Origin: a virus | Lineage: Duplodnaviria; Heunggongvirae; Uroviricota; Caudoviricetes | IMG/VR virus record: IMGVR_UViG_2534682252_000039 | Length of the DNA: 61,732 nt | Reading direction: 5' to 3' (one strand) | In this document: piece after piece, positions 1 to 61,732 of the stretch | Layout: each line of letters starts with the position of its first letter | Numbering within the stretch: position 1 is the stretch's first letter | Position numbers and translations under genes: made by a program | Notes under the pieces: generated by a model | Seen by the model: the letters and a program-made list of their open reading frames with translations, nothing else | Databases searched by the model: none | Told to the model about the DNA's origin: nothing

Positions 1-189
1 ATGCCGGAAAATCGCAGGATTATTCTGGATAGTAAAGAATCCTGGTTAATAATCTGTGATAGTCAGTTGGGCCATTTAATGCGCAGTATGTATCAGGGAC
101 GCCGTTTTATTCAGCTGAATCTGGAAAAATTGAAAGGGGTACATGATGTCGCCTTGCCAGTGAAATGGGAATTCACACGAAGACAGTGA
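1..189 (+). CDS. Hypothetical protein, possibly 3' part of a gene starting before the window
   Basis: ORF track only; no recognisable motif. Confidence 0.2.
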   Translation: MPENRRIILDSKESWLIICDSQLGHLMRSMYQGRRFIQLNLEKLKGVHDVALPVKWEFTRRQ

Positions 190-305
190 ATAGCTTTCTG
201 TATACGGGAATGGCGAAAAATGGACTGTATGGTGTGAGTGTGAAACATCTTGCGTGTGCGGAGTGATGCTTCTCGTTGCTACAGCGGCAATGATAATGCA
301 GTGAA

Positions 306-336
306 AAAAGGGGAGCAATATGCTCCCCCAAACCGA
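306..336 (-). terminator. Hairpin GGGGAGC-N5-GCTCCCC with A6 on + strand (T-run on minus strand)
   Basis: Seen in sequence; function not established. Confidence 0.3.
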
Positions 337-405
337 AAGAAAATTGCAATAATCAATGAAGTTATTTAGTCATCATCAGAATGTCATGCAAGGCATTTTG
401 TTTCA

Positions 406-2109
406 GTGATGCCGATCGCGATTTTAGCGAATTCCATCATAAATCCCCTGATTTTTAAGCCTGAAGCAGTCAAAGGAATTTCTATGCCCTATATCGATAT
501 CACCACGATGCGTGGGATGATGCCGCGCGTTGTGACATCCATGCTGCCCGAGCATTCCGCTGTACTGGCGGAGGACTGCCATTTCCGGTTTGGTGTTATT
601 ACACCAGAACGTCAGATATCCGGGGTTGAGAAAACATTCACAATTAAGCCAAAAACAATTTTTCATTACCGTGACGATTTCTGGTTTGCATGGCCGGATG
701 TGGTGGATGTGATCCGCAGTCCGATCGCTCAGGACCCCCACGGGCGTATTTACTACACTGACGGGCGTTTTCCTAAAGTGACGGATGCGACTATTGCCAC
801 AAAAGGGGACGGGAATCACCCGACATCATCGTATCGTCTGGGGATCCCCGCGCCGACGACAGCTCCTGTCTGTACTGTTCAGCAGGGCGGTGATGTTTCT
901 GACGATAACCCGAATGATGATGAAACCCGGTTTTATACGGAAACCTTTGTCTCAGATTATGGTGAAGAAGGTCCGCCAGGTCCGGCGTCTCTGGAGGTAA
1001 CACTCCGTACTCCGGGAACTGCGGTACAACTGACGCTGGCTCCGGTGCCATTGCAGAATGCCAGTATTAAACGTCGCCGGATTTATCGCTCTGCATCAGG
1101 TGGAGGGGAGGCGGATTTTTTACTTGTGGCTGAACTGGATGCATCCGTGCTCAGTTACACGGACAAAATACCGGCGAAAAACCTTGGGCCTTCCCTGGCG
1201 ACATGGGATTACCTGCCGCCGCCAGAGAATATGACAGGCCTTTGCCTGATGGCTAACGGTATTGCCGCCGGGTTTGCCGGTAATGAAGTGATGTTTTCGG
1301 AAGCGTATCTGCCGTATGCATGGCCGGAAGTGAATCGTCACACGACGGCAGAAGATATTGTAGCTATCTGTCCGCTGGGAACGTCACTGGTGGTGGCGAC
1401 AAAGGGGGAGCCTTATTTGTTCAGTGGGGTATCACCGTCCACAATTTCTGGTTCCAAAATCCCTTCAATGCAGGCGTGTCTGAGCAGGCGGAGTATGGTT
1501 GCGATGGAGGGTTTTGTGCTGTATGCAGGAACAAATGGCCTGGTGTCTGTTGATGCAAACGGTAATGTCGCGCTGGCGACGGAACAGATTGTTTCACCGG
1601 AACAGTGGCAGAGTCAGTTTAATCCGGCCTCCATTGTGGCTTATCCCTGGCGTGGTGAATACATTGCCTGTTACACGAAACCGGATGGTAAGCAGGATGT
1701 GTTTGTATTCAGTCCGGTGAACATGGATATCCGTTATCTCAGTACACCGTTTGACTGCGCATGGGTTGATCTCGCGAAAGATATGATGCGCGTGGTGACA
1801 GGAGACAAAATGTCAGTGCTTGCCGGGGGGGCTCTGCCCTCCACGATAAGGTGGCATTCAAAAATTTTTTCATTACCTGAAAGAACCTCTTTTTCCTGTA
1901 TCAGGGTGAAATCTCCGGCGCCTGAGCGGGTGGGGATCACCATTATGGCTGATGATGTTCCTGTGATTCATTTTGCGCCGGGTACGTTTAAGGGAAGTGT
2001 GGTGAGACTTCCGGCAGCAACCGGGCAAAACTGGCAGGTGATGGTATCCGGATTCGGGCAGGTGGAACGAATAACCCTGAGTACATCAATGTCGGAGATG
2101 CCGGTATGA
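406..2109 (+). CDS. Phage tail / host-recognition protein, module 1 (likely start at ATG ~484 after AAGGA)
   Basis: Long ORF, 4-nt ATGA overlap with next tail ORF, position upstream of lom; family not identified. Confidence 0.5.
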   Translation: MMPIAILANSIINPLIFKPEAVKGISMPYIDITTMRGMMPRVVTSMLPEHSAVLAEDCHFRFGVITPERQISGVEKTFTIKPKTIFHYRDDFWFAWPDVVDVIRSPIAQDPHGRIYYTDGRFPKVTDATIATKGDGNHPTSSYRLGIPAPTTAPVCTVQQGGDVSDDNPNDDETRFYTETFVSDYGEEGPPGPASLEVTLRTPGTAVQLTLAPVPLQNASIKRRRIYRSASGGGEADFLLVAELDASVLSYTDKIPAKNLGPSLATWDYLPPPENMTGLCLMANGIAAGFAGNEVMFSEAYLPYAWPEVNRHTTAEDIVAICPLGTSLVVATKGEPYLFSGVSPSTISGSKIPSMQACLSRRSMVAMEGFVLYAGTNGLVSVDANGNVALATEQIVSPEQWQSQFNPASIVAYPWRGEYIACYTKPDGKQDVFVFSPVNMDIRYLSTPFDCAWVDLAKDMMRVVTGDKMSVLAGGALPSTIRWHSKIFSLPERTSFSCIRVKSPAPERVGITIMADDVPVIHFAPGTFKGSVVRLPAATGQNWQVMVSGFGQVERITLSTSMSEMPV

Positions 2110-3374
2110 CCAGAAAACCGTGGCGTGCGGGGAAGGATTTATCCACTGTTGTGGAGAATATGGAAATTGGCACCGGGCAGCGTGGTGACGGACGTCACGC
2201 ATTTGTGACCCGTGAGGAACTGGTTGGTCTTAAACTCGCCCGGCGTCGAACATCGGGTGGTGCCTCATATGCACTGAATCCGGGTATTGAGATTGACAGT
2301 ACTTTAATGACTGTTGATTTTCCCACAAAACCGCTGAATTTTAAGGCGACCGGTGGATTTGGCTCGGTTCTTCTTGAATGGGATATGCCTAATTATCGCG
2401 GACATTCACTGACTGAAATCTGGCGGGGTACGGAGGATGACCTTGCTGATGCAGTGCTGGTTGCCACGACGCCGGGGCAGGTTTACGGCGATCCGGTTGA
2501 CCCTGGCTGGTCGGGATTTTACTGGATACGTTTTGTTAACGCGGCAGGAGTGAAAGGTCCATGGAATGCTGAAAAAGGCACTCAGGCACAAACACAGATC
2601 GGCGTGAAGGCCATCATTGACCAGATCCGCGATGAGGCTGCAAAGTCGCCGGTTGTGTCCGAGCTGCGTAAAGAAATAAAAAACGCGCAGGGGCAGGCTG
2701 TAAAGGATGCTGCAATTAAGACAACCGAAGTTGTAGGGACTCTCAGGGAAGAAACGACAAGAACGATTGGTGGTATTGAAACCCGCATTAGCACACTGGA
2801 TTCGTCAACCAGTGAATCGCTTAATGAGGTCGACAAGCGCATCACTAAATTGGATAAAGAAGGCGGTGAAGCTTTTCTTGCAATGTGGTCAAAAAAAGCG
2901 GGAGTTGATGGTATCACTGCGGGGATCGGGATTGTCGCCGGAAAAGACAGTGAAGGCAGGCCTGTAAGTCAGGTTGCAATTTCTGCGTCGCAGTTGTTTG
3001 TCTTTGACCCGAATAATCCGGATAACACAGCCTATCCGTTTGCGGTATCAGGTGGCAAGGTAGTGATCCCGAAAGCGATGATTTATGACGCGGTGATTGA
3101 AACACTGGTGTCGCGGAAGGTTGTGGCGGATGAGGTAAAAGCCGGGGTAAGTATCACTTCGCCAGTTATCCGGAGTGCCGTTATTCAGAACGGAAACTTT
3201 CAGGTTGATTCTCAGGGTAACCTGAATATTGGAGGCCTTTTCAGTGTTACGTCACAAGGGCAACTGACAATTCGTTACTCTAATCAGAATGTAGGACTGG
3301 TGATCCGCAATGATAAAATTGAGGTTTATGACCAGAATGGACGACTGGCTGTTCGCATAGGCAGATTACGCTGA
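2106..3374 (+). CDS. Phage tail fibre / host-specificity-like protein, module 2
   Basis: Translationally coupled to upstream ORF; beta-rich C-terminus; sits where a J C-terminal domain or tail spike would be. Confidence 0.5.
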   Translation: MTRKPWRAGKDLSTVVENMEIGTGQRGDGRHAFVTREELVGLKLARRRTSGGASYALNPGIEIDSTLMTVDFPTKPLNFKATGGFGSVLLEWDMPNYRGHSLTEIWRGTEDDLADAVLVATTPGQVYGDPVDPGWSGFYWIRFVNAAGVKGPWNAEKGTQAQTQIGVKAIIDQIRDEAAKSPVVSELRKEIKNAQGQAVKDAAIKTTEVVGTLREETTRTIGGIETRISTLDSSTSESLNEVDKRITKLDKEGGEAFLAMWSKKAGVDGITAGIGIVAGKDSEGRPVSQVAISASQLFVFDPNNPDNTAYPFAVSGGKVVIPKAMIYDAVIETLVSRKVVADEVKAGVSITSPVIRSAVIQNGNFQVDSQGNLNIGGLFSVTSQGQLTIRYSNQNVGLVIRNDKIEVYDQNGRLAVRIGRLR

Positions 3375-3388
3375 TCAGGAGGTGAGTA

Positions 3389-3667
3389 TTGGAATACGGT
3401 TTTGCCATTTATAACAGAAATAACGTTAATGTTACGGGCGTGCTGACTCCAGTATTTTTCCTGGACAGATTTACAGCGGAGTCTGGCTCAAAGACGTACA
3501 CTAATAAACCCGACGGGAAATCATTGCAGGCTGTATGTTGTTTATTTCCCTGGAATAATGTATTTGCGGATCGGAAAGTACCGAAGATAACCATTAATGA
3601 CAATACGGTGACGTGGTCGAATCTTGAGCAGGGTATGGGATCTTATATTTATACATTCTGGGGATAA
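3389..3667 (+). CDS. Hypothetical protein with YG-x-x-I-Y-N repeat motif (low-GC moron)
   Basis: ORF track; motif MEYGFAIYN shared with next ORF. Confidence 0.35.
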   Translation: MEYGFAIYNRNNVNVTGVLTPVFFLDRFTAESGSKTYTNKPDGKSLQAVCCLFPWNNVFADRKVPKITINDNTVTWSNLEQGMGSYIYTFWG

Positions 3668-3672
3668 GTGTT

Positions 3673-4290
3673 ATGTACGGTTTGAGCATTATGAAGCCGG
3701 ATGGCAGCGTATGGATAAGTCCAGGTTTTACGCCGCAGTGTCTGATCAACAAAGGCACCATACCGGCGACTGAAAAGTCTTTTTTTAAAACATCAATCCC
3801 GTCAGGCAAAAGTTGTTTTTTCTTTATCAGAACAGAGAAGAAGGCCGATGTCATGTACACGCATGAACAGATTGATGGATATCATGCACTAAGGCTTCAT
3901 GTAATTGTCAGGGGAACGAACCCTGGTGTTACGACGGTTTATGCTTTCGCGAATATGGTTACTCCACCTTCTGAGTATGGTATCGCCATGTATAACCCGG
4001 ACGGTGAGATGATTTATCATGGCGAAATGATGCTGCTTGACGCGAAGTTAATACCTGTTGATATCAAATTTGAAAAGGACCTTGGATATCCATGCGCAAT
4101 CATGCCTGCACTGGTCGGGTATTATAACTGGAAAAGAACTCCTTATGATCGACCGATTTATACCACATCCACTGGTGCTACAGGAAATAAAATATATTCC
4201 TGTGAGCATTATTCCGGTGGTGCAACATGGGATATTCGAAAGCCGTATATAGATAAGGTCCTGGTTATTAATACATCAGTATATGATTAG
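3673..4290 (+). CDS. Hypothetical protein with YG-x-x-I/M-Y/K repeats
   Basis: MYGLSIMKPDG and EYGIAMYNPDGEMIY repeats; low GC. Confidence 0.4.
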   Translation: MYGLSIMKPDGSVWISPGFTPQCLINKGTIPATEKSFFKTSIPSGKSCFFFIRTEKKADVMYTHEQIDGYHALRLHVIVRGTNPGVTTVYAFANMVTPPSEYGIAMYNPDGEMIYHGEMMLLDAKLIPVDIKFEKDLGYPCAIMPALVGYYNWKRTPYDRPIYTTSTGATGNKIYSCEHYSGGATWDIRKPYIDKVLVINTSVYD

Positions 4291-4380
4291 TTGAAGCGAG
4301 TCTTTAATATTCATTTAAAATGTCTAAAAAGATGTATTATTAAAAAGTTTAGCGTGTTATCTGAATACAGGATATCTTAA

Positions 4381-5115
4381 ATGAAGAGTATAGCAACACT
4401 GGTTGTGTGTGCAATCTCCGGGATTGCCTGTGTAAATTTATCTGCACATGCAGCAGAAGGAGAGCATACAATTTCTCTGGGGTATGCGCACTTTCAGTTT
4501 CCGGGACTGAAGGATTTTGTAAAGGATGCGACTGCTCATAACAGGGAGACTTTCAGTCATTTCGTCAACAGAAACTACTTTTCTTCATTGGGCGAATATA
4601 CAGATGGTCGGGTCAGTGGATATGAAGGCAAGGATAAAAATCCACAGGGCATTAATATCAGGTATCGCTACGAGATAACGGATGATTTTGGCGTTATCAC
4701 CTCTTTTACATGGACGCGTTCTCTCACTAACTCACAGACATTTATTGATGTGCAGTCAGCCGATCATACCAGGAAGATTAAGAATCCGGCAGCTTCTGCC
4801 AGAACGGATATCAGGGCGAATTACTGGAGTCTGTTAGCGGGGCCTTCATGGCGGGTTAATCAGTACATGAGTTTATATGCGATGGCAGGGATGGGCGTTG
4901 CTAAAGTTAGCGCTGACCTGAAAATTAAGGACAATATTAACAGTAGTGGCGGATTTTCTGAAAGCAACAGCACGAAAAAAACCTCCCTTGCGTGGGCTGC
5001 AGGTGCACAGTTTAACCTGAATGAGAGTGTTACACTGGATGTGGCTTACGAAGGTTCCGGCTCTGGCGACTGGCGCACGAGTGGCGTTACTGCTGGCATT
5101 GGCCTGAAATTCTGA
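4381..5115 (+). CDS. lom: Ail/Lom-family outer membrane beta-barrel protein
   Basis: Signal peptide MKSIATLVVCAISGIACVNLSAHA, aromatic-rich beta-strand pattern, C-terminal GLKF; position after tail genes. Confidence 0.85.
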   Translation: MKSIATLVVCAISGIACVNLSAHAAEGEHTISLGYAHFQFPGLKDFVKDATAHNRETFSHFVNRNYFSSLGEYTDGRVSGYEGKDKNPQGINIRYRYEITDDFGVITSFTWTRSLTNSQTFIDVQSADHTRKIKNPAASARTDIRANYWSLLAGPSWRVNQYMSLYAMAGMGVAKVSADLKIKDNINSSGGFSESNSTKKTSLAWAAGAQFNLNESVTLDVAYEGSGSGDWRTSGVTAGIGLKF

Positions 5116-5137
5116 CCTGTATCCGGTAACCGTTTAC

Positions 5138-5165
5138 TACCCGCTGTGATGGCGGGTTTTTTATT
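5138..5165 (+). terminator. Rho-independent terminator after lom
   Basis: CCCGCtgtgatgGCGGG followed by TTTTTT. Confidence 0.6.
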
Positions 5166-5347
5166 GCCCGTACAGGGCAAAAACCGTAAATTATGCGTGG
5201 GTGCCTTTCGGCTGATGGCTGGAGGGTGAACCTGAAGGCCTGATGTGGAAAGGCCCCGAGTCAACTTAACGTTAACCCGAGGCCCTAACACTTCGTACCT
5301 TAAGCAAGTAGAAGGTTAGCGCCTCTCTGTAAAAGGAGTCAAGCGCT

Positions 5348-5488
5348 ATGTCGCAAAAATCGCTTATCACCGTCACAATTTGCATGACGGTTATCTTCAC
5401 CATCTGGATGTTGCACGGTTCACTGTGTGAGTTCCGGCTGAATTTGTGGGGAGCGGAGTTTGCGGCGTTCTTACAGTGTAAGCAGTAG
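5348..5488 (+). CDS. Hok/Gef-family type I toxin-like small membrane protein (46 aa), absent from the ORF track
   Basis: Hand translation MSQKSLITVTICMTVIFTIWMLHGSLCEFRLNLWGAEFAAFLQCKQ; AAGGAG RBS; resembles HokA as remembered (TWMIRDSLCE...ELAAFLACK). Confidence 0.5.
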   Translation: MSQKSLITVTICMTVIFTIWMLHGSLCEFRLNLWGAEFAAFLQCKQ

Positions 5489-5544
5489 GAAAACCGCGAC
5501 GGGGACGAGAGTCCCCGTCAACTGGTTGCTGAGGTTCAGCCGAT

Positions 5545-5946
5545 ATGGCACCCGTTTCAGGTGAGAGAATGAACGATAAAATTCTCTGGTATATGCAGCG
5601 TGTTGTGAGAAATTCCCGCAACCCTGAATTTATGAATGAAGTTAAAGACGCCTGCCTTAAAAAGCAGGCGTTTTGTTTTGAGGCACCTGATGGCTTTTTG
5701 GTGCTGCGTTCTGTGCTCAGTGCTGATGGTATCCCTTATGTTCTGGTGTTGCTGGGCGTGTGTACGGGGAGTAACAGCGTTGAGCGTTACCTGCCGGAGG
5801 TGAAGACATTAACCCATCTGGCTGGCGGACGCTGGGCTGAGTTCCATACGGCAAGGCGGGGATTTATCCGGCTGGGAAAACGACTGGGCTTTGAGCGAAT
5901 GCCGGATGATGAGGATGGCTTCATGGTGTTCAGGATAGCGGTCTGA
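5545..5946 (+). CDS. Hypothetical protein (start possibly internal at MNDKILWY)
   Basis: ORF track only. Confidence 0.35.
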   Translation: MAPVSGERMNDKILWYMQRVVRNSRNPEFMNEVKDACLKKQAFCFEAPDGFLVLRSVLSADGIPYVLVLLGVCTGSNSVERYLPEVKTLTHLAGGRWAEFHTARRGFIRLGKRLGFERMPDDEDGFMVFRIAV

Positions 5947-5998
5947 CTGCTACAGTTTTCATCATTGTGTTTAAACCAACATTGTAATTCACATTCTG

Positions 5999-6025
5999 AC
6001 CCTGCTCCGGCAGGGTTTTTTGTTA
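5999..6025 (+). terminator. Terminator-like hairpin immediately upstream of the giant-protein operon
   Basis: CCCTGCtccgGCAGGG followed by TTTTTTGTT. Confidence 0.5.
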
Positions 6026-6039
6026 TCCAGGGGGCCATT

Positions 6040-6696
6040 ATGGGTGGAAGTAAAGGCGGTGGTGATACCAAAGTAAAACCAACAGCAGCGCAAATAGCAC
6101 AGGAAGAAGTGGCCTGGAAAGGGTGGCAGGATTACAAAAATATCCTCCGCCCGGCTGAAGATAACTTCATGGAAAAGGTCGATGACCTGAACAGTGAGCA
6201 GCAGTACGACAATATTGCTGGCACCACAAATCTGGGGTATCAGAAACAGTTTGGCGAAGCACGGAAGGAGCTTGCGGGTAATCTTGCTCAGTCCGGCGTT
6301 GACCCATCCAGTGGTCGTTTTAATGCGGTAATGAATGCGAACCAGAGTGACCAGGTAACCGGGCAGATTGACACAACCACACGGGGGCAGGTATCGCAGG
6401 CAGATAAGTATGTTGCCGGGCTACAGGATGTTGCTGCTCTCGGTTCTGGTCAGAAGGCGGATGCGTTACAGAGTTTTAACTCTCTGGCAGACAGCAGTCT
6501 GGCAAAAGCTAAATCGGATGCACAGGCGGCGTTTACGAAACAGCAGGGGCGAGCCTCTCTTGTTGGCGCTGGTCTGGGTGCGGCAGGTGCATATGCGATG
6601 CATAAGGCTGGCGGTAGCGGAGGAAGTGGCGGTGCTAAAACACCTGGCACCGGCGCTAATGCCATTCAGCATCAGGCTCAGAACTGGAGACTGTAA
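6040..6696 (+). CDS. Operon gene 1: Gly/Ala-rich virion-associated-like protein
   Basis: ATG at 6040 after the hairpin (track start 5965 would span the terminator); C-terminal GAGLGAAGAYA...GGSGGSGG. Confidence 0.55.
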   Translation: MGGSKGGGDTKVKPTAAQIAQEEVAWKGWQDYKNILRPAEDNFMEKVDDLNSEQQYDNIAGTTNLGYQKQFGEARKELAGNLAQSGVDPSSGRFNAVMNANQSDQVTGQIDTTTRGQVSQADKYVAGLQDVAALGSGQKADALQSFNSLADSSLAKAKSDAQAAFTKQQGRASLVGAGLGAAGAYAMHKAGGSGGSGGAKTPGTGANAIQHQAQNWRL

Positions 6697-6698
6697 TT

Positions 6699-7145
6699 AT
6701 GGAGTATGGCAAATACGAAACTCTCGCAAGGGCTGGTTATTCAGGAGCAGACCGCCCACAGGGTGACTGGCAGACGTCAGCAGCGCTGACACGCCAACAA
6801 TACGACGACTGGCGAACCAGATATTTGCCCCGCGTGGCAAGGCTGGCTGACCTTGGGGAGAACAACAGTCTGATGAATGCACAGCTTGCACGGGTGGGAG
6901 GCCTTGCCACTTCCAGTCTCCGTACAGCGCAGATGGCGCAGGATAACCAGATGGCGAGATACGGGGTAAACCGCCCGGATAATCCCGACAGTAATACGCT
7001 GGGGTTACGTAATGCCCTGGCAATTGCTGGCGCGAAAAATGGTATCCGTGAAGCCGAACAGGATCGCCAGATGAATATTCTGACGGGGGCTTCTGCACCG
7101 GCAAGACAGAAACTGAGTGTTGGCGGCCAACTGGTGGCAGCGTAA
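6699..7145 (+). CDS. Operon gene 2: hypothetical protein
   Basis: Tightly packed, same strand. Confidence 0.5.
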   Translation: MEYGKYETLARAGYSGADRPQGDWQTSAALTRQQYDDWRTRYLPRVARLADLGENNSLMNAQLARVGGLATSSLRTAQMAQDNQMARYGVNRPDNPDSNTLGLRNALAIAGAKNGIREAEQDRQMNILTGASAPARQKLSVGGQLVAA

Positions 7146-7154
7146 GGGGGCAAT

Positions 7155-7406
7155 ATGGGATACGGTTTACTGGATATTGCAAATCAGTCGCGGCGTGAGG
7201 CATTACAGGGAATAAGTGACGCAGACAGACGACGTGAAGAAATTGAGGCTGCGAACAAACAGATGGCGGCGCAACAGAAAGCGCAGAACAAGCAGAATAT
7301 CGGTACGGGCATTGGTACGGGGGCGGCTATTGGCGCATCCGTTGGTGGTCCTGTTGGTGCTGTTGCTGGAGCAGTAATTGGCGGCATTGCTGGTTCTTTG
7401 TTTTAA
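7155..7406 (+). CDS. Operon gene 3: small membrane protein with C-terminal glycine zipper
   Basis: GTGIGTGAAIGASVGGPVGAVAGAVIGGIAGSLF. Confidence 0.55.
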   Translation: MGYGLLDIANQSRREALQGISDADRRREEIEAANKQMAAQQKAQNKQNIGTGIGTGAAIGASVGGPVGAVAGAVIGGIAGSLF

Positions 7407-7416
7407 GGAGTGGTGA

Positions 7417-8682
7417 ATGAGCGGATTTGCACAGGGGTTACTTGCCGGATTCAGCACCGTTGACCAGGCAATGACCCGTCGTAAGGAGCTTGGTCTGCGT
7501 GAAGCACAGCTTGCCCGGCAACAGAAAAATAACGAGCGCGATTTTGAGTTTGCGCAGTCTCAGTTTGAACATAATAAAAACGTTGATCAGCGGAACTTTG
7601 ATTACAGAGCCAAAGTTGACGACCGTAATTATGCACTGAAGGAGAGGGAGTTTAACGCTAACCAGAATTACCGGAATGCGTCACTGGGTATGGAGCAGCA
7701 GCGACTCCAGTTGCAGAAATACAACCAGCGACGGCTTGAGTATAACGATATGATTGCCCATAGCCAGCCACTAATGGAAGCGCTTGGAAAAGCAATTGAG
7801 GCTGGCGATCAGGAGGCTGCAACGCGTCTGTTCGGGCAGCTGCCAAAGGGACATCCATTAATTCTTATGTCAAACGAAGGCTATGCAGCGAAAGCGGGTC
7901 AGGCCGTGATCAACCTGCAAAAAATCTTTGGTGATAAGCCGGACATGGCGATCGATTCGCTGAATACCCCGGAAAATCTCGATGTGCTTTCCGGCGTGTT
8001 TGCCCCGGAACTACAACAGCGTATTGGCATGCCTGATTCAACCGGGGACAAAACGATAAAAGAGGCCAGGATTGGCAGTATCGTACCAGCGCAGCAGGAA
8101 GGGTACGTACTTATTGGCCTTGATCTCACATACAGCGATGGCTCCACCGCGCATAAACCTGTAACAGAATACGGCAGTGCGCACCCTGATGATCAAACCG
8201 TGCTGGCGATACCCGTTGATAAGGCTATCGCTCAGGTCAGGGATCGCAGCAAATTTGCAGAGATATCGAAAAATTATGGTTATTTTATGCCGAAGCAGCA
8301 GGGACTTTCTCTGAAAGAGCTTCAGAAGGGGGCCAGCAACGTAGCGGCGGACGCGATCAAGAATGGCGGTAATGCTCAGGCTGCGGTGGATGAATATTAT
8401 GCTGCGACTGGTTCACAACCGCATCAACAGAAAATTCAGCAACAAAAACTTCAGCAACAGGTTATCAACTGGGCGGGAGATGATCCTGATAAGCTGTCAT
8501 TTGCCAGAAATGTAGCGGCCCGTCAGCCTGAAATGCTGGAACCTCAGAATCAGAAATTGCTGGAGAACGGGTATGCGAATTTTCTCCGTATTCAAAAGGC
8601 CAGGGGGGAACAGGCCAGAGATGAAAGTGCTTCATCTGCATCTCAGTTTATCCGTGGACTGAAACAGAATTACGCCCAGTAA
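7417..8682 (+). CDS. Operon gene 4: coiled-coil, Q/N-rich protein
   Basis: ORF track; N-terminal hydrophobic GLLAGF then long charged helices. Confidence 0.55.
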   Translation: MSGFAQGLLAGFSTVDQAMTRRKELGLREAQLARQQKNNERDFEFAQSQFEHNKNVDQRNFDYRAKVDDRNYALKEREFNANQNYRNASLGMEQQRLQLQKYNQRRLEYNDMIAHSQPLMEALGKAIEAGDQEAATRLFGQLPKGHPLILMSNEGYAAKAGQAVINLQKIFGDKPDMAIDSLNTPENLDVLSGVFAPELQQRIGMPDSTGDKTIKEARIGSIVPAQQEGYVLIGLDLTYSDGSTAHKPVTEYGSAHPDDQTVLAIPVDKAIAQVRDRSKFAEISKNYGYFMPKQQGLSLKELQKGASNVAADAIKNGGNAQAAVDEYYAATGSQPHQQKIQQQKLQQQVINWAGDDPDKLSFARNVAARQPEMLEPQNQKLLENGYANFLRIQKARGEQARDESASSASQFIRGLKQNYAQ

Positions 8683-8715
8683 TTCACGATATTCCATTAA
8701 TACCATTTCCTGATG

Positions 8716-8740
8716 CCCGGCCATTGTGCCGGGTTTTTTT
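8716..8740 (+). terminator. Intra-operon hairpin with T7 run (possible attenuator) between gene 4 and the giant gene
   Basis: CCCGGCcattgtGCCGGG + TTTTTTT; overlaps the first in-frame ATG at 8713. Confidence 0.5.
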
Positions 8741-8751
8741 ATGGAGTCTGT

Positions 8752-11700
8752 ATGGCCTATTCAGAGGAACAGCGTCCTGAGGCGCAACTCGGTAACCAGA
8801 ATCGTAACAGCCTGAACATTCAGCAACCCGGCGAAACTGACAGCTATGAAGCATTTTTCTCTGATCCGAATCGCTGGAAGGATAACAGTACGTCGTTCAG
8901 CCTGGGCGATGTATTGCCAACAATGGGTAAAGGTTTCGCCCAGTCCGTCCGGGGAACAGGGGAAATGGCCCGTGGACTCGGTGATGCGATGATTCAGAGC
9001 CCGGTAAAAACAGGGGCGCGTATTTTAAATGAGTTCAGCCGTATGGGGCTGCCGGGTGTCGCAACTGTGCAGGATATTTTTGCCGGTGGCAGCAGGGGGG
9101 CTGATGAGGTCATCGATACCCTGCCTGATGGCAAAAACGCGGTTACTGATACTGTCGGTAAAGGTCTGAAGGCAACCGGTAAGGCTGTCAGTGATGGTGC
9201 CAAAGCCACTGATGAATGGCTGACCGGTAAGATGTCGCCGGGTGCAGTTCGTGCGCTGAATACGCCGATGACCGAAGGCTATAATGATTCTGCGGTCTGG
9301 GTGGCGAAGGGTGTAAACCTGATTGGTGCGCTTGTACCTGATATGGTTGCTGGCGGTGTGGCTAGAAAGGTGGGTGATGTCACACTGCGAAAAATGCTGA
9401 CCGCCGGGCTGGAGAAAAAATACATCGCGGCAGGGATGCAGCCGGAAAGAGCCACGGCACTGGCAGCAGAAGCTGTCGATAAAAAAATGCCGGATTTATT
9501 CCAGGCGGGCCTGATCACCCATTCCACTGTAAGTGCACAGGGGCAGAGTGCAATGGCGGCAGCAGATGCTGTTCTTAATGCTGATTACTCTGAGCTGGCG
9601 CAGTCACCGAAATTTCAGCAGACGTTTTTGTCCATTGACGCCGACCCGCAGCACGCACAGCTTACTGATCGCCAGAAAATGGATCTGGCAAAAGAGCGTG
9701 TTGCCGATGAGGTGCGCGCGCAGCTGGCAACCGATCCTGAATTGCTGGCTGTGAATGCCATGGCGGCAAAACTGGGTGACGCACAACTGTTTAATCTGGT
9801 GACACGAGGCACAGCGAAGACCGTTAAAAGCGGCATTGTCAGAAATGCCACGGAACAGGGGGCGATTAATGCGGCGCAGGGCGGCTATTCACGCTATCAG
9901 GAAAACACGGCATTGCGTGAGACCGCCGGAATGGGTGTGTCACCGTGGGAGGGCGTGGCTGACGCAACGATCGAAGGTGCAGCCTTTGGTGCTGCGATGG
10001 GGGCTCCATTCGGTGCGGTTGCCGGATATCGTGGCAGACGTCAGGCCGCAGAAGAAACCGCCATGCGTGATGCTGAAACCGTGCAGCAGGACGACGCAGC
10101 CCCGCAACCAGAATCTGTTGATCCGGTGGCGCAGCAGCGTGAATCCATGCAGGGCATGAATCGCGAGCAGCTTCTGGAGCAGTATGCTGATGCGGATATG
10201 GCAACAGAGGGTGACGCATCCGCAGCTCATCGCCGGGAAGCTGCCAGCCAGTTGTTGAATGAACTGGACGAACAGACGAAGCGACAGGCTGTGATGAATG
10301 AGCTGAAGGCGAAGCCGCGTTCTGAACTGCTTGAGGAATACCGCAGACTCAGCCAGAAAGAGGGGCGCACCGAGACTGAAGAACAACAGTTTCAGGCAAT
10401 ACGAGAAGTCATTCGCCCACAACAGGAAGTGACGCCGGAAGCACAGTCACAGCCTGAAAATGCGGAGGATGGTAACGGGAGCATTTACCCGACGGTGCGG
10501 TTCCGGGACCCGAATGAAGTCCGCATTGAAATTAACGGGAATGGTGCGTCCAGACCAGCGGAACGCATTGAGAAGGTGCGCCCGGACAACCGTTATTTCA
10601 CGGATGAGAAAAGCGCCATGGGGAGTGATGTTTTCCGTAATGCCGCCGCCACCGGCCTGAAACCGTCCGTAGTGAAGAAAGGCGAGAATCAGTATGCCGT
10701 TGAAATGGATAATCCTGCGTTCTCTGAAGATGTGGCAACGGAAACCATTAACACCCTGGCTGACGGAGAGCGTATTGCTGATGCTGACCCGATGGAGCAG
10801 CCCGCGTTCATGCGTGACCCGCGATTCCGTGGTTTCACGGGGGATGATACGGAGGTACAGGCCCGCCTTGCCCGTGGCAACGCGCCGACGGCAGAGGAGC
10901 TTGTACGTTCACAGATGGCTGAAGGTGATGCCGGTCCGACAGCACAGGAGTTAACTGAGCGTCCACGCCTGCCCGCTCCCGGCGATATTCATCCCGGACA
11001 GGGATATCCGTTACCGGGAGAAGTGGCGCGTACGCCGGATGAAAATCAGGCCGGACGTGGTGGTCGTTTTACCACAACCGGTGAGGTTAAGGGCCAGAGT
11101 TTCCAGAAAGGACAAGCTCCGGCACCGGAAAACGCCGCTGGTCGCCAGGGGGAAACACTCGAGGGTGACATGGTTCGTCGTGGTCTGCCGTCACCGGATG
11201 CGCAGAACGCGACAGCACCGGTACGTGAAGGGCTACCGGCTCCTGACATTGCGCGTAATGTTCGTATGCCTCAGCCTGAATCACTTCCCCGCACTGTACG
11301 GGACTCACTGCCTGAGCTTGCACAGCAGGCAGAAGTACGCCGACAGGCCGGAGGAAATCGTGACATCCCGCAGCCTGAGACAATCGCACCTGAATCTGAA
11401 ACAACTGTCTCTACTGACAGGGAAGCTACCGTGCGCGGAGGTGAAGTCAGGGGCAAAAAAATTGAAGACTTTGGTGAAGAAATTAAGGGCGCGGCAAAAC
11501 ACCGTTATGCACAGCTTGCTGAAACACTGGGTAAAACGCTGGAAGACAGGGATTATGCCACGCAGCCGCTGAGCAAACTGTTCCCGAAACCGGACTACGC
11601 AAAACTGGCGAACGAAGGTGCTGATGCTGATACCCTGGCAATGATAGCGCTGTATCGTAGCGATATTCCGGCGAAGACGAAACACAATACGGCAGGCTGG

Positions 11701-14700
11701 GGGGAGAGCATAAAAAAAGTACGACACAGTGTATCGGAAATGCTGAACGGAACGGTCAGCGCGAAACGCCTCGCAGAATGGATGGAAGGCAGAATGCCCT
11801 CCCGTTACGCGGATACCTGGCAACTGTTACGCACTCTGCCACCCTCACAGATGGACAGGGCTTCTGCTTATCGGGTGGTATCGGGTGTGTATCAGGCGGC
11901 AGGAGGGAAGCGTTACGATCCGCCACAGAAACTTTATTCACTGCGCAATAAGGACAATAAGGGGAGTAACCTCTTTTTCTCGGAAAGCAGGGATGAATTA
12001 CTGGCAAAGGCGAAAGTCTGGTTTGCAGAGCAGGAGGAAAAATCACAGGCGAAAGGTGATGAAAAAACAGCACCGTCACCGGATGACAAAATCCGCTTTG
12101 ACGTTTACCGGAATACCCGCAGTGGCGATATTTTTATCGCTTACGGTAAAAACAAAATGCGGGTGAGAGGTGGCTTTAAGTCAGCCAGTGATGCGCGTAA
12201 GTACATTGATTCACATCGTGATGAGCTTGTTCGTCATGTGAAGGAGATGCGGGAGATTTCGCGTGAGGAGCAGCGCAACGCCACCAACCGCGACCGTACC
12301 GGACCAGAACGCCGCAAGGGGAATGTTTCACCGGAGCAGTTCAGTGATGCGTTTGGTTTCCGTGGTGTGCAGTTTGGTAACTACGTGGAAGGTCCGCGTC
12401 GTCAGGCTGATTTGAACCGGGCTTATGACTCGCTGCATGACCTTGCGGAAGTACTGAATGTACCGACAAAAGCGCTTTCCCTGAACGGTCGTCTTGGCCT
12501 GGCATTTGGTGCCCGTGGTAAGGGTAAGGCGGCGGCACACTATGAGTCAGGTGAGGTGGCAATCAACCTGACAAAAGGTAACGGACCGGGTGCGCTGGCG
12601 CACGAATGGTTCCATTCTCTGGATAATTATTTTGGTCGTTATGACGTTTCCAATGACGGGAAAATTACGTCAGGTGGCGACTTTATGACGGAAGCACAGC
12701 GTGTCAGGCGCATATTTAAAGACGGCAGGTATGTTGATGCTGAATATCCGGTACGTCAGGAGGTTTACGACGCTTTTAAAGGTGTGATTCAGGCCATTAA
12801 AAACAGTGACATGCCGCGTCGTTCAGCGCTTCTCGATGAGGTGCGCTCAAAACCGTACTGGTCAACGGATGTTGAAATGGCGGCACGTGCCTTTGAGCGT
12901 TATGTTCAGGATAAGGCGCGTATGGCTGGCGTGGAGAATGATTATCTGGTCAATATCCGTAAGGCACCTGAGCACAACACAGATAACACCTACGCTTATC
13001 CGACGAATGCGGAACTGGATGGCGGTATTCGTGAGGCATTCGATCACCTGTTCCGCACCCTGAAAACCCGTGAGACGGACAAGGGCGTTGCGTTTTATTC
13101 CCGTAAGGGCGTTACCCGCACACCTGAAGGTAATCTCATTTCGGATGTTAACCGTAGTGCGGAAGCCAAAGGCAGCCCGGTCCCGCAGGTTGAAGCGGTT
13201 GCCCGTGGCGTGATGAGCGGCATTAAGGACAGTGACCTGAAGGTCCGTGTGGTGAAGTCACAGAAAGAGGCTGAAGCGCTGGCGGGTGAATTGTTCGATG
13301 GTTACGGCAGGGTGCACGCATTCTATCGTCCGGATAAACGAGAAATTGTCCTGGTGGCGGATAACATCCCTGACGGGCGGACCGTTCGCGAGAAGCTGCG
13401 TCACGAGATCATTCACCATGCCATGGAGCATGTTGTCACACCAGCGGAATATCAGACGATTATCAAAACCGTGCTGAAAACCCGCGACAGTGATAACGTC
13501 ACCATCCGTGAAGCCTGGCGTAAGGTTGATGCTTCCTATGGTAAGGAATCACCGGAAGTACAGGCGGGTGAATTTCTGGCACATATGGCGGAGAAACAGC
13601 CGAATAAATTCGTGGCGGCATGGGAGCGTGTTGTTGCCCTGGTCAAAGGGGTACTGCGTCGTACGGGGTTACTGAAGCCGACGGAACTGAACGATATCAG
13701 ACTTGTTCGCGAGACCATCCGTACGTTAGGCCAGCGTGTGCGGGAAGGTTACACGCCGCGTGAGGATGGCGCGGGCGCATCGTTTCAGTACTCCCGTAGT
13801 GGTAAACGTGATCCGTTCAAAGTGCCGGAAGGTGAGGGCGAGCGTTATCGTGATGACCTTGCCAGAATGATGAAATCTCTGCGCACCACAGATTTAACGG
13901 TAAACATCGGGCGTACGCCGCCGGTATTGCGTCACCTTGGTGCACCGGATTTGCCGCTGGTTATTTCCCGCGATACTGTGCGGAAGGCCACCAATGGTGT
14001 GAAACATGTGGTGCCGATGGATGTTATCGAGAGACTACCGGAACTGATGCACGATCCGGATGCAATTTACCGCTCAGCGACAGAAAGAAATGCGGTTGTG
14101 ATGCTGCTTGATGCCGTGGATAAAAATGGTGATCCGGTGGTGTCAGCGGTACACATGAAGGCTGTCCGGTCGCGTCTGGAAATCAACAAGGTAGCTTCTG
14201 TTTACGGTACAGAAAATGGAAAAAAACTGAAGAGTATGGAAATGACCGGGTTAACGTTGTACCGGAGAGAAAAATTAAGCCGCGATAACCTTCTGCACAG
14301 AGGGCTCCAATTGCCCAAAGGGGAACATTCTTATCGCGGCTCTGCGGATAAAATACTCTATCCTGAAGATATTCGCAAGGGGCCGTATTACTCCCGTACC
14401 AGCAGTCTGACACCGGAAGAGACAATTGCATCGCGTTTTGTGCGCCAGATGCAGGATAAATTCCAGGTGCTGAAAGCTGTTCAGGAGAATATCCGTAAAA
14501 CTGGCGGCAAAGTGGACGACAGTAACAACGCTTATATGGCGGAAGAACTCTTCCACGGGAAGGCGGAAAACGACCTGAACGTGATGAAGGAGCGCTACGT
14601 TCAGCCACTGGCTAAATTACTGGCGGACTACAAAATTGCGCAGGCCGATCTGGATGAGTACCTCTACGCCCGTCACGCGCCGGAACGTAACGCGCATATC

Positions 14701-17133
14701 GCGAAAATCAACCCGAAAATGCCGGACGGCGGTTCGGGGATGACCAACGCGGAAGCGGCGGAAATCATGCAGCGTGTACGTAACAGTGGCAAACAGGCAC
14801 AGTATGACCGTCTGGCAGGGATTATTGACGATATGCTGGCCCGTCGCCGTGAGCTTATCCGTGAGGCCGGACTTGAAGAGAACGGTGTGGTGGATGCCTG
14901 GCAGAACGCCTACCGTTACTACGTTCCCCTGAAAGGTCAGGATGTTGACGGTGTGGTGTCACTGCCCCGTACAGGTAAGGGCTTCACCATCGGCGGACGT
15001 GAAAGCAGGCAGGCCATGGGGCGTGCATCCCGGGCACAGTCTCCGTCCACTCAGGCGATACAGGACCTGAGCGAATCGCTGATCCGCCATCGCAAAAACG
15101 AAGTGGGTAACGCCTTCCTGAAACTGGTGCAGGATAATCCCGACAAGGATTACTGGCAGGTATTCACCGATGACAGACCGGATACCATGCGGACGATTGC
15201 AGAGCGCAAGGACCAGGAAACTGGTGAAACCATTCGCGAAGTTGTCGAACGCCCTGTACCGATGGCAATGATGGCAGACCGGTACTTCACCACCAAAAAG
15301 AACGGCAAAACGTACTACATCAAACTCCATGATCCGCGCCTGATGCGTGCGATGAAGAGTATGGGACCGGAAACCAGCAATGCCTTTGTTCGTACGCTGG
15401 GGAAAGTTAACCGCTTCCTGGCAACGGTGAACACGTCGTATAACCCGGAATTCCTGGTCAGTAACTTCATCCGTGACGTGCAGACGGCGGTGATGAACCT
15501 GAAGGCGGAGCAGGGAAGGAGCGACGGTAAACTGAAAGGGCTGGATAACTTATCCGCCCTGGCTGTGGTGAAAGACAGCCGTTCTGCCATGTCAGCCGTA
15601 TACGCCAGTCTGCGTGGTAAAACCCTCACGGGAAAAGGTGCACAGTGGCAGAAGGTGTGGAAAGAGTTTGTTGAGGACGGAGGGAAAACCGGCTGGTTTA
15701 ACATGGGTGACCTTGAAGGCCAGCAGAAGGAAATGGATCGCCTTGTCTCACTGGCGAAGGGGGGATGGAAAGGCCAGAGTATCGGTGCATGGAATTCGTT
15801 CCTTAACCTTGTCGAGGATGCCAACGGTGCGGTTGAAAACGCTCTGCGTCTTTCTGCCTATAAGCACGCCCGTGATGCCGGTTTGTCACGCCAGCAGGCG
15901 GCGTCTCTTGCCAAAAACATGACGGTGAACTTTAACCGTCGTGGTGAGCAGGGGGCGCTGATGAATTCGCTGTACATGTTCGCCAACGCCAGCATTCAGG
16001 GAACGGCAAATCTGGTGAGAACGCTCGGACATCTTAATGGTGAGGGACCTTTACTGGAGCGCCTTCGCTGGAAGAATCTGAATGTTCCGCAGAAAATCGC
16101 GCTTGCCGCTGTGGGAGCAGGTTATCTGCTTGGCTCGCTTAACCGCAGCGTGGCGGGTGAGGATGATGACGGGGTTAACTGGTATGACAAGGTGCCGTCT
16201 CATGTGAAAGAGCGTAACCTCGTCATTATGAAATCGGTGTTCGGGGGCAAGGCCGGAGAGTACTGGAGTATTCCTCTGCCTTACGGGTACAACGTTTTCT
16301 TCCTGCTCGGGCATACTGCTGAAGGTGTGGCGGCGGGTGACCTGACGGCGTCCCGTGCTGCCGGTAATGTTGTTGGTGGTGTGCTTGGTGCATTCAGCCC
16401 GATTGGCAGTGAGACGTCGGAAACACTGTCCGGGGCATTGCTGAAAAATGCAGCGCCGACCATTCTGCGTCCGTTTGCGAACCTTGCCATGAATGAAAAC
16501 TTCATGGGGGCGCAGATTTACCAGGAGAACATGCCGTTTGGTACACCAAAACCTGACAGCCAGCTGGGAAGACGTTCAACGCCAGAAGCGTACAAGGCGT
16601 TTGCATCCTGGCTGAATGCGTTCTCAGGTGGCAGCCAGTACCGTCCCGGCGCGGTGGATATCACACCGGAATCGCTGAAATTCTGGATTGACTATATCTC
16701 CGGAGGGACAGGGCGCTTCATTTCCAAAACCACGGATGCGGCGGTGAAATCGCTGAATGGTATTGATATACCGGAACAGCAGGTGCCCTTCCTGGGGAAA
16801 ATTTCGGGGGAGGTGATGCCGTATGCAGACCAGCAGAAGATGTACGACCGGATGACAGAGATTGCGCAGTATCACGCAGAGCTGAAGAGTCTGACCGGTG
16901 CAGAAAGAACGGCGTTCATTGACGAGAACAACGGAAAATTGTCGATGAACGGGCTTATGCAGGATACCCGGAAGAGACTGAAGGATTTGCGTAAACAGCG
17001 TGATGCCATTTACGCCGACAGTACTCTCAGTCTGGCGCAACAGTCGGCGATGGTGAAATCGGTAGAGCGGGATATGAAAATTGCCGTGGATCGGTTTAAC
17101 CGCGAGTACAACAAAAAAGTGGGAGTGGATTAA
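8752..17133 (+). CDS. Giant multidomain protein (~2,790 aa) with zincin-like HEWFH motif; candidate virion-packaged polyvalent protein
   Basis: Uninterrupted ORF 8713..17133; preferred start ATG 8752 after GGAG; HEWFH at ~12601-12615; RHEIIHHAMEH at ~13399-13431; glycine-zipper segment near 9975-10030. Confidence 0.8.
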   Translation: MAYSEEQRPEAQLGNQNRNSLNIQQPGETDSYEAFFSDPNRWKDNSTSFSLGDVLPTMGKGFAQSVRGTGEMARGLGDAMIQSPVKTGARILNEFSRMGLPGVATVQDIFAGGSRGADEVIDTLPDGKNAVTDTVGKGLKATGKAVSDGAKATDEWLTGKMSPGAVRALNTPMTEGYNDSAVWVAKGVNLIGALVPDMVAGGVARKVGDVTLRKMLTAGLEKKYIAAGMQPERATALAAEAVDKKMPDLFQAGLITHSTVSAQGQSAMAAADAVLNADYSELAQSPKFQQTFLSIDADPQHAQLTDRQKMDLAKERVADEVRAQLATDPELLAVNAMAAKLGDAQLFNLVTRGTAKTVKSGIVRNATEQGAINAAQGGYSRYQENTALRETAGMGVSPWEGVADATIEGAAFGAAMGAPFGAVAGYRGRRQAAEETAMRDAETVQQDDAAPQPESVDPVAQQRESMQGMNREQLLEQYADADMATEGDASAAHRREAASQLLNELDEQTKRQAVMNELKAKPRSELLEEYRRLSQKEGRTETEEQQFQAIREVIRPQQEVTPEAQSQPENAEDGNGSIYPTVRFRDPNEVRIEINGNGASRPAERIEKVRPDNRYFTDEKSAMGSDVFRNAAATGLKPSVVKKGENQYAVEMDNPAFSEDVATETINTLADGERIADADPMEQPAFMRDPRFRGFTGDDTEVQARLARGNAPTAEELVRSQMAEGDAGPTAQELTERPRLPAPGDIHPGQGYPLPGEVARTPDENQAGRGGRFTTTGEVKGQSFQKGQAPAPENAAGRQGETLEGDMVRRGLPSPDAQNATAPVREGLPAPDIARNVRMPQPESLPRTVRDSLPELAQQAEVRRQAGGNRDIPQPETIAPESETTVSTDREATVRGGEVRGKKIEDFGEEIKGAAKHRYAQLAETLGKTLEDRDYATQPLSKLFPKPDYAKLANEGADADTLAMIALYRSDIPAKTKHNTAGWGESIKKVRHSVSEMLNGTVSAKRLAEWMEGRMPSRYADTWQLLRTLPPSQMDRASAYRVVSGVYQAAGGKRYDPPQKLYSLRNKDNKGSNLFFSESRDELLAKAKVWFAEQEEKSQAKGDEKTAPSPDDKIRFDVYRNTRSGDIFIAYGKNKMRVRGGFKSASDARKYIDSHRDELVRHVKEMREISREEQRNATNRDRTGPERRKGNVSPEQFSDAFGFRGVQFGNYVEGPRRQADLNRAYDSLHDLAEVLNVPTKALSLNGRLGLAFGARGKGKAAAHYESGEVAINLTKGNGPGALAHEWFHSLDNYFGRYDVSNDGKITSGGDFMTEAQRVRRIFKDGRYVDAEYPVRQEVYDAFKGVIQAIKNSDMPRRSALLDEVRSKPYWSTDVEMAARAFERYVQDKARMAGVENDYLVNIRKAPEHNTDNTYAYPTNAELDGGIREAFDHLFRTLKTRETDKGVAFYSRKGVTRTPEGNLISDVNRSAEAKGSPVPQVEAVARGVMSGIKDSDLKVRVVKSQKEAEALAGELFDGYGRVHAFYRPDKREIVLVADNIPDGRTVREKLRHEIIHHAMEHVVTPAEYQTIIKTVLKTRDSDNVTIREAWRKVDASYGKESPEVQAGEFLAHMAEKQPNKFVAAWERVVALVKGVLRRTGLLKPTELNDIRLVRETIRTLGQRVREGYTPREDGAGASFQYSRSGKRDPFKVPEGEGERYRDDLARMMKSLRTTDLTVNIGRTPPVLRHLGAPDLPLVISRDTVRKATNGVKHVVPMDVIERLPELMHDPDAIYRSATERNAVVMLLDAVDKNGDPVVSAVHMKAVRSRLEINKVASVYGTENGKKLKSMEMTGLTLYRREKLSRDNLLHRGLQLPKGEHSYRGSADKILYPEDIRKGPYYSRTSSLTPEETIASRFVRQMQDKFQVLKAVQENIRKTGGKVDDSNNAYMAEELFHGKAENDLNVMKERYVQPLAKLLADYKIAQADLDEYLYARHAPERNAHIAKINPKMPDGGSGMTNAEAAEIMQRVRNSGKQAQYDRLAGIIDDMLARRRELIREAGLEENGVVDAWQNAYRYYVPLKGQDVDGVVSLPRTGKGFTIGGRESRQAMGRASRAQSPSTQAIQDLSESLIRHRKNEVGNAFLKLVQDNPDKDYWQVFTDDRPDTMRTIAERKDQETGETIREVVERPVPMAMMADRYFTTKKNGKTYYIKLHDPRLMRAMKSMGPETSNAFVRTLGKVNRFLATVNTSYNPEFLVSNFIRDVQTAVMNLKAEQGRSDGKLKGLDNLSALAVVKDSRSAMSAVYASLRGKTLTGKGAQWQKVWKEFVEDGGKTGWFNMGDLEGQQKEMDRLVSLAKGGWKGQSIGAWNSFLNLVEDANGAVENALRLSAYKHARDAGLSRQQAASLAKNMTVNFNRRGEQGALMNSLYMFANASIQGTANLVRTLGHLNGEGPLLERLRWKNLNVPQKIALAAVGAGYLLGSLNRSVAGEDDDGVNWYDKVPSHVKERNLVIMKSVFGGKAGEYWSIPLPYGYNVFFLLGHTAEGVAAGDLTASRAAGNVVGGVLGAFSPIGSETSETLSGALLKNAAPTILRPFANLAMNENFMGAQIYQENMPFGTPKPDSQLGRRSTPEAYKAFASWLNAFSGGSQYRPGAVDITPESLKFWIDYISGGTGRFISKTTDAAVKSLNGIDIPEQQVPFLGKISGEVMPYADQQKMYDRMTEIAQYHAELKSLTGAERTAFIDENNGKLSMNGLMQDTRKRLKDLRKQRDAIYADSTLSLAQQSAMVKSVERDMKIAVDRFNREYNKKVGVD

Positions 17134-17140
17134 CAGAAAT

Positions 17141-17165
17141 GGCCCCGTACGGAAGTGCGGGGCTG
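17141..17165 (+). terminator. Hairpin after the giant gene (no strong T-run)
   Basis: CCCCGtacggaagtgCGGGG. Confidence 0.3.
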
Positions 17166-17255
17166 ATTAAGAAATAAACACTCATTGACCTGTAATAACC
17201 GGAGCTATTAACATATAGTCAGAAGAGCATTTCATGTGATACAGAGAGCCGATTT

Positions 17256-17604
17256 ATGTTTAATGAAGAAAAAGTTGCGCAAATGGCAGCGTATTTGCTG
17301 AAAAAGCATGGCGGATCTATGCGTTTCATTAAGCTGAAGCAGCAACGGTAATGGCGAATAGCATTTATGAGCAAAATAATCTTGATATGTTATTAGGCGA
17401 TCTGATGTAACCGGGATGATGTTCACCCCTTATCGCCGGGGAACAATACCGGCAATCAGAATTGCGGATGGAACTATTCAGGCCCACGATGATATCGATG
17501 AGGAGTTTTTTCAGCCAGTATTGGATGGCTTTCTTATATCCAAATATACGCCATTTGACATCCTCCACGCCCTGAAGGACGGGGTTTTACAGCGCACCGG
17601 ATAA
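17256..17604 (+). pseudogene. Degraded GepA/DUF4065-like gene (three out-of-frame fragments)
   Basis: MFNEEKVAQMAAYLLKKHGGSMRFIKLKQQR-stop, then fragments ending ...FDILHALKDGVLQRTG; N-terminal pattern resembles DUF4065 proteins as remembered. Confidence 0.3.
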
Positions 17605-17683
17605 GATTCGGTGTTTTGTTGAAAAATACTGTGATAACAAACAGAAAACCCGTCAGTAAGACGGGCTTAGCAAGCTGGGACGG

Positions 17684-18028
17684 TTACTTTAATAATTTCA
17701 GTGCCTTTACATCCACTTCAACACTGCTCAGGTCTTTATCAATTTCACCCTCAATTCTTACTTTGTCTTTCGGAGAAACATTCTGACCGGCCCATATGCT
17801 GTCATCGATATCCGTGACAATTGTCCCGCTATTGTCACGAAACTCATAACGTTCATCACCCACTTTTTTAACGATGCTCCCTTCAAGGATAACCCATGCA
17901 TCATCCTTCAGTTCTTTTGCCTGCGCTACTGTTGAACGCTCTGCTTCAGGCCCTTGGAAACCGCCCTGCTGTGCAAAAGCGCCAAAAGACACACCAGAAA
18001 TAAGTGCTGCAATCAATACCTTTTTCAT
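17684..18028 (-). CDS. YgiW/YdeI (BOF) family periplasmic OB-fold protein
   Basis: Signal peptide MKKVLIAALISGVSFGAFA; conserved ...DDAWVILEGSIVKKVGDERYEFRDNSG... Confidence 0.8.
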   Translation of the reverse strand: MKKVLIAALISGVSFGAFAQQGGFQGPEAERSTVAQAKELKDDAWVILEGSIVKKVGDERYEFRDNSGTIVTDIDDSIWAGQNVSPKDKVRIEGEIDKDLSSVEVDVKALKLLK

Positions 18029-18147
18029 TCATAGTCCTCTTTCAGAGATGAACATTCAAACAGCATTTTCAGTATGGTAAAGCGCGGGTGCGTTGAGGAT
18101 GCCTGACACATCAGAGGTGGCGGGAGATTACTCCCCCGCTTGGTCTC

Positions 18148-18303
18148 TTACTTCTCAGATTCGTAGTCTACGAAGACAGCGACCTCCGTCTGACCGGTTC
18201 GGATTCGCACCTCGCAGAGGTCTTTCCTCGTTACCAGTGCCGTCACTATGACGGTTAAACAGATGACGATCAGGGCGATTAACATCGCCTTTTGCTGCTT
18301 CAT
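18148..18303 (-). CDS. hok: Hok/Gef-family type I toxin (HokD/RelF-like), with overlapping mok-like frame upstream
   Basis: MKQQKAMLIALIVICLTVIVTALVTRKDLCEVRIRTGQTEVAVF...; track ORF extends to 18360 in the mok-like frame. Confidence 0.85.
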   Translation of the reverse strand: MKQQKAMLIALIVICLTVIVTALVTRKDLCEVRIRTGQTEVAVFVDYESEK

Positions 18304-18593
18304 AGCCTGCTTCTCCTTGCCTTTCGGCACGTAAGAGGCTAACCTACATGTGTTCAGCATGGATTGAGCCTCAGATTAATGTTAAGCGTCTTGCCGGACG
18401 CGTAATGTTAACTGGGGCTTTTCTCTATCTGCCGTTGGTGTTCATGCCCGAGGCAGATAGCCTCAAGCACCCGCAGCAATTCTACTTAACTCTCCTTTTC
18501 CCGCAAACCGTTTTTATCTCCAGCGACAAATCGAATACACAACCAGCACCACCGCCATTACTGTTCCTACATTTGCGAATGCTTCAGGCCAGG

Positions 18594-18989
18594 TCATTGA
18601 TTCACCTTCTGCTCAATATTTTTAAGGTCATTTTCCGCATACAGTATTGCAGTTCTTGCTGCCCGCAACCGTGCTTTGGTGTTCTTTTCTTCACGCTCGA
18701 GGCTGGCAACAGATTCTCGGAGCTGATCGTGTCTGTTATGAAGCTGTCTAATCTCTCTCACCACAGCCTCACCATCGTTCGCACACCGCAGAACATACTG
18801 AAAAGGGTCCACAACACATCCGCACTGCAAGCACAGGATAACGTGATCCTGTTCATGAACCTCAATGGCCCGATGCTTACAGCTCTGTTGTGTGTAGTTT
18901 TTTCTGCCAGTTACTGTAATGTTCAGCAGCTTCTCTTCATCGCGCTTTGGCTGCACCAGTGTGATGATATTATCGCCTTCATTTTCCAT
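18594..18989 (-). CDS. Hypothetical Cys-rich / coiled-coil prophage protein
   Basis: Start MENEGDN overlaps upstream stop; CxxxxxC...CLQCGC motif. Confidence 0.45.
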   Translation of the reverse strand: MENEGDNIITLVQPKRDEEKLLNITVTGRKNYTQQSCKHRAIEVHEQDHVILCLQCGCVVDPFQYVLRCANDGEAVVREIRQLHNRHDQLRESVASLEREEKNTKARLRAARTAILYAENDLKNIEQKVNQ

Positions 18990-19648
18990 CAGTTCACCTC
19001 CTGCGGCGGTTCTGGTAGCGGCATCCAGTGTGACGGTTTCCACGACGCACCAGGAATTATCCACCCATCATTAGCGTCAGGATGCCCCGGGATGTAAGTC
19101 GCCCACTTCATTCGCCAGTCACCTTTCCTGTCAAACTCCACGGCAACAAGAACGGCTGTTTTGGTATCCGGCATTCGCTCACTACAACTTATCCAACCAT
19201 CCGGAGTTACCGGAGAGTTGCCAGACAGCGCATTCTGCAACCGTTCCAGCTTAACGTATTCCTGAACCCTGTTTCCGTCGCACGCCTGAAGCCATTGCTC
19301 AGCCTTTTGCGCATCAGTGTGAAAGGCACAAGTGCGACCGTCATCAAATTGCATTTCGTAGAGGTTAGCAATCTGTTCAAACTGCGTGTGTGGCAACTTG
19401 TAAGTTTGGCTTACGAGTTCGGCTTCCAGTTCTGCTATGCGCTTCTCTGATGCTTCAAGTAACGCCTGCTTATCGCGTAGCGCTTCTTCCAGTTCAGCAA
19501 CATGGCATTCACTATCAATAAGGTTGTTCTCTGCTGCTCCCAGCTCAACTCTCAGCTTCCCAACCGTAAGCGCAATCTCCTCGTTCTCCTGGTCGCGGCG
19601 TTTGATGTATTGCTGGTTTCTTTCCCGTTCATCCAGCAGTTCCAGCAC
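18989..19648 (-). CDS. DUF551-domain protein with Ea22-like coiled-coil N-terminus
   Basis: C-terminal ...PSHWMPLPEPP typical of DUF551. Confidence 0.6.
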   Translation of the reverse strand: MLELLDERERNQQYIKRRDQENEEIALTVGKLRVELGAAENNLIDSECHVAELEEALRDKQALLEASEKRIAELEAELVSQTYKLPHTQFEQIANLYEMQFDDGRTCAFHTDAQKAEQWLQACDGNRVQEYVKLERLQNALSGNSPVTPDGWISCSERMPDTKTAVLVAVEFDRKGDWRMKWATYIPGHPDANDGWIIPGASWKPSHWMPLPEPPQEVN

Positions 19649-19668
19649 GGTAGCCGGGTTAGCCTCTG

Positions 19669-19911
19669 CTATGAATTCAGCGTTGCATAAGCCTGAGCAT
19701 CTGTTTCAACCAGGCAGTTAACATGACATTCTGCAATCACGCCACCGGGTTCTCCTTTCCATTTTTGGCAAACAAAAACTCCTGTTAAATTGCCGTGCTG
19801 GTTAACAGATGTATGCCCTACGATGTAGCTTCCTTTAGTTGCTTTCTCTGCCTTTTCACGCAGTGCCTGATAGTCAATCTTGCTCATTTTTCTCTTCACT
19901 CCGGTATACAA
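19669..19911 (-). CDS. Hypothetical prophage protein
   Basis: ORF track. Confidence 0.4.
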   Translation of the reverse strand: MYTGVKRKMSKIDYQALREKAEKATKGSYIVGHTSVNQHGNLTGVFVCQKWKGEPGGVIAECHVNCLVETDAQAYATLNS

Positions 19912-20158
19912 GGATTACTACGCCCCCTCTGCTAATTGCGCGAGCTGGATCCCCTGGTTCCATGCCGTCAATACCGAAGGCTTCGAAAAATGCATCTATT
20001 GCCTTTTGGCGTTGCTCCTGCTTACGGCGTTTATTCCATTTTTTCATGAACAACAGTGACAGCCATCGTCCGCTGCAGAACATGATGTAGAAATAACCAA
20101 GGAGCGCTAGGCCGGTGTTCAGGGCTGTATCGATCGTTATCGTGGTGTTGATGTTCAC
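19874..20158 (-). CDS. Hypothetical small membrane protein
   Basis: Hydrophobic N-terminal segment. Confidence 0.4.
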   Translation of the reverse strand: MNINTTITIDTALNTGLALLGYFYIMFCSGRWLSLLFMKKWNKRRKQEQRQKAIDAFFEAFGIDGMEPGDPARAISRGGVVILVYRSEEKNEQD

Positions 20159-20376
20159 TTCACACCTCTCTGTTTGTTGATAAGTTCAATATCCTGCTGG
20201 CAACTGGCGCAAGCTCTGCATCCACGAACAGCCAGGCGTCGCCGCTCATCTATCGGATCGCCACACTCGCAACAATGAGTAGCAGATGGGGCATTACTAT
20301 CGGATTTGTATTTTTGCAGGGAGAGATTGCGCTGCAATTCTTCGATTTCAGCGGCGTTGTCGATGATATCTGCCAT
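20155..20376 (-). CDS. TraR/DksA-family C4 zinc-finger protein
   Basis: CCECGDPIDERRRLAVRGCRACASCQ. Confidence 0.6.
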   Translation of the reverse strand: MADIIDNAAEIEELQRNLSLQKYKSDSNAPSATHCCECGDPIDERRRLAVRGCRACASCQQDIELINKQRGVK

Positions 20377-20423
20377 TTTCCTTTCCTTCAGGCATGAAAA
20401 AAGGAGCCGAAGCTCCTTTGGTT

Positions 20424-21053
20424 TTAGAATTCGAATTGCCTTGCCCGCAGGCTTTTCAGCATTGGTCTGGCCCGCTGAACTACGAAACTCGACTGGTCAA
20501 GCCGTGCCGCCTCTCTCAGTAGCACATCTCTGTTCTTCGTCACCATGTAGATGGTCTCAAACGCAATGTCATACAGCTTGTTCGTGTATGAGGAGTTCAG
20601 CTCTTTCATGATCGGATACAGGTGTTTGCTGAGGTCCTGGGCTTTTTCCATCCAGAGTTGCATGTAGCAGAGGAGGATGATTTCCTCGTCTGTGAATTGT
20701 TGCTGTGGTTCTGCTTGTGCCGACTGCATGTTGCGAAGTTTCTTTTCGCACTCGATGAAGTATCTGCGTATCTGTCGGCCTTTTTCGTTACGCTCTACCA
20801 TCGCCGTTTCTTTGGCTGTATCGAGGGTAAGGTGGTAGTCTTTTTTCCCTCGCCCATAACCTATTTCCCGTTTCTGGGAAATAGCTATATAGTCCTGATT
20901 TTCAACGAATCCGTACTCTTCAATACGTTCTGTAATCCACGATGCAAAGCGTTTACCTACTCCAAGAAAAGTATGTAAATCACGGGCATTAACGAGAAGA
21001 GTGGTTTCGTTGGCGATAGTGCCGTTGAATACGGGGATGAGTTGACTGGTCAT
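20424..21053 (-). CDS. Phage antirepressor-like protein (AntA N-terminal domain)
   Basis: N-terminal IPVFNG...ARDLHTFLGVGKRFASWITERIEEYGFVENQDY. Confidence 0.65.
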   Translation of the reverse strand: MTSQLIPVFNGTIANETTLLVNARDLHTFLGVGKRFASWITERIEEYGFVENQDYIAISQKREIGYGRGKKDYHLTLDTAKETAMVERNEKGRQIRRYFIECEKKLRNMQSAQAEPQQQFTDEEIILLCYMQLWMEKAQDLSKHLYPIMKELNSSYTNKLYDIAFETIYMVTKNRDVLLREAARLDQSSFVVQRARPMLKSLRARQFEF

Positions 21054-21080
21054 GATGACCTCCTTATTTGTTTAGTTTAT

Positions 21081-21103
21081 AACCGCCAGTTAGTAGCTGG
21101 CGG
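21081..21103. repeat. Inverted repeat ACCGCCAG-N7-CTGGCGGT upstream of the antA-like gene
   Basis: Seen in sequence. Confidence 0.3.
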
Positions 21104-21350
21104 TCGGGTGTCAACTGAGCCAAATAAGAAGCTCTGGGCATATTCCCCTTGCGGGTGTTGTATTACGCCTCTCCACCCGACCTTTGTACGGATGTAACTA
21201 TGCCAAATTGCAGGCATAAAAAAGCCGCAAAGCTATCGGGTGCGGAGACCGCTTATTTGTTCAGTGCGGTCAGTATGCGATAGCTCTGGAGGATTTGTCA
21301 ATCAGCGGAATATTGATGAACGGGTAACGGTAAATGCCTCATCCAGAAAA

Positions 21351-21383
21351 TTAACGCAAATTCGCATCGCAAACTTGCGTTAA
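21351..21383. repeat. Palindrome TTAACGCAA-N15-TTGCGTTAA (operator-like)
   Basis: Seen in sequence. Confidence 0.3.
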
Positions 21384-21416
21384 TTATCTGAAATATCAAG
21401 TTAAATCCCCTTAAAT

Positions 21417-21476
21417 GTTTGGGGCACTATTGGGGCAAAATGTGGTTGTTTGGGGCATATTTGGGGCAAAAAAGAA
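21417..21476. repeat. Four direct repeats of TTTGGGGCA(a/t) ~110-170 bp from the wrbA junction; candidate integrase arm-type sites
   Basis: tttggggcac / ttggggcaaaa / tttggggcat / tttggggcaaaa. Confidence 0.45.
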
Positions 21477-21585
21477 CGTATAAAGAACGGTGTAAAATTG
21501 ATTTCTTCATGGTCAAAATGAGGTGTAACAGATTGAAAAATATATGCTCTTGGACGATCTTCGGTAATTCTGTGTTTTTAATGCT

Positions 21586-21640
21586 TCATGGTTTCAATAT
21601 GTCCGTACATGGAATAATAAAGCACCAGAACTTTAGCCAT
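21586..21640 (-). pseudogene. wrbA: wrbA 5' fragment (first ~18 codons), interrupted by the lambdoid prophage
   Basis: Minus-strand MAKVLVLYYSMYGHIETM then KH-stop; matches remembered WrbA N-terminus, diverging after ATTGAAAC. Confidence 0.7.
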
Positions 21641-22011
21641 TTCTAACCACTCCTCGTGTTATCTCTATTCCGTAGCGATTCGCTACCACTTATTTAAAGA
21701 TAAGACGTCCTTTTCAGAGTGCAAATTTCACAACCACTTATTTGATTTATAACAACTTTCACAAGCACGCAATTTTGTCGCAAAATGACACATTTTTATC
21801 TCATCGCGTTTTTTTAATCATAAGAGCGGCTTATGGATAATTATTGGAGATGATATCTATTCTCGCTAAGAAGCTGTTGCAGGATATTACCAAACGCGGG
21901 TAGAAACACGTCAGTTCACTAAGCTTAGTCCCACGTAGCGAAAATATGGCAGCCGCCATACGCCGCGTTAATTCTAGCAATATGATGTCTATACCCAGAC
22001 GGAGGTCAGTA

Positions 22012-22119
22012 ATGGCAAACCATCGAGGCGGTTCCGGCAATTTTGCAGAAGACCGCGAAAGAGCATCAGAAGCAGGTAAAAAAGGTGGCAAGAGCAGTCA
22101 CGGCAAAAGCGACAACTAG
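22012..22119 (+). CDS. ymdF: Small KGG-repeat stress protein, YmdF-like (35 aa), absent from the ORF track
   Basis: GGAGGT RBS; MANHRGGSGNFAEDRERASEAGKKGGKSSHGKSDN. Confidence 0.6.
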   Translation: MANHRGGSGNFAEDRERASEAGKKGGKSSHGKSDN

Positions 22120-22201
22120 CCGGGCTAATCAATGACGAATGCATTTTTTTCTTAAGCTCGTCAAAAAGCCATCACCGCCGGTAACCCCGGCGGTTTTCTG
22201 T

Positions 22202-22735
22202 TTATGGCTCCTGATGAACAACTTCTGGCGGTGGAACGTCAACCAACCTTCTGCTTAATAACGCATTGAGTAAAATCGCGCCAAAGGTTGCTGTACCGAT
22301 TCCTCCCAACGTAAAACCGCCCAGCGTGAGAGCAAAATCACCCGCGCCCAGCACTAAGGTTACTGCGACCATAATCAAATTACCGTTCTGGCTTAAATCG
22401 ACACGGTTTTGTACCCATATCCTTGCGCCTGCGACGGCAATCAGCCCGAACACAACAATTGATGCACCACCAATCACCGCGGCCGGAATGGTATGAATCA
22501 GCGCGCCAAATTTCGGTGAAAAGCCCAACAGCATGGCGATGACGGCAGCAGCAACAAACACCAGCGTCGAGTAGACTTTTGTCACGGCCATCACACCGAT
22601 ATTTTCAGCATAGGTGGTGACGCCGCTACTGCCGACAGAACCAGAAAGCATCGTTGCCAGACCATCGCCTACGAATGCTCGCCCCATATACGGGTCCATA
22701 TTGCGTCCGGTCATCCCGGCGACCGCCTTGAGATG
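22202..22735 (-). pseudogene. rutG: NCS2-family nucleobase permease, 3' portion only (rutG-like), 5' part displaced by the Mu-like prophage
   Basis: Multi-TM C-terminal region ...TTYAENIGVMAVTKVYS...; in-frame codons run up to ~22733 and then hit phage-end sequence; wrbA-ymdF-rutG neighbourhood as remembered for E. coli. Confidence 0.6.
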
Positions 22736-22830
22736 TATAGCGCGGCGATTTTTTTGATACCGATTTGCATTTCATTTGATACCGCTGAAAAACGCCGATA
22801 CGCAACTTATTTGATACTAAATCGGCGCTT
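22734..22830. repeat. Mu-type right end: terminal TG followed by three TTTGATAC(C/T) repeats (candidate transposase-binding sites)
   Basis: TGTATAGCGCGGCG... resembles remembered Mu end TGAAGCGGCGCACGAAAA; repeats at ~22751, 22775, 22811. Confidence 0.5.
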
Positions 22831-22863
22831 TTCTTTTGGGTTTTAGAATGAGTTTTTAAGCGT

Positions 22864-23601
22864 TCACTCACTCTCTTTTAAACCAGTTTTAACTGTTTGT
22901 GGTTTTGGGTAAGGCTGGACTTTGAATAGCTTTGTGTTGAGGCGTTTTCTGGCCCTCTTGTTCAGAAACCGGATGTAACGAAACTGACGGAATTTATGAA
23001 CACTGGCTCTGTCGATATTAGCCCTCAGATGTTCACCTCGCTGTCCGCCTCGTTTAATGGCATTCCTGCAAATCTCGTGATACCACTCGCCATCAAGTTC
23101 ATAGAATGTTGATTCGTGGCTGCCTACATAATCAAAATTGCTTGCCTGATACACGACACCAAGACAGCCACAACGCTCATCTGCAAACGACTGAACCCAC
23201 TGTACCTGCGGATAAAGCTGCCTGATTAGCTTGAGCGCGTAACTGATTGCCCTTGATTCGGAGTTTCTCGGCATACAGTCATGCAGCCATAACCGGTTAA
23301 GCTCCATATATTCACGGTTCCGCGTGCCCGTTACGACGCGTGCACCACTGTTTGGATTAAGGGCATAGCCCCATTGCATTACGCCAACCAGCTCCCGTTC
23401 TGAAAATATGCCCAGATGAAGGTAGGAGTTATTTACGAAACGGTGGCTGTAATGTTTATTGACGATGACCAGTCTGGCCAGCCAGCAACTTATTGTCTCA
23501 ACCCGCAACTCACGGGAGCCATAACCAACGATATTGTCGTTATAGCGAATAAGTTCAGGCGTGCTGATGATACGGGATGTGACTTGCTTTCTGTTCCCCA
23601 C
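22864..23601 (-). CDS. mom: Mom-like DNA modification protein
   Basis: Size and position after com at the phage right end; overlaps com 3' end. Confidence 0.8.
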
Positions 23602-23755
23602 GACAGGATTTCCTTGTGTATGTGGGGTGCTCTGTGGCGCTCGGAGATGTGATTTGATTGAGGGTTTTACAGCGCGGACATTTTACTTCCAGATAACTGA
23701 AACTGGCCCGTGCCAGTAGCTTATTGCAGTGTCGGCACCGTATGTTTCGATACAT
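23555..23755 (-). CDS. com: Com zinc-finger translational activator of mom
   Basis: [14 protein letters not shown]...VKCPRCKTL matches the Mu Com Cys4 pattern; track ORF begins at an upstream non-ATG codon. Confidence 0.8.
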
Positions 23756-23950
23756 GGCCGCATAACCTCCTGCTTTGTTGTTGATGCCTTTCTCATGCAA
23801 TCGATCGACAAAAACGATCGATTCGATTTGTTTAATTGATACAACAAATAGATTGAAAAGTCATCAACAATGATTCAGGGCGGTGATTATTTACTTAAAG
23901 AAAACGAAGACTTAGGTGGTGAAAACGATCATAAAATGATCATTTTATTG
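23756..23950 (-). promoter_or_regulatory. mom regulatory region with clustered GATC (Dam) sites
   Basis: TCGATCGAcaaaaaCGATCGAT at ~23801-23822 and GATCATaaaaTGATCA at ~23929-23945. Confidence 0.45.
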
Positions 23951-24015
23951 ACTTTTTATACAGTGAAGGTAGGATCGCGCGTATATGTAGTATGTTTCAA
24001 ATCAACAGGATACTA

Positions 24016-24046
24016 CATAAAGGGAGGTCCAGATAGTTACAGCTAT
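24016..24046. repeat. 11-bp perfect inverted repeat AGGTCCAGATA-N8-TATCTGGACCT upstream of the mom region
   Basis: Seen in sequence. Confidence 0.4.
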
Positions 24047-24156
24047 CTGGACCTGGAACAAATTCGCATCAATGCTTTACTTCGAGCTCGTGTCGTATCC
24101 TATGATATTCCCCGGTCTCCTGTAAAGCAGAGATGCATAAAAAGGAGATCTTTATC

Positions 24157-24327
24157 ATGGATAAAGAGCCTGTTTGCCCTGCCTGTAAGACTCCCTTACA
24201 GCTCATCTATCGCCGTTCTCGATCTCAAAATGGCAAGACATACAAACCCCAAAATGCGTCCTGTTTCAGGATGCTGATATGTCCTGCCTGTTCTCCCCGG
24301 AGGGAAAGTACACAAAACGTGCATTAA
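24157..24327 (+). CDS. Small Cys4 zinc-ribbon protein, convergent with phage genes
   Basis: AAGGAG RBS; MDKEPVCPACKTPL...CPACS. Confidence 0.3.
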   Translation: MDKEPVCPACKTPLQLIYRRSRSQNGKTYKPQNASCFRMLICPACSPRRESTQNVH

Positions 24328-24365
24328 CAAATTCACCCGGCAGGGAAACCTGCCGGTCGGTATTG

Positions 24366-24611
24366 TTACATCATAGTACCGTCAGTTCCGGGCTGAACCG
24401 GCTCTGGTTGCTCTACGGCTTGAGGCTCATTCTCCGTGCTGTTTTCAGCCGGAGAATGGCCAACCATTCGGGCCAGCACTTCATCAACATATGCGTCGAT
24501 TTGTGCCTCAAAATCCTTGCGAACCTGCGCCTTCAGCACGCGGTTCACTTCTTCAGAATAAAGTGCCTGTTTGACAAGCTCTTCAGTAACCGTGCCTTTA
24601 ATCTCTGGCAT
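24366..24611 (-). CDS. Small acidic hypothetical protein (cargo)
   Basis: ORF track. Confidence 0.4.
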   Translation of the reverse strand: MPEIKGTVTEELVKQALYSEEVNRVLKAQVRKDFEAQIDAYVDEVLARMVGHSPAENSTENEPQAVEQPEPVQPGTDGTMM

Positions 24612-24646
24612 GAATATTCTCCTTTTGCAGGTATATTGCCCCGTTA

Positions 24647-24829
24647 TCAGAGCGGGGTCGGGTCGTTTGGGGATGACGGTGCCTGTGCTGTTTTACTGAG
24701 TTTTTCAGCTGCCGCATCATCAATTTTACGGCGAATATAATTTCTGATGACCTTATAACCGCCGCTCACCAGATATAACGCACTGACCACTGCGCAGAAA
24801 TAAAGCAGCATTGTATGAACGAATGTCAT
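24647..24829 (-). CDS. Small membrane protein (cargo)
   Basis: Single hydrophobic helix LLYFCAVVSALYLV. Confidence 0.4.
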   Translation of the reverse strand: MTFVHTMLLYFCAVVSALYLVSGGYKVIRNYIRRKIDDAAAEKLSKTAQAPSSPNDPTPL

Positions 24830-24933
24830 ATAACCTTACCTTTGATATTGACTACATAATTCGTTATCGGGTAAAAACATCGAAGCGACTGATAACCACT
24901 ACTTCGGGAGTATTTTTATTTTCCTTTATGGGT

Positions 24934-24968
24934 TAGGTAGCTCCCGCCAGCCATATCATGACCGGCGG
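24934..24968 (+). terminator. Hairpin CCCGCCag...ccGGCGGG + T7 just beyond the esterase stop, opposite strand
   Basis: Seen in sequence. Confidence 0.4.
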
Positions 24969-24975
24969 GATTTTT

Positions 24976-27015
24976 TTATTCTGTTACCGCTTTTTTCACT
25001 TCCACCACAATGCTGTCAATCAGCACCGGGTAAGTTGCATTTTTTGTGATATCCGTTACGCGGAGTTTGTCCACCGGGAAAGTTCCTACTGGTGACTGCG
25101 TCAGGGTAAACGCGGCACCATCCTGACCATCAATAACCGGAATAACCTGAAGGCTGTTATTTCCTGCAAAACGGAAGGCCAGCGTATGCCATTCATTATC
25201 AAATGCACCAAAGGTTCCCAGTTTCTGGTTATTTGTTGCCACTTTTGCATTGTGGTACATCACATTCAGGTCTTTTGCGTCTGTCTGGATGTAGAACGAT
25301 GCCAGCAGATTATTCCCTGCATCCCCTGTCAGGGTGACACCCTGCGGCAGAGAGGAAACCGGCCAGTAAAGCGCCATGACATACTGGTTTGCCACCAGGT
25401 CGCCCGGTACTTTAAAACGACAACTGATTAAACCACCATTTTTCAGCAGTTCAGCACCAGTACCGGCATCATGATCCAGATACCAGGATGATTTACCTGT
25501 TTCCTTGGTCAGTTTCATTGCCTTACCACCTGTGCCTCCTGTATCACTGATAATTTCAGCTTTACCGCCAGCCGGCTCCCAGCCCTGGGCTTTCAGATTT
25601 CCTTCTGACTCACTGACACGGTAAGACAGCAGTGTTGTGGTTACTGCTTCAGTTTCTGAAGGTGACGGCACTGGTGCTTCAGTTTCAGAAGATGGAACAT
25701 CGGCTTTTACTGTGGTTCGCCCCGCATGAGTCAGAACTGCCGTGGCCAGACGGTCGGAAATAATCCCACGACGTGCCCATGAACTGAAATGGCTGGCCCG
25801 GTCCGTAGATGTCCAGGTGGCGGCACTGTTACGCCACGTTGAGCCGTAATAACCAATGGATTCAATATCCGGGTCTTCTGCCGGATTGTTGGTGGGTACA
25901 TTCGCGCCATTTTCATCTGTCATTAATGGGACGAAATGAATGTTTTTATCTGTTTTATTTTTGTAGCCGTCATAGATTGCCTGGTATGCCTGTTCGTTTT
26001 TCTGTTTCCAGAAATACGTGGTATCACCACAAATCCACGGAACGCCAGCAGCACTGCCACCGGTACACTGTTCCGCCTGTTCAGCCAGGTCTGCGCGGAA
26101 TTTTTCCACCATCGCCAGAAACAGCGCAGAATGCTCCGTCGGCTTCGCATCAATATCAAACTCGCCCTGCATCCACACCACAGCAAGCAGGCGGTTTTTC
26201 GGGTTCTTCGCCAGTGCCGCTTTTGTCCGGCTGATTAAGTCCTTATACAGCGGCTTATCCACACCCCAGCGGGCTGAGTCCTCTGAAGCACCCGTGCTGT
26301 CACTGTACGTGCCGTCAGCACCCGCCGTGAATGCAGAACCACCACGGCAGCAGGGAACCAGCAGAATCCCCGCATCTGCCGGAATAAACGGCAGCAGTTT
26401 TTTGGCAATGTGAAGCCCCTGACCCACGGTGCCATATTGCCCTTTAGCCACATCCGCTTTCGGGTGATTTTTTCCACTCATATCCTGCACATCATGCAGA
26501 CAGTGGTCGGCCAGAATGATGTCGTTATACTGACAGGCTTTACCTCCCGGCGTGACTGTACTGCGACGGGCTAACTGCATAATACGCGGTTCGGGGCGGT
26601 CATATGTCTCCGGCAGTGGCAGACCTTCACCGTAAGCCATACCGTTTGACTGACCAGCAAGAACCACCACGTAATACCAGGAAGGGGAGCTGGAAGCAGT
26701 TTCATTTCCTGACGGACGGGTATGTGTTTCAGCATTATCCCAGTCTGACGGTTCAGCAGTACCGGCAACATCAGCACTTAACGGAATGACCGCACCAATA
26801 CCCGCTCCGGTAATTTCCACACTCGGATCACCGGATACTGGCCTTACCCACAGGCAATCCCGTGTATTAAAACTGATGAGACAGTCAGCAAATGTCATTC
26901 CTCCTTTTGTTTCGGCCGGAGGAAAGGGAGCCTCAAGAAATGCCGCTGTACCACCGGAAACTTTAACAGTAAAGTTTCCGGGCATTGATGATAGTTGAAC
27001 CCATTTGGACGTCAT
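24976..27015 (-). CDS. SASA/SGNH-type carbohydrate O-acetylesterase with C-terminal beta-rich domain (NanS-p-like)
   Basis: Catalytic-block motifs VLAGQSNGMAYGE and VWMQGEFD; C-terminal ~250 aa beta-rich. Confidence 0.7.
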   Translation of the reverse strand: MTSKWVQLSSMPGNFTVKVSGGTAAFLEAPFPPAETKGGMTFADCLISFNTRDCLWVRPVSGDPSVEITGAGIGAVIPLSADVAGTAEPSDWDNAETHTRPSGNETASSSPSWYYVVVLAGQSNGMAYGEGLPLPETYDRPEPRIMQLARRSTVTPGGKACQYNDIILADHCLHDVQDMSGKNHPKADVAKGQYGTVGQGLHIAKKLLPFIPADAGILLVPCCRGGSAFTAGADGTYSDSTGASEDSARWGVDKPLYKDLISRTKAALAKNPKNRLLAVVWMQGEFDIDAKPTEHSALFLAMVEKFRADLAEQAEQCTGGSAAGVPWICGDTTYFWKQKNEQAYQAIYDGYKNKTDKNIHFVPLMTDENGANVPTNNPAEDPDIESIGYYGSTWRNSAATWTSTDRASHFSSWARRGIISDRLATAVLTHAGRTTVKADVPSSETEAPVPSPSETEAVTTTLLSYRVSESEGNLKAQGWEPAGGKAEIISDTGGTGGKAMKLTKETGKSSWYLDHDAGTGAELLKNGGLISCRFKVPGDLVANQYVMALYWPVSSLPQGVTLTGDAGNNLLASFYIQTDAKDLNVMYHNAKVATNNQKLGTFGAFDNEWHTLAFRFAGNNSLQVIPVIDGQDGAAFTLTQSPVGTFPVDKLRVTDITKNATYPVLIDSIVVEVKKAVTE

Positions 27016-27114
27016 AATAATCAGCCTGTTCCTGAATAAACTGAATTATCATATCCACAGACCGATAAACGCCATTTTGCGTTAATTCAGTAAAGGCCCA
27101 ACAAAGAGAGCGTC

Positions 27115-27675
27115 TTATTTTTCCGAAACGCTCGCAGGATAATAACGATAAAGGGTTGAAAGACCGATATCAAAAATAAGTGCCACCTGTCTTCGACTGA
27201 CACCCCCGGCCAGTAAACGCCCGACCTGCTCGTATTGTTCCTGCGTGAGACGGCGGGGTCTGCCGCCGGTTCGTCCCCTTTCACGGGCAGCTGCAAGACC
27301 AGCCCGTGTCCGTTCGACAATTAATTCACGCTCCATTTCTGCCAGCGCACCCATTATGTGAAAAAAGAAGCGCCCCATGGGGGTTGACGTATCAATGTTG
27401 TCAGTAAAACTACGAAAATTTATCCCCTGTTGCTGTAATTCATCTGTCAGCGCAACAAGGTGGCGCATACTGCGCCCCAGCCTGTCCAGTTTCCAGACCA
27501 TCAGCGTGTCACCGGGTTTTAGTTTCTTCAGTGCCCGCTTCAGTCCCGGCCGCTGTGTCGTTTTACCACTCATTTTGTCTTCAAAAATCTGCTCACATCC
27601 TGCACATTCCAGCGCATTTCTTTGTAAACCTGTGTTCTGGTCATTTGTTGATACGCGTATATAGCCAATCAGCAT
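27115..27675 (-). CDS. gin: Serine DNA invertase (Gin/Hin/Pin/Cin family)
   Basis: MLIGYIRVSTNDQNTGLQ with catalytic Ser; C-terminal HTH; adjacent to inversion site. Confidence 0.9.
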   Translation of the reverse strand: MLIGYIRVSTNDQNTGLQRNALECAGCEQIFEDKMSGKTTQRPGLKRALKKLKPGDTLMVWKLDRLGRSMRHLVALTDELQQQGINFRSFTDNIDTSTPMGRFFFHIMGALAEMERELIVERTRAGLAAARERGRTGGRPRRLTQEQYEQVGRLLAGGVSRRQVALIFDIGLSTLYRYYPASVSEK

Positions 27676-27728
27676 GTATTTACCTTCCTTAAAAAGAGGT
27701 GGAAAGGCCTTTTAAAGCAGATATACGG

Positions 27729-27754
27729 CATCCCTGAAACCTCGGTTTACGGGA
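27729..27754. repeat. gix-like crossover site L
   Basis: ATCCCTGAAACC-TC-GGTTTACGGGAT; half-sites fit remembered gix/hix consensus TTnTCnnAAACC. Confidence 0.55.
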
Positions 27755-28109
27755 TACGGTAAACAGGGCCGCGAATGCCCTGCCATCAAACGGTACGGCT
27801 GTTGCAGCAAGCAGGCTGGCAAATGCCCGCAGAATCAATGGTGTCGCCTTTGACGGCACGCAGGATATAAACATTACGTCAGGAATGCCGGAATCAACGG
27901 CCAATCAGCGTTATGTTACAGGGGTAAGACTGGGAGCGCAGGCATTAAGCGGCGGACTGGAATATAATTACTCCCTGTCATCAGGAAATGTGATTACCGG
28001 TTTTAAGACTAACGGAGACTGGGAAATGCGTGGTGGTGATGACCGTGTTTATTACAGACAGATACAATATTGTATTAATGGGCATTGGGTATCCGCTGCA
28101 AGTATTTAA
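27755..28109 (+). CDS. Alternative tail-fibre C-terminal cassette (S' variable part), no own start
   Basis: Frame open from gix-L; ...INGVAFDGTQDINITSGM... homologous to S residues ~177-225, then a different tip. Confidence 0.6.
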
Positions 28110-28230
28110 TTAACGGGGGCATAGCACACAGCAGCCAGCATCTGAAATATGCGTTATTTCAGACAAGCATTGCCTGTATATGGCGATAGTATTATTCCTG
28201 TTTTTATCATTGATTTACATGGTGATGTTT

Positions 28231-28752
28231 ATGCAACTGATTAATGTCAAACGATATTACCCGAAAGACAAACCCTATGGTGAGGATGTTCAGTATTTCC
28301 AGAGTGAGGACGGAAGGGATTTTTATGAATCTATCCCGCTTTTCACAAAGAAATACAAACTCTGTATTTCGCCTGTAACGGGTATTATCTGCTCTGTTGC
28401 TGAAGATGTCTCTGCTTTATATCCGGCAGGTTTTACTGTTGTTGAAGTGGACGAACTGCCGGAAGGTGTGAATATTGACGGTAACTGGCAGTTTTCTGAT
28501 GGCCTGATATCAAAGGTGCCGGTAAACTGGAAGACGGTTGCTGAAAAGCGTCGCTCATCGCTGCTCCAGGAAGCCAACGAAACCGTGGATGACTGGAAAA
28601 CAGAATTAAAACTGGACATGATTAGCGATGAAAATAAATTACAGCTGACGCGCTGGATGGCGTATATCCGACAGCTTAAAGAAATGCACTTTAATGATAT
28701 TGCCAGTGAGGGGCATTACCAGGCGATTCCCTGGCCGGAAAAACCGGAATAA
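28231..28752 (+). CDS. Tail fibre assembly protein (U'/Tfa family) for the alternative cassette
   Basis: Start at MQLINVKRYYP; track ORF begins upstream at 28180. Confidence 0.65.
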   Translation: MQLINVKRYYPKDKPYGEDVQYFQSEDGRDFYESIPLFTKKYKLCISPVTGIICSVAEDVSALYPAGFTVVEVDELPEGVNIDGNWQFSDGLISKVPVNWKTVAEKRRSSLLQEANETVDDWKTELKLDMISDENKLQLTRWMAYIRQLKEMHFNDIASEGHYQAIPWPEKPE

Positions 28753-28786
28753 TTCAGAGGGTGCATTCAGCACCCTTTTCTGTGGT

Positions 28787-29698
28787 TTACACTGAACTTA
28801 CCGATCTCCAGGCATTATTAATATAAATCTGAACCGGGCGATAATAGACCCCACCGATATTGTCCGCAGACCGGGAGCCGGTTTCCTGCACGTTAATACC
28901 GGAAAGCATACAACCGGAAGGTGCGCTGTAATTCCATGATATTTCATTGCCTCCGGGTGAATGATAGCTCTGTGCTCCAAGCTGAACATTCTGTACATAC
29001 CGGCCATCTGCGGTTGACTGCGTCATTCCTGACGTGATGTTGATATCCTGCGTTCCGTCAAAAGGAACGCCATTAATATTTCTTGGGGTGGCGAGTCTGT
29101 TTGCTGCCACGGCGGTTCCACCCGATGGCAGGGCATCAGCAGCCTTATTTACCGTTTCCCGTAAACCGACGTTATCGATAAAAGCGCCTTTATCCGGAAT
29201 GTCTGCGCCGTTCTGCTCCCTGCGCAGGTAACGGTTATCACCTTCGCTCCTGCTGTAAACATCCAGATTATTACGGGCGGTTTCCGCATTCTCCAGGTCG
29301 GCAAGGTTCTGATCCTTCGCCAGGGCATTAACGTCAGCGGGACCAAGACTGTTTTTTGTGGCAAGCGTCCCCAGACCAAGATAACCACGGGCCAGACGCT
29401 GGGCTTCCGCACCGGCATCAGCAATTTCTTTCAGGTTGTTTTTCCGGGAAAAGGCATTCGCAGCGATAATGGCTTTAATGGACAGCGTAAGCTGGTTTAA
29501 CTGCGCCTTATCCGGCTGAATACTGGCTTCAGCCAGAATATTCAGCAGTTCGGCCTGGAGAATATTCAGCCAGTCCTGACCAATCCAGCTGATACCTTTT
29601 TGTCCGTCACCTTCGGTAAACCAGGTGGTGGTATTACTCTGCGCCGGAGCCAGTTCAGGCATATTCGCCACGCCGGAATTATTATCAACATGGAACAT
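28787..29698 (-). CDS. S: Tail fibre protein S (constant N-terminus + current variable tip)
   Basis: Start MFHVDNNSG abuts upstream stop; 303 aa; gix-R lies at codons ~173-181. Confidence 0.8.
   Translation of the reverse strand: MFHVDNNSGVANMPELAPAQSNTTTWFTEGDGQKGISWIGQDWLNILQAELLNILAEASIQPDKAQLNQLTLSIKAIIAANAFSRKNNLKEIADAGAEAQRLARGYLGLGTLATKNSLGPADVNALAKDQNLADLENAETARNNLDVYSRSEGDNRYLRREQNGADIPDKGAFIDNVGLRETVNKAADALPSGGTAVAANRLATPRNINGVPFDGTQDINITSGMTQSTADGRYVQNVQLGAQSYHSPGGNEISWNYSAPSGCMLSGINVQETGSRSADNIGGVYYRPVQIYINNAWRSVSSV
29156..29181. repeat. gix-like crossover site R, inside S
   Basis: Minus strand TTATCGATAACG-TC-GGTTTACGGGAA, inverted relative to site L. Confidence 0.55.
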
Positions 29699-30258
29699 TA
29701 AATAGTCTCCTCTTCGTGACTGTTTGCATATACGTAAATAAACGTCTGCCATGCAGGCTTATAACGGTTCAGAATACATTCCAGCGCACCACCCTCATAA
29801 ATACGCAGCGGGGTGAGAATATCATCCAGCACATTCATATTCCGGTAGCCGGTTTCACTGTTTATCGTGACAATACTGACCCACTGTGAATCCGGTGATG
29901 GCTGAATATCTATTTCATAACCAAACTCTGCCGCAAACCGGATATAAAATTCACGGTTAAGAGAGGGTTTCATCCGGTATTTATTCCCTGCATAACGCTG
30001 ACGTTCCTGAATGGTTGCGCCGGTCATATCACATTCCGGTAACCCCAGATAACGCTCCCAGTCTTCCAGCAGCAGACGGGATGAATCAGGAAAACGTTCT
30101 GCCAGCATCTGGTTACCGGTCCAGGAAACACGCTCCGTGGAATGACTGAGGCCCAGGCACAAAGCTGCAAGAACGGATGACGGCCGCTTATCCCATGCCA
30201 GCCCGTCAGGCAGCAACTGCAACAGGGCGCGCTGATGCGGGGTCAGGGTTACAGCCAT
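29698..30258 (-). CDS. Mu gp48-like tail/baseplate protein
   Basis: Position and size (186 aa). Confidence 0.65.
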   Translation of the reverse strand: MAVTLTPHQRALLQLLPDGLAWDKRPSSVLAALCLGLSHSTERVSWTGNQMLAERFPDSSRLLLEDWERYLGLPECDMTGATIQERQRYAGNKYRMKPSLNREFYIRFAAEFGYEIDIQPSPDSQWVSIVTINSETGYRNMNVLDDILTPLRIYEGGALECILNRYKPAWQTFIYVYANSHEEETI

Positions 30259-31334
30259 GTGATTTCCCCCACAGTCAGCAACTCTGTATCTCCGGCCATC
30301 ACGGACTTCAGCGGACTGCGAACTTCAAAATCCTCCAGTCCTTTCACCCCTGCAACAGCCCGCCAGAATGATGAAGGCAATACAAGTCCACCCGGCCGCG
30401 ATTCGTTATAAAGCAGGTCCGTTAATGCCTGTTTTACGGCAGCCTGATTTTCCGGCGTTTTGGGTACAATCCTGATCTCAAACGCCACCGGCTTATTGGT
30501 CAGCTTAAACACGCTGATTGTCGGCCCAAGTGGCTGACCAACGGGCTGGCCCGTCGCCGGATCATCATGACTGCGGATATAATCCGCCACCCGCTTCACA
30601 TCACCTTCTCCGGGGAAAATGTCAGGGTTATTATCCTGAACAAAAGTCACACCAACACTACCCGCCTCAGGCCATTCAGGCTTACACCATGCCCGCGTCA
30701 CGCCCGGTACTTCCCGTGCCCAGCGTTCAAAATCATACTGTGTTCCCCCTGATGGCGGGTTCTGTACCCGGAATACCAGCCTGGACAGCAACTCCGGCAC
30801 CGTTTCCACATCCGCACCACCGGTGAGTCCCGTGCCGGTAACCGTGGCTGTCTGGTTGATGCCCGCCTGTGGCGTGATAAAGGACAGGCGGGTTCCGGTC
30901 GGGGTATTTCCGGCGCGCCCCGCACTTTCCGCCTCCACATTAACATTCAGTGTTCCGGCTTTTCCGGTCGCAGAGCCGGTGATGCGGTACACAACACCAT
31001 CGCTTCGCTGAAGGAGTACGCCTTCCGTGATCCCTGCATCCGTGGTCAGCATCAGTTGTACCGGTCCGTCAGCGCGGGAAGCCGGTTTACGGATGACACC
31101 CCAGAATGCGCAGTGTTTCAGGAGTTCGGCTTCATCAGCTTCTGTCGGAATTATCTGCCGGGAGATCCAGGCCAGATGTTCATGCTCCTGTGCTGACAGA
31201 CCCGCCAGTGCATACGCAATGGCATTCAGGGTGGTTTCATTCACGCCCGGCTGCGAACCGGGCAGGCGCTGGCTGATATCCTGTTGTGTCTGTGTGATCA
31301 GTTGCGCCAGTGGTAAGGGCTGATAAGGCATCAT
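30249..31334 (-). CDS. Baseplate J-like protein (Mu gp47-like)
   Basis: Position and size (361 aa). Confidence 0.7.
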   Translation of the reverse strand: MMPYQPLPLAQLITQTQQDISQRLPGSQPGVNETTLNAIAYALAGLSAQEHEHLAWISRQIIPTEADEAELLKHCAFWGVIRKPASRADGPVQLMLTTDAGITEGVLLQRSDGVVYRITGSATGKAGTLNVNVEAESAGRAGNTPTGTRLSFITPQAGINQTATVTGTGLTGGADVETVPELLSRLVFRVQNPPSGGTQYDFERWAREVPGVTRAWCKPEWPEAGSVGVTFVQDNNPDIFPGEGDVKRVADYIRSHDDPATGQPVGQPLGPTISVFKLTNKPVAFEIRIVPKTPENQAAVKQALTDLLYNESRPGGLVLPSSFWRAVAGVKGLEDFEVRSPLKSVMAGDTELLTVGEITWL

Positions 31335-31768
31335 TCCCCCTTCATATCAGCATAAAAAATCATCGGATGTCTGCTTCCGTCCGGCAGGGTGATTTTCACG
31401 GAAAGCGAAAGGCGATCATGCCCCACACGCATGGCATGACATACCACGGATGTGGCAACACCGCTTTTATGCAGCCACGCCAGCGCTTCATCAGCATAGG
31501 CCTGTGCACGGCTGACCACGGAGGACAGCGTCTTTTCACGGCTTAACAGCCAGAGACGGGAGCCAATGGGGCGCTCCCGGAAACTGTCTCCCCACCATCC
31601 CCGACGGTCACGGGTGCCGTCAGGGATTTCATCGGAATCCAGCGCCCGCCTGTCCGTAAACAGTGAAATAATGACCGCAGTCAGCAGGCTGTTATCCGTC
31701 AGAAGATCTGCGCCGTTCAGTTGCAGGGAACCACAACCCTGATCCCAGACGACAGCAATATCAGCCAT
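31331..31768 (-). CDS. Mu gp46-like baseplate protein
   Basis: Start MADIAVVWDQG; track ORF extends upstream in overlap. Confidence 0.6.
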   Translation of the reverse strand: MADIAVVWDQGCGSLQLNGADLLTDNSLLTAVIISLFTDRRALDSDEIPDGTRDRRGWWGDSFRERPIGSRLWLLSREKTLSSVVSRAQAYADEALAWLHKSGVATSVVCHAMRVGHDRLSLSVKITLPDGSRHPMIFYADMKGE

Positions 31769-32375
31769 TCTCTGGTCCTCCCGTTTTGCTGCCTTCACCG
31801 TTATCGTGATGCACATGACCTGAATAGGTGATCCCGGCAATAACCGCTTCGGACATCGTGAACGCCCCCTGTGATCTTCCGGTGCCGTCAATGGACACAT
31901 TGCCTTTGACATGCAGGTTCTTATCCACTGTGATATTACCGGTAAAGTGAGCCTCCGGTGTATCCACCTGAACACCTTCATCGGCGTAAATCTCCAGCGT
32001 CTTACAGGTCACAATGATCCGGCCGTTCTTTGTCAGACGTATACGGTGCCCCTCATGGTGATACACGCCGGTATCTCCGGCGGTAAGTCCGGTCGGGCGA
32101 CTGCGGCGGTCTTCCACCACAAGCACCACGGCCTGATCCCGTTGTCCGCCAGCACAGGCCAGAAAAACTTCCGCACCAGGCAGGGGGACGCTGATTTGCC
32201 CGTACTGCTGGGGGCGTTCAACGTCATCAAAGGTTTCACCATCCATACCGGTGATTTGCACATTCTGGATTTTCAGCGTGTCCGTTGTGCCGGTCAGTAC
32301 ACCACGCCCGAACAGCAGACGAACACCCCGCATCACGGGGGCCAGAAGGCGGCTGATGACTTCGTCATTCATCAT
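31761..32375 (-). CDS. Baseplate spike / assembly protein (Mu gp45-like)
   Basis: Position and size. Confidence 0.65.
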   Translation of the reverse strand: MMNDEVISRLLAPVMRGVRLLFGRGVLTGTTDTLKIQNVQITGMDGETFDDVERPQQYGQISVPLPGAEVFLACAGGQRDQAVVLVVEDRRSRPTGLTAGDTGVYHHEGHRIRLTKNGRIIVTCKTLEIYADEGVQVDTPEAHFTGNITVDKNLHVKGNVSIDGTGRSQGAFTMSEAVIAGITYSGHVHHDNGEGSKTGGPENG

Positions 32376-33489
32376 TGAATTTAATCCCCTGTTTTTTCAT
32401 CTGTGCCCGCACGAAGGCGTCCACGTCACCCGCATTTCCGCTTCCGCTGTTTCCCGGCTCTGCCGGAACAATAAAGCCGTCACGGGGTGCCAGAATCAGA
32501 CGGGTGGTTTCGCCGTGATTTGCATCCAGCGAAAACTCCACCTGACAGACAAGAAGATCACGCTCTTCCACTCCGGTGCGGGGAGCCGTGACAGCCGTCA
32601 GCAGGTTGATATCCCACAACTGGCCGTTCTCCCGAAACCAGTGCCGCACGGTGGCTGTCAGGCGCACAGAGCGGGCAACCGCCCGGCGCATTTCCCGGAC
32701 AGCCCTCTGGCGTGCACCGTCTGCATCAACAGCATGATCCGCCAGCACAATTTTCGGTCTGTAACGGTGGATGGCACTGTCTGTCACCGTACCAACTGGT
32801 GCGGCCAGCGTTCCGGCTGTCAGTGCATCCCCGGCATGACCACCACCACGCCCGTGCCCCCGTACACGGTATTCACTGTGGCGCAGACGGTGATCCACGT
32901 TGTGATCCAAATCCAGCAGATTTTCGCCCAGCGTCAGCGTGTCGCCACGCTGACTGCCGGCCTGAGTGAAAACCAGTTCACCGGCGGCATTACTGGTTAC
33001 CAGGACGCCTCTGTGTCTCGCGGCCCGTGTCAGCGCATCTGCCACGGTTTCTGAATTTTCCAGTGTGAAGGTGGAAAAGGGCCGGGCTGCCGTTGCATCA
33101 TTTACCTGCCAGCGCACCGTGACCCCGAACGGAGCACACAAATCTGAAGCAATGTGCTCCAGCGTGCGGTTCCTCCACTGGCTGCCCGGATGAATGGCTG
33201 AACAGTCCACCAGGTCACCGGTTTTATCCCGTCCGCTGAGCGTGATCTGAAAACGCGTGGCGCTGATGCGCTGCCGGACCTGATCCAGCCAGCCAGTGAT
33301 CACAGGCTGACCGTCAATGCGCAATTCCAGAGACTGACCGGCACGGACGGATGACGGAAGGCGTACACCGGGCATCATTACCCCCAGTTCAAAGGAGCCC
33401 GCCAGATGTTCAAGAGAGCGACGAACACTCACCGTCAGCCAGCCGGAAAAAATCTCACCGCCCAGATACAGTTCAACCCTGCTGCTCAC
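32365..33489 (-). CDS. Mu P (gp44)-like baseplate hub protein
   Basis: Position and size (374 aa). Confidence 0.7.
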   Translation of the reverse strand: MSSRVELYLGGEIFSGWLTVSVRRSLEHLAGSFELGVMMPGVRLPSSVRAGQSLELRIDGQPVITGWLDQVRQRISATRFQITLSGRDKTGDLVDCSAIHPGSQWRNRTLEHIASDLCAPFGVTVRWQVNDATAARPFSTFTLENSETVADALTRAARHRGVLVTSNAAGELVFTQAGSQRGDTLTLGENLLDLDHNVDHRLRHSEYRVRGHGRGGGHAGDALTAGTLAAPVGTVTDSAIHRYRPKIVLADHAVDADGARQRAVREMRRAVARSVRLTATVRHWFRENGQLWDINLLTAVTAPRTGVEERDLLVCQVEFSLDANHGETTRLILAPRDGFIVPAEPGNSGSGNAGDVDAFVRAQMKKQGIKFNDE

Positions 33490-34843
33490 TAATCACCTCC
33501 ACTGAATGGCCTCCGGGAATGAACAGCGGATCAACAATACCGTTACGGCGCACAAAACGTTGCCAGCCGGTACTGTTCCCGGTGGCACGGTACAGGGTCA
33601 CCAGTGCAGGCTCGGTGGTACGTACAGTCACTACTGTTGCACCGGGTAGCTGAACTCCCCGTGTATTCAGATCCTCTGTCAGTGCCAGTCTGGCATCACG
33701 AAGCGTCAGCGCCGTGGCGGTATACCCCTGCCCGGACAGTGTCATCACCTGCCGTTCGAGCGCTTCGCTTAAGTCACGGTTAATGCGCTGAAGATCAACT
33801 GAACTTTCCAGCCAGACAGGCCAGGTACGGTGGGCTGCGTCACTGTCCGGCAGGGTTTCCTGACTGAGAACCTGATCCAGCAGTTTTCCCACGGTCTGTG
33901 CCTGGGCCACCACGGCAGCACTCTGCATTACCGCCCGTATCAGACGAATATTCTTTTGTGCTGCCGGTGTCAGACCGATGAGAGTCTGCGGATTATCCTG
34001 CTCATCCAGCACGTAACGCAGGGAAGATAATGTCCTGTACAGTTGTGGCATTCCCTGAGAGACGGCGGATGTCGTCCGGCCGATACTGCCACCGGGCCGG
34101 GTATTCAGGCCTCCTGAAGACAGTGACGGCAGCGATGGCAGGGTGATCAGGGCACTGAAAAGCCCCGCAAAAGATGAGGCCATGCGGGAAGGTGCTGTCA
34201 GTAATGCCGTGGCATTCCCTTTCAGCGCCGTGAACGTGGCAGTAAAGGCACTGATATCCTGTACAATCCCCATGCCGGAAACGGCATTTTCCAGGGCGGA
34301 CACCTTATCACTGATGGTTTCGGTCATTGCCTGGACATCGTGCATTCCGTCAGAGATCACCGTCCAGCCCGCTTCCAGGGTTTCAAAAACCTGCCCGAGC
34401 GCGGTGGTACTCTTCTGCTCCAGAATGGCGGCCGTGTCCTGTGTGACAGCAGGTGCGGTATCATCACTTACCGGCGTGACATTAATGGTGAACTCAACCA
34501 CGCCCTGTTCAGCGGCGTTATAACGACTTTCAAAGCTGTTTATCAGCACATTTAACGTGCCGTAATCCGGGTGAAGCAGCTCCCCGGCACCGGGAGCACG
34601 AAGGGCATCACGCAGACGATTTCGCTGCGTCTGAACATCATCCCCCATCACAAGTACACTGAACGTAAATTCAGCCAGTTTAGGTCCCAGATCGTCTGCC
34701 CCACCGGTTTCCCGTAACGGATATTCCCGACGGACAATGTTTCGCCCGCCACGTTCGCGCTGCTCACGCCAGACGAGGAACGGCACACCACGGAACGCAC
34801 CACGACCGTCACCAGAGGCCATAATTCCCTCCGTTCCAGACAT
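33473..34843 (-). CDS. DNA circularisation protein N (Mu gp43-like)
   Basis: Position after tape measure; size. Confidence 0.7.
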   Translation of the reverse strand: MSGTEGIMASGDGRGAFRGVPFLVWREQRERGGRNIVRREYPLRETGGADDLGPKLAEFTFSVLVMGDDVQTQRNRLRDALRAPGAGELLHPDYGTLNVLINSFESRYNAAEQGVVEFTINVTPVSDDTAPAVTQDTAAILEQKSTTALGQVFETLEAGWTVISDGMHDVQAMTETISDKVSALENAVSGMGIVQDISAFTATFTALKGNATALLTAPSRMASSFAGLFSALITLPSLPSLSSGGLNTRPGGSIGRTTSAVSQGMPQLYRTLSSLRYVLDEQDNPQTLIGLTPAAQKNIRLIRAVMQSAAVVAQAQTVGKLLDQVLSQETLPDSDAAHRTWPVWLESSVDLQRINRDLSEALERQVMTLSGQGYTATALTLRDARLALTEDLNTRGVQLPGATVVTVRTTEPALVTLYRATGNSTGWQRFVRRNGIVDPLFIPGGHSVEVISEQQG

Positions 34844-36884
34844 TCACATCCAGTCCGTGACCGGACGTGTCATCAATATCAATACTGCGAGCCTGCCACC
34901 CTTCCGGGGCAACCAGCTCCACACGGGCAGAGGCTTTTTGTACCGCCTGTCCACTGCTTTCATCATCACTGCCCCGTAATTTCTGCCAGGCTTCAGTCAG
35001 CCATCCCCCCAGATAGTTACCGAGATAGCTGCCCACCGTAGAACCAATGGCAATCCCCACAGGTCCGGCTGCCGCCCCCAGCGCACCACCGGCAATACTG
35101 CCTGCAAGAGAGCCGACCGCTTCTCCCTTGTCTGTGGCACTGGCGCTGCCATCCAGCAGAACCGGGGCTGCCATCGCGCCAGCCCACAGGGCACCGCCAC
35201 CCAGCCGGCCGGCCAGTCCACCGGCACTGCGGAAAAAGCCGGAGAAACGCCCCAGCCCCATGCGGCTACCGACAGACGAAAGTAACCCACCGGCGCGCCC
35301 CATCATGCGCCCCCAGAACCCTGCCCCACCAGAAGAGGGAGACGGTGGCACTGGGGACGGTGGCAGGGGAGGCGTGACCGGTCTTCCGCGCCCCGGTCCG
35401 CGTTTCCTGCGGCCCCGCCCCTGACGTCCGCCTGAGGAAGTATCGGTCGCGCCGGTGCCGGACAGTCCTCCTGTGGGCCAGTTTGTTACAAGTACTGGCT
35501 GAACGGCTGCCGGATTTACCCCGGTAAGAAAGTTTATAAAACGTTGCCCTCGTCCCTGAGATGTGCCTGGTGGTGTTCCGGCCGGAGGAGAGCGCCGGAA
35601 AGGTGAAGTCAGGAAGGCCGCCGCTGATAATCCGTATCCCAGCAATGCAGCACCCGGACGTATAATCCCCATTCCGACAGCCCGCGCCATTTTCAGGGCA
35701 CGGGTGGCGAGATACATGTACAGCAGGTATTTCGCGGCGGTCTGTGCCCCCTGACCAATGCGATCCAGCGCATCACCATAGCCCGCATCCCGCAGAGCCT
35801 GAAGCGTGTCGCGTACCTTTCTGATCGCCTGATAAAACCCTGTCACTGCATCACGGGCATACTCAAAGCCCTGGTTCATGGCTGATGCCGTGCTTTCCGC
35901 CAGGGAATGGTAACTGCCATCAGATTTGGCACTGTCAACCCATGAAAGAAATCCCCTGAGATTACCCTTCAGTTTTTCAAATGGCCCACTGTCCATCACA
36001 TCCCGGGCAAACTGATCCCAGACGTCACCCATCATGGCCGTCAGGCCACTCCAGGAATTCATTGCGTCCTTTTGTGCTCCCCTGGCCTGTTCCGCCAGCG
36101 TCTGAAATAACAGGCGAATACTGTCCGGCCCAAGCAGCCCTTTTTCACCAAGTTTTCTGACCACTTTCTGGTCCACACCCAGACGATCAGCCAGCACGCG
36201 GTAGGCATTAATGCCGTAGGTGGCAAGAATATTTGCATCCGCCGCCTGAATACTGCCTCTTGCATACATCTGTTTCAGTTGCAGGGATGCCCCCTGTGCA
36301 TCGGACAGTGACCAGCCGCCCACGGCACCCTGATCCTGAAGCATGGTGACAAAATTTCGGGCCTCCCTGTCACTCATACCAAAGCCCAGACTGGACGTAT
36401 ATTCCTGCATGACGCCAGCCAGCCCCCAGGTGGTTTCCTTCGCATTCTGTATTGCCCACCTGCGGACATCATCAGTTTTCGCCCGATCCCCTTTGTAAAG
36501 GGAGTTCAGGCGAATCATATAGGTTTCCATCTCCGCTGCCGGGCGAATAAATCCCCGGTTAAAGCCATATACAGCAGCACCACCGGCCAGCATTCCGTAA
36601 AGATTGCTGATCCGCCCGATGGTGCCGGTAATACTGCCCTGAAGACGGTCAAAATCAGAAGTGACATGGCGGATACTGCCCCGCACCCCGGCCAGCGTGC
36701 GCTGCATCCTGCTTCCGAGTACATCTGTTTCCTGCCCGGCACGGCGGGCCGCATTTCCCAGACCACCCAGCCCCGCCTGGCCGGAGCGTGAGAATGCCCC
36801 CAGCTCCTGAGACCACTGGCGGGATTTGGCTGAGATATTGCCGAGCAAATCAACTATCAGAGATGCTCTGAGATTTCGGGCCAT
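34809..36884 (-). CDS. Tail tape measure protein
   Basis: 691 aa; Gly-rich repeats; C-terminal Pro/Gly-rich region. Confidence 0.8.
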   Translation of the reverse strand: MARNLRASLIVDLLGNISAKSRQWSQELGAFSRSGQAGLGGLGNAARRAGQETDVLGSRMQRTLAGVRGSIRHVTSDFDRLQGSITGTIGRISNLYGMLAGGAAVYGFNRGFIRPAAEMETYMIRLNSLYKGDRAKTDDVRRWAIQNAKETTWGLAGVMQEYTSSLGFGMSDREARNFVTMLQDQGAVGGWSLSDAQGASLQLKQMYARGSIQAADANILATYGINAYRVLADRLGVDQKVVRKLGEKGLLGPDSIRLLFQTLAEQARGAQKDAMNSWSGLTAMMGDVWDQFARDVMDSGPFEKLKGNLRGFLSWVDSAKSDGSYHSLAESTASAMNQGFEYARDAVTGFYQAIRKVRDTLQALRDAGYGDALDRIGQGAQTAAKYLLYMYLATRALKMARAVGMGIIRPGAALLGYGLSAAAFLTSPFRRSPPAGTPPGTSQGRGQRFINFLTGVNPAAVQPVLVTNWPTGGLSGTGATDTSSGGRQGRGRRKRGPGRGRPVTPPLPPSPVPPSPSSGGAGFWGRMMGRAGGLLSSVGSRMGLGRFSGFFRSAGGLAGRLGGGALWAGAMAAPVLLDGSASATDKGEAVGSLAGSIAGGALGAAAGPVGIAIGSTVGSYLGNYLGGWLTEAWQKLRGSDDESSGQAVQKASARVELVAPEGWQARSIDIDDTSGHGLDVNVWNGGNYGLW

Positions 36885-37010
36885 ACTTACTGCTTCGTTC
36901 TGATGATTTTTTCTGTCTGTCGGCAGTGCCGGTAAAGTTGCGACAGGGGGAGGTTAAGCGCCCATTCCGGGCCACTTTTTGTCACCATCCCCAGGATAAT
37001 TGCCGCTTCT

Positions 37011-37505
37011 TCAATCTGATCCCGACACTGCGCCTGATCGCCCCCGGTCAGCTGCCAGCTTTCCGGCAAGCGCGGTATCCAGCAGGCTGACCGCTGCCAT
37101 CAGGCGGGAGAGATCGCGCTCGCTTAACTGTCCAATCTGACGGGGTGACAACGGACCTTCAATGTCTCCCACTGCGGCAATCTGACGGCGCAGCAGTGCA
37201 ACACCGCGTAACGACGGAGACGCTATCAGCATCGGGCCATTGTTTGTCTCCACCACGCGCTCGGCTTCTGCTTCTGCGTCAATACTGTCTTTCGCTGTCA
37301 GTTCCCGGAACGTGACACGATATTCACGGGTCTCACCAAACGGCAGACCATCAAGCAGATCCACATATCCCTTTGCCAGTTGCTCTGTCAGCCCGGCAGT
37401 GCGTGGATCAGCCCCCTCAAGTGCTTCCCGGATTGCCTCCATCACGGCTGCCTCGGAAACTGCCGTTTTTTTCTTACGTGTGGTCATTTTATTTTTCCTG
37501 ATCAC
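37011..37505 (-). CDS. Tail assembly chaperone-like protein (Mu gp41 position)
   Basis: Position between tube and tape measure. Confidence 0.45.
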   Translation of the reverse strand: MIRKNKMTTRKKKTAVSEAAVMEAIREALEGADPRTAGLTEQLAKGYVDLLDGLPFGETREYRVTFRELTAKDSIDAEAEAERVVETNNGPMLIASPSLRGVALLRRQIAAVGDIEGPLSPRQIGQLSERDLSRLMAAVSLLDTALAGKLAADRGRSGAVSGSD

Positions 37506-37867
37506 TGAACACGGGTACTGGTGGCGCTGGCGAACTTCACGGAGATCTCCCCGCCACCGTCAAGCGAGGCCGGTTCACTGCTCCAGGCCTTCGTCATCAT
37601 GTGGACTTCGCCGGTATCCGCCACAAACTCGATAGTGACAGCAGTCCAGTTGTTGATTTCATCGGCGGCTGGTGAACCTTCTCCGCCTGCCGGAAATTTG
37701 CAGTCCAGCGTCGCTTCACGTGGTTTCTGGCGGTAACCATAGACTTTCGCGCCTTTCACCACTTCACGTTCAAAACCTGACGGAGAAAATGTAGCCCCCT
37801 CAAGCGTCTCGTATTCCTGACCGTTCACACGGATAGTGGCCGTGCCCTGATACTGTTTTCCGCTCAT
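37502..37867 (-). CDS. Tail tube protein
   Basis: 121 aa after sheath. Confidence 0.7.
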   Translation of the reverse strand: MSGKQYQGTATIRVNGQEYETLEGATFSPSGFEREVVKGAKVYGYRQKPREATLDCKFPAGGEGSPAADEINNWTAVTIEFVADTGEVHMMTKAWSSEPASLDGGGEISVKFASATSTRVQ

Positions 37868-37875
37868 GCCTTACC

Positions 37876-39375
37876 TCACAAAATGAAACGGATCTGTGCT
37901 GCCAGGAAGCGGAACTGGTTAACCAGATCCGGCGTGCATAACACGTCAAGACGGTTTCGATCTGACGCATTACGCTCCACAAGCAGATTCTTTTTAAAGG
38001 TGTCCAGATTTTCGACCAGCCCGAGTTCCACCCACTCTTCACCCAGCGAAATTAACTGAAGCTTCATGATCTCCGGCGTCACGATATTCTGACCGGCACG
38101 AACGGGCGTCCCGTCATCAGCCAGTTTATGGCGCGGAAAACGTTGTGTGATAAAAGTACGCAGGGAATAACGCAGCCAGGAGAGGGTGTAGATGGTTTCC
38201 ACATCCAGATAGCTGGGATCACTTTCGCCGTACACGTTCTGGCGATACATGGTCACCTGACGTTCGATCTGAACCACATCACCGGCAGCCACACTGACCG
38301 TGGCAATCCCTCCCCACAGCAGACTGTTACGCTCTTCACGCGTCAGACGATCGGCCGGGGCCGGGGCCATGCGTGACGGAAGCGCCAGCGTCTGAAGCGG
38401 ACGCGCAGGATCTGCCCCCAGAGACGGCGCACAGGTGGCGCAGACCGCCGCTGCCCAGAGGTAATCCGGTTCAGGGGCTTTGGGAATGAATGTGCAGGTC
38501 GCCAGAAAATCATTGCGTTTTGCCCCGAATGCCTGCACCTCACCAAACGTGCCGGTATGCGCCATCCACAGCACACCGTCAGACATTTTGGCCGGTCCCC
38601 AGCGTTTCAGAAGCTCATCACTGATGATTTTCAGGTTTGCATCATCCTTATAGGGCATGACGACATAGTTGTACTGGCGATCGCCCATACCCGCCACGCT
38701 TCGGGTGATATCCGGGTTAGTGGCTTTTGTTTTGGGATACCCAAGTTCAATGGTCAGTCCACCCGGTGTGGTTTCTCCGTCATGATAATTAACACGGATA
38801 TCATGTACGGAACATTCACCGGTAAAACGGGCATTAATTCCCATACTTCCCTTGAGTCCGCTGGCGTTATCTGCTACCTGACCTGCATAAGCACTGAAGG
38901 GCGCATCAGCATCGGCATTAATAACAGAGACCAGAGCGTCAATAAGCTCCTTACCCTTCTGCCCTTTCGTGACAGCCAGCAGATAACGCCGACCGCCGAT
39001 ATAAATGTGCAGAACACCATCCTGAGAGGCGGTGCCAATTATATTCATGAGACATGCCTGAGCCTGACCGGTGCCGCTCCCCTGAGCAATGGCATACAGT
39101 TCAGCATCAGGATTGATGGCGATAAATTCCGCCACCATCAGGGCAATCATGGAGCCGCGCCCCCAGAATTCTGTTGCCTGAGACGCACGGGTGATCCTGA
39201 CCGGAACATCCAGAACACCGGCACCGTCCACGGCATTCTCTTTCATTCTCGCCTGACCAAACAGCAGCACACACTGACGCTGTGCCGGAGTGCCGGTGAC
39301 AGCCATGGAGTTATTAAACTCAACCTCAATCAGCGGTATACGGCGGTCATTACCGATCCCGTCAAAATTAATCAT
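37876..39375 (-). CDS. Contractile tail sheath protein
   Basis: 499 aa; Mu L position. Confidence 0.85.
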   Translation of the reverse strand: MINFDGIGNDRRIPLIEVEFNNSMAVTGTPAQRQCVLLFGQARMKENAVDGAGVLDVPVRITRASQATEFWGRGSMIALMVAEFIAINPDAELYAIAQGSGTGQAQACLMNIIGTASQDGVLHIYIGGRRYLLAVTKGQKGKELIDALVSVINADADAPFSAYAGQVADNASGLKGSMGINARFTGECSVHDIRVNYHDGETTPGGLTIELGYPKTKATNPDITRSVAGMGDRQYNYVVMPYKDDANLKIISDELLKRWGPAKMSDGVLWMAHTGTFGEVQAFGAKRNDFLATCTFIPKAPEPDYLWAAAVCATCAPSLGADPARPLQTLALPSRMAPAPADRLTREERNSLLWGGIATVSVAAGDVVQIERQVTMYRQNVYGESDPSYLDVETIYTLSWLRYSLRTFITQRFPRHKLADDGTPVRAGQNIVTPEIMKLQLISLGEEWVELGLVENLDTFKKNLLVERNASDRNRLDVLCTPDLVNQFRFLAAQIRFIL

Positions 39376-39617
39376 TGCGGTTTCTCCTTATCGGATGCCG
39401 GTTGGGCGACCGGTTTTTCTGTCGCAGTCGTTGCATCCGCAGATACAGCCGGAGCCTCTTCAGCGGATTTTTCAGCCTGAATGACATCGCCGTCATCAAG
39501 ACGCCGACACCAGAACGGCGTAAAGGGCTTTTCCTCCCCCTCCTGTGCCAGCAGGCGCATTGTGTCGGGATCACGAATCAGGCGTCCCGGCGCGGGTTTG
39601 ATAAAGATGGTTTTCAT
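39372..39617 (-). CDS. Small Mu-like structural protein
   Basis: Position. Confidence 0.5.
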   Translation of the reverse strand: MKTIFIKPAPGRLIRDPDTMRLLAQEGEEKPFTPFWCRRLDDGDVIQAEKSAEEAPAVSADATTATEKPVAQPASDKEKPQ

Positions 39618-40178
39618 TTACAGTTCCTCCGGCGGTTCGACCGCCGTTGTCGTGTTCCCCGGCAAATCAATATGTGCCTCAAACGGCGGCGTACCGGGCG
39701 GCTCCACAAAGGTTTCGTAATGACGCAGGAAGTCGTCCAGCGAGCTGATATCGGTCAGCGGTGCGATCATTTCCTCGCAGGAGAAATAAAGCGCATACAT
39801 CACCGCACCACTGTCCGCCTGGGTTTCGGTGTAACCGTTGACCGCCTTTTCAAAGTAAAGCGGTGAGGTTTTTTCTGTTCTGAAGCCGTTAAGCACGGCA
39901 ATCAGCCGGGCCACAATCTGATACAGTCCGGGACGGCTGGCCTCACGCCCGTTGAGCATGTCGCCGATGACGTAGAACACCCAGTGACTGACCAGGCGAC
40001 CACGGGTACGGCCTTCACCGGCACCCAGCCAGGCAACGTAGATCGCCGGGGCGTTAATCAGCATGCTGCGCAGTACGCCGTCGCTCCAGTCGCCGGGATG
40101 CGTGTCAACAGACACAAGTTCATTCCCGAAATACTCACGGATACGGGCGATGTATGCCTGTTCGGTTTCCGTAATCAT
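39618..40178 (-). CDS. Mu gp37-like virion protein
   Basis: Position and size. Confidence 0.55.
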   Translation of the reverse strand: MITETEQAYIARIREYFGNELVSVDTHPGDWSDGVLRSMLINAPAIYVAWLGAGEGRTRGRLVSHWVFYVIGDMLNGREASRPGLYQIVARLIAVLNGFRTEKTSPLYFEKAVNGYTETQADSGAVMYALYFSCEEMIAPLTDISSLDDFLRHYETFVEPPGTPPFEAHIDLPGNTTTAVEPPEEL

Positions 40179-40594
40179 ATGAAGCCCTTCTGGTTGCGCC
40201 CGAATACCGCTGCATCAGACTGAACCTGTGGTAAATCCCCGGATTCAGGGGCCGCACCGTTCGTATCCACACCGACCGGCACATTGCCGTTCATGACATC
40301 TTTCAGCCAGGCCAGCGCTTCACGGTAACGGTCACGCGCCTGATCGGAGGCTCGCTGATCGCACAGGTAATAAAAGGCAATCGCGCAACAGTGCTGAACA
40401 AGAACGGCCGGAATAACCTCCAGCGGCAACGTGTAACGGGCGGACAGATAGCTGTCGATAAGGGCTGACGCATCTGTCAGCGCCCGGTTCAGCTTGCGCG
40501 TGTCCGGCTCATCCGAACGGGGCACAGCCAGTAACGGCCTGAGCAAATCCTCGCGGTAACGCGCCCGCATATCGGTTTCAGTGGCGTAATTCAT
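40175..40594 (-). CDS. Mu gp36-like head-tail protein
   Basis: Position and size. Confidence 0.55.
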   Translation of the reverse strand: MNYATETDMRARYREDLLRPLLAVPRSDEPDTRKLNRALTDASALIDSYLSARYTLPLEVIPAVLVQHCCAIAFYYLCDQRASDQARDRYREALAWLKDVMNGNVPVGVDTNGAAPESGDLPQVQSDAAVFGRNQKGFI

Positions 40595-40950
40595 GCGCGG
40601 GCCTTTTTCGCCTGTTTCGCTTTGTTACCGGTCTTTTTCCGGGGAGCATCCTGTCCGGCTTCAGCTTCGGCTAAATCTGTACCGGCCACTGCATGAACCA
40701 CACCCGCCACGCTCCCCGCATCATCAGCAGACGTCTGTAGTATTCGCACAGTGAGGCATGGCTCCGCCTCCAGTCGGGCAAGCTGCTCCGGGGTGACCTC
40801 AACCTGCTGACGTCCACGCGTGAACAGGAACCCCGCACGACGAAACGCCGAACGACTGCAACGCACTTCTGCCAGCACCGTGACAGAATTGTCACCACTG
40901 ACCTGAAGACCTGAATCATCTGTTGCTGCCACAGTGTGATGTTCATTCAT
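40591..40950 (-). CDS. Mu gp35-like protein with basic C-terminal tail
   Basis: C-terminal KKTGNKAKQAKKARA. Confidence 0.5.
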   Translation of the reverse strand: MNEHHTVAATDDSGLQVSGDNSVTVLAEVRCSRSAFRRAGFLFTRGRQQVEVTPEQLARLEAEPCLTVRILQTSADDAGSVAGVVHAVAGTDLAEAEAGQDAPRKKTGNKAKQAKKARA

Positions 40951-40993
40951 ATTTGCCCTCCGCAGGGGCCGGGCCGTAAACCCGGCTCACCGT

Positions 40994-41941
40994 TTACAGA
41001 TAATCCGCGACAACCAGCTCCAGCTTGCCCTTCATCTCGTTAGAGACGGTTGCGTTTCCGTCTGCGAACAGTTCACGCTCCAGCAGCTGCACCGCCTGTT
41101 TTTCCAGCGAGGTGGGGACAACAATATGGGTGGGTTTGATGCCGAGTTTGCGGCCACCGTCAGCGGTAAACTCACGCATGGCTGACCAGCCATGCCACAG
41201 CGCATCCAGCGTCAGCGGTGACTGCATCATGTAGGCCATCTGCCAGAAGCCGTAGCCCACATTGCGACGGGCGGAAGCACCGAACACAAATTCGTTATCG
41301 GTGAATGCGCGACCTTCATCGACTTTGGTCTGGGCAACCAGTTCAGCCTTACGGCGATCCTGATAAATCAGCGGTTTGATTGCGCGTGAACAGTCGAGCA
41401 GATACCAGGCAGGACCGCTGTAATCCGCCTGTGCACCGACAGAGCCGGTTTTTGCCACAAACATATTGCTGACCATCTGCGCATCACCGGAGCCATCCAC
41501 TTTGGGGTAAACCGGGTGTTCGGTATCAAAGAAGTTCTGGCCGTCATAGCAGGCCGCACTGATCCCGTCACCCAGTGCAGCAAAGACCAGTTCATCCGGT
41601 TGTGCCGCCGCAGCGCGCCCCATCTCCTGGAACAACGGGGAGTAGATGCCAAGATTGTCGTCTTCGAAGTCATCGCGGCTAATGGCGACGGTGCCTTCGA
41701 AGGTTTTGTTCACGATGGCGTAGCCATAGGCTTTCATCTTCTCGATGACGCGGGAGCCGATCCACTCACGGAACTGCGGGAACTGCCCCAGCCAGCCGTA
41801 GGTGTTGGATTTCGACGTGGACGGCACGGTCATCGCAATTTTCTGGTACTGCGACGGAGCCATGGACATCCCGGCCTGAAAATCAGAACGGTAGCCCGTC
41901 ATCAGGGCGGTGATCATCGCCGGTGTAATCGGGGTAGGCAT
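40994..41941 (-). CDS. T: Major head subunit T
   Basis: 315 aa after the protease/scaffold gene. Confidence 0.85.
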   Translation of the reverse strand: MPTPITPAMITALMTGYRSDFQAGMSMAPSQYQKIAMTVPSTSKSNTYGWLGQFPQFREWIGSRVIEKMKAYGYAIVNKTFEGTVAISRDDFEDDNLGIYSPLFQEMGRAAAAQPDELVFAALGDGISAACYDGQNFFDTEHPVYPKVDGSGDAQMVSNMFVAKTGSVGAQADYSGPAWYLLDCSRAIKPLIYQDRRKAELVAQTKVDEGRAFTDNEFVFGASARRNVGYGFWQMAYMMQSPLTLDALWHGWSAMREFTADGGRKLGIKPTHIVVPTSLEKQAVQLLERELFADGNATVSNEMKGKLELVVADYL

Positions 41942-43065
41942 TATTGCATTTCCTCTTTCATTTTCAGGAACTCGGCTTCGGTTTTACCCAGCAGACGGGC
42001 GGCGGCGATATCTTCAGCCGACAGCGCAGCGGTGGCGGTCTTTTTATCCGGCACGGTTACGGTGTCGGTCTGAAGAGTAGTCAGAGCCGCAACCGGCTGA
42101 CGGGCGTCAAGCTGTGCAGAAAGTGCCGCAACACCAATCTGTTGTCCGAGTCCTTCCATGTATCCGCGTTCGCTTTTGAAAATGCGTCCTTCGGACTCGG
42201 CCTTATCCAGCAACTGCTCCAGCGTGGTGCTGCCGTGCTGTGCCGACAGCGCGACATATTCGGTACGCAGGGCGTTATACGTCTCAACGGGCACATATTT
42301 CGTCAGATCAATAGTGCCGCCAGTTGGTGTGCCTTTTGCGGTTTCCAGCTCTGCCGACAAACTGGCGACCTGTGTTTTCAGGTTGTCGTGTGCATCCGCA
42401 CGGGTTTTGATCCCGGTGAGGGCAGACAGCGCCGCCGTGCCCAGCTCCGGCGTAAATTCGTCACCGTCAGCCACGGTCAGACCGAGCGCCGTCAGCAACT
42501 GGCGTAATTGCTCATTCATGGAGGTATCCTTTAAAGGAGGGTTTAAGGCGTTATAAAGGTCATCCGCCGACAGCGCGGCGACAGGATTCATGCCGGTCAG
42601 ACCGGGGTCACCGGTAATAGCCAGCATCCGAAGTTCGACAGGTTCGCCGGTGTTCTCGTCATAGCCAATCACCGGTGAAAACCAGGGGAATTCGTTATTA
42701 CGCAGATGTTCAAGGGCCGGAGGGTTCCACTTCGGGCGCACCTCGAAGCCACGCTCTTCACTGAAGCGAAAATTCTCCGGTGAGGCCATCACAAAACCGG
42801 CAGCCGGTGCCTGATGCCCCTTAATCAGGGTCTGGTGGTTGTAGTCAATTTTCACCGGCTGATTGAGCGCCACAACCCGGGAGACCATGCGCTCAACGGC
42901 TGCATGGTTGATCAGCCAGCCCTCGGCCGGTTTTTCCGGGCGACCGTCACGGGCCTTTACCCGACCGGCTGGCATGATCTGACACCAGTCACCGTCCCCG
43001 TCTGCGGACAGGCTGATGGCATTCAGAATGGCATAAGCAAGTTTGGGCGTGTTTTTCGTCTTCAT
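41941..43065 (-). CDS. I: Head maturation protease / scaffold I
   Basis: 374 aa; N-terminal protease-like, C-terminal Ala-rich coiled coil. Confidence 0.8.
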   Translation of the reverse strand: MKTKNTPKLAYAILNAISLSADGDGDWCQIMPAGRVKARDGRPEKPAEGWLINHAAVERMVSRVVALNQPVKIDYNHQTLIKGHQAPAAGFVMASPENFRFSEERGFEVRPKWNPPALEHLRNNEFPWFSPVIGYDENTGEPVELRMLAITGDPGLTGMNPVAALSADDLYNALNPPLKDTSMNEQLRQLLTALGLTVADGDEFTPELGTAALSALTGIKTRADAHDNLKTQVASLSAELETAKGTPTGGTIDLTKYVPVETYNALRTEYVALSAQHGSTTLEQLLDKAESEGRIFKSERGYMEGLGQQIGVAALSAQLDARQPVAALTTLQTDTVTVPDKKTATAALSAEDIAAARLLGKTEAEFLKMKEEMQ

Positions 43066-43241
43066 TCCGGCAGCATAAGCCGGGAATTTTCAGGGCGGGT
43101 TTTGCGGGATTTCAGGAAGTGCTTCCAGGGGAAAAATACAAAGGCGCTTCACGCAGATTTTAAAGCCCGTTAAATACAGGTTAGAAAATCACGACACGCG
43201 CCTGAAGGGGGTAAGGTAATGCATTTGCATACCTTAAACAA

Positions 43242-43715
43242 TTAAGGCGTTTCTGTGGCCTTTTTAAAGCGTTTTCTGATTTCGTCCATGATCTCCTGCT
43301 CTGCCACCTGATCAAAGCCCATATACGGACGTGCACCAATGGCCGCCGGTCCAGGCGGCATACCTGGCAGGCCACCCCACTGATGAATGGCCGCATAAGG
43401 CTCATTTGATCCAATCAGCGCCCAGGTATCGCCATAATCCGTGGTCAGGCGTCGGGCCAGATCGCCGTTCAGCGTCAGGATTTTGCCGGGCATGTATCCC
43501 TTACGGGTACGCCACTTGCGGTAAGGATCTGACCAGTCATGCCAGCGTTCGCCGTCCGGCTCTTTTTCCTGTTCAAACGCCATTTCTGACGATGACAGAA
43601 GACTCGCCGCCACACTGCGGGCCAGGTCTTTCCCTCCACCCACAAACTGAAGCCGGGCAAAGACCCGCTGGAGACGCGTAACGTCAACAACGACAGCGGC
43701 ATCAATGGATGACAT
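43242..43715 (-). CDS. G: Virion morphogenesis protein G
   Basis: 157 aa between F and I. Confidence 0.7.
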   Translation of the reverse strand: MSSIDAAVVVDVTRLQRVFARLQFVGGGKDLARSVAASLLSSSEMAFEQEKEPDGERWHDWSDPYRKWRTRKGYMPGKILTLNGDLARRLTTDYGDTWALIGSNEPYAAIHQWGGLPGMPPGPAAIGARPYMGFDQVAEQEIMDEIRKRFKKATETP

Positions 43716-43836
43716 ATTGCCTCCGCATAAAGGATGAATATAAAATAAACAGGCGGTCAGTGTACGCTTAACTGGTAAAGTCGGTGCCTGCCTCCGGGTG
43801 GATCATGTATGCGGGTTCAACCCCCGCCACTGACCG

Positions 43837-45168
43837 TTAATCAATATCTCCTTCCAGTACCTCAAGCATTCCACCCCGGATATCCGATTTCAGCTTATCC
43901 ATATTGATAACCCGGTAAGCATTCACAATCACATCCAGTTTATCCGGCTGACGCTTCAGGCTGTACGGCGCATTAACGGCAATCTGCACACTGCTATCCT
44001 TACTTTCCACGATATACATCAGATTGTTGTGGCGTTTGTCCCACAGCACCGCTTTTGGCTTTGCCAGCATTGCCGGTAATCGACCGAAATCCTCCGGCGT
44101 CAGGGCGATACCGTCATTCTGATGTTTCATGCTGTCCGCATGGAGCACATTTTTACCGCTCATCGCCAGCAGGCGGGCCGGTGGCGTTCCCGTCCGGCTT
44201 TCCACCGCCTGCGCAATACTTTCGGTCATAAAGCCCAGCGTGCGGATATCGTTACCGCCTCGCCGGGTTTTCATGATGTTTTTTGCCCAGATGCGGAACG
44301 CCAGCTGCCGCTCCGGGCTGTTGTTCATCTCCTGCACCACCATTTCCCGCAGCGCCGGGCTTTTCACCTCGATCAGTTTACGGATCAACGCCTGGTCTGT
44401 GCCGAACGCCGCCGAGCCGGGGTTATATGACCAGCCCACATCCGGTGTCATGGTTCTGGTGCCATCTGAATATGTGGTCACCGGCATTTCTCTGACTTCT
44501 CCGGTCTGCTTATCCACGCCAGCCTCAACATTGCGGGTGGAAAGATGATCCTGACCGGATGAAACAGACAGCCCCATCGCATCCAGACGGGCCTGAGACA
44601 ATGGCCGGACACGGCAGCGGCAGTTCCAGCCATTGGGTGGGTAGTGTGTATTCCAGAACGGATCGTCATAGCGGAATACCAGCCCGTTAAGGGCGGAATG
44701 CGCCGGGCGGGTGCGGCTGTCCATCACCGCCACATACTGCCAGAACGGATGCGTGTCCGTGTTGTTCATCATCTGCGTGTAACGCCCGGCATTGTAAGCC
44801 ACGCGGGTGTTCACGTTGTAAATCAGCGCCAGACGGCGGGGACTGCCCAGTTGCACTTCTTCTGCGTTACCGGCGCTGTCCACCACAATCTGCTTTCCCC
44901 ACCATCCCAGCTTTTGCAGGCGGGGTGTCAGTGTGCGGATAAATGCTTTCTGTGAAATCCCCTCATCAACAGCACGCTGCACTTCCGCCTGTAGTGTGGT
45001 CAGTACGTCCAGGCGTGCCGCTTTTGCCGCCGTGAATGAACGGGCATGAACATCCGCGTCTGTTTCGAACCAGTTCCAGCTGATATGCGCCCCTTTGGCG
45101 CGGAAGTATGCCACCGCCTCTTTTGAGGGAAGCGTGGCGGCATAACCTAAATCAATCCCCTGTGCCAT
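43837..45168 (-). CDS. F: Head morphogenesis protein F (MuF)
   Basis: 443 aa after portal. Confidence 0.8.
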   Translation of the reverse strand: MAQGIDLGYAATLPSKEAVAYFRAKGAHISWNWFETDADVHARSFTAAKAARLDVLTTLQAEVQRAVDEGISQKAFIRTLTPRLQKLGWWGKQIVVDSAGNAEEVQLGSPRRLALIYNVNTRVAYNAGRYTQMMNNTDTHPFWQYVAVMDSRTRPAHSALNGLVFRYDDPFWNTHYPPNGWNCRCRVRPLSQARLDAMGLSVSSGQDHLSTRNVEAGVDKQTGEVREMPVTTYSDGTRTMTPDVGWSYNPGSAAFGTDQALIRKLIEVKSPALREMVVQEMNNSPERQLAFRIWAKNIMKTRRGGNDIRTLGFMTESIAQAVESRTGTPPARLLAMSGKNVLHADSMKHQNDGIALTPEDFGRLPAMLAKPKAVLWDKRHNNLMYIVESKDSSVQIAVNAPYSLKRQPDKLDVIVNAYRVINMDKLKSDIRGGMLEVLEGDID

Positions 45169-46750
45169 CCAGCATCCCCTTCATTTCCGCAGCAAACATG
45201 GCATCACTGAGCAGCGTCATCAGGCGGGAATCATCCATTTCACGGTAAAGGGCAGGCAGGTCTGCCAGTGCCTCCGCCAGCCCCCGCGTTCTGATGGCTT
45301 CAATGACCGGCTCCAGTACCGGGTCGATGGCCTCCTGTAACCGGCGGGCAGGCACCGCGTCCCCCATGTCGTCCAGTTCATCTCGGGGGCTGCTCTTCGC
45401 TTCCGGCAGTCTGGCAGCCAGCGCTGTCTGCTCTGTCTTCTCCTGTTTTTCCGGTGGCATCTCTTTGTCTGTCTGAGCAGGTTCATTGCCACTCTGACGG
45501 ACACGGAAGATGGCTTCACCGGGGGCAGGCTGTGGAATACCGGTCTGCTCCCGTACCCAGGGATCAGGAATATCCATCCCCGTACTGAGCTGCATCACCG
45601 CACTGGTGATTTTGGTGATATCCCCCGGCTCTTTTGTCTGGAAACAGATACGCGGCAGGCGACGGATATCTATGGCGTGGGCGGTGTTCAGGGCATACAG
45701 CGGATACACCAGATCGCGGTTCAGCGTGGCGGCCAGCTGACGTAAATCAGAATCCCTGATTTCCCGGCGCACCTCGTTATGCACTTCACCCAGCGAGCGC
45801 GCGCCCTTGTCTCCGGCTTCCGTGGTCAGCGTGCCGCCGAGGATAGCTTTGGAGATGGAACGCTCCCCCCACGAAATCATGGTTTCAAACGGATCGGCCT
45901 GACCGTTCGCTGCCGCCTGAAACTCCAGCGACATCCCGGCCGGGATGATCCCGCCTGTACGTCGACCGATATCCATCACCGCCCGCATCAGGGCGCTTTT
46001 CTGCTCCGGTGTTGCCCCGGACGGGTATTTCCCGACCTTCATCGGCAGGCCGTACACCTCCAGAAATTCAGCCAGATCACGCACGGAATAGTTTTTGAAA
46101 ATGAACGGCCAGATAAGCGTCCTGACAAGCCCCGTTGCGCCGCCGTAACCGGTGCGTGAACGTGACTGATGCACTATCCAGCCAAAGGGCTGAAACGCCA
46201 CCCCGGCATGGCTGCCGTCACGCAGCCGCAGTTCGCTCAAATCATCCGGGTTAAGGCAGAAATGCCCGCTGTCACGCCAGCGGATGGCGCGGATGATGTG
46301 CATTTTACCGAGCATCCCGTGCTCAATCTCCATACAGGAATAGCCCTTCAGGATGGCATCGGTGGCATCAAACAGCATGGCATCAAACCAGTCGGCGGAA
46401 TGAAGATATTCGTCGAGCATTTCCGCGTCCTTTTTCTCATTCGCGCTGGCGTTCGGTGGCGGCTCAATACTCCAGGGCACGCCCTGAATGGCAAGACGTC
46501 GCTTGCCCAGCTCTGCAAAAAGGTGGGTATCCTTTTCTTCAATGTCAGCGGCCAGATCGGACTGGGCAATCAGATCGCCACGTTCAGCCCCGCGAAGGCA
46601 CTGCGCCGCCCGGTTCGGGGTGATACCCGAGGCCGGATGTTCAATATAACGGCTGGCAATCTGCGGAATATCCAGCACGGCACTCTGCATCTCCGGGTCA
46701 AAGGAGAAAGGTTTTCCGTCAAGATCAATTATGCGTCCCACTACCAGCAC
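45152..46750 (-). CDS. Portal protein (Mu gp29-like)
   Basis: 532 aa after terminase. Confidence 0.8.
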   Translation of the reverse strand: MLVVGRIIDLDGKPFSFDPEMQSAVLDIPQIASRYIEHPASGITPNRAAQCLRGAERGDLIAQSDLAADIEEKDTHLFAELGKRRLAIQGVPWSIEPPPNASANEKKDAEMLDEYLHSADWFDAMLFDATDAILKGYSCMEIEHGMLGKMHIIRAIRWRDSGHFCLNPDDLSELRLRDGSHAGVAFQPFGWIVHQSRSRTGYGGATGLVRTLIWPFIFKNYSVRDLAEFLEVYGLPMKVGKYPSGATPEQKSALMRAVMDIGRRTGGIIPAGMSLEFQAAANGQADPFETMISWGERSISKAILGGTLTTEAGDKGARSLGEVHNEVRREIRDSDLRQLAATLNRDLVYPLYALNTAHAIDIRRLPRICFQTKEPGDITKITSAVMQLSTGMDIPDPWVREQTGIPQPAPGEAIFRVRQSGNEPAQTDKEMPPEKQEKTEQTALAARLPEAKSSPRDELDDMGDAVPARRLQEAIDPVLEPVIEAIRTRGLAEALADLPALYREMDDSRLMTLLSDAMFAAEMKGMLDGTGD

Positions 46751-48405
46751 CCCCGATCAAATTCATGATATGCCTCATCGTCATCACGATAACCGCCCTC
46801 CATGGCCCGCGACCGCTCCGGCAGCGCCTGACAGGCTGATTCATCCAGGATGAAACCCTCCATGTATGACGCCCGGTTTGCCATACAGAGCGCCACGGCA
46901 AAATCACCATGGCGGCGGGCGTTCACAGCCGTTGCGTTCTGGTCCTTCGTGCGCCCCTTGTCGATTTGCGGGATACCGTTCACCACCTTCACATGGCGCA
47001 AATCATCAAGCGTGGTCTGATGGCGGGCGACGAGGATATTCTGATCTTCAAACTCGGCCTTCAGTTTTGGCATCCACTCGCCGTACCACTTCGGCGATAA
47101 CATCACGCAGTCGATGATGTCCGGGCCAAAGGCCAGCAGCGCGGCTTCGGCCAGATAGCCGCCGTTACCGGTGGCATCGAACGCCGCGCCAGTCAGCGCC
47201 GGAACGCGGGTCAGGATGTACATCATCACCTGCTCCTGCTGGGCATATGGCAGGTTACGCAGCTCCACGCGAAACACCTCGCGTTTTGCCAGGGATTCGG
47301 TGATTTCCAGCAGCACAAAGCAGGACAGGTCACCGGTGCGGGCAAAATCTTCCCCGAAGCTGAAGCGGGAACGGGGATTTAATTTCTCTGTAAGCGGTTT
47401 TAAATGTTCTTCACACCAGGTTAAAACTTCCGATTCACGCAGCCATGCGGCACGGCTGATGAAGTCGTCCGGGGCTTCAAACGTCAGAATCGGGATGTCG
47501 CGGATCATCGCCATTTCAATAAGCGCGTGAGGAATATAGGCACCGCCGGATTTTTTCGGGATACAGCCGTATTCCTCGTCGGCATCCTCACGGGTCGGGG
47601 CGTTTTTGTAGAGATCATCACGCCACTTCTGCTCGCTTTCCGGTGACCATTCGCGGCCGGTGACATAACAGATACGACGGTACAGCCCGTCCGCAATGGC
47701 ATCATCCAGGGTAATGCGGTGGACGCTGTAATCCTTGCGCCCTTCGCGGGCTTCCTGAATGTACTGATTAAACAGATTATCGACGCCGTTATGCGTGGAG
47801 ATAATACGCACGCGCGCGCCCCACATGGTAAGCGCCATTGCCGCCTTGAGAAGCTCATCCAGTGACTCGTGGAACGCGGCTTCATCAATCACCACATCCC
47901 CCTGAAGGCCGCGCAGGTTTGATGGACGGGAAGACAGTGCCTGAATTTTGAATCCACTGTTCGGAAAGCGGATCATGTAGGTCAGAATTTCTTCTTTTTT
48001 ATCCCGATCCCAGAAGGTCTGCTCATACACATCAGCATCTGCCAGCTGGTTAAAGGCACGGGAGAACAGTGCACAGGCAGAAATATATTCCAGCGCCATC
48101 TCCTGCTTTGACCCCACATAAAACACATTGCGGCCACCGCGCCGCTTCGGTTTTGCAGCGGTAATGACGTTACGCCCGGCTTCCGCCCAGGTAAGCCCGG
48201 TGCGGCGGGATTTTTCCGCGATGCAGACCTCGCTTTCATCCTCAAACCAGCGGGCCTGATAATCCAGAAATACCGGCATATCACCGGGCAAATCAAGGCT
48301 GTCCGGCACATCCACGCCCAGCAGGGCTTTTTCACCGGCCAGATCAATTTTGCGGGTGGAGACGGTATTCGTCAGTAAGGGGGAGAGTTCTTCGGCGTTA
48401 TTCAT
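46741..48405 (-). CDS. Terminase large subunit (Mu gp28-like)
   Basis: 554 aa; acidic nuclease-like C-terminus. Confidence 0.85.
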   Translation of the reverse strand: MNNAEELSPLLTNTVSTRKIDLAGEKALLGVDVPDSLDLPGDMPVFLDYQARWFEDESEVCIAEKSRRTGLTWAEAGRNVITAAKPKRRGGRNVFYVGSKQEMALEYISACALFSRAFNQLADADVYEQTFWDRDKKEEILTYMIRFPNSGFKIQALSSRPSNLRGLQGDVVIDEAAFHESLDELLKAAMALTMWGARVRIISTHNGVDNLFNQYIQEAREGRKDYSVHRITLDDAIADGLYRRICYVTGREWSPESEQKWRDDLYKNAPTREDADEEYGCIPKKSGGAYIPHALIEMAMIRDIPILTFEAPDDFISRAAWLRESEVLTWCEEHLKPLTEKLNPRSRFSFGEDFARTGDLSCFVLLEITESLAKREVFRVELRNLPYAQQEQVMMYILTRVPALTGAAFDATGNGGYLAEAALLAFGPDIIDCVMLSPKWYGEWMPKLKAEFEDQNILVARHQTTLDDLRHVKVVNGIPQIDKGRTKDQNATAVNARRHGDFAVALCMANRASYMEGFILDESACQALPERSRAMEGGYRDDDEAYHEFDRGCW

Positions 48406-48986
48406 CAGACTTTACCCAACAGAATCCCCTTAATACGGGACTCAAGCTGTTCACTCATCCCGTCCACGCCGCGCAGCTCGTCGGTGACGGCGTTTGCCAT
48501 CTCTTCAGCAAATGCAGCCCTGATTTCTTTTTCACGCTTAATGCTGCGCTCGGCGGCACTTTCCGCACGCTGTGCTGACAGGAGGATGTCCTTAATAAGA
48601 CGCATATCCACGTCGCTGTCACTGTTCAGGGATTCGGTCGCGGCACGCAGACGGCGGTACATCAGGGCGCGGGACATCTCCAGGATCAATGCAGTGGTTT
48701 CACCGGTTGGCTTGTCCCCCAGTTCGGCCATCATGGCTTTTGTCTGCTCGCGTAAATCACGCAGGTTACGGGCAATCAGCTCATTACGGGAGGCTTCCCG
48801 GCTGATGGCCGCCGGTGAAAGCTGCTGCTCTTCCGGCAGGCCCGCCTCACGGATCAGACGGTTGATTTCCTCGCGTATCTGGACCTGCGTCAGACGTTTT
48901 TCACGCAGCATTTCCAGCAGTGGCTTACGGATGCTGTCGGGGAGCAAATCCACCTTGCGCACGCGGCCACGCGTCGGCTTGTCCAT
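48405..48986 (-). CDS. Mu gp27-like protein (candidate small terminase)
   Basis: Directly upstream of large terminase. Confidence 0.6.
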   Translation of the reverse strand: MDKPTRGRVRKVDLLPDSIRKPLLEMLREKRLTQVQIREEINRLIREAGLPEEQQLSPAAISREASRNELIARNLRDLREQTKAMMAELGDKPTGETTALILEMSRALMYRRLRAATESLNSDSDVDMRLIKDILLSAQRAESAAERSIKREKEIRAAFAEEMANAVTDELRGVDGMSEQLESRIKGILLGKV

Positions 48987-48988
48987 CG

Positions 48989-49279
48989 TTACCCCCTTGC
49001 GCGTGGTTTCTTCACACCCGGAACGCTGGCGCGGCCTTCCGCCACATCCTGCCCCCGGCCGGTCAGTTCCGCGATGAAATAACCGTTAATCAGAACGCGT
49101 TTGCGCACCAGTCCCTGCTCGGCAAGCCAGGCAATGTGGGTGTGAACGGTGTCGCGGGACACGCGGTGGCCGTAATCATCCAGACAGTCCTGGAGCACGG
49201 ATTCACCCAGTTCACCGTTGTAATCTGCCAGCGACCGCAGAATGACCAGACGCTGATCTTCAGTAATGAAATCACTCAT
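48989..49279 (-). CDS. Mu gp26-like small protein
   Basis: Position. Confidence 0.5.
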   Translation of the reverse strand: MSDFITEDQRLVILRSLADYNGELGESVLQDCLDDYGHRVSRDTVHTHIAWLAEQGLVRKRVLINGYFIAELTGRGQDVAEGRASVPGVKKPRARG

Positions 49280-49583
49280 TCGTTTTTTTCCTTACAGCCT
49301 GCTCCAGCAGCAGTTCGTTCTGATAGGAGACAGAGCGGAGCGTGGCGTTCGTGGTTTTCAGTTCACCCCGCAGGGTCACGATTTCCACATTCAGACGGTT
49401 GACCTCGGCTTCTGTCGGCAGTGACGACAGGCGGGTTTCCACCTTCTCAACGCGGTCGGAGAGTTTTTCAAAGGCCTCGCGGGGGACAAACGTTTTGCGC
49501 ATCAGCGCCATGAATATCCCGCCAGCGGTTGCCGTCGCCGAAAGGATCGGCACAACATAATCTTTAACGATGCTGACCCACAT
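49272..49583 (-). CDS. Membrane + coiled-coil protein (Mu gp25-like; possible lysis accessory)
   Basis: N-terminal TM helix then coiled coil. Confidence 0.5.
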   Translation of the reverse strand: MWVSIVKDYVVPILSATATAGGIFMALMRKTFVPREAFEKLSDRVEKVETRLSSLPTEAEVNRLNVEIVTLRGELKTTNATLRSVSYQNELLLEQAVRKKTNE

Positions 49584-49791
49584 GACGGGCCTCCATGATG
49601 TTCTGGCAGTTCACACAACGGATGGCATCCGGCACAGCAACAAGACGCGCGGCGGGGATCTCTCCGCCACAGTCCGCGCAAATACGTCTACCCGGAGCAT
49701 CCATTGCCCGGCGCTTACGTGTCAGCCGGTTACAAAGGGCGCGTTCTGATCCCCGCTCCATCACAGCCTGAGCACGATCTGAATCATCCAT
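49564..49791 (-). CDS. TraR/DksA-family C4 zinc-finger protein
   Basis: CADCGGEIPAARLVAVPDAIRCVNCQ. Confidence 0.6.
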   Translation of the reverse strand: MDDSDRAQAVMERGSERALCNRLTRKRRAMDAPGRRICADCGGEIPAARLVAVPDAIRCVNCQNIMEARHVGQHR

Positions 49792-49801
49792 ACCTTTTTC
49801 C

Positions 49802-50173
49802 TTACTTCGTCTTTCCTGCCGGAACAGCAGGCGTTCCGGCCATATCAGTAAATTCATGTTGTCGCCGCGCCTCCAGACGACGAATACTGGCCTTGTCCAC
49901 GTTGCAGTTCTTGATCACCGCCAGCAGTTGCAGGTTGTAAGTGACCGATGCCCCAAACGTGAACGGCTCCGGCGCAGGAGGGACCAGGCAGTCAGCCAGC
50001 CATTCAGCGGGGATCGGCACCGGCTTCACAGGCACGTATTTCACAGACGGCCCGGCGCACCCGATCAGCCACATCATCAGGAACAGGGGCAGAGGCAGCA
50101 GGCACTGCTGCCAGCGACCGGCGGACAACGCTCTGTTGCTCCTCGGTGTGCTGAATGTTCTGTTGCTTTTCAT
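49802..50173 (-). CDS. Candidate o-spanin (Pro-rich outer-membrane lipoprotein); start uncertain
   Basis: Lipobox-like LIGC after a hydrophobic stretch, Pro-rich mature part; overlaps i-spanin 3' end in another frame. Confidence 0.4.
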   Translation of the reverse strand: MKSNRTFSTPRSNRALSAGRWQQCLLPLPLFLMMWLIGCAGPSVKYVPVKPVPIPAEWLADCLVPPAPEPFTFGASVTYNLQLLAVIKNCNVDKASIRRLEARRQHEFTDMAGTPAVPAGKTK

Positions 50174-50354
50174 TCGTGGCCGCCTCACTGATTTGTGAAA
50201 TGAGTTGCAGGGTGTGCTGCTGATTTGCCAGCACCTGACGCGCCTCATCCCGCTCACGTACAAGTACCTGATTATTGTCCTCAAGGCGCTGCGTCTTCTG
50301 GTGCATTCCCCATATCGCAGCAACCAGTACAGCGATAATCCCCAGCGCCGCCAT
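50004..50354 (-). CDS. Candidate i-spanin
   Basis: TM helix MAALGIIAVLVAAIWGM then long coiled coil. Confidence 0.5.
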   Translation of the reverse strand: MAALGIIAVLVAAIWGMHQKTQRLEDNNQVLVRERDEARQVLANQQHTLQLISQISEAATNEKQQNIQHTEEQQSVVRRSLAAVPAASAPVPDDVADRVRRAVCEIRACEAGADPR

Positions 50355-50466
50355 GCACGCCCCGGCAATCAGGGCCGGTAAGGCGTTATTCACCGCAGCC
50401 ACAGGACACCCCGTAACAGCAGTACCGCACACAGCAGCGCTATCATGAGCGGTCGCCAGAAGCGGT

Positions 50467-50967
50467 TCAGACTTTCGGCAAGTCGTAGCGACATAACCAT
50501 TCATCCGCCGAACGGCGGGCCTCAAGGCCGGGAAGTTTCACCCCCTTTGAATAAATCCAGCGGATATACTGCTTACAGGACGCGGGCATCTGCCCGGCAT
50601 TGATCAGGCGCAGAAGCGTGGAGTTGCGGAAGTTCGTTTCACCAGCCCAGAAGATCCACGAAGCCAGCGCCACCGTCTGACCACGGGTAAGCGGCACCTG
50701 AACACGCCGATCAATGGCCGCAAAGGCCCATTTCATGTCCTTTTCCAGTAGTTCCAGGCATTCTTCATCCGTCAGGGTCATACCCGGTTTCACATCCGGG
50801 CCGGTATGGCCGTAACAGATGGTGGGTGTACCGGTGGGATCGATATACGTGGAGTTTTCTTTCCCTTCCCAGTAACCGGTGTAATGCGTGGCAATCGTGA
50901 ACGTCCCGGCACCGGCCAGAACAAGGGCAATCAGCTTTTTACGCAGTGGTGCGGGGAGTTTTGGCAT
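50467..50967 (-). CDS. lys: SAR endolysin (GH24 lysozyme)
   Basis: Weakly hydrophobic N-terminal anchor LIALVLAGAGTFTIA; motif YWEGKENSTYIDPTGTPTICYGHTG. Confidence 0.85.
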   Translation of the reverse strand: MPKLPAPLRKKLIALVLAGAGTFTIATHYTGYWEGKENSTYIDPTGTPTICYGHTGPDVKPGMTLTDEECLELLEKDMKWAFAAIDRRVQVPLTRGQTVALASWIFWAGETNFRNSTLLRLINAGQMPASCKQYIRWIYSKGVKLPGLEARRSADEWLCRYDLPKV

Positions 50968-51038
50968 TGTTACGCTGTCTCATGATGTTCTCTGAGTCAG
51001 CGTAACGGTGAAGGAAAGGCGGCAGGCTTTGCGGAATA

Positions 51039-51464
51039 TCAGAAAAGTGGCGGTTGCGTTCTTGCCAGATGCAGACGGCGCTGTTCACGTATGACGGTAT
51101 AAATCTGGGTTTCTGACATCCGGTAATGTCGGCGAAGGGATTCAATTTTCTCGCCCCGGTCCCAGCGCGAAAATATCTCATTGTTTCGCAGCTCGGCAAA
51201 GAGAGATTCCCCGACCGGCAGGTAATAACCCCGTCCGCCCATATAGGCGGCCTGAGCCGCAGCCACCTTGCGTGCCAGTTTACCGGCCAGTACCGGCTCA
51301 ATCCCCTGACGCTGAAGTTCTGCGCCGGTGACTTCAACCAGTTCTGACAGGGTCCGTGGCCAGTTCTTTTTGAGAACATCATCAGGGATGTCATCAAGGC
51401 GGTCGATAAGGGCGTGCAGTTGCTCACTGTCACCACCAAACATGCTCATCTGAGTTTCTGCCAT
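51039..51464 (-). CDS. mor: Mor/C-family transcriptional activator
   Basis: 141 aa between gemA and lys; C-terminal HTH. Confidence 0.7.
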   Translation of the reverse strand: MAETQMSMFGGDSEQLHALIDRLDDIPDDVLKKNWPRTLSELVEVTGAELQRQGIEPVLAGKLARKVAAAQAAYMGGRGYYLPVGESLFAELRNNEIFSRWDRGEKIESLRRHYRMSETQIYTVIREQRRLHLARTQPPLF

Positions 51465-51533
51465 ATCAGCCTCCGGTTCTCGCGTTCCCGGTAAGTTTAA
51501 AATAAAAATCCCGCGCTGTGGCGGGATTTGGGG

Positions 51534-52043
51534 TTAACGGGGAAGTGATTTTTCATACTGCCTGCAAACGGCGTCATACCCCATCAGCGTGCGTTCGGGC
51601 ATTCCCATCGCGGCCAGCATTTTGCGGCGGTGCCATCGCTTGAGACGCTCCAGCACATCTGAGGCCAGGGCGGGGTGTTGCTCCAGCCACTGCCAGTTTG
51701 CCACACCTTCGCCACCGTTCTGCGCGGCCGTCTGCGATTTCACCCAGCGGTTAAGGGCGGTTTCCGCACCATCAGAGATAAAGCCCTGCCGGTGCATCAC
51801 CCTCCAGATGGCACGAATTTTGGCGGTCACCGTACCCGGTTTTAAGGCCTGGTTAACCGGCTTCTGGCGCACTTTAAAACCGCGTTTTTTGAAAACATCC
51901 AGCACGCGGGATAACTCATCCGGTGACATATCCCGGCAGCTGGTTTTGCCGGTGGCTGCCAGCAGCGCGGATGTATAAGTCTCATCATCCAGGGCAAGCT
52001 CGCGCTTTGCCACATGAATGGCGGATATCAGTTTTCCTCTCAT
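51534..52043 (-). CDS. gemA: GemA (Mu gp16-like)
   Basis: Size and position upstream of mor. Confidence 0.7.
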   Translation of the reverse strand: MRGKLISAIHVAKRELALDDETYTSALLAATGKTSCRDMSPDELSRVLDVFKKRGFKVRQKPVNQALKPGTVTAKIRAIWRVMHRQGFISDGAETALNRWVKSQTAAQNGGEGVANWQWLEQHPALASDVLERLKRWHRRKMLAAMGMPERTLMGYDAVCRQYEKSLPR

Positions 52044-52336
52044 ACCGTATTTACCTTTTTACGGACATGGAAAGCCTTTTCTGCCTCATCCCACCGGGCA
52101 TGGTGTGTTGGTGGAATAATCATTATGTGCCAGCCATCTCTGGTTGTTATTCGGCAGAAAAATTCACCGCTATATAACACAATGGCCTGCTGAATGAGCG
52201 CATCAGCCGCCCGTTCAACCGGATGTCTTTTATCAAAAAAGCAGATGATTTTTCGACATAACCACCGGGTAATAACAAATGCGCCGAAAAAGGATGTGAT
52301 ATATAAGCACCAGAACAACAGAGAACTATTGTCCAT
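52040..52336 (-). CDS. Hypothetical membrane-anchored protein (AT-rich accessory cluster)
   Basis: N-terminal TM helix; low GC. Confidence 0.4.
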   Translation of the reverse strand: MDNSSLLFWCLYITSFFGAFVITRWLCRKIICFFDKRHPVERAADALIQQAIVLYSGEFFCRITTRDGWHIMIIPPTHHARWDEAEKAFHVRKKVNTV

Positions 52337-52523
52337 TATCTTTCTCCTTATTCACTCTTCTGCGGCATTCGGCACAGTCATCAGGGCTTTCAAATGTATC
52401 CGGCTCGCGATTATGAGCCAGATATAACCACCGTCCACATATACTGATATTTTCGCCTGTTTTAAAAAAATGATGCTTCCTGGCCATTAGTGGCCGCGCC
52501 CATCCAGCGGGTAGACTATTCAT
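52326..52523 (-). CDS. Small Cys-containing protein (AT-rich cluster)
   Basis: C...CxxC pattern. Confidence 0.35.
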   Translation of the reverse strand: MNSLPAGWARPLMARKHHFFKTGENISICGRWLYLAHNREPDTFESPDDCAECRRRVNKEKDNGQ

Positions 52524-52851
52524 TTGCTTTATCCTCCATACTGGAGAGAATCATATGTATTAATGTCGGGCGTGGAGATATACGCATTTCATTAAGCGTC
52601 TGAAGGGCAGCAACAGCTGCCTGTTTATCGGTGCCTTTGGCAATTTCAGCAAGAGAATGCACAATCCATAACGGGCTTAACGCTACGGCTGAATGCAGAA
52701 TCATGTCATCCATAATAATTTCTGGCATATCCCGTTTGTCACATTCTTTATCCATAAAAGAAACAATTTTTTCTGCATCTTCCGGTTTCATGCCTCCGGC
52801 GATGAGAATTTTACGATATTCATAAGACGATCTTAATTCAATACTCATCAT
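52516..52851 (-). CDS. Hypothetical protein (AT-rich cluster)
   Basis: ORF track. Confidence 0.45.
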   Translation of the reverse strand: MMSIELRSSYEYRKILIAGGMKPEDAEKIVSFMDKECDKRDMPEIIMDDMILHSAVALSPLWIVHSLAEIAKGTDKQAAVAALQTLNEMRISPRPTLIHMILSSMEDKANE

Positions 52852-52863
52852 TCACCTGCCTGT

Positions 52864-53256
52864 TTAATCAGTTTCCAGTGCTTTGCTACGGGCAACAGCC
52901 TCACACTCAAAAAATACCGACTCCGGCACACGCTCCTTTAATTCACGAACAAGAAAATCATTAACGAGTTCATGACGTCTTATATTTCTTTCCTTTTCCT
53001 CCTGGCGCAATACAGCAAGGCGGTATTCAACAGTCCGGCGTTGTTTCTGAAAGACAGCCAGTGCTTTTCTGGCAGAGTTACGCCATGTATCATCGCCACA
53101 GGGTTCGTATTCAAGCTGAAATTTAATCTCTTCAATGGTTTCTTTTATTTTTGCCAGCAAGCTAAGACAGTCGCTGATTGTCTTCAGTTTTTCATTATCA
53201 ATATAACTTCTCACGCATTCACCTCCCGTCATTCCGGTAAAGCTGAAATATGGCAC
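52864..53256 (-). CDS. Hypothetical coiled-coil protein (AT-rich cluster)
   Basis: ORF track. Confidence 0.45.
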   Translation of the reverse strand: MPYFSFTGMTGGECVRSYIDNEKLKTISDCLSLLAKIKETIEEIKFQLEYEPCGDDTWRNSARKALAVFQKQRRTVEYRLAVLRQEEKERNIRRHELVNDFLVRELKERVPESVFFECEAVARSKALETD

Positions 53257-53540
53257 CAGTGCGTCACCTGTCCGTCCTCATCTTCAAGGCAGGCTCCGGT
53301 TTCTTCATCAATAAAAAAGCCTTCATACCCCATATGGCCGATGCGCAGTTCCTGTTGGTCACCATACTGAACAATCAGCACGACAGCCTCCATATCAGGC
53401 GGGAAAGCATCATTCAGTGAATGCCAGGGATAACCGCGCAAATCCCCGAAATAAACACCGGTCAGCGTTCCGCCACAGACCGGCATTCCGACGGTACACA
53501 CAAGGGGTTCATCTGATTCAACAAATAATGTCGTTATCAT
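53229..53540 (-). CDS. Hypothetical Mu-like early protein
   Basis: ORF track. Confidence 0.45.
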   Translation of the reverse strand: MITTLFVESDEPLVCTVGMPVCGGTLTGVYFGDLRGYPWHSLNDAFPPDMEAVVLIVQYGDQQELRIGHMGYEGFFIDEETGACLEDEDGQVTHWCHISALPE

Positions 53541-54088
53541 GGCATTAATTCCCGTAATACAACATCTTCGGCAGTCCGACGACGGTGATAAATAAAACTC
53601 ACCGTGCCCTCGGATAATTCAAATTTCTCGCCGATTTCCCTAAAGGTAAGACGCCGTGGTGATTCAGCATCCCGTAATTCACGAATAAGACGAACATCAT
53701 CGTCAGGTATGCGGGTGAAGGGCAGCAACTCTCCGTATTTTTTCATGCTTACGCCAATATATCGCGCCCGATTGTGGACAGAATCCCGGTCTCGCCCCAG
53801 ATATTCTCCTATTTGCTTACCGGTCATTGTTCTGGCATTTTTTCGGATAAATTTATCTTCATCAGGTTTAAATCTGAGGCGTTTGCATTTGAGCAACTCC
53901 GGGTAAGTACCGCGTAATAAAACAATCCGGTTATGTACACCCCAGAAACTTCTTTTTATCCTGACAGCAATATCCTTAACCGGGGTGGATGGATAAAGCG
54001 CAATCAGCAGCGCATCTTCTTCAGGTGTCCATGCGCGAACATGAGCGGGTGCACGGCCTTTTCTCCCCATGGGTTGTAATATCATCAT
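53537..54088 (-). CDS. Putative DNA-binding early protein with two HTH-like segments
   Basis: ...MTGKQIGEYLGRDRDSVHNRARYIG... and ...LTFREIGEKFELSEGTVSFIYHRRR. Confidence 0.5.
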   Translation of the reverse strand: MMILQPMGRKGRAPAHVRAWTPEEDALLIALYPSTPVKDIAVRIKRSFWGVHNRIVLLRGTYPELLKCKRLRFKPDEDKFIRKNARTMTGKQIGEYLGRDRDSVHNRARYIGVSMKKYGELLPFTRIPDDDVRLIRELRDAESPRRLTFREIGEKFELSEGTVSFIYHRRRTAEDVVLRELMP

Positions 54089-54091
54089 GCA

Positions 54092-54607
54092 TCACCCCCT
54101 GACTCGCTTTTCAGCAGCATAAAACTCATCAGACAGAATTTCGGTCATTTTCTGTTTTGCGGGTTTTACGCCGCACTGAAGGTAAATCACATCGTCAACG
54201 CAGAACCACTCCACAGGGCCAAACAGGATTGCCGAGAAATCAATGCCCAGCCAGAACAACAGTGCATCGGTTCTGGCATACGTGACGGGCGAATATTCAC
54301 GCCACAGACTGTTAAGTTCGTCAGAGGCAACGCGCAGGGCTTTGGGAATACGTGATGTGCGCGGTGTGCAGCTCCAGCCATTCGACGCAGTTGGTTTTCG
54401 CCATAAATCACGATGAAAAGGATATTTGTCCTCCGTAAAACGCAGTCCCTTAAAACAAAAACCACTGATACTGAATTCAAATACCGACCGGCACGCAACA
54501 TTCAGCACGGCCTCAAGGCGTTTCGCCTCATCTTTTACCGTCTGGCAGTCCTGCTGGTATTTTTGCCACGCAGCCAGCGCGGAAGGGTTTGATGTTTTAA
54601 AGAACAT
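54092..54607 (-). CDS. Hypothetical Mu-like early protein
   Basis: ORF track. Confidence 0.5.
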   Translation of the reverse strand: MFFKTSNPSALAAWQKYQQDCQTVKDEAKRLEAVLNVACRSVFEFSISGFCFKGLRFTEDKYPFHRDLWRKPTASNGWSCTPRTSRIPKALRVASDELNSLWREYSPVTYARTDALLFWLGIDFSAILFGPVEWFCVDDVIYLQCGVKPAKQKMTEILSDEFYAAEKRVRG

Positions 54608-55140
54608 TACGCCACCTCCGCTGATATCCCGGCAGGCGCGGCCGTCCGGTCAACAATCAGGTAACGCAGAACGCGCGAGGTGATATTCCAGCCGCTTAAA
54701 CCGCAGATAATGACGCCCAGGCGGATGTCGATATACGACATCACAAACTGGGGCACGCCTTCTTTCATGGCCTGCTCATCAACTTCAGCCACCACATAAA
54801 CGGTTTCACAGGTCAGCACGCCCTGAGCAAATTCCCACGCCATCGACGGAATATCATGCCCTTCAATCCACGGCAGGGATTTTCTGAAGCTGCACCACTG
54901 AACATCATCAGCCGCAGACTCCTGGCTGCATTTGCGACGAACCGGCTGCACCGGGCGGGGACGCGGAATATCATAAAAACCGTTACATTCCGTCAGCACG
55001 CCTGCATCAACCGCATCACGCAGAAAATAAACCATGGAGGATGGCGGCATATTCATTTTTTCAGCCAGAATACCGCAGGTCAGACGTCCGTAAATACGCA
55101 GCCAGTTTTTAACCCCTTCAAGCACTTTTGCATCAATCAT
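54607..55140 (-). CDS. Hypothetical Mu-like early protein
   Basis: ORF track. Confidence 0.5.
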   Translation of the reverse strand: MIDAKVLEGVKNWLRIYGRLTCGILAEKMNMPPSSMVYFLRDAVDAGVLTECNGFYDIPRPRPVQPVRRKCSQESAADDVQWCSFRKSLPWIEGHDIPSMAWEFAQGVLTCETVYVVAEVDEQAMKEGVPQFVMSYIDIRLGVIICGLSGWNITSRVLRYLIVDRTAAPAGISAEVA

Positions 55141-55143
55141 GAA

Positions 55144-55686
55144 TTATTCCTCCGTCAGCGCCACATATTCAGAATGTTTAATCTCCTGGCATTCTTCAGG
55201 AATACCCCCTTTTATTTCCCTGCCATAAGTTCCTACTTTAAACACCACGCACAGGGCATCACGGGAGAGTGACGGGGTCCACCAGGAGTCCGTGTTAAAC
55301 ATGGAGGGGATTCTCATTACCCCCAGCTTTTCACAGAGCCAGACAAGGAAATCAGGACGCTTTCTTAACTCGCGTTCAGCGGCTTCAACCATTGCGGCAA
55401 TCGCCGGACCTTCAGGGCATGACTCATCAGGTCTGGCAATAAAGCACGGTCCGCCCCCGATAAAAGCCACATCATCGCGCTTACGCCAGCCCGCAGGCAG
55501 AGAACCAGAAAAATAAAACTCACTGATTACGTCCATGGCGAACGGCTTTAAGCGCAATCCGGCAGCGCCTGTATTTTTCAGTAATGCCCGAAGAATACTG
55601 TTGCGTAGCGGTAAAACATCCCGCTGATATTCGGTTAAATATTTATTTGTGTACACTATGTCTAATTTGAAATAAAAATATGCCAT
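55144..55686 (-). CDS. Hypothetical Mu-like early protein
   Basis: ORF track. Confidence 0.5.
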   Translation of the reverse strand: MAYFYFKLDIVYTNKYLTEYQRDVLPLRNSILRALLKNTGAAGLRLKPFAMDVISEFYFSGSLPAGWRKRDDVAFIGGGPCFIARPDESCPEGPAIAAMVEAAERELRKRPDFLVWLCEKLGVMRIPSMFNTDSWWTPSLSRDALCVVFKVGTYGREIKGGIPEECQEIKHSEYVALTEE

Positions 55687-55783
55687 GTTTCCGATTCCTT
55701 ATTTTCAGCTTTCAGGCGCAGGCAGTCCCCTGACGCGAGCGCCATAATTAAAACGATGTGATATTTAAAGATTTAATGTGGTG

Positions 55784-56314
55784 TTATTTATTCAGTCCGG
55801 CGTCCTGTTCAAAAGGCTCGACATAAAAACTTTCAGCGCCTTTATTCACCTTTATACCGGCAATGCCTTTCACCGCATCCGGCTCCGCCAGGACGGCTTC
55901 CTTGTTCACTTCCTCTTTCGTGCGGATGAATCGCTCAAGCCCCATAAGGCGCAGCATTTCAATCACGCCTTCCACATCACGGCTGACGCTGCATGATGGA
56001 TTTCCCAGCCGCCATGACACCGTGCCGGTGGTCAGATTGGCAGTTTTTGTTTTGCCGCCGTTCGTCAGCTCATCTCGGTTGGTTTTGCACCAGTCCTGAA
56101 TCCCCTTAAAAAGCACTTTGATTTCTTTTTTAAGGTTTTCAATTTGCGGCGTATAACGGGCGGTGATTTCTGCCACTTCATCATTCATCGCCGTTTCCAG
56201 CCGCAGCGCCTCTCGCTGAATATCGCCCAGGGTGCGGATATCGCGGCTGACCTCTTCGCGGGTCTGCGGTGCAGCCTCGGCTGCGGCCTTTAATTTTGTA
56301 ACGCGTTTTGCCAT
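55784..56314 (-). CDS. gam: Host-nuclease inhibitor Gam (Ku-like)
   Basis: MAKRVTKLKAA...RLETAMNDEVAEITARY...NRDELTNGGKTKTANLTTGTVSWR...FIRTKEEVNKEAVL matches remembered Mu Gam. Confidence 0.85.
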   Translation of the reverse strand: MAKRVTKLKAAAEAAPQTREEVSRDIRTLGDIQREALRLETAMNDEVAEITARYTPQIENLKKEIKVLFKGIQDWCKTNRDELTNGGKTKTANLTTGTVSWRLGNPSCSVSRDVEGVIEMLRLMGLERFIRTKEEVNKEAVLAEPDAVKGIAGIKVNKGAESFYVEPFEQDAGLNK

Positions 56315-56325
56315 TTTGTTTTTCC

Positions 56326-56619
56326 TTATTGCAGTGTGCCTGATGCTTTATGCACGCGGTGGCGTTTAATGATGGCATCCGCCCCAAAAGCCTGTACAGA
56401 TGCCTGAAATTCCGCTGAGAGAAACTGAATAATTTCAGGACTGTGATACTGGAGAATACTTACATAAACGTCACAGAGTGACGTCGGCCTGTTATTCGTA
56501 TCACGTTCTGTTTTTACATCCACACCAATCTTTTCATGCACTTCAACACAGTCATTGCCTGCCGGTTTTTCGTCATGCGAAACATGCTTAAATTCAAAAA
56601 TAACGCGTACTTTGCTCAT
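56326..56619 (-). CDS. Small early protein, tandem paralogue 2
   Basis: MSKVRVIFEFKHV... similar to the next gene. Confidence 0.5.
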   Translation of the reverse strand: MSKVRVIFEFKHVSHDEKPAGNDCVEVHEKIGVDVKTERDTNNRPTSLCDVYVSILQYHSPEIIQFLSAEFQASVQAFGADAIIKRHRVHKASGTLQ

Positions 56620-56623
56620 GGAA

Positions 56624-56896
56624 TTACCCCTGCTGATTAAATTCATTACCTTTAATAACCCCGGAACGCATGCTCATATCTTTCATGAGCGCACTGGCTT
56701 TCATTGCCACAAGTTCAGCAAAGTCTCTGCTTTCCGCGAGCATAACCACCCCAAAAATCATGGCAGGTCCATCACCTTTCTGCTTTATCCCGGTTGAACG
56801 TATGTCCAGACTTATCCCCATGCGCACTGTTCCATCCGCGTTTTTATGGATAACGTGCTCCTTGTATTCGAAAATAATGCGTACGACTTTACTCAT
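56624..56896 (-). CDS. Small early protein, tandem paralogue 1
   Basis: MSKVVRIIFEYKEHV... Confidence 0.5.
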   Translation of the reverse strand: MSKVVRIIFEYKEHVIHKNADGTVRMGISLDIRSTGIKQKGDGPAMIFGVVMLAESRDFAELVAMKASALMKDMSMRSGVIKGNEFNQQG

Positions 56897-57174
56897 CCTC
56901 TGGTCCTCGTTCTGTTTGGATAACTGACCCGGCGTCTGACCTCACGGCAGAACCGAATCATGGCATTAAAGGCTTCTTCCTCCGTCACCGCTTCCGGTAT
57001 CCCCGGAACCAGTAACTGCTCCTGTTCATCACGTCCATGACGCGCCATAACCTCAATCACATGCCGTACCGTGGCAGGCTTTCCGGCAACTATCGGCAAT
57101 GCACCTTCCGGCAGGACGTAACCAAACTCAATAAGACCACTCGACCACGCCCATGCAATGAGATTTTTTTTCAC
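56893..57174 (-). CDS. Hypothetical early protein
   Basis: ORF track. Confidence 0.45.
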   Translation of the reverse strand: MKKNLIAWAWSSGLIEFGYVLPEGALPIVAGKPATVRHVIEVMARHGRDEQEQLLVPGIPEAVTEEEAFNAMIRFCREVRRRVSYPNRTRTRG

Positions 57175-57175
57175 C

Positions 57176-57442
57176 TCACACCTCCCAGTAAACCGTGCAG
57201 CCGCTGATGCGGGTGGCCTTCACACGGCGGCGCAGGCCGTTGGTCTGTATGGTGATTTCAATTTCACCGGTTCCCTGCACGTTGCCTACCGGCGGCGTGG
57301 TTTTCAGTGCAAAACGTTGCGGATAGCGCTTACTGCGTTCCAGTACCGCACCGGCAAGTTCGGTCAGACGGCGCGCGCTGTTCAGGGAGTCGAATAAATT
57401 CATTTTGTTACCGCAGGATTGCATATTCATATAACACCTCAT
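57176..57442 (-). CDS. Hypothetical early protein
   Basis: ORF track. Confidence 0.4.
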   Translation of the reverse strand: MRCYMNMQSCGNKMNLFDSLNSARRLTELAGAVLERSKRYPQRFALKTTPPVGNVQGTGEIEITIQTNGLRRRVKATRISGCTVYWEV

Positions 57443-57670
57443 TTAGCTGACTTGTTTCGCACCAACAGAACGGCATATTCCGCTGTAAACTTCTGTCGCA
57501 CCTTCGCGATCAAGTCCGGCAGATATCACCATTCGTGTGCGGTCATTAAATTCAAAAAGTAAATCGCCACATTCTTTATTTTCGGCCAGTGAAATCACCT
57601 TCACGTTATCGAAATTAACCAGGTAAAAGCGTCCGTAAATATCAGGAATATAAAATACCGCCATAATCAC
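57443..57670 (-). CDS. Hypothetical early protein
   Basis: ORF track. Confidence 0.45.
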   Translation of the reverse strand: MIMAVFYIPDIYGRFYLVNFDNVKVISLAENKECGDLLFEFNDRTRMVISAGLDREGATEVYSGICRSVGAKQVS

Positions 57671-58599
57671 ACCTGTGAGAGTAATTCAGGGTTGGTATAA
57701 ACCTCTTTAAAGGCCGCATTAATATGTTTTTCTGTCAGCGCCGCACCTTCACCGCTGGCGGTGAGCCACGCCTGGTTAAGCGTATGTGTCAGAACGCGTA
57801 ACGCTCCCGGCTTTTCAGCGATAGCCTGCATGACGGCCAGCTCGGCCTCACCACTGATCCCCCACGCCCTGGCAATGGCCAGCACATCCGCCTTTTTGGC
57901 CTTGCGAAGTTGTTTTGTACGGGCAAGACGGCTGAACAGGCGCGATAAATCATCAAAGGCGCGGCGTCCACCTTTAAACAATCCGCGCGGGTTACCAATA
58001 AGCACCATCCCGATCCCCGTGGCGTCCTGAATTGCCCGGAGTTGCTCCAGACCGTCAATACCAAGATGATCCGCCTCATCCACAATCACCAGTCCACGCG
58101 TTCCCATCAGGCGACGGCGGATGGCGCGGGATAATGCCCCTTTGTTCGCGCGGGTGTAATCAATCCCCAGCGCATCGGCCAGCTCCAGCAGACACTCCGT
58201 GACGCTGGAGTGCGCGGGTGACAGGGTGATCATCCAGGTGTTTGGTTGCTCCTGGCAGTAATTACGGGCAGTGGCCGTTTTACCCACACCCGGTACGCCC
58301 ACAATAACGTTAATACAGCCCATCAGACGAACCGCCTGAAACAGTGTGCGCAGCTCCTGGACTGTCTGCGTTTCCACAAACTGCGGCGGTTCCGGCAGTG
58401 CGCTTTGTTTATTCCAGTTCTCATACCAGGAACGCAGGGAAGCAGCCACAGCAGCGTTATCGCCTTTATATTTTCCCTTACGGAAAGCCGATAATGTGCC
58501 GTCGGAAATTCCCGCCTCTCTGGCGATGGCATACTGTGTCAGTACGCCGCCATCAATAAGTTCATCAATGGTCTTGATTACATCGTTAATATCAGTCAT
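57667..58599 (-). CDS. B: Transposition protein B (AAA+ ATPase)
   Basis: N-terminal HTH, Walker A VGVPGVGKT; 310 aa. Confidence 0.85.
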   Translation of the reverse strand: MTDINDVIKTIDELIDGGVLTQYAIAREAGISDGTLSAFRKGKYKGDNAAVAASLRSWYENWNKQSALPEPPQFVETQTVQELRTLFQAVRLMGCINVIVGVPGVGKTATARNYCQEQPNTWMITLSPAHSSVTECLLELADALGIDYTRANKGALSRAIRRRLMGTRGLVIVDEADHLGIDGLEQLRAIQDATGIGMVLIGNPRGLFKGGRRAFDDLSRLFSRLARTKQLRKAKKADVLAIARAWGISGEAELAVMQAIAEKPGALRVLTHTLNQAWLTASGEGAALTEKHINAAFKEVYTNPELLSQV

Positions 58600-58604
58600 A
58601 TTAT

Positions 58605-58668
58605 TAACCTCTCATTTGATACCTTGTTTAATCAAATAACCTGAGTCGCCGCTCGGGTTATTTTTTTA
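58605..58668 (-). terminator. Hairpin between A and B (possible partial terminator)
   Basis: Minus-strand AACCCGAGcggcgaCTCAGGTT then ATTTGATT. Confidence 0.3.
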
Positions 58669-58670
58669 TT

Positions 58671-60761
58671 TCAGGCCAGCGGGTCATTTTCTTTTAATTT
58701 CGCTTCCAGCAACTGCAATCCCCGCTGGAAATTACGCTCGTATTCTTCATCAGGTTCATCGTCAGCGACCGGTTGCTGAACGGTCACCGTATTACCCACA
58801 GGGCGGTATATGTTTTCCAGCCAGGGCTCCTGCGGCTTGTGCTCCAGCACGTTGACAACCTCATCCTCGGCATCACGGATTTTTTCCTCTGCGCGTTTAC
58901 GCATGCCTTTAAGGCGTTGCTGCTGTTTGTAGTATTCCGCGCTAACCGGGAAGGCTTCGCGTTTATTACCGTCCCATACCGCCTCGCAAATCACGCTGCC
59001 ATCCAGGCGACGTACGGTAATTCGTTCGGCATCATGAATGTCATAGCTGATAAGCACCTTACGGCCATGCTCGTCACGCAGCTCGGGCGCGTAGTAAATA
59101 TTATTCAGCCAGCGTATTTCACAGCGTCTTACAGGGCGTTCCACCATCGGCCGGAACATATCCCGCAGCTCAACATCGGACAGCCATTCAATTTCCGTGT
59201 CCTCTTCCGCCAGGCGTTTTTTTCTGAACTCCGCCGGGCTGTAATGCTTGCCGTTCGGCTTCACCGGTAATTCATCGTGCGGCCGGTTGTTGTACCACTC
59301 AACACCATCACGAATGGCATCAATCAGTTCAGCCCAGGACGGTAAATCACGCATCGCTGACTGTTGCCGGGCGTTCAGCCGTTTGCCCTGTTGCAGGGCG
59401 GTAAATGCCGAGCGTAAATCGCGGTTGGTTTTGCGTAACGTCTCGCGATCTGCACCTTTCCCGAAATAGGTGCGGTATTTACGGGCTATGCGCATCGGTA
59501 ATGTGCGGTTAAGCCGTTCGATAATGCCCCGTCCCTGCGGGTTACCGGCAATCCCGGTCGGGTGATTAATCCCCAGTCGCGGCAGTATCCCCACAACCTC
59601 CTTATCCAGGATGTCGGCGGTTTCCCCGGAGCCGTTATCCGAGTAATACAGAAACGGTTTGCCGTGATGGCGAATGCCGTGCTGTATGGCACCGGCTACG
59701 GCGAAAACATTTTCAGCCAGGTCAAGGCTCCAGCCCACCACAAAGCGCGTGCCACCGTCGATAACAAAGGTCACTTCCGGTGCAAATGGCCGACCGTGAA
59801 CCGGGTGTGCGCATTTCAGCTTCATGCCGTGACCGTCACCAATCCAGACATAATTCACCGGCATTTTTGACCAGTCGCGGCGCGTGAATCCCTCAAGCTG
59901 GCGGTATTCACTGCCGGTCACCCGGCCTTTTTGTTTCACCACTTCCGGCAGTTTCTTCATTGCGCGGCGAATGGTGTCATAAGACGGCATGATATCGAGC
60001 ATATAAGGCTCATCAGCGTGCCGGTGCTGCCATTCAGCGACAAAATCCTCGTAAGCCTCGGTCATTGGTCGGCCGTTTGACTGGCGATACTGCGCCAGAA
60101 ATTCGGGCAGCCAGTTAATATCTTCGGCTTTTATTTCCTGGCGCTTACCCGGTGCCAGTAAAAGCAGGCGTTCAGCGGCGTTCTGCGCCTTGTTAAAGGC
60201 CGCAATCCAGCGTTTCAGCGTGATTTCACTTAACGCGCGGCTGTTTCCCTTTTTGGCGTTCGCCGTCTCAACCATTGCCACAATGCGCTCGTCCAGCTGC
60301 GAACGTGCCAGGTTGTCAACGATAAACCGGATAGCCTTCGCACAGCTGAAACCAGGTTGTTGCGCGACTTTCAGAACTTCGCTGACGATCGCGATTCGTG
60401 CATCAGCCACCTGGCGCTGGTTTTCAGTCAGGGCATTAAGGCGTTCGACCATCAGTTGTGGTGATCCGCGATATGCCTCCACCGCATCAACCACGGCAGG
60501 CGAGCGTCTGGCCTTTGTCACCACCGGAGCCGGTGATTCATCGACTTTTTGCGTCATCAGTTGCAGGGCGTAGCGTTCACGTAATGCCTGCTGCGTCACT
60601 TCAGGTAAACAGTCGATGCTGTATTCAGTTGCTTTAGAGCCTGAGCGACGACGGGAACAACAGCTTTTCCCTTGTACGTAACGTTGTAATGCCTGGCGAA
60701 TACCTTTTGTTGTAGCAGGCATTCCGGGCGCGCCAATCAGTTCTTTTGCAATGACATACAT
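58671..60761 (-). CDS. A: DDE transposase A (MuA-like)
   Basis: 696 aa downstream of ner; N-terminal DNA-binding region, central catalytic core. Confidence 0.9.
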   Translation of the reverse strand: MYVIAKELIGAPGMPATTKGIRQALQRYVQGKSCCSRRRSGSKATEYSIDCLPEVTQQALRERYALQLMTQKVDESPAPVVTKARRSPAVVDAVEAYRGSPQLMVERLNALTENQRQVADARIAIVSEVLKVAQQPGFSCAKAIRFIVDNLARSQLDERIVAMVETANAKKGNSRALSEITLKRWIAAFNKAQNAAERLLLLAPGKRQEIKAEDINWLPEFLAQYRQSNGRPMTEAYEDFVAEWQHRHADEPYMLDIMPSYDTIRRAMKKLPEVVKQKGRVTGSEYRQLEGFTRRDWSKMPVNYVWIGDGHGMKLKCAHPVHGRPFAPEVTFVIDGGTRFVVGWSLDLAENVFAVAGAIQHGIRHHGKPFLYYSDNGSGETADILDKEVVGILPRLGINHPTGIAGNPQGRGIIERLNRTLPMRIARKYRTYFGKGADRETLRKTNRDLRSAFTALQQGKRLNARQQSAMRDLPSWAELIDAIRDGVEWYNNRPHDELPVKPNGKHYSPAEFRKKRLAEEDTEIEWLSDVELRDMFRPMVERPVRRCEIRWLNNIYYAPELRDEHGRKVLISYDIHDAERITVRRLDGSVICEAVWDGNKREAFPVSAEYYKQQQRLKGMRKRAEEKIRDAEDEVVNVLEHKPQEPWLENIYRPVGNTVTVQQPVADDEPDEEYERNFQRGLQLLEAKLKENDPLA

Positions 60762-60762
60762 A

Positions 60763-61011
60763 TCATGACGCCTTTCTCATATAGCTCTTAACCTGGTATC
60801 GACTGGGCCAGATTTCTTCAGGCGATACCCCAAGAGCATCAGCAATTATTTGCTGATACGGTCGGCAAGGAGTACGTAATACGCTTTTCAGCGAATCCCT
60901 GCTGTAACCAGCCTTTAAAGATAAAGAGCGCAGTGATAAGCCAGCCATGTGTAAGCGCGCCTTGATGATTTCAGGCGGCCAATCGTGATCTGAAACTTCT
61001 CTTCTACTCAT
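60763..61011 (-). CDS. ner: Ner-like DNA-binding protein
   Basis: ...DWPPEIIKARL...IIADALGVSPEEIWPSRYQ matches remembered Mu Ner. Confidence 0.85.
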   Translation of the reverse strand: MSRREVSDHDWPPEIIKARLHMAGLSLRSLSLKAGYSRDSLKSVLRTPCRPYQQIIADALGVSPEEIWPSRYQVKSYMRKAS

Positions 61012-61201
61012 ACTTCCTCTATTCTAAAAAGTTACCCGCGCGGATATTCGTGCGGATATCTGCACGGGTAAATAATGCATCACTAAAAATACCAAATCAA
61101 GGTATTTTTGGTATTTTGGCTAATTTTTGCTTTTGTCCTTATTTTTCAATTGGATAAATAGAAAGAAACCTTTCCTTAGAAAAGCACCAAGAGGTATCTT
61201 T
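61012..61201. promoter_or_regulatory. Divergent c/ner control region with operator-like inverted repeat
   Basis: AAAATACCAAA-N10-TTTGGTATTTT; AT-rich; between divergent repressor and ner. Confidence 0.5.
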
Positions 61202-61732
61202 ATGTCGCAGGGAAAAGAACCTGTTATTGAACGTATTGGAATGCTTACAAAGCGCTACCCTTCAAGAAGTGCAGCTGCCAGAGCGTGGGGAATCAATATC
61301 AACACATTAAACAGCTATTTCAAGGGAGGACAAACACAACCAGCCCCCAGAGAAAGTATCCTTATACGAATTTCTGAAAGTGAAGGAGTTAGTCTTGAGT
61401 GGCTTAAAGAGGGCAAGGGTGAATCACCAAACGATGTTGGTATTTGTGGTAATTTTGGTTGTTCTGGTGATAAGGGAGATCAACTTACACAGATGCTTTC
61501 ATTCCTTACGAAAGACGAACGAGAACAGTTAACCAATCTCCTTGCTCGCAAAGGTGTAGAGACGGTTCTGACACTGCTGGATAAAGAAAACCAGGATTTA
61601 TTACAACTAGAAGGCAGGAAGCGCCTGGCTGCGTTGATGATTGTAGATATGCCAGACGATTGCGTCAGAGAGATTTTGGAAAAAACCGAGACAAGTAGGC
61701 AATCAAATCCGGTAGAATCTAAAGCGGGTTAG
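61202..61732 (+). CDS. c: Mu-type repressor c
   Basis: Divergent from ner; ATG 61202 after AGAGG (track start 61127); stop at window end. Confidence 0.7.
   Translation: MSQGKEPVIERIGMLTKRYPSRSAAARAWGININTLNSYFKGGQTQPAPRESILIRISESEGVSLEWLKEGKGESPNDVGICGNFGCSGDKGDQLTQMLSFLTKDEREQLTNLLARKGVETVLTLLDKENQDLLQLEGRKRLAALMIVDMPDDCVREILEKTETSRQSNPVESKAG

Follow-up and report, generated by a model that had tools for sequence, protein, structure and literature searches.

Downstream of lom (4381–5115; Pfam Ail_Lom, 113 bits), the window, i.e. the whole stretch of 61,732 nt analysed here, which is a Stx phage of the 933W/Sp5 type, carries a short reading frame of the Hok/Gef family within a conserved segment, on the opposite strand of which an antisense RNA is predicted. 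The elements of this locus, together with two context features, are as follows.

5139–5157, plus strand: intrinsic terminator of lom (context; terminator scan), its T-tract abutting the hok -35
5164–5192, plus strand: predicted hok promoter, -35 TTGCCC (5164–5169), 17-nt spacer, -10 TAAATT (5187–5192), 6 nt before GGGTGCC
5199–5553, plus strand: predicted full-length hok mRNA, equal to the conserved module (blastn boundaries, alignments, RF01794 match from 5199)
5199–5215, plus strand: tac-like 5' element (GGGUGCC UU UCGGCUGA), pairing with 5536–5553 in the MFE fold
5245–5306, minus strand: predicted Sok-like antisense RNA of about 60 nt, with a single-stranded 5' tail (UGCUUAAGG...), a 16-bp hairpin and then UUUCC (fold)
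5245–5319, plus strand: 24-codon leader ORF (GTG 5245, TAG 5317–5319), not conserved, at most a possible facultative substitute for mok
5255–5274, minus strand: 24B_1 (TAACGTTAAGTTGACTCGGG), a published 20-nt 'microRNA-size' RNA, loop and 3' arm of the Sok-like hairpin
5299–5305, plus strand: leader segment CUUAAGC (helix 6), complementary to the antisense 5' tail and paired with GCUGAGG of the 3'UTR (5528–5534) in the full-length mRNA
5313–5342, minus strand: antisense (Sok-like) promoter, -35 TTGACT (5342–5337), 18-nt spacer, -10 TAACCT (5318–5313)
5318–5347, plus strand: hairpin enclosing the Shine-Dalgarno sequence (SD; helix 7), AGCGC (5318–5322) with GCGCU (5343–5347), the SD AAGGAG (5333–5338) opposite CUCU (consensus structure, MFE fold of the window sequence)
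5348–5488, plus strand: hok coding sequence, 46 aa (Pfam; intact in 23 of 23 copies; WP_000078907.1; 72_1589)
5460–5468, plus strand: dcb-like element UUGCGGCGU in the coding sequence (helix 8), pairing with the start-codon region AUGUCGCAA (5348–5356)
5498–5519, plus strand: GC-rich hairpin of the 3'UTR (helix 14)
5536–5553, plus strand: fbi-like 3' element (UCAGCCGA UAU GGCACCC; fold, duplex, consensus helices)
18086–18472, minus strand: hokW/sokW, the other hok locus (context; Rfam 113.5 bits, 51-aa translation, primer matches to PMC8621323)

The hok gene and the module around it

A preliminary description of this DNA had pointed to a 46-aa ORF at 5348–5488 with a strong AAGGAG ribosome-binding site, and exactly this was found: the frame runs on the plus strand from ATG 5348 to a stop at 5486–5488, its translation from the window is MSQKSLITVTICMTVIFTIWMLHGSLCEFRLNLWGAEFAAFLQCKQ, and AAGGAG (5333–5338) is placed 9 nt ahead of the start codon. 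The proposed membership in the Hok/Gef family was confirmed with the Pfam profile HOK_GEF (PF01848), against which the peptide scores 33.2 bits (E = 4e-8; curated gathering cutoff 22), residues 8–44 being aligned to positions 6–42 of a profile with a length of 42. A local Hok HMM, run on the window's 1,175 stop-to-stop ORFs, matched only this ORF and hokW. A catalogue preprint of 2025–26 describes the Hok/Gef motif as about 50 aa with an N-terminal hydrophobic helix, (S/D)LCE and a C-terminal periplasmic tail holding a second Cys or Tyr. The peptide has the same architecture, with the hydrophobic stretch LITVTICMTVIFTIWML followed by SLCE (C27, E28) and then by C44. Our family comparison comprised 23 copies of the module, coding for 18 Hok protein variants; the ORF is intact in every copy, codon position 2 is the least variable, and M1, Q3, K4, C27, E28 and AAFLQCK (38–44) are invariant throughout the variants. 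The product is a Hok/Gef protein, the resemblance being far stronger than chance would give.

As a toxin gene it is ordinary and already annotated, not a new ORF. The earlier statement that it had been missed holds for the original GenBank records of 933W and phi24B, which have no annotation from lom to L0129/vb_24B_43, but not for RefSeq/PGAP, where the product is named WP_000078907.1, 'Hok/Gef family protein'. The Pas sRNA preprint, Owen 2020, the E. coli W genome paper, the RIBOseq supplements of Hücker 2017 and Neuhaus 2017 yielded nothing on this ORF. According to the text of the catalogue preprint, the identical peptide is listed there under the id 72_1589 and was cloned as LRP157. This text names only 19_179, 60_1482 and 69_1540 as non-toxic among 45 Hok sequences; 72_1589 is thus reported there as toxic on overexpression, and the lack of toxicity that would have spoken against a Hok toxin is not what others describe for this clone. 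The designation 'HokA-like' stands only in part. HokA is the nearest K-12 paralogue, and an MxQK start, the SLCE motif and the C-terminus AAFL.CK are common to both; however, the identity is only 46%, the phage peptide is four residues shorter, and the two fall into different clusters of the catalogue at 60% identity (72 for the phage peptide, 93 for HokA). At the DNA level K-12 hokA was not among the blastn matches. Since both cysteines are hard-coded in HokA as well as in the phage peptide, TadA recoding is unneeded.

The gene is embedded in a conserved module of approximately 355 nt, with blastn homology beginning at 5199 and ending at 5553. By blastn about 1,750 of the 5,426 E. coli genomes carry this module, which also occurs in Salmonella. 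In Stx phages its place is downstream of lom, whereas the P2-like prophages, in which most of the family copies lie, have it behind ogr; altogether it was seen in four different contexts, and tandem triplicates occur as well. 933W, VT2-Sakai and further Stx phages have the identical locus, and that of phi24B is 99% identical. Over the family comparison the leader is conserved at 83% and the coding sequence at 79%, against 37% for the flanks. A scan of 596 Gb of contigs with a 17-mer pattern, which is too short for this amount of sequence so that chance matches dominate, returned at least 120 loci, 117 of them chance matches, the module being carried by the loci L027, L058 and L132. The cassette has fixed boundaries and moves between unrelated prophage backbones. 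At its 3' boundary the start annotated for the L0129 homologue (5545) falls within the fbi-like element.

Predicted structure of the hok mRNA and the Sok-like RNA

The Rfam hok-leader model RF01794 gives a full-length match at 5199–5361 with 35.6 bits (window-wide E = 2.3e-4), which does not reach its gathering threshold of 59. Further upstream, a -10-like hexamer is located exactly 6 nt ahead of GGGTGC in all 23 copies. Both the hok promoter and the antisense promoter were found by regular expressions and conservation; a generic promoter scan of 5000–5700 listed no promoter. The hok promoter is absent from it because 8 out of 12 positions match and the threshold of the tool is 9, while the 18-nt spacer of the antisense promoter is within the range of the scan and yet this promoter is unlisted there. 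No intrinsic terminator was found after fbi in the lom context.

The two ends of the predicted mRNA form a duplex in each of the 23 copies (-23.5 to -35.9 kcal/mol). In the MFE fold 5199–5205 pair with 5547–5553 and 5208–5215 with 5536–5543, and in the latter helix all four pairs covary, with 5–9 double-sided changes each. One pair of helix 6 shows 8 double-sided changes, and five out of nine pairs of the hairpin at 5498–5519 have compensatory changes; by analogy, this hairpin is presumed to be the stop for 3' exonucleolytic processing. The nine pairs of helix 8 are formed in 100% of the cells, these pairs being invariant or changed on one side, without double-sided support. Altogether the consensus structure comprises 77 pairs, for which 97.5% of cells are paired compared with 35–40% when slid; 18 pairs show double-sided changes, a value reached in 0 of 500 shuffles, and 88 compensated cells were observed against 29.9 expected, although these controls are inflated by deriving and counting the structure on the same alignment of related sequences, and several helices are invariant and hence uninformative for covariation. 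Through covariation the 23 copies support an mRNA design like that of R1, with fold-back, paired start codon, 3'UTR hairpin and antisense promoter. When 3' trimming to 5519 was modelled, the accessibility of the target of the antisense tail rose from 0.22 to 0.57. We had expected that trimming would open the SD and the AUG as well, but this was dropped, as in the thermodynamic model both are still closed after truncation (accessibility 0.20 to 0.25), so that trimming does not account for activation in this model.

It had been proposed that the stretch upstream of the ORF could hold an antisense RNA. Folding and promoter analysis bear this out, with a hok-type leader of about 150 nt containing an antisense promoter and a Sok-like hairpin RNA in 23 out of 23 copies. 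The promoter, TTGACT-18-TAACCT, is kept in all of them and overlaps the hok ribosome-binding site, and its -10 is the same hexamer as the -10 of sokW (sokW -10 mutagenesis primers, PMC8621323). Lying opposite to hok, this sigma-70-like and conserved promoter would drive the predicted RNA of about 60 nt. Its hairpin is favoured on the antisense over the sense strand in every copy (-19.6 vs -12.4 kcal/mol), and, judged from the aligned copies, it is under selection on the antisense strand. Strand-specific small-RNA reads from this leader have been published (PMC4426718). For the antisense RNAs of both hok loci, RNAduplex yielded -49 to -60 kcal/mol for non-cognate and -128 to -151 kcal/mol for cognate combinations; we judge these cross-talk values uninformative, given the homology of the loci and the tolerance of the method for long interrupted duplexes.

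The second element envisaged for this stretch, a mok-like leader, did not hold up. An in-frame N-terminal extension of hok is blocked by a TAA at 5330, the sole leader ORF of this copy (5245–5319) stops short of the SD, and no mok or leader ORF is conserved across the 23 copies. Two further mok candidates, an ATG+45/GTG+47 ORF and a 3-codon GUG ORF, were rejected, neither of them being conserved. In contrast to R1, hok is probably translated without coupling to a mok frame.

Coincidence with the 24B_1 RNA of phage phi24B

The Sok-like gene is the same DNA as that from which 24B_1 has been described in phi24B, as promoter, precursor and 20-mer all coincide. The 20-nt sequence of 24B_1, published with 2,223 identical 20-nt reads from an 80-min sample (PMC4426718), has an exact and single match in the window at 5274–5255 on the minus strand. 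The published p24B_1 (TTGACT and CGCTAACCT, PMC4426718) equals the antisense promoter at 5342–5313, and the 80/81-nt precursor (PMC4426718, PMC10732415) corresponds, by primer mapping, to an RT-PCR amplicon at 5304–5224 of the minus strand. The Sok-like RNA appears to be the core of this precursor. The link is new; the precursor was published without connection to any toxin, and the 24B_1 papers (including PMC4426718 and PMC10732415) never mention hok or toxin-antitoxin systems ('hok', 0 occurrences). Whereas these papers treat 24B_1 as a trans regulator of d_ant and sdhB, the RNA would here be a cis-antisense antitoxin of hok, with its terminator hairpin leaving 24B_1 as a stable fragment.

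According to the 24B_1 literature Hfq binds the precursor with a Kd of about 25 nM, which agrees with sokW being partly Hfq-dependent. The RT-PCR yielded no product at time 0, only at 80 min after mitomycin C (PMC4426718). This counts against an antitoxin, because a classical antitoxin is expected in the uninduced lysogen; sokW shows the opposite behaviour. The amplicon is situated within the hok leader, and the assay may have detected hok mRNA too, strand-specificity not being evident from the methods text.

The published deletion of 24B_1 corresponds to 5148–5336 of the window. It loses the hok promoter, the whole leader and the Sok gene together with four of the six SD bases, and the lom terminator is halved. 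The complementing or overproducing plasmid, according to the primers of 2015, spans 5036–5601, i.e. the whole toxin module, which would give pUC18_24B_1 an insert of 566 bp rather than 189 bp. Poorer lysogenisation, faster induction and a higher phage yield were reported for the deletion mutant, more survivors and lower ATP with the multicopy plasmid. Since the deletion removes control parts of hok and the plasmid, by its primers, carries the complete module, these phenotypes do not isolate 24B_1. Furthermore, the exact 20-mer exists only in the window-type copy; five copies have 1–2 edits and 17 out of 23 more than 4, while the hairpin is found in all 23. The 20-mer has diverged and the hairpin was kept by compensatory change, which argues for selection on structure and not on a seed.

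A probable type I toxin-antitoxin cassette in Stx phages

We consider it very probable that 5164–5553 constitutes a self-contained toxin-antitoxin cassette of the hok/Sok type and a moron of the Stx phage. Its resemblance to hok/sok (parB) of plasmid R1 extends from the Hok/Gef toxin to the mRNA of about 350–400 nt closed by tac/fbi pairing, with a sequestered translation start and a 3'UTR hairpin upstream of fbi, to the full-length RF01794 match, and to the cis-antisense RNA of about 60 nt with a single-stranded 5' tail, a terminator hairpin and a promoter inside the leader. It differs from R1 in the protein (30% identity, 46 instead of 52 aa), in its Rfam score below gathering, in being phage-borne and not plasmid-borne, in a canonical SD of hok's own, and in having no conserved mok frame, while in R1 mok has to be translated (PMC9841398).

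By analogy with R1 hok/sok and hokW/sokW, the weak promoter would give rise to a stable hok mRNA of about 355 nt with paired ends, closed to translation as well as to binding of the antisense RNA. Slow 3' trimming to the hairpin at 5498–5519 would remove fbi and the 3'UTR decoy, exposing CCUUAAGCA in a loop. There the abundant, unstable Sok-like RNA would pair via its 5' tail, and the duplex would be destroyed, probably by RNase III. Once the antisense supply fails, Hok would be made and inserted into the inner membrane, followed by collapse of membrane potential and ATP and by death or lysis of the cell. For the phage, the likely role would be to retain the prophage and/or to adjust when lysis and induction take place, in the manner reported for hokW/sokW.

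This reading has to be weighed against three others. In the published one the antisense transcript is mainly the precursor of a trans-acting, microRNA-like 24B_1, which represses d_ant and sdhB, thereby raising lysogeny and lowering ATP, and the hok ORF is incidental. The uniform 20-nt reads, the pairing observed in vitro between the sdhB 5'UTR and mature 24B_1, the changes in ATP, fumarate and NAD+, and the phenotypes of deletion and plasmid speak for it, and a microRNA would be compatible with an antitoxin role too. However, deletion and plasmid both alter the hok module, the 20-mer is not retained where the hairpin is, most family copies reside in another phage backbone, that of P2-like prophages, and the antisense RNA has a perfectly complementary target in cis. 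A loss of ATP is the expected effect of a leaky Hok toxin. We regard this published reading as improbable. Far less probable still is that the locus is an inactive relic, a translatable ORF with decayed regulation and no function for the phage, comparable to several chromosomal hok loci of K-12. hokA, hokB and hokC are indeed reported, via a citing paper, as unable to mediate post-segregational killing, and the sub-threshold score with the sok model and the lack of a recognisable mok would fit. Against decay stand the intact 46-aa ORF, the codon positions of which vary as usual under coding selection, helices maintained by covariation, the conservation of both promoters, the spread of the module between phage types and its triplicates, the toxicity reported for the peptide in the text of the preprint, and the detection of the antisense transcript (PMC4426718).

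The third alternative, a canonical mok-dependent hok/sok, is the least improbable of these, though we still think it unlikely. The ORF at 5245–5319 would be a short mok; its ribosomes, terminating 14 nt before the SD, would open the SD hairpin, and the antisense RNA would act by blocking this ORF. In R1 mok translation is required only up to the hok SD (PMC9841398), and here the ORF has an SD-like GAAGG upstream, begins in the stretch to which the antisense RNA is complementary and has a stop abutting the helix at 5318–5322. But a comparable ORF, or one reading through the hok start, occurs in only 8 of the 23 copies. The other 15 lack it, including most Salmonella copies, in which the AUG/GUG is replaced, and a copy with an identical Hok and 92% DNA identity (L013); moreover, the frames vary from copy to copy, and hok carries its own strong AAGGAG at good spacing. 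Returning to the hok/Sok-type cassette, we put at about even chances a more far-reaching proposal: that the 24B_1 phenotypes result partly or wholly from removal or multiplication of an unrecognised Hok toxin-antitoxin module and not from a trans-acting microRNA, and that cluster 72 is a mok-independent hok/sok variant moving as a cassette of about 390 bp between Stx phages and P2-like prophages.

The expectation of two type I toxin loci in this phage proved right. The second one is hokW/sokW, with a 51-aa ORF at 18148–18303 of the minus strand and an Rfam sok match of 113.5 bits at 18298–18472; in Sakai prophage 5 it was shown to act as a toxin-antitoxin pair and to accelerate the release of phage (Takada et al. 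2021, PMC8621323). Both loci have the same layout, a GGGUGC 5' end and a GCACCC 3' end, an identical antisense -10 (TAACCT) and a -35 overlapping the hok ribosome-binding site, and the catalogue preprint assayed the two peptides side by side (35_712 for hokW, 72_1589 here). They differ in that the proteins are only 33% identical, hokW possesses an in-frame mokW extension and a high score on the sok model, and the 5' tails of the two antisense RNAs are unrelated; furthermore, the toxin-antitoxin action is experimental there and predicted here.

Stx2 phages of the 933W/Sp5/phi24B type thus carry two independent Hok systems. The locus described here is still present in the published delta-hokW-sokW strains, so the effects of that deletion, on lysis timing and a two-fold change in phage yield (PMC8621323), were measured with another Hok still in place. 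The effects on lysogeny, induction and ATP described in a decade of work on 24B_1 may need re-attribution, which bears on how the induction of Shiga-toxin prophages is thought to be controlled. Finally, this subfamily provides a naturally occurring example of hok control in which mok is not conserved, and could help to show which features of the R1 paradigm are indispensable.

A hok gene downstream of lom and a second hok locus

The preliminary description had pointed to a 46-aa ORF with an AAGGAG ribosome binding site downstream of lom. It is present as claimed, in the following arrangement:

4381–5115: lom, upstream of the hok ORF (Ail_Lom, 113 bits)
5139–5157: lom terminator, upstream of the hok ORF
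5333–5338 (+): Shine-Dalgarno sequence (SD) AAGGAG of hok
5348–5488 (+): hok ORF, ATG to TAG, 46 codons, peptide MSQKSLITVTICMTVIFTIWMLHGSLCEFRLNLWGAEFAAFLQCKQ

Its assignment to Hok/Gef was correct, since the peptide passes the Pfam HOK_GEF profile (33.2 bits, E = 4e-8, cutoff 22) and a locally built Hok HMM selects, among the 1,175 stop-to-stop ORFs of the window, only this ORF and 18151–18303 (-). The ORF had been missed by the ORF track because the original entries for 933W and phi24B contain no annotation between lom and L0129/vb_24B_43. RefSeq names the product 'Hok/Gef family protein' (WP_000078907.1) and a Pharokka-style record labels the ORF 'MokW-like host killing'. The post-lom region is 100% identical in 933W, VT2-Sakai (Sp5), Stx2-converting phage I and many O157:H7 chromosomes, and 99% identical in phi24B. 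The 133-aa L0129/vb_24B_43 homologue (5545–5946, +) has no Pfam match, and its annotated ATG at 5545 overlaps the fbi element, the 3' pairing element of the hok mRNA.

The earlier finding is thus real and was correctly interpreted; the toxin gene itself is not new, having been annotated, catalogued and assayed before. In the bioRxiv catalogue of Escalera-Maurer et al. (v2, January 2026) the identical peptide is 72_1589 of cluster 72, which is classed as high-abundance. Its clone, LRP157, entered an arabinose-induced toxicity assay together with a P2-type variant (72_1621) and HokW (35_712). The preprint text counts 42 toxic sequences out of 45 and names the three exceptions, which do not include 72_1589, so the toxicity on overexpression that had been proposed as a check is, by this text, borne out by others. 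HokA is the closest K-12 paralogue (46% identity in our own alignment) but belongs to a different cluster, 93. By their own statement, the authors left Sok, Mok and mRNA structure unanalysed.

That the phage carries two type I toxin loci also holds, a situation which according to the same preprint occurs in only 3.5% of Hok-carrying phages. The hok-type gene suspected near 18148–18303 is the hokW/sokW of Sp5 characterised by Takada 2021 (PMC8621323), whose primers match the window at 18.1–18.5 kb, where HokW has 51 aa and the Rfam sok model scores 113.5 bits. A second hok goes unmentioned in that study. An in-frame ATG (context tCCATGCTGAAC) ~57 nt 5' of the hokW ATG (18303–18360, -) would yield a ~70-aa MokW extension, and the 5' end of sokW is complementary to that region. 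About 2.8 kb from hokW/sokW, at 21094–21182 (-), lies a full-length Rfam sRNA-Xcc1 match (RF02221, 69.1 bits, gathering 53); an sRNA-Xcc1 copy in EDL933 is listed by Neuhaus 2017 as transcribed at a very high level but hardly covered by ribosomes.

Structure of the mRNA and of the antisense RNA

Both hok loci of the window have GGGTGC at their start and GCACCC 350–385 nt downstream, and in the minimum free energy fold of the full-length RNA the 5' end closes on the 3' end at both. In each of 23 unique copies of the post-lom family the first 22 nt pair best with the 3' border of the homologous region (-23.5 to -35.9 kcal/mol). The RNAalifold consensus of the 23 copies has 77 pairs, with the following helices in the window (+ strand):

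5199–5205 with 5547–5553 and 5208–5211 with 5540–5543: tac/fbi helices joining the mRNA ends; in the latter 4 of 4 pairs covary
5299–5305 (CUUAAGC) with 5528–5534 (GCUGAGG): leader-3'UTR helix
5318–5322 with 5343–5347: stem enclosing the SD
5348–5356 with UUGCGGCGU 5460–5468: start-codon helix
5498–5506 with 5511–5519: 3'UTR hairpin, five covarying pairs

Paired cells amount to 97.5% versus 35–40% with partners slid, double-sided changes occur at 18 pairs (reached in 0 of 500 shuffles) and compensated cells number 88 versus 29.9 expected, all counted on the one alignment of related sequences from which the structure was derived and in which several helices are invariant. The predicted pairing of their region with the start-codon region explains why the AAFLQC codons are invariant. 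When the mRNA model is trimmed to the 3'UTR hairpin, the unpaired probability of the antisense-tail target rises from 0.22 to 0.57 over all copies, and in the window copy CCUUAAGCA sits in a hairpin loop; SD and AUG remain closed (0.20 to 0.25).

The region upstream of hok had been suggested to hold an antisense RNA and a mok-like leader. Of these, the antisense RNA is predicted in all copies:

5342–5313 (-): antisense promoter, -35 TTGACT (5342–5337, overlapping the hok SD), 18-nt spacer, -10 TAACCT (5318–5313)

This layout recurs in 23 of 23 copies with TAACCT or TATCCT as -10; TAACCT is shared with sokW, where it was mutated by Takada et al. (PMC8621323). The predicted transcript of ~57–63 nt has an unpaired tail (UGCUUAAGG...) leading into a long hairpin, which is followed by UUUCC. 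In 23/23 copies folding of this hairpin is favoured on the antisense strand (-19.6 versus -12.4 kcal/mol for the sense strand), because C-A mismatches of the sense strand become G-U pairs.

A conserved mok, in contrast, is absent, which distinguishes the locus from hokW with its upstream ATG. An in-frame TAA at 5330 blocks extension of hok, and the sole leader ORF of the window copy (GTG 5245 to TAG 5319) ends 14 nt before the SD. Comparable leader ORFs occur in 8 of 23 copies and are lacking in most Salmonella copies and in L013, a related locus encoding the identical Hok. In plasmid R1 mok must be translated as far as the hok SD (PMC9841398). Therefore, the post-lom subfamily either departs from the R1 paradigm or couples translation only in some copies.

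Spread of the module as a cassette

By blastn, module DNA is found in 1,750 of 5,426 complete E. coli genomes, with alignments recurrently covering query 5–359 (window 5199–5553), and in these contexts:

after lom: 933W-like phages
at P2-like prophage ends, following ogr, with serS, tRNA genes, flk or pheT as neighbours: E. coli and Salmonella
between gpJ and a tail-fibre gene: lambda-like prophage
island adjoining a type-B L31 gene
three tandem copies 498 bp apart: Salmonella

The tandem copies of Salmonella enterica (L143 358–1712, and L144) directly follow ogr at the P2-like prophage end and encode three different Hok variants. A protein search gave 56 clusters, nearly all of exactly 46 aa, from Escherichia, Shigella and Salmonella only. 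Conservation over 12 aligned copies is 83% in the untranslated leader, higher than the 79% of the CDS, and drops to 37% in the flanks. The lom terminator's T-tract lies directly against the -35 of the predicted hok promoter (5158–5169), and the cassette boundary lies approximately at this -35, since P2-type copies carry the same promoter in unrelated upstream sequence. Downstream, a hairpin with T-run follows fbi by 20–35 nt in P2 and Salmonella copies; in the lom context the next one is at 5648–5671, within the annotated L0129 ORF. This hairpin (ACGCCTGC...GCAGGCGT plus T-run) is strong, bidirectional and terminator-like.

L027 (857 bp, labelled Xanthomonas pisi) and L132 (labelled Vagococcus sp.) carry the enterobacterial module at 82–91% identity and are most likely contaminated or mislabelled contigs of public assemblies. 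In L142 (Salmonella enterica subsp. diarizonae) an Ibs-family type I toxin gene (1881–1940) follows the module copy by ~240 bp, so that two type I toxins are adjacent outside any recognisable prophage.

The 24B_1 RNA and the antisense RNA of the post-lom locus

From phi24B, Nejman-Falenczyk et al. 2015 (PMC4426718) described a 20-nt 'microRNA-size' RNA, 24B_1 (TAACGTTAAGTTGACTCGGG; 2,223 reads, 80 min after mitomycin C), located between lom and vb_24B_43, with a predicted promoter p24B_1 (-35 TTGACT, -10 CGCTAACCT) and a predicted ~80-nt hairpin precursor. The 20-mer has a unique match at 5274–5255 (-), where it covers the loop plus the 3' arm of the Sok-like hairpin, and p24B_1 is the antisense promoter of the post-lom hok locus. 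The published RT-PCR amplicon corresponds to 5304–5224, within the hok leader. The published 189-nt deletion (5148–5336) begins within the lom terminator, half of which is lost, and eliminates the hok promoter and the entire leader together with the antisense gene, including its -10; of the six SD bases, four are missing. By the 2015 primers, the pUC18_24B_1 insert is 5036–5601 (566 bp), which runs from the lom end through an intact hok toxin module into the next ORF; the 2023 follow-up (PMC10732415) states that this plasmid bears 'the 189-nt region', and reports that ATP is reduced in lysogens or cells with the plasmid and that the precursor is bound by Hfq.

All 23 copies retain the hairpin, but only window-type ones have the exact 20-mer, and in 17 it cannot be recognised. 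This comparison of copies argues that the conserved function is structural, the hairpin acting as an antitoxin's terminator or stability hairpin rather than as a sequence-specific seed. RT-PCR product and 24B_1 reads appeared after induction, not at time 0 (PMC4426718), which is unexpected for an antitoxin; sokW behaves oppositely.

Neither 'hok' nor 'toxin-antitoxin' occurs in the 2015 paper or a 2025 review, nor 'hok' in the 2023 paper; a 2017 mini-review of the same group places Sok and 24B_1 in separate classes, the Hok catalogue cites neither 24B_1 nor hokW, and no paper joining hok and 24B_1 was found in the searchable literature. New here are the full hok/Sok-type anatomy of the post-lom locus, backed by covariation, its cassette-like spread over phage types, the absence of a conserved mok, and the recognition that the 24B_1 precursor already in print appears to be the Sok-like antisense RNA of this hok. 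Because of this assignment, a reinterpretation of the 24B_1 phenotypes is directly testable.

What the first reader, a model, noticed from the sequence alone, without database searches (positions are those of the whole stretch)
6040..17133. Five-gene operon ending in a 2,806-aa giant protein with an HExxH motif
Directly after the tail genes and lom, five co-directional, tightly packed genes encode a Gly/Ala-rich protein, a small protein, an 83-aa glycine-zipper membrane protein, a 421-aa coiled-coil protein, and an uninterrupted ~8.4 kb ORF. The giant protein carries HEWFH (~12601-12615), a second His-rich motif RHEIIHHAMEH (~13399-13431) and a glycine-zipper segment (~9975-10030). This looks like a podovirus-style ejection module fused to a polyvalent enzymatic protein injected with the DNA, but I could not assign any domain with certainty. 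Hairpins with T-runs sit upstream of the operon and between gene 4 and the giant gene.
Basis: partly seen in the sequence, partly recalled or inferred. Interest (0 to 1): 0.7.

Follow-up and report, generated by a model that had tools for sequence, protein, structure and literature searches.

The report
Stx phage internal ejection-protein operon
This is the already-described internal-virion protein operon of the Shiga-toxin phage Sp5/VT2-Sakai; its 2,793-aa "polyvalent" protein is packed in the head and is most likely injected with the DNA, so the feature is real and biologically interesting but not new.

Summary
The window is 100% identical to prophage Sp5 / phage VT2-Sakai of E. coli O157:H7, and the genes are ECs1238-ECs1242.

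The giant gene most likely starts at ATG 8752 (2,793 aa), not 8713.

Published work already covers the core. Deleting ECs1241 or ECs1242 abolishes infectivity but not DNA packaging. The phi24B homologue is abundant in virions yet invisible in the cryo-EM map. Pfam files the protein among phage "large polyvalent proteins".

- HEWFH is the invariant active site of a gluzincin-type peptidase whose Glu helix lies inside Pfam "LPD1".
- A second HExxH domain plus a ~900-aa helical C-terminal module form the conserved core.
- That module sits at the C-terminus of thousands of giant phage proteins and has no solved structural relative.
- MuF_C has a RelE/BrnT-like RNase fold; it is not a peptidase.
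- The five proteins contain no cysteine in 3,663 aa, a trait shared by distant homologues and previously noted for N4-type ejection proteins.

Novelty: already known.

The parts
5998..6022 (+). Intrinsic-terminator-like hairpin plus T-run, just upstream of gene 1. Presumably read through by Q-modified RNA polymerase in the late transcript (inference).
   Evidence: dG -15 kcal/mol, z -4.5.
6040..6696 (+). ECs1238 (Sp5 ORF76): 218 aa, Gly/Ala-rich with a Gly-zipper-like C-terminus, no Cys. Virion protein; its phi24B homologue is gp51.
   Evidence: PHROG 611 full length, with a weak match to a 'virion structural protein' family. Deletion strongly reduces infectivity (the ORF76 = ECs1238 assignment is inferred from the numbering offset). 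Peptides found in phi24B virions. Homologue in Vibrio phage D62 gene 16, E 7e-15. 0 Cys.
6699..7145 (+). ECs1239: 148 aa, no Cys. Virion protein; its phi24B homologue is gp50.
   Evidence: PHROG 596. Peptides in phi24B virions. Weak syntenic homologue D62 gene 17, E 1e-4. 0 Cys.
7155..7406 (+). ECs1240: 83 aa. Charged N-terminal helix followed by a C-terminal glycine zipper, so a candidate membrane-inserting peptide. Annotated 'bacteriocin'.
   Evidence: Gly-zipper_YMGG E 9e-6, below the Pfam cutoff. PHROG 594. A few peptides in phi24B virions. D62 gene 18, 42% identity, E 4e-8. 0 Cys.
7417..8682 (+). ECs1241 (Sp5 ORF79): 421 aa, helical and Gln/Asn-rich, no Cys. Essential for infectivity and relatively abundant in virions; its phi24B homologue is gp48.
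   Evidence: Deletion gives no plaques or lysogens while DNA is packaged, and the defect is complementable. In phi24B: 1,634 PSMs in total and 179 in the batch digest, against 101 for the portal. D62 gene 20, E 5e-11. No Pfam or PDB match. 0 Cys.
8715..8740 (+). Terminator-like hairpin plus T7 between gene 4 and the giant gene. It overlaps the first in-frame ATG at 8713.
8752..17133 (+). ECs1242 (Sp5 ORF80; VT2-Sakai orf71): giant Cys-free polyvalent internal virion protein, 2,793 aa from the probable start codon.
   Evidence: PHROG 616 full length. Pfam LPD5, LPD1, MuF_C and LPD38. Essential for infectivity. The phi24B homologue gp47 is in virions, with peptides from its N-terminal, middle and C-terminal parts.
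9232..10032 (+). Conserved N-terminal region of the giant protein, ending in the glycine zipper (ORF aa 421-440).
   Evidence: 28% identity to the N-terminus of Vibrio phage D62 gene 21, E 6e-26. PHROG 37568. Weak Gly-zipper Pfam hits.
10090..11832 (+). Charged, Pro/Gln/Glu-rich low-complexity stretch (ORF aa ~460-1040) with no family match. Probably an extended linker (inference).
   Evidence: Composition. No Pfam hit even at E 5.
11902..12351 (+). LPD5 domain (ORF aa 1064-1213), mixed alpha/beta. Function unknown; flagged as possibly enzymatic by Iyer et al. 2017.
   Evidence: Pfam PF18799, E 6.5e-45. pLDDT mostly >90. Paper text.
12352..13071 (+). Zincin metallopeptidase 1 (ORF aa ~1214-1453). 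Key residues: His1276, HEWFH 1297-1301, Asp1304, and the Glu helix E1388..E1395, which Pfam calls LPD1.
13168..13743 (+). Second HExxH domain (ORF aa ~1486-1677; HEIIH at nt 13402-13416). Three strands followed by the HExxH helix, like a small zincin. This domain is part of the conserved core.
   Evidence: 32% identity to D62 gene 21 aa 1949-2138, which carries HEILAH. Ralstonia phage Heva gp07 carries HEMFH about 130 aa before its C-terminal module. HExxH or HExxxH recurs at this position in many homologues. Secondary structure from the model. Minigluzincin, Wss1 and SprT hits; the output does not say which HExxH domain those hits aligned to.
13999..14268 (+). MuF_C / PBECR domain (ORF aa 1763-1852). 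It has a RelE/BrnT/CdiA-CT-like (BECR) RNase fold and is not a peptidase.
14413..17124 (+). Conserved, mostly helical C-terminal module of ~900 aa. It includes Pfam LPD38 (nt 16177-16794).
   Evidence: AF2 pLDDT 81.6, pTM 0.78. No meaningful PDB fold match. 68 BFVD matches, TM 0.6-0.85 for most of the top 40, all annotated ones being phage proteins and many split chunks of very large ones. Profile search: 19,316 cluster representatives at E<=1e-3, and the match ends within 40 residues of the C-terminus in all but one of the 150 listed. Present in Vibrio, Ralstonia, Burkholderia and Bacillus phages and in a Methanosarcina virus.

Best explanation
ECs1238-ECs1242 form the internal-virion (ejection or pilot) protein module of the 933W/Sp5-type short-tailed Stx phages.

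**Shown by published work**
- Two of the products, ECs1241 and ECs1242, are required for infection but not for head assembly or DNA packaging.
- Homologues of all five products are found in purified phi24B virions.
- The giant protein gp47 is not part of the ordered capsid or tail density.

**Inferred mechanism**
- The proteins are packed inside the T=9 head.
- After the needle is released they leave through the tail ahead of or with the DNA. They cross the oxidising periplasm largely unfolded, which would explain the complete absence of cysteine.
- They then build or extend a conduit across the envelope. The glycine-zipper segments of ECs1238, ECs1240 and the giant protein's N-terminus would insert into membranes.
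- The conserved N-terminal region and the ~900-aa helical C-terminal module of ECs1242 are the constant, structural parts.
- The middle of ECs1242 is exchangeable cargo: LPD5, an invariant gluzincin-type peptidase (HEWFH plus the Glu helix of 'LPD1') and a BECR-fold RNase-like domain. A second small HExxH domain in this middle stretch is, by contrast, conserved in distant relatives and belongs to the core.
- The cargo is delivered into the cell at the moment of entry. The peptidases most plausibly cut the polyprotein at the flexible linkers (ORF aa ~1464-1484, 1681-1698, 1832-1900). The freed domains would act on host proteins or RNA, for defence evasion or takeover.
For: **Identity.** 100% DNA identity to Sp5 / VT2-Sakai.

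**Genetics.** Deletion of ORF79 (ECs1241) or ORF80 (ECs1242) gives no plaques and no lysogens, with normal DNase-protected DNA and normal heads; both are complementable. Deletion of ORF76 (ECs1238, by numbering offset) strongly reduces infectivity.

**Virion content (phi24B).**
- gp47 (2,811-aa ORF) has the second-highest PSM count after the major capsid protein and is absent from the map.
- Its peptides come from the N-terminal, middle and C-terminal regions.
- The homologues of genes 1-4 are also detected.

**Cysteine.**
- 0 Cys in 3,663 aa here, against 1.16% in the six upstream genes.
- 0 Cys in Vibrio phage D62 genes 16, 17, 18, 20 and 21, and in Ralstonia phage Heva gp06 and gp07 (4,545 aa), while their neighbouring genes have Cys.
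- 49 Cys in 365,112 aa across 132 diverse giant proteins carrying the C-terminal module; 106 of the 132 have none.
- The same trait is used as an ejection-protein signature for N4 gp50 and DEV gp71-73.

**Synteny.** The whole gene set is collinear and pairwise homologous with Vibrio phage D62 genes 16-21.

**Related phages.** Bcep22-like phage JC1 has a 4,515-aa 'DarB-like' protein and two preceding proteins that are virion-associated by mass spectrometry.

**Domains.**
- Pfam polyvalent-protein domains.
- Invariant HEWFH..D and E..E residues.
- Zincin and RelE/BrnT fold hits.

**Constant ends, variable middle.**

**Precedent.** In DEV the 3,398-aa vRNAP is a giant enzyme that doubles as an ejection protein.
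Against: - No experiment shows that any of these proteins leaves the capsid or enters the cell.
- In the Sp5 study the ORF79 and ORF80 mutant particles did not bind tail-fibre antibody, and the authors concluded a role in tail assembly. P22-type ejection-protein mutants, as I recall, make normal-looking tailed particles.
- No sequence or fold similarity to any solved ejection protein. No detectable similarity between the C-terminal module and the C-terminal 1,400 aa of N4 gp50 (hhalign probability 0.09).
- No classical hydrophobic transmembrane helix: no 19-mer reaches Kyte-Doolittle 1.4.
- No peptidoglycan hydrolase domain was found.
- Peptidase and RNase activities are unproven. The MuF_C conservation rests only on relatives of at least 32% identity.
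- Cysteine avoidance is correlative.
Confidence: 0.7

Rival explanations
1. Tail-assembly or tail-structural proteins. ECs1241 and ECs1242 would be needed to build or attach the short tail, as concluded in the original Sp5 knock-out study, and would not be injected.
For: The ORF79 and ORF80 mutants package DNA, but their particles bind no anti-tail-fibre (ORF67) antibody.
Against: - The phi24B reconstruction accounts for portal, adaptors, nozzle, needle and fibres with other gene products. gp47 is absent from the map despite its abundance.
- Complete cysteine avoidance, polyvalent effector domains and an exchangeable middle are not expected of a tail building block.
- Loss of tails could be a secondary effect of a missing internal core (inference).
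Confidence: 0.12
2. Purely an anti-defence cargo protein in the manner of P1 DarB. It would be packaged and injected only to protect the incoming DNA or disable host immunity, with no role in forming the entry channel.
For: - Relatives are annotated 'DarB-like antirestriction'.
- The protein carries polyvalent-protein domains.
- The framework of Iyer et al. 2017.
Against: - Essential for infection of E. coli K-12 MG1655 in the published assay. As I recall, P1 dar mutants are viable on non-restricting hosts.
- No helicase or methyltransferase domain was found here. The resemblance to 'DarB-like' families is confined to the C-terminal module.
- The best-conserved parts are the non-enzymatic N- and C-terminal modules.
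Confidence: 0.1
3. A capsid-internal core or DNA-organising protein that stays in the head. It would act as an inner body or packaging aid that positions the DNA end at the portal and is never ejected.
For: - Abundant, inside the head, and invisible after symmetric averaging.
- The preprint notes internal tail and portal contents that constrain tail tilt in full particles but not in emptied ones.
Against: - DNA packaging is normal without it.
- Cysteine avoidance is hard to explain for a protein that never meets the periplasm.
- Effector-type domains serve no purpose inside a capsid.
Confidence: 0.08

Closest known systems
phi24B gp47-gp51 and Sp5 ORF76-ORF80 (933W-like Stx phages; Sepvirinae, Traversvirus)
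   Same: It is the same locus. The window is 100% identical to Sp5 / VT2-Sakai. The knock-out phenotypes come from this prophage. The phi24B homologues are virion proteins.
   Different: Nothing differs in sequence. The literature has not assigned the two HExxH domains. The preprint calls MuF-C a metallopeptidase and sets aside a 'transcription regulation factor' and a bacteriocin homologue as contaminants. Its supplement labels gp48 'Transcription factor?', and the 86-aa protein appears to be the bacteriocin homologue; that mapping is my inference.
Phage-type large polyvalent proteins (Iyer, Burroughs, Anand, de Souza, Aravind 2017; Pfam LPD families)
   Same: - LPD5, LPD1, MuF_C (PBECR) and LPD38 are all above the Pfam gathering score.
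- The zincin MPTase has a His at the strand end and an Asp three residues after HExxH, as described for a phage clade.
- The gene sits among late virion genes.
   Different: Here the protein is genetically essential for infection. It also carries a large constant C-terminal module, of which Pfam models only about 200 aa as LPD38.
'DarB-like' giant virion proteins of Bcep22/BcepIL02/JC1 and Ralstonia GP4/Heva-type podoviruses
   Same: - The ~900-aa C-terminal module is shared at 26-28% identity.
- They are virion-associated by mass spectrometry.
- They are preceded by virion proteins of about 200 and 500 aa.
- Heva gp06 and gp07 also have zero cysteine.
- The head and tail genes are related to those of 933W / phi24B.
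   Different: Those proteins are 4,500+ aa and carry other cargo. The Sp5 protein showed no helicase or methylase domain in the scans run here.
N4 gp50 / DEV gp71 virion RNA polymerase with gp51/52 (DEV gp72/73): the Schitoviridae ejection operon
   Same: - A giant (~3,400-3,500 aa), cysteine-free protein packaged in the virion and encoded in one operon with small ejection proteins.
- It contains a zinc-binding or HExxH region.
- It is invisible in reconstructions of the virion.
   Different: There is no RNA polymerase domain here. There is no detectable sequence similarity between the C-terminal modules. Sp5 has four accessory genes where N4/DEV has two.
T7 gp14/gp15/gp16 and P22 gp7/gp20/gp16 ejection proteins
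   Same: A functional analogy only: internal virion proteins needed for infection but not for packaging.
   Different: No sequence or fold similarity was found. There is no lytic transglycosylase domain like that of T7 gp16 (my recollection of T7).

Membership tests
Phage-type large polyvalent protein (Iyer et al. 2017) | Several unrelated effector-type domains in a single polypeptide | tested here: met
   Pfam LPD5 (153 bits), LPD1 (84), MuF_C (64) and LPD38 (164), all above the cutoff of about 27. Two HExxH domains in addition.
Phage-type large polyvalent protein (Iyer et al. 2017) | Zincin-like MPTase: HExxH helix plus a downstream Glu helix on a three-stranded sheet | tested here: met
Phage-type large polyvalent protein (Iyer et al. 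2017) | Encoded among late/virion genes and carried in the virion | tested here: met
   Gene order in the window follows the tail genes. Virion presence of the phi24B homologue comes from the literature.
Phage-type large polyvalent protein (Iyer et al. 2017) | Delivered into the host cell with the DNA | not testable with these tools
   Needs infection experiments. Only indirect support is available, from cysteine avoidance.
Podovirus ejection (internal virion) proteins | Required for infectivity but not for head assembly or DNA packaging | tested here: met
   Not computed here. Published knock-outs in this same prophage (PMC5155283).
Podovirus ejection (internal virion) proteins | Present in virions but outside the ordered capsid and tail density | tested here: met
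   From the phi24B preprint and its supplement. Shown for the homologue, not for Sp5 itself.
Podovirus ejection (internal virion) proteins | Cysteine avoidance, as noted for N4 gp50 and DEV gp71-73 | tested here: met
   0 of 3,663 aa here against 19 of 1,637 in the upstream genes. Conserved in the D62 and Heva homologues and in 132 diverse relatives at 0.013%.
Podovirus ejection (internal virion) proteins | Homology in sequence or fold to T7, P22 or N4/DEV ejection proteins | tested here: not met
Podovirus ejection (internal virion) proteins | Released on infection and forming a trans-envelope channel | not testable with these tools
   Requires cryo-ET, fractionation or lipid-bilayer experiments.
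P1 DarB-type antirestriction protein | Helicase and N6-adenine methyltransferase domains (domain content of P1 DarB recalled from memory) | tested here: not met
   No helicase or methyltransferase Pfam hit even at E 5 on segments. The match to the 'DarB-like' PHROG 10089 is confined to aa 2364-2694, the LPD38 region.
AAA+ ATPase (COG1483, suggested in the 2016 Sp5 paper) | Walker A P-loop and an AAA+ domain match | tested here: not met
   No [AG]xxxxGK[ST] motif anywhere in the protein. No AAA-type Pfam hit.
MuF / SPP1 gp7 head-morphogenesis protein | N-terminal MuF (portal-associated) domain | tested here: not met
   Only the C-terminal MuF_C (PBECR) domain matches. No hit to a MuF N-terminal family.
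Tail tape-measure protein | Tape-measure family match and a long-tailed phage context | tested here: not met
   No tape-measure Pfam hit for the giant protein. Only the 83-aa Gly-zipper protein weakly touches a tape-measure PHROG, E 7e-4. The phage is a podovirus.

The most novel reading that the evidence does not exclude
The ~900-aa helical C-terminal module is the anchor of a very large class of cysteine-free giant phage proteins. Pfam models only ~200 aa of it, as LPD38. A profile search found at least 14,000 protein clusters at E<=1e-10.

In this reading the module, together with the small Gly-zipper proteins, forms a trans-envelope entry device unrelated in fold to the T7, P22 or N4 ejection proteins. 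Variable effector cargo is threaded through it and then cut free by the built-in zincin peptidases. That would be a general, modular protein-injection platform of short-tailed and some other phages.
Probability: 0.3. Interest if true: 0.6.

Novelty: already known. Interest (0 to 1): 0.3.

Why it matters
Stx phages spread Shiga toxin genes among E. coli, and this operon takes up about 18% of the phage genome. It decides whether particles are infectious.

The giant protein is the least understood essential component of these phages. How a ~310-kDa polypeptide is stored in the head and passed through a short tail is an open question that the phi24B authors themselves raise.

The analysis sharpens that question into testable parts:
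- two candidate peptidase active sites;
- a BECR-fold domain;
- flexible linkers as candidate cleavage sites;
- constant ends as candidate conduit parts;
- a family-wide ban on cysteine.

It also shows that the C-terminal module is one of the more widespread phage protein modules with no solved structure.

None of this changes the classification. The locus, its essentiality, its virion location and its polyvalent nature are already published.

Tried and rejected
- **PDB sequence searches.** The whole giant protein, ECs1241 and ECs1238 returned nothing meaningful.
- **Relaxed Pfam scans.** Ten segments at E<=5 added only weak Gly-zipper hits. A Peptidase_M76 match at E 0.23 near HEIIH is too weak to use.
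- **Link to the N4 vRNAP C-terminal encapsidation region.** hhalign probability 0.09. Rejected at this sensitivity, which compared one sequence with a profile.
- **AAA+ ATPase idea from the 2016 paper.** No Walker A motif and no Pfam hit.
- **Homologue search with ECs1241.** It returned only near-identical E. coli proteins of unknown function and used the last search of that kind.
- **Per-gel-slice peptide mapping of phi24B gp47, to detect proteolytic processing.** The stored supplement gives peptide totals only. gp47 PSMs do smear from the top slice down to slices where ~60-80-kDa proteins run. That could reflect processing or storage degradation, so it is left open.
- **My recollection that 933W L0121 is the giant gene.** Wrong; L0121 is the tail fibre.
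- **Tandem repeats in the giant gene.** None of note.
- **Rfam.** Only the known sok RNA, downstream of the operon.

Full report
**1. What is in the sequence**

The window carries five co-directional ORFs at the stated place:
- 6040-6696: 218 aa from ATG 6040. The maximal ORF starts at TTG 5965.
- 6699-7145: 148 aa.
- 7155-7406: 83 aa.
- 7417-8682: 421 aa.
- 8713-17133: 2,806 aa.

The first three gaps are 2, 9 and 10 nt.

- HEWFH at 12601-12615.
- RHEIIHHAMEH at 13399-13431, which itself contains a second HExxH (HEIIH) at 13402-13416.
- A Gly-zipper stretch at about 9975-10030.

Two G+C-rich hairpins followed by T-runs are present:
- 5998-6017: dG -15 kcal/mol, z -4.5 against shuffles.
- 8715-8734: dG -13.6 kcal/mol, z -2.4.

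Two corrections are needed.

First, the giant gene most likely starts at ATG 8752, giving 2,793 aa.
- The ATG at 8713 sits inside the second hairpin.
- The 13 residues it would add hold the only two cysteines of the ORF.
- The full-length family profile PHROG 616 aligns from residue 14.
- GGAG lies 6 nt upstream of ATG 8752.
- The Sakai chromosome annotation starts there.

Second, the operon does not follow lom directly. ECs1237 (5545-5946) and an unannotated 46-aa Hok/Gef-family ORF (5348-5488) lie between them.

**2. Identity**

Nucleotides 6000-17200 are 100% identical to prophage Sp5 of E. coli O157:H7 Sakai and to phage VT2-Sakai (Sepvirinae, Traversvirus).
- 186 phage records and 427 of 5,426 complete E. 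coli genomes carry the region at 90% identity or more (one genome at 80-90%).
- The genes are ECs_1238 to ECs_1242, equivalent to VT2-Sakai orf67-orf71.

**3. What is already published**

*The Sp5 knock-out study (PMC5155283).*
- Deleting ORF79 (ECs1241) or ORF80 (ECs1242, 2,793 aa) abolishes plaque formation and lysogenisation.
- DNase-protected phage DNA stays at wild-type level and heads look normal.
- Both defects are complemented in trans.
- The ORF76 mutant infects very poorly. ORF76 equals ECs1238 by the constant numbering offset, which is my inference.
- The remaining genes of the operon were not among the essential set.
- The authors concluded 'tail formation', because the mutant particles did not bind anti-tail-fibre antibody. 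They also noted a COG1483 AAA+ hit.

*The polyvalent-protein study (PMC5512222).*
- It defined phage and plasmid 'polyvalent proteins', large proteins delivered with invading DNA that string together unrelated effector domains.
- A zincin peptidase (MPTase) is the commonest hub domain.
- MuF-C is a BECR-fold RNase-like domain (PBECR).
- LPD5 is flagged as possibly enzymatic.
- LPD38 is restricted to phage-type proteins.

*The April 2026 phi24B preprint (10.64898/2026.04.10.717836).*
- It reports a T=9 capsid and a tail resembling that of Ralstonia phage GP4.
- The homologue gp47 (2,811-aa ORF) is abundant in virions but absent from the map.
- The authors propose that gp47 is an encapsidated ejection protein.

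The preprint's proteome supplement lists these spectral counts, given as total / batch digest:

| phi24B protein | Homologue of | PSMs (total / batch) |
|---|---|---|
| gp47 | ECs1242 | 10,962 / 746 |
| gp48 (labelled 'Transcription factor?') | ECs1241 | 1,634 / 179 |
| 86-aa protein | ECs1240 | 13 / 6 |
| gp50 | ECs1239 | 129 / 83 |
| gp51 | ECs1238 | 523 / 82 |
| portal | - | 2,226 / 101 |

gp47 peptides come from its N-terminal, central and C-terminal parts.

So the products of all five genes are found in purified virions. The text sets aside a 'transcription regulation factor' and a bacteriocin homologue as contaminants; I take these to be gp48 and the 86-aa protein. Normalising batch counts by length against 12 portal copies gives tens of copies for several of them. 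This is my own rough arithmetic on spectral counts, not a measurement.

**4. New analysis of the giant protein**

Numbering below follows the 2,806-aa ORF.

*Pfam.* LPD5 (1064-1213), LPD1 (1374-1453), MuF_C (1763-1852) and LPD38 (2489-2694) are all far above their cutoffs. No Pfam model covers either HExxH motif, even in relaxed scans. No solved structure matches by sequence.

*First HExxH site.* In an alignment of 47 diverse homologues (28-77% identity), these positions stand out:
- H1297, E1298, W1299, H1301 and D1304 are invariant.
- H1276, in the motif AHYE, is nearly invariant.
- Y1382, E1388, A1391, R1392 and E1395 are invariant, and they lie inside 'LPD1'.

This matches the phage MPTase clade described in the 2017 paper, which has a His at the end of strand 2, an Asp three residues after HExxH, and a Glu on the following helix. 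It implies that Pfam LPD1 is the C-terminal helical part of that peptidase and not a separate domain (inference).

*AlphaFold model of aa 1040-1900 (mean pLDDT 79).*
- It shows compact domains separated by low-confidence linkers at aa 1464-1484, 1681-1698 and 1832-1879.
- The second group fits MuF_C as a BECR-fold domain. The preprint's phrase 'Muf-C metallopeptidase domain' therefore conflates two things.
- No M23/M15-type cell-wall peptidase appears in the top 60, so a peptidoglycan-cutting role for the HExxH domains is not supported by fold.

*Second HExxH site.* HEIIH at aa 1564 sits on a helix that follows three strands in the model. HExxH or HExxxH recurs at this position in many homologues.

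*No Walker A motif exists*, so the AAA+ suggestion is not supported.

**5. Constant and variable parts**

*Vibrio phage D62 has a collinear gene set*:

| D62 gene (aa) | Sp5 gene | blastp E-value |
|---|---|---|
| 15 (131) | ECs1237 | 3e-4 |
| 16 (201) | ECs1238 | 7e-15 |
| 17 (117) | ECs1239 | 1e-4 |
| 18 (77) | ECs1240 | 4e-8 |
| 20 (467) | ECs1241 | 5e-11 |
| 21 (3,066) | ECs1242 | 0 |

*The two giant proteins share three blocks* (this list uses numbering from ATG 8752):
- An N-terminal region, aa 161-408.
- The second HExxH domain, aa 1473-1664, at 32% identity. D62 has HEILAH there.
- The C-terminal ~900 aa, at 41% identity.

Ralstonia phage Heva gp07 (4,545 aa) keeps the C-terminal module and a single HEMFH about 130 aa before it. 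LPD5, peptidase 1 and MuF_C are therefore exchangeable cargo.

*The C-terminal module.*
- It folds confidently: pLDDT 81.6, pTM 0.78, mostly helical with one small sheet region.
- It has no meaningful relative among solved structures.
- It matches 68 BFVD models at E<=1e-3, with TM 0.6-0.85 over ~950 columns for most of the top 40. Many targets are split chunks of large phage proteins, and some are annotated with lytic transglycosylase, RelA/SpoT or type I methylase domains.
- A profile of the module finds 19,316 cluster representatives at E<=1e-3, 14,443 at E<=1e-10 and 7,456 at E<=1e-30, among 1.84 billion.
- In all but one of the 150 best hits the match ends within 40 residues of the protein's C-terminus. 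The 132 newly retrieved proteins are 837-5,181 aa, median 2,716.
- tblastn finds it in Vibrio, Ralstonia, Burkholderia (Bcep22/BcepIL02) and Bacillus phages and in a Methanosarcina virus.
- In the Bcep22-like phage JC1, the 4,515-aa 'DarB-like' protein and the two preceding proteins are virion-associated by mass spectrometry.

**6. Cysteine**

The DEV study (PMC11445570) shows that the N4-type vRNAP is a 3,398-aa ejection protein encoded with two smaller ejection proteins. It points out that all three avoid cysteine, and it attributes this to passage through the periplasm.

Results here:
- ECs1238-ECs1242 contain 0 Cys in 3,663 aa. The six upstream genes have 19 in 1,637 aa. The probability of zero at a 1% frequency is about 1e-16.
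- D62 genes 16, 17, 18, 20 and 21, and Heva gp06 and gp07, also have none, while their neighbouring genes do.
- Across 132 mutually diverse giant proteins carrying the C-terminal module there are 49 Cys in 365,112 aa (0.013%), and 106 proteins have none.
- Homologues selected only for the LPD5-peptidase cassette are less depleted, at 0.23%.

**7. Interpretation**

The best-supported reading is an internal-virion ejection module. Its largest member doubles as a carrier of effector domains.

| Status | Points |
|---|---|
| Shown by others | Essential for infection but not for packaging. Present in virions. Absent from the ordered density. |
| Shown here | Domain identities. Active-site conservation. 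The constant-ends, variable-middle architecture. Synteny with distant phages. The cysteine rule. |
| Inferred | Release through the tail. Unfolded periplasmic transit. Membrane insertion through the Gly-zippers. Self-cleavage at the linkers. Action of the freed domains on host targets. |

Evidence that does not fit this reading:
- The missing tail-fibre labelling on mutant particles.
- The absence of any similarity to solved ejection proteins.
- The absence of classical transmembrane helices.
- The absence of a cell-wall hydrolase domain.

**8. Novelty and score**

The locus is Sp5 itself. Its essentiality (2016), its family assignment (2017, Pfam) and its virion location with an ejection hypothesis (2026 preprint) are all published.

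I rate it 'already known', with interest 0.3.

Noticed in passing
window 5348-5488 (+): A 46-aa ORF (MSQKSLITVTICMTVIFTIWMLHGSLCEFRLNLWGAEFAAFLQCKQ) between lom and ECs1237 matches Pfam Hok/Gef at 33.2 bits (cutoff 22). It is not annotated in either NC_002695.2 or NC_000902.1. No Rfam sok RNA was found beside it at the gathering score. It may be a second, divergent type I toxin in the prophage late region.
   Followed up: partly
window 18148-18472 (-): A canonical hok/mok-type toxin gene (Pfam HOK_GEF, 79.8 bits) with its sok antisense RNA (Rfam RF01794, 113.5 bits), just downstream of the operon.
   Followed up: yes
L005 1918-4496 (E. coli O157:H7 M1300706002); also strains 6535WT and 6535NalR and phage PA36: An IS1203 (IS3-family) element is inserted inside the homologue of ECs1241 (gene 4), splitting it. 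This was checked in strain M1300706002 only; the other records show the same two-piece match. Because ECs1241 is essential for infectivity in Sp5, such Stx prophages should produce non-infectious particles while still making toxin.
   Followed up: partly
phi24B preprint supplement, homologues of window 7155-7406 and 7417-8682: The preprint sets aside a 'transcription regulation factor' and a bacteriocin homologue as contaminants. These appear to be gp48 (the homologue of the essential ECs1241, with more batch PSMs than the portal) and the 86-aa Gly-zipper protein. Genetics, synteny and cysteine avoidance suggest both are genuine internal virion proteins.
   Followed up: partly
window 2106-3374 (+), ECs1233: This 422-aa protein carries a tail-tip fibre domain and appears to be the counterpart of the phi24B needle gp56 (by position, not tested). 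It also has no cysteine, unlike its neighbours ECs1232, ECs1234 and ECs1235.
   Followed up: no
window 5545-5946 (+), ECs1237: This gene lies upstream of the first hairpin and has a weak syntenic homologue in Vibrio phage D62 (gene 15, E 3e-4). It contains 3 Cys and was not among the nine essential genes of the Sp5 knock-out study. It travels with the module but probably is not an ejected protein.
   Followed up: partly
MK170447.1 40102-42492 (Methanosarcina virus MetMV), hit H74: The C-terminal module is found at 28% identity over 88% of its length in an archaeal virus. That is unexpected for a device thought to cross a Gram-negative envelope.
   Followed up: no

Follow-up and report, generated by a model that had tools for sequence, protein, structure and literature searches.

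The 61,732-nt stretch of DNA analysed in this study (the window) almost certainly carries two unrelated mobile elements that lie 1.14 kb apart: a lambdoid prophage of the Sp5/933W type in wrbA and a Mu-like prophage of the Sp18 type in rutG. This reading is founded on observed sequence identities, two junctions, a target-site duplication and the gene content. The window is a piece of an Escherichia coli chromosome of the O157:H7 type and was identical over 20,513 nt to contig AMTQ01000018.1 of strain PA7 (GCA_000302735.1, 204,938 bp), where the gene order Mom - rutG' - KGG - AntA agreed with that of the window. The contig begins inside the lambdoid prophage, about 226 bp to the left of the window start. 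The gap between the two prophages extends from position 21598 to 22735 (~1.14 kb), in line with the original prediction of two prophages about 1.1 kb apart. A one-piece match to positions 21300-22735 was found in 213 O157-type genomes whose rutG is intact, with Sp5 next to it; identity was 100% for all 30 genomes listed among these 213. No tRNA genes were found within the window. The coordinates of the individual features are compiled in Table 1.

Both kinds of element are already well known and the wrbA configuration is standard for O157:H7. The analysis is of value chiefly for annotation, as it gives the exact borders of both prophages in a draft genome of the O157:H7 type. Both wrbA and rutG are predicted to be inactivated in PA7, with a loss of WrbA and RutG function, and the 1.1 kb in between, comprising ymdF and intergenic DNA, is ordinary O157 chromosome and not phage debris. 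The sole detail that is possibly undescribed is the 4-bp target duplication together with the TG…TA termini of the Mu-like element.

Table 1. Features of the window, with positions, strands and the evidence used for their assignment
Feature	Position	Strand	Evidence
Right arm (late, tail and accessory genes) of Sp5/933W-type Stx-converting prophage in wrbA	1..21590		100% identity to Stx phages; end of Sakai Sp5
Four direct TTGGGGCA repeats (spacing 11, 20, 11) in the phage arm beside the core	21419..21468	+	Overlap with AP005154 repeat_region 'arrangement g; region III'
wrbA 5′ remnant, 18 codons (MAKVLVLYYSMYGHIETM), then two phage-derived codons (KH) and stop	21587..21640	-	Translation; K-12 alignment
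7-bp att core GTTTCAA (attR crossover region)	21591..21597		AP005154 misc_recomb 'attachment site' 31889-31895 maps here; K-12 identity starts here
ymdF, intact 35-aa allele	22012..22119	+	K-12 alignment; Pfam KGG, E=9.8e-10
GC-rich hairpin between convergent ymdF and rutG, terminator-like on both strands	22174..22194		Terminator scan
rutG 3′ fragment, nt 796-1329 of 1329-nt CDS (codons 266-442 and stop)	22202..22735	-	100% Sakai identity; Pfam Xan_ur_permease
Target duplication copy GATG	22732..22735		...GAGATG/TATAGCG at right end; ...GGTTACA/GATGACC at left end
Right-end repeat region: terminus TATAGCG, then TTTGATAC at nt 18, 40 and 75	22736..22830	+	Motif scan
Sp18-type Mu-like transposable prophage, right (mom) end first	22736..61732	-	Gene content; Pfam; termini; overlap with SRR427091 Logan contig
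mom (DNA modification), transcribed toward the right end	22864..23601	-	Pfam Mom, E=4.5e-77
com (zinc-ribbon translational activator of mom)	23555..23755	-	Pfam Zn_ribbon_Com, E=2e-12
Gin-like serine invertase beside tail-fibre genes	27115..27675	-	Pfam Resolvase and HTH_7
MuB-like AAA+ transposition ATPase	57667..58599	-	Pfam Phage-MuB_C, E=2.6e-25, 88.6 bits; AAA_22
Transposase A, 696 aa	58671..60761	-	Pfam Mu-transpos_C, E=1.5e-17, 63.8 bits; HTH_Tnp_Mu_1, E=6.9e-6, 26.9 bits
ner-like early regulator	60763..61011	-	Pfam HTH_35, E=2.5e-19
Repressor, c-like by position, divergent from ner/A/B	61202..61732	+	Position; HTH-protein annotation in RefSeq copies

Attachment junction in wrbA

Positions 1-21590 of the window were 100% identical, over 21,590-21,597 nt, to Stx2 phage II, to the Stx1-converting phage of Morioka V526, to phages PA4, PA5 and PA16 and to others. 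These phages are 62,708 bp long each. In strain Sakai, the feature 'prophage Sp5, lambda-like phage' ends at the equivalent of position 21590, and the attachment site annotated in AP005154 (Stx2 phage II) corresponded to positions 21591-21597; both agree with the prophage junction that had been postulated at wrbA. The minus strand at about 21586-21640 had been described as encoding the first 18 residues of WrbA before diverging, and translation from 21640 to 21587 indeed yielded MAKVLVLYYSMYGHIETM, followed by KH and a stop codon. The alignment with K-12 that had been proposed as a check was carried out with strain MG1655. Identity to wrbA began at 21587/21591 and ran on through the wrbA-ymdF spacer.

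Judging by these sequence matches, the break in wrbA represents the attR of a Stx-converting prophage of the Sp5/933W type. A lambdoid phage entered by site-specific recombination at its usual core GTTTCAA, in wrbA codons 16-18, and left 18 codons at attR; the remainder of wrbA must then sit at attL, ~41 kb to the left of the window. The direct TTGGGGCA repeats next to the core are candidate arm-type sites of the integrase. Sp5/933W-type Stx2a prophages in wrbA share with the window the last 21.6 kb at 100% identity, the 7-bp core, the wrbA junction and the neighbouring chromosome, while their stx genes, integrase and attL correspond to DNA beyond the window. As the window holds only the last 21.6 kb of the ~62.7-kb Stx-type prophage, with the stx region, the integrase and attL outside and stx upstream, no stx gene is expected in it. 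Since the identical right arm is common to Stx1- and Stx2-converting phages, the toxin type is not readable from the window.

ymdF and the intergenic spacer

The original prediction of a ymdF-like remnant was not borne out. The position and the flanks of the gene, between wrbA and rutG, are orthologous to those in K-12. Compared with K-12, ymdF showed a clean 66-bp in-frame deletion between two 20-bp direct repeats GAAGCAGGTAAAAAAGGTGG, giving a product of 35 instead of 57 aa, which keeps the KGG motif and has one KGG repeat unit fewer. The 35-aa KGG gene is also called in strains with an intact wrbA, indicating that it is an allele and not a remnant; O157 genomes annotate it as a general stress protein. 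The allele is unrelated to either prophage. A 174-bp insert, which K-12 carries between ymdF and rutG, was absent from the window.

Interruption of rutG and recovery of the second junction

The permease gene was 100% identical to rutG of O157:H7 Sakai up to position 22735 and diverged thereafter. The intact Sakai site reads CTTGAGATGACC, within ...CCTTGAGATGACCTAAG..., whereas the window reads ...CCTTGAGATG directly followed by TATAGCGCGG... at the junction. Instead of an uninterrupted 442-codon rutG downstream of rutF, a gene split after nt 799 was found. The longest ATG-started ORF in the 3′ fragment comprised 170 aa (22202-22714), and the fragment matched only positions 259-386 of the Xan_ur_permease profile (Pfam).

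The 5′ part of the gene was located in a Logan-assembly contig of SRR427091, on which rutA-rutF were followed by rutG nt 1-799, identical to Sakai at every base, and then by TGTAACCAGG..., the repressor, A and B. This contig agreed with the window at every base of the final 9,755 nt and then ran on through the left terminus of the phage. The two rutG parts sum to 1,329 + 4 nt. Thus the other Mu end and the 5′ half of the permease gene, for which a search had been suggested, were both recovered from the same strain, 250 bp beyond the window, and the claim that a Mu-like element splits the permease gene was confirmed. The complete Mu-like prophage measures 39,247 bp; its final 250 bp, including the left terminus, lie beyond the window. 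The two assemblies that contain the left junction probably derive from reads of the same strain and do not represent independent isolates.

N-terminal fusion products of RutG and the phage were predicted for duplications of 0-8 bp, and each was sought by its exact sequence in a collection of 15 billion proteins. Of these, the collection contained only the 267-aa product, which ends in ...ENLGHL and is recorded as EKH04925.1, 'permease family protein [Escherichia coli PA7]', with a contig of 204,938 bp as its source. The 268-aa product predicted for Mu-type TG/CA ends and a 5-bp duplication was absent from the collection. As only the 267-aa product was found, the termini were re-examined. The search of 5,426 complete E. 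coli genomes found the rutG junction in none; the insertion is private to one strain and probably the result of a recent transposition.

Termini and target-site duplication of the Mu-like prophage

The right ends of ten independent insertions shared a common sequence only up to ...AATCGCCGCGCTATA (...CTATA) and then diverged, and ten independent left ends all finished with ...CACCTGGTTACA. All 234 matching records (234/234) aligned from position 22736. The termini of the element are accordingly 5′-TGTAACC...GCGCTATA-3′, with the right terminus at window position 22736 (TATAGCG). The permease ORF had been proposed to run in frame to about 22733 and to meet a Mu-type end consisting of TG and three repeats. 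The junction and the three TTTGATAC repeats were found as described, but the TG is rutG sequence and the phage terminus is the TA at 22736; TG at 22734-22735 was also rejected as the phage end on account of the ten right ends.

With the termini set in this way, both ends have their first TTTGATAC at nt 18. The right end contained three copies, at 22753, 22775 and 22810, all on the plus strand and within 65 bp, compared with 1.67 copies expected in the whole 61.7-kb window. At the left end, the copies lie at nt 18, 113 and 165, inverted relative to the right end. Bacteriophage Mu has compact R1-R3 and split L1/L2-L3 transposase sites, and the TTTGATAC layout mirrors this arrangement, with three repeated sites at each end that are packed on the right (18, 40, 75) and split on the left (18, then 113, 165). 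The TTTGATAC repeats are therefore referred to here as putative transposase-binding sites.

A target duplication of 5 bp had been expected, whereas one of 4 bp (GATG) was found, the second copy following directly after the left end of the phage, 251-254 bp beyond the window. Duplications of 4 bp were observed in all ten independent insertions of the Sp18-type phage family for which both junctions were obtained (10/10, PA7 included): GATG in PA7, GGTG in Z1836, AGTG in Z852, CTCT in JAFIIA01, TTAT in F7508, AACG in 2009C-3554, TAAA in Sakai (Sp18 in sorM), TATA in ECP19-798, CGCC in RM8385 and TGCG in SCU-106. A junction pair of strain 2010C-3347 with unrelated flanks and no duplication was set aside from this count; it probably reflects an exchange between the several copies of that strain. 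Moving either terminus by one base did not rescue a 5-bp duplication in any pair but that of PA7, where it does so by chance and the 5-bp reading (AGATG) requires double counting of the invariant terminal A of the phage.

With a 4-bp duplication and a right terminus of TA, the element lacks the canonical hallmarks of Mu (5-bp duplication, TG...CA termini), which sets it apart from Mu proper and not from the broader Mu-like class. Mu generates duplications of 5 bp and B3 of 6 bp, and Leptospira prophages generate 6 bp and have TA-TA or TG-CA ends (PMC8705779). Duplication length and terminal dinucleotides thus vary among B3 and the Leptospira transposable prophages, with no 4-bp case mentioned (PMC8705779); their relation to the PA7 element is limited to distant transposase homology. 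No description of a 4-bp duplication in Mu-like phages was found in full-text literature searches. It may be, although we consider it slightly doubtful, that Sp18-type phages transpose with a 4-bp stagger and asymmetric termini (5′-TG left, 3′-TA right) in a manner so far undescribed. If this is true, a rule based on a scar of 5 or 6 bp would miss or mis-delimit Sp18-type prophages, a common family in STEC, and the Sp18-type transpososome would offer a natural variant in which to study what sets the length of the stagger. When such prophages are delimited, a 5-bp scar and TG/CA ends are usually assumed; the consistent 4-bp duplication and the TA right terminus correct this.

Gene content and relatives of the Mu-like prophage

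From position 22864 onwards, the minus strand carried mom, com, small DUF826 and DUF1378 genes, a gene for a 679-aa SASA/DUF6645 protein and the Gin-like invertase gene. These were followed on the same strand by tail-fibre, baseplate, tape-measure, tube and sheath genes, by head, portal, terminase, lysis, Mor and GemA genes, and then by Gam, Kil, the MuB-type ATPase, the 696-aa transposase and ner. The matches to Mu-transpos_C, HTH_Tnp_Mu_1 and Phage-MuB_C were all above the Pfam gathering scores; the repressor showed no Pfam match. This gene set is a complete Mu plan in inverted orientation: A and the MuB-type ATPase are adjacent, the repressor is divergent from ner-A-B, com-mom occupies the opposite end, and Gam, Mor and Gin lie in between.

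Bacteriophage Mu has the same plan, with c/ner/A/B on the left, Gam, Mor, lysis and contractile-tail late genes, a Gin-invertible tail-fibre segment and com-mom on the right, and it likewise inserts at many sites. The PA7 element differs from Mu, which has a 5-bp duplication and a CA right end, in its 4-bp duplication and TA end, and in the additional cargo between gin and com (the 679-aa SASA/DUF6645 protein, DUF1378 and DUF826). No megablast similarity to Mu was detected. When the transposase was compared with PDB sequences (phmmer), only weak matches to retroviral integrase cores were obtained and MuA was not reached. Among isolated phages, the closest transposases were those of Pseudomonas phage VW-6B (48% identity), a Klebsiella phage (41%) and D3112/DMS3-type phages (~30%). 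No close isolated phage was found in the phage collection at the DNA level, the only near matches being 'inserted Mu-like phage' regions in two Stx phage records.

Of the 5,426 complete E. coli genomes, 232-233 carried the Mu-like element. Its 284 locations were flanked by unrelated genes, and a single genome contained up to four copies, so that insertion at many unrelated chromosomal sites, as in other Mu-like phages, is evident. The DNA identity between the PA7 element and the copies in 232 complete genomes was ~95-100%. Sakai Sp18 belongs to a Mu-like family and is apparently intact (PMC2669165), and the insertion sites of the family are strain-specific (PMC7430833). The termini TGTAACCAGG... 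and ...CGCGCTATA of the PA7 element recur in Sp18 of O157:H7 Sakai (in sorM) and in relatives such as Phi804-3 of FRIK804, as does the duplication of 4 bp, which is TAAA in Sakai; Sp18 also has the same gene order from repressor/ner/A/B to com/mom. Sp18 is 38,759 bp long, compared with 39,247 bp in PA7, and the PA7 site at rutG nt 796-799 was occupied in 0 of the 5,426 complete genomes.

Alternative explanations

That wrbA was broken by a deletion or an unrelated rearrangement, with no phage attachment junction involved, has next to no probability. Just 18 wrbA codons lie within the window and the other part is outside, as a deletion would also have it; the breakpoint, however, falls on the 7-bp attachment site that is annotated for Stx2 phage II and on the Sakai Sp5 boundary, and Sakai is identical across the junction. 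It is likewise very improbable that the junction between rutG and the Mu-like prophage is a chimera of draft assembly, i.e. a repeat-induced misjoin with a Mu-like prophage that has its place elsewhere in the genome. The sequence comes from a draft whose contig starts within the lambdoid prophage, and the absence of the junction from all 5,426 complete genomes would fit such an artefact. Against this, both junctions exist and lie at the exact phage termini, every base of rutG is accounted for, and the duplication is of 4 bp as in the rest of the family. A random misjoin is not expected to produce a family-typical duplication at exact termini. The Logan assembler (SRR427091) independently gave both junctions, though the reads may be from the same data set.

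A true insertion of a Mu-like phage in rutG could still be an inert, decayed remnant that has become fixed at this site, in place of a recently transposed and potentially active phage. The gene between DUF826 and com, which is annotated as frameshifted in related copies, speaks for decay. The element, however, has its full length of 39.2 kb and retains its two termini, each with all three repeat sites, and the ORFs of the repressor, ner, A, B, gam, mor, the lysis, head and tail genes, gin, com and mom are uninterrupted. Moreover, the insertion is private to one strain, near-identical copies occupy hundreds of sites with up to 4 per genome, and Sp18 of Sakai was judged intact (PMC2669165), which makes a decayed remnant unlikely. 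The Sp18-type prophage of PA7 may thus still be active.

Predicted consequences for the rut operon

An Sp18-type phage inserted by transposition into rutG after nt 799, with its mom end facing the 3′ part and its repressor/transposase end facing the 5′ part of the gene. The outcome is a truncated RutG of 267 aa (EKH04925.1) and a promoterless 3′ fragment. The insertion could be used to mark the strain, and it is an example of the continuing mobility of Sp18-type phages in STEC; it reveals no new biology. The mom gene is transcribed out of the right end toward the rutG 3′ fragment, and the terminator scan yielded no terminator-like site between the two. Because rutABCDEFG ends with rutG and the phage comes only after rutF, rutA-F stay joined to their promoter. 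Transcription of the rut genes would enter the left end of the phage, antisense to the repressor and in the same direction as ner-A-B; an effect of this read-through on induction is pure speculation. The stop codon of the repressor gene is the final codon of the window.

Target duplications and termini of the Sp18-type prophages

Flanking sequences of the Mu-like prophage in the window and of nine further Sp18-type insertions (L020/L030, L034, L035, L029/L037, L033/L038, L039/L040, L018/L042, L019/L043 and L044) were compared. All ten, including the window site at 22732-22736, were flanked by duplications of 4 bp and not of 5 bp, and the right terminus of these prophages is closed by TA rather than CA. 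No account of either feature was found in the searchable literature. In a full-length copy from E. coli 2010C-3347 (L027/L036; Accession No. CP034806.1), the flanks of the right and left ends were unrelated, one end lying beside a giant Big_13 adhesin gene and the other beside a DUF5682/yehP region, and the duplication was absent, suggesting an inversion or exchange among the several Mu-like copies of this strain.

Mosaic composition of the Mu-like prophage

Sequence comparison of the transposase gave 48% to that of Pseudomonas VW-6B and about 30% to D3112/DMS3-type transposases, and anything from Mu was more distant. The late genes and com/mom are, in contrast, Mu-like, and on these sequence relationships the genome is a mosaic. 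Cargo genes placed between gin and com are not present in Mu; among them, the small DUF1378 and DUF826 genes are of a type found in lambdoid STEC phages.

Features of the Mu-like prophage and the Stx-prophage arm
Feature	Position	Strand	Basis or location
Transposase	58671-60761	-	Sequence comparison
Cargo: 679-aa protein carrying DUF6645 and a SASA domain (sialate-O-acetylesterase-like); small DUF1378 and DUF826 genes	24976-27015, 24366-24829	-	
Rfam sRNA-Xcc1 match	21094-21182	-	Between antirepressor gene start (21053), upstream of that gene, and attR
Four direct repeats of TTGGGGCA, spacing 11, 20, 11	21419-21468	+	Stx-prophage arm
2,806-aa ORF with LPD5, LPD1, MuF_C and LPD38 domains	8713-17133	+	Precomputed Pfam

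The rutG region in other strains

Strains with intact wrbA and without the Mu-like insertion (L003, L005-L009 and L011; Logan SRR2187193 and related runs, ERR499298) carried rutG frameshifted into 272 + 170 aa or 140 + 131 + 170 aa; rutG has thus been inactivated independently in several lineages. A 174-bp insert lies between ymdF and rutG in K-12 (L002 columns 681-854 of alignment A1) and is missing from the window (~22170) and from O157 genomes. This insert looks REP-like and has a repeated CACCGCCGGT at its boundaries.

The Stx-prophage arm

Roughly 125-170 bp separate the TTGGGGCA repeats from the att core, and AP005154 annotates these repeats as a repeat region. They probably serve as arm-type sites for the integrase of the wrbA phage. 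At 69.1 bits, the sRNA-Xcc1 match lies above the gathering score of 53 (E=1.2e-11). The 2,806-aa ORF is the large gene of polyvalent-protein type found in 933W-like phages.

What the first reader, a model, noticed from the sequence alone, without database searches (positions are those of the whole stretch)
24366..27015. Carbohydrate esterase cargo inserted between gin and com-mom
In Mu, gin is followed directly by the mom regulatory region. Here ~3.3 kb lies in between, encoding a 679-aa protein with the GQSN and QGE catalytic blocks of SASA/SGNH esterases plus a beta-rich C-terminal domain, then two small proteins. Lying just downstream of the invertible fibre segment on the same strand, it could be a virion-associated receptor-modifying enzyme or a secreted glycan esterase; finding this kind of gene in a Mu-like phage is unusual.
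Basis: partly seen in the sequence, partly recalled or inferred. Interest (0 to 1): 0.6.

Follow-up and report, generated by a model that had tools for sequence, protein, structure and literature searches.

The report
Mu-type NanS-p sialic-acid esterase module
The gene is a phage-type sialic-acid de-O-acetylating enzyme (NanS-p), well known from Shiga-toxin phages, here a fixed part of a Mu-like prophage lineage and carrying a different, undescribed N-terminal domain where the Shiga-toxin-phage version has its capsid anchor.

Summary
Window 24976-27015 (-) encodes an intact 679-aa protein, followed by two small genes. They lie in 3,359 bp between gin and com-mom, where phage Mu has 94 bp.

The protein is a NanS-p sialate 9-O-acetylesterase. 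Its SGNH/SASA core matches solved NanS (E = 5e-118). Its lectin-like C-terminal domain matches solved NanS-p (E = 1e-111). All catalytic blocks and sugar-site aromatic residues are kept. The small genes are DUF1378 and DUF826, the same trio order as in Stx phage 933W.

It is not odd, recent cargo. The layout is that of Sakai prophage Sp18 (ECs_4993-4995) and occurs in 168 of 5,426 complete E. coli genomes. It is in 26 of 26 viral contigs with a near-identical mom and in none of 54 contigs from other Mu-like lineages.

The new part is residues 1-78, a constrained all-beta domain. It replaces DUF1737, the capsid anchor of phi24B gp84, and is found only on esterases of Mu-like prophages. Sharp recombination breakpoints flank the catalytic body.

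Verdict: a new variant of a known kind, of moderate interest. Virion anchoring by the new domain is plausible but untested.

The parts
27115..27675 (-). gin, the DNA invertase of the fibre inversion segment; upstream neighbour of the module
   Evidence: Resolvase 5.8e-51 and HTH_7; phrog_125 DNA invertase; 74.5% nucleotide identity to Mu gin.
27016..27114 (-). 99-bp gin-esterase spacer with short blocks conserved between N-domain types A and B; no convincing promoter or terminator
   Evidence: Alignment of upstream regions; consensus scan not above shuffles.
24976..27015 (-). Mu-type nanS-p: 679-aa sialate O-acetylesterase ORF, stop codon included
   Evidence: phrog_143, 1026 bits; 73% identity to 933W NanS-p over aa 65-678; exact protein is WP_077632359.1, in a 90%-identity cluster of 1,046 members named 'sialate O-acetylesterase' or 'DUF6645 domain-containing protein'.
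26782..27015 (-). N-terminal domain, aa 1-78: all-beta, lineage-specific, occupying the place of DUF1737
   Evidence: No Pfam hit; 10% identity to the 933W N-terminus; AF2 pLDDT 74-88, six strands; the same topology for the 29%-identical Salmonella version; dN/dS 0.05-0.10; the only convincing relatives are esterase N-termini of Mu-like prophages.
26680..26781 (-). Linker 1, aa 79-112: Ser/Thr/Pro/Asp-rich, predicted disordered, ending in ASSSPS
   Evidence: pLDDT 36-43. The recombination breakpoint against L017 falls at about 26690, and nucleotide similarity to 933W starts at 26661.
25726..26679 (-). SGNH/SASA catalytic domain, aa 113-430: S123, G225, Q283-G-E, H409
   Evidence: PF03629 46.2 bits (cut-off 24.8); 3PT5 NanS E = 5.1e-118 over aa 104-428; motif table.
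25642..25725 (-). Linker 2, aa 431-458: Pro/Ser/Thr/Glu-rich and poorly conserved
   Evidence: 7-32% identity between variants.
24979..25641 (-). C-terminal lectin-like jelly-roll domain (DUF6645), aa 459-679
   Evidence: PF20350 4.1e-70; 6YP6 NanS-p E = 1e-111; Y545, Y550, Y575 and F646 correspond to Y510, Y515, Y540 and F611 of the proposed sugar site.
24647..24829 (-). DUF1378: 60-aa protein with one N-terminal transmembrane helix
   Evidence: PF07125 1.2e-38; KD19 2.0 at residues 3-21; 53% identical to an unannotated ORF that follows nanS-p in 933W.
24366..24611 (-). DUF826: 81-aa acidic soluble protein
   Evidence: PF05696 2.1e-15; 933W Wp43 is DUF826 and holds the same relative position.
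23870..24327 (+). Opposite-strand ORF, the ECs_4996 homologue (phrog_26524, function unknown), frameshifted here; the last piece of the variable slot
   Evidence: RefSeq 'frameshifted' in the 100%-identical locus; intact 154 aa in Sakai; PHROG hit. This stretch is not shared with type-B phages.
23756..23864 (-). Conserved backbone resumes here: the com-mom upstream region, with GATC sites at 23803 and 23816
   Evidence: 94.9% identity to type-B phages from 23864 to 22864; GATC positions; weak resemblance to Mu's gin-stop/GATC cluster.
22864..23755 (-). com (23555-23755) and mom (22864-23601); the prophage right end is at about 22734
   Evidence: Zn_ribbon_Com 3.3e-12 and Mom 4.5e-77; shared end sequence TGTATAGCGCGGCG.

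Best explanation
The region is the accessory module of an Sp18-like Mu-type transposable prophage. It has three co-oriented genes, nanS-p (Mu type), DUF1378 and DUF826, homologous to the trio that sits between stx and the holin gene in lambdoid Stx phages. The 679-aa product is a sialate 9-O-acetylesterase. An SGNH core (nucleophile S123, H409, oxyanion-hole G225 and Q283) removes O-acetyl groups from Neu5,9Ac2 on mucin glycans. A lectin-like jelly-roll domain, tethered by a flexible linker, holds the enzyme on its substrate. The protein is made in the cytoplasm without a signal peptide. It therefore most likely reaches the gut lumen when the phage lyses part of the lysogen population, possibly also on particles. 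There it makes sialic acid usable by surviving lysogens. The first 78 residues are a separate beta domain on a disordered linker. This domain belongs to the Mu backbone, while the catalytic body is exchanged by homologous recombination with other nanS-p alleles, including lambdoid ones. Shown here: family identity, catalytic residues, domain layout, lineage-wide conservation, purifying selection and recombination breakpoints. Inferred: substrate, release by lysis, benefit to the lysogen, and the role of the N-domain.
For: Family and active site. Published activity of NanS-p homologues on Neu5,9Ac2 and mucin, and the growth benefit: PMC8065619. Same trio order in 933W; PMC10462455. No signal peptide. 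Conservation: Sakai Sp18 ECs_4992-4998; 168 of 5,426 genomes; 26 of 26 viral contigs with mom >=95% against 0 of 54 with mom 69-83%; 27 of 32 ORFs intact at about 680 aa; dN/dS 0.05-0.25 in all domains. Modularity: L017 is 95-100% identical to the window through gin, N-domain and linker. Identity then drops to 77% or less at about 26690 and returns to 100% at about 24600. Hybrid genes joining lambdoid and Mu-type nanS-p exist in L060 and L026.
Against: No enzymology, expression data or localisation exists for this allele, and no paper on ECs_4993 was found. No promoter could be assigned. Sp18 is not mitomycin-inducible (PMC2669165), so release by lysis may be rare. The host already carries other nanS-p copies, up to 12 matching places per genome, so the marginal benefit is unclear.
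Confidence: 0.75

Rival explanations
1. It is a virion decoration protein. The N-terminal beta domain anchors the esterase-lectin on the head or tail of the Mu-type particle, as DUF1737 anchors gp84 on the phi24B capsid. The particle would then carry a receptor-destroying and mucus-binding activity. This refines the best explanation rather than excluding it.
For: Phi24B gp84 is a capsid decoration protein held by its N-terminal DUF1737 domain (bioRxiv 10.64898/2026.04.10.717836). Here a different, constrained domain on a disordered linker sits at the same place. It stays with the phage backbone when the catalytic body is swapped. It is found only in Mu-like prophages, in three types down to 29% identity. 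The gene follows the fibre module on the late-gene strand.
Confidence: 0.3
2. It is a host-receptor-modifying enzyme that de-O-acetylates bacterial surface glycans (O-antigen or sialic-acid-containing capsule) to help adsorption or to prevent superinfection, like tailspike esterases.
For: It lies next to the invertible fibre genes. In other Mu-like lineages the same slot holds surface-related cargo: an Acyl_transf_3 acetyltransferase and extra side tail fibres. This role has been suggested for NanS-p in a review (PMC8065619).
Against: The catalytic core closely matches NanS, a sialate-specific esterase (E = 5e-118), and the lectin-site residues are those of NanS-p. No Pfam tail-fibre or tailspike family matches the protein; only a weak PHROG 'tail protein' hit (4.3e-05) falls inside the SASA core. 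I know of no sialic acid in O157 O-antigen, one of the main hosts (own knowledge, not tested).
Confidence: 0.1
3. It is passive, recently captured cargo from a Stx phage with no role in the Mu-like phage.
For: It is absent from the isolated Muviruses in the phage-collection searches. The trio order is identical to that of lambdoid phages. Recombination between lambdoid and Mu-type copies does occur.
Against: The closest sequenced lambdoid allele is only 81% identical in DNA, and the small genes have no DNA match at all. The gene has its own N-terminal domain. The position is conserved across types A, B and C, including a Salmonella Mu-like prophage. Most ORFs are intact and under purifying selection.
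Confidence: 0.1

Closest known systems
NanS-p of lambdoid Stx phages (933W L0105/z1466; phi24B vb_24B_21 = gp84)
   Same: SGNH/SASA core (81% aa identity to 933W), DUF6645 lectin-like C-terminal domain (78%; 6YP6 E = 1e-111), all four catalytic blocks, all four sugar-site aromatic residues, no signal peptide, and DUF1378 then DUF826 downstream.
   Different: The N-terminal DUF1737 capsid-binding domain is absent and is replaced by an unrelated all-beta domain of about 78 aa with a longer linker. The host element is a Mu-type transposable phage. The gene lies between gin and com-mom, not between Q/stx and the holin gene.
Chromosomal NanS (YjhS) of E. coli, PDB 3PT5
   Same: The catalytic domain aligns end to end, aa 104-428, E = 5.1e-118.
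   Different: The solved NanS chain (337 residues) covers only the catalytic core; the N-terminal and C-terminal extra domains are absent (PMC10462455). That NanS is periplasmic with a signal peptide is from my own knowledge.
ECs_4993-ECs_4995 of prophage Sp18, E. coli O157:H7 Sakai
   Same: The same genes in the same order, 96-100% identical per gene or domain at protein level.
   Different: None of substance. They are annotated 'hypothetical protein', and no paper on them was found. ECs_4996 is intact in Sakai and frameshifted in the window.
Hemagglutinin-esterases of corona-, toro- and influenza C/D viruses (functional analogue only)
   Same: A lectin domain plus a sialate-9-O-acetylesterase acting on mucus and cell-surface sialoglycans (PMC3266934 abstract).
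   Different: No homology was tested or claimed. Virion display is unproven here.

Membership tests
NanS / NanS-p sialate O-acetylesterase (SASA, PF03629; SGNH superfamily) | Pfam SASA match above the gathering score | tested here: met
   46.2 bits against a cut-off of 24.8, aa 116-312.
NanS / NanS-p sialate O-acetylesterase (SASA, PF03629; SGNH superfamily) | The four SGNH blocks in their NanS form: GQSN (Ser), CRGGS (Gly), QGE, RASH/RSSH (His) | tested here: met
   S123, G225, Q283-G-E and R-A-S-H409; block definitions from PMC10462455.
NanS / NanS-p sialate O-acetylesterase (SASA, PF03629; SGNH superfamily) | Full-length similarity to the solved NanS catalytic domain | tested here: met
   3PT5, E = 5.1e-118, aa 104-428 against chain residues 11-331.
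NanS / NanS-p sialate O-acetylesterase (SASA, PF03629; SGNH superfamily) | Esterase activity on Neu5,9Ac2 or O-acetylated mucin glycans | not testable with these tools
   Shown for lambdoid NanS-p alleles only (PMC8065619).
NanS-p, the phage three-domain form | C-terminal lectin-like jelly-roll domain (DUF6645) with conserved aromatic sugar-site residues | tested here: met
   PF20350 4.1e-70; 6YP6 E = 1e-111; Y545, Y550, Y575 and F646 conserved.
NanS-p, the phage three-domain form | N-terminal DUF1737 domain (PF08410), the capsid-binding domain in phi24B | tested here: not met
   No DUF1737 hit, whereas 933W NanS-p scores 4.3e-18; 10% identity in aa 1-80; the predicted fold is all-beta, not helix plus three strands.
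NanS-p, the phage three-domain form | Lambdoid late-region context: downstream of Q/stx and upstream of the holin gene S | tested here: not met
   It lies between gin and com-mom of a Mu-like prophage.
NanS-p, the phage three-domain form | Followed by DUF1378 and DUF826 small genes | tested here: met
   PMC10462455.
Mu-like transposable phage, right-end region | Invertible fibre segment, gin invertase, com, mom, and a prophage end inserted at varying host sites | tested here: met
   Insertion sites differ between strains: a permease fragment here that I read as rutG, an Ig-like protein gene in 2010C-3347, and sorM in Sakai.
Capsid decoration protein of the phi24B gp84 type | Physical presence on the virion through the N-terminal domain | not testable with these tools
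Tailspike or tail-fibre esterase (receptor-destroying) | Match to a tail-fibre or tailspike family, or to the phage's own virion proteins | tested here: not met
   No Pfam tail family matches, and only a weak PHROG 'tail protein' hit (4.3e-05) lies within the SASA core. The N-domain has no similarity to any ORF of the window.

The most novel reading that the evidence does not exclude
The 78-residue N-terminal beta domain is a Mu-specific virion anchor, the counterpart of DUF1737 in phi24B-type phages. NanS-p would then be a plug-in 'esterase + lectin' cassette that unrelated phage morphotypes (a podovirus and a Mu-type phage) each mount on their particles through their own adaptor domain. Homologous recombination in the conserved SASA core would be the swap mechanism. 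It would be a phage equivalent of the viral hemagglutinin-esterase and would govern particle behaviour in O-acetylated gut mucus.
Probability: 0.3. Interest if true: 0.65.

Novelty: new variant of a known kind. Interest (0 to 1): 0.4.

Why it matters
NanS-p esterases let enterohaemorrhagic E. coli feed on O-acetylated mucin sialic acids, and a 2026 preprint shows they also decorate the capsid of the main Stx phage type. This locus shows that the same enzyme body has been adopted by an unrelated phage type with a different N-terminal adaptor. It also shows that the homologous cores recombine between Mu-like and lambdoid prophages in the same genomes. If the new domain binds Mu-type particles, mucus-directed esterase display would be a general, modular phage trait rather than a peculiarity of Stx phages. 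The module also adds a nanS-p copy that the surveys of lambdoid prophages I could read do not mention. It is also a stretch of homology that can drive prophage-prophage rearrangements in STEC genomes.

Tried and rejected
1. Species-representative genomes: two scans with the N-domain (types A+B, then type C) found nothing, and a first attempt failed for lack of conserved columns. The metagenome scan and the IMG/VR scan for type C also found nothing.
2. The exhaustive HMMER search gave only 5 hits. The 1,445-aa hit P0005 (9 stretches) is an Ala/Gly/Thr/Val-rich repeat protein, and I treat it as a compositional match.
3. Fold assignment of the N-domain gave only generic cupin/jelly-roll barrels and unnamed phage proteins of about 90 aa, so there is no functional lead. 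The afdb50 library was unavailable. A weak match to phrog_4772 (E = 0.006) was not pursued.
4. Promoter search: the sigma-70 and terminator scan was at the level of shuffled sequence. A Mu C-protein-site pattern, TTAT-N6-ATAA recalled from memory, has no match in the prophage. The upstream alignment shows conserved blocks but no clear promoter.
5. Insertion scar: the resemblance of 23840-23809 to Mu's gin-stop/GATC cluster is too weak to count (local alignment score 22).
6. The anti-phage defence library (PADLOC) has no hit for the esterase, DUF1378, DUF826 or ECs_4996.
7. The concatenated gin+com-mom query found no genome with at least 80% coverage. This cannot exclude classical Mu-type adjacency, because diverged Mu copies would cover only about 65% of the query. 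The viral-contig survey was used instead.
8. PMC5038053 (Saile et al. 2016) is not held.
Full report
**What is there**

The window from about 22734 to its right end is a Mu-like prophage with its late genes on the minus strand. I read the C-terminal Xan_ur_permease fragment that it interrupts as rutG.

Reading the minus strand from the invertible fibre segment, the genes are:
- gin, 27115-27675.
- A 679-aa ORF, 24976-27015.
- A 60-aa ORF, 24647-24829.
- An 81-aa ORF, 24366-24611.
- A frameshifted ORF on the opposite strand, 23870-24327.
- com, 23555-23755.
- mom, 22864-23601.

In phage Mu, 94 bp separate gin from com. Here 3,359 bp do.

**What the large protein is**

Residues 104-428 align end to end with the solved E. 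coli sialate esterase NanS (3PT5, E = 5.1e-118). Residues 459-674 align with the solved C-terminal domain of phage NanS-p (6YP6, E = 1e-111). Pfam gives SASA (46.2 bits, cut-off 24.8) and DUF6645 (4.1e-70). PHROGs gives phrog_143 at 1026 bits.

Against 933W NanS-p the protein is 73% identical over residues 65-678. The NanS-type SGNH blocks are all present: GQSN with S123, CRGGS, QGE and RASH with H409. The four aromatic residues proposed to form the sugar site of the lectin-like domain are also kept.

There is no signal-peptide-like segment. The highest 19-residue Kyte-Doolittle average in the first 60 residues is 0.64.

Published work on lambdoid NanS-p alleles shows de-O-acetylation of Neu5,9Ac2 and of mucin glycans, and growth of lysogens on Neu5,9Ac2 (PMC8065619). 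NCBI already names this exact sequence (WP_077632359.1) 'DUF6645 domain-containing protein'. Other members of its 1,046-member cluster are named 'sialate O-acetylesterase'.

**The small genes**

The 60-aa product is DUF1378 and has one N-terminal transmembrane helix. The 81-aa product is DUF826. In 933W, nanS-p is followed by an unannotated DUF1378 ORF, then a DUF826 protein (Wp43), then the holin gene S. PMC10462455 notes the same for other Stx phages.

The three genes therefore form a syntenic block shared by lambdoid and Mu-like phages, although their neighbours differ completely. At DNA level the small genes and the spacer down to com match nothing in the phage collection except two Mu-like elements inserted in Stx phages.

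**How common the arrangement is**

- The same order occurs in prophage Sp18 of O157:H7 Sakai as ECs_4992 to ECs_4998. There the three genes are annotated as hypothetical.
- The whole 5.1-kb stretch is present at 80% coverage or more in 168 of 5,426 complete E. coli genomes. The listed hits are mostly O157:H7, with some O26 and O111:H8 strains, and the chromosomal sites differ, as expected for a transposing phage.
- In IMG/VR, 26 of 26 contigs whose mom is at least 95% identical carry cassette genes upstream of com. None of the 54 contigs with mom at 69-83% identity does, and 15 of those have gin abutting com as in Mu.
- The isolated Muviruses lack it. In the phage collection, com-mom matched Mu, D108, SfMu and the Yersinia vB_YpM phages only over mom at about 71% identity. 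The esterase region matched no Mu-like record except the two elements inserted in Stx phages.

So the module is absent from the reference Mu phages but is a fixed feature of the Sp18-like lineage. I found no paper that discusses it.

**The part that differs from known NanS-p**

Lambdoid NanS-p begins with DUF1737 (4.3e-18 in 933W). A 2026 preprint shows by cryo-EM and proteomics that in phi24B this domain is a capsid-binding decoration domain. It holds the esterase gp84 on the central hexons of the capsid.

The window protein has no DUF1737. Its residues 1-80 are 10% identical to the 933W N-terminus.

An exhaustive HMMER search of 1.84 billion representative proteins found only five hits. Four are N-terminal fragments of such esterases (identity 29-100%). 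The fifth is a compositional match. A profile search added a 59%-identical type from Shigella and E. coli.

Where context is available, the gene lies just downstream of a gin-type invertase. In the Salmonella contig it sits in a Mu-like tail and baseplate cluster. All 34 IMG/VR loci recovered with the N-domain show the order fibre, (gin), esterase, DUF1378, DUF826, com, mom as far as each contig extends. The exceptions are variants with C5-MTase, hybrid lambdoid or IS content downstream.

AlphaFold2 models residues 1-78 as a six-stranded all-beta domain (pLDDT 74-88), followed by a disordered linker of about 33 residues. The 29%-identical Salmonella version gives the same strand pattern. The alignments were shallow, with four sequences each.

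**Modularity and how it arises**

Locus L017 is 99% identical to the window across baseplate and fibre genes. It is 95-100% identical through gin, the N-domain and linker 1. At window position about 26690, the linker/SASA boundary, identity falls abruptly to 77% and then lower. At protein level SASA is 67% and the C-terminal domain 37% identical. Identity returns to 100% at about 24600, between DUF1378 and DUF826. Nucleotide similarity to 933W also begins at 26661.

The window's catalytic body is closer to 933W (81% aa) than to other Mu-type alleles (67-70%).

Two contigs from one IMG genome show the process directly:
- L060 encodes RusA-like, Q-like and methylase genes (judged from their translations, not checked against Pfam). 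Then comes a DUF1737-bearing esterase that becomes 100% identical to the type-B Mu allele partway through SASA. It continues into DUF1378, DUF826, com and mom.
- L026 carries the Mu fibre genes, the Mu N-domain and the SASA core. It then runs into lambdoid-type DUF1378 and DUF826 and ORFs whose translations look like holin, lysozyme and spanin.

Homologous recombination inside the conserved esterase core thus joins Mu-like and lambdoid prophages and swaps the N-terminal domains.

**Most likely mechanism**

The enzyme is a cytoplasmically made sialate 9-O-acetylesterase with a tethered lectin-like module. It reaches mucin only after cell lysis, or on particles. It then removes O-acetyl groups that block sialidases and sialic-acid catabolism, to the benefit of the lysogen population. 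Identity and active-site integrity are shown here. Substrate, route of release and benefit are inferred from the lambdoid homologues.

By analogy with DUF1737, the N-domain is best read as a phage-type-specific adaptor. Its position in the protein, its linkage to the Mu backbone and its restriction to Mu-like prophages all favour a virion anchor. Nothing here tests binding, so I give that reading 0.3.

The receptor-modifying and passive-cargo readings are less likely, for the reasons listed under the rival explanations.

How the gene is expressed remains open. No promoter or terminator stands out, and natural variants that have lost gin keep the esterase.

**Verdict**

The enzyme family, and even this exact gene, are already in the databases. 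The new elements are its undescribed N-terminal domain in place of the capsid anchor, its fixed place in one Mu-like lineage, and the recombination link with lambdoid nanS-p. It is a new variant of a known kind, of moderate interest.

Noticed in passing
L004 3169-4032 (Mu_JNE082796 inside Stx2c phage LC727881); corresponds to window 22864-23588: A closely related Mu-like element keeps gin, esterase, DUF1378, DUF826 and com. It carries a C5 cytosine DNA methyltransferase (PF00145, 1.4e-37) where mom sits in the window, so one anti-restriction modification gene has been swapped for another.
   Followed up: partly
L060 3540-5513 and L026 3545-8859 (two contigs of IMG genome 2617270962): Hybrid nanS-p genes. 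L060 joins a lambdoid region and a DUF1737 N-terminus to the Mu type-B allele, 100% identical from mid-SASA through mom. L026 joins the Mu fibre genes and Mu N-domain to a lambdoid-type run of DUF1378, DUF826 and ORFs that look like holin, lysozyme and spanin. This implies recombination, probably an inversion, between a lambdoid and a Mu-like prophage through the paralogous esterase genes. An assembly chimera is not excluded.
   Followed up: partly
L065 5542-6663; L088 3867-6158; L102 2981-6145; L064 5853-6245: In other Mu-like lineages (mom 69-83% identical) the slot between the fibre genes and com holds other surface-related cargo. Examples are an Acyl_transf_3 acetyltransferase on the opposite strand, extra lambda-stf-like side tail fibres (phage_tail_N) and a DUF1353 protein. 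The slot looks like a general site for glycan- and receptor-related accessory genes.
   Followed up: partly
window 23870-24327 (+): The homologue of Sakai ECs_4996 (154 aa, phrog_26524, function unknown) lies on the opposite strand in an AT-rich stretch and is frameshifted in this window. This stretch is not shared with type-B phages. A 12-bp-stem hairpin (24025-24054) lies inside it.
   Followed up: partly
L025, L026, L030, L033, L039-L041: Type-B variants have lost gin. Only about 40 nt of its 3' end remain, yet they keep the fibre-assembly gene of the invertible segment and the esterase. The fibre segment is presumably locked in one orientation.
   Followed up: no
L012 4261 onward, L024 2271 onward, L036 1959 onward: Three of 32 esterase ORFs are truncated, to 523, 499 and 318 aa. 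The module is occasionally decaying.
   Followed up: no
window 1-21100: The left part of the window looks like the end of a second, 933W/phi24B-like prophage. It has a tail-tip protein (2106-3374), a 2,806-aa polyvalent protein with LPD and MuF_C domains (8713-17133; compare the large ejection protein gp47 of phi24B), an AntA antirepressor (20424-21053) and a TraR-type zinc finger (20155-20376). The Mu-like prophage sits about 1.5 kb away. I read the small ORF between them (21946-22119) as ymdF-like and the cut permease as rutG. No tool tested either name.
   Followed up: partly
L005 9426-9910: In the Salmonella Mu-like prophage, two small ORFs lie between gin and the esterase. One matches phrog_6330 and the other phrog_20491 (with a weak Xre-like HTH match). 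E. coli has none at that place.
   Followed up: no
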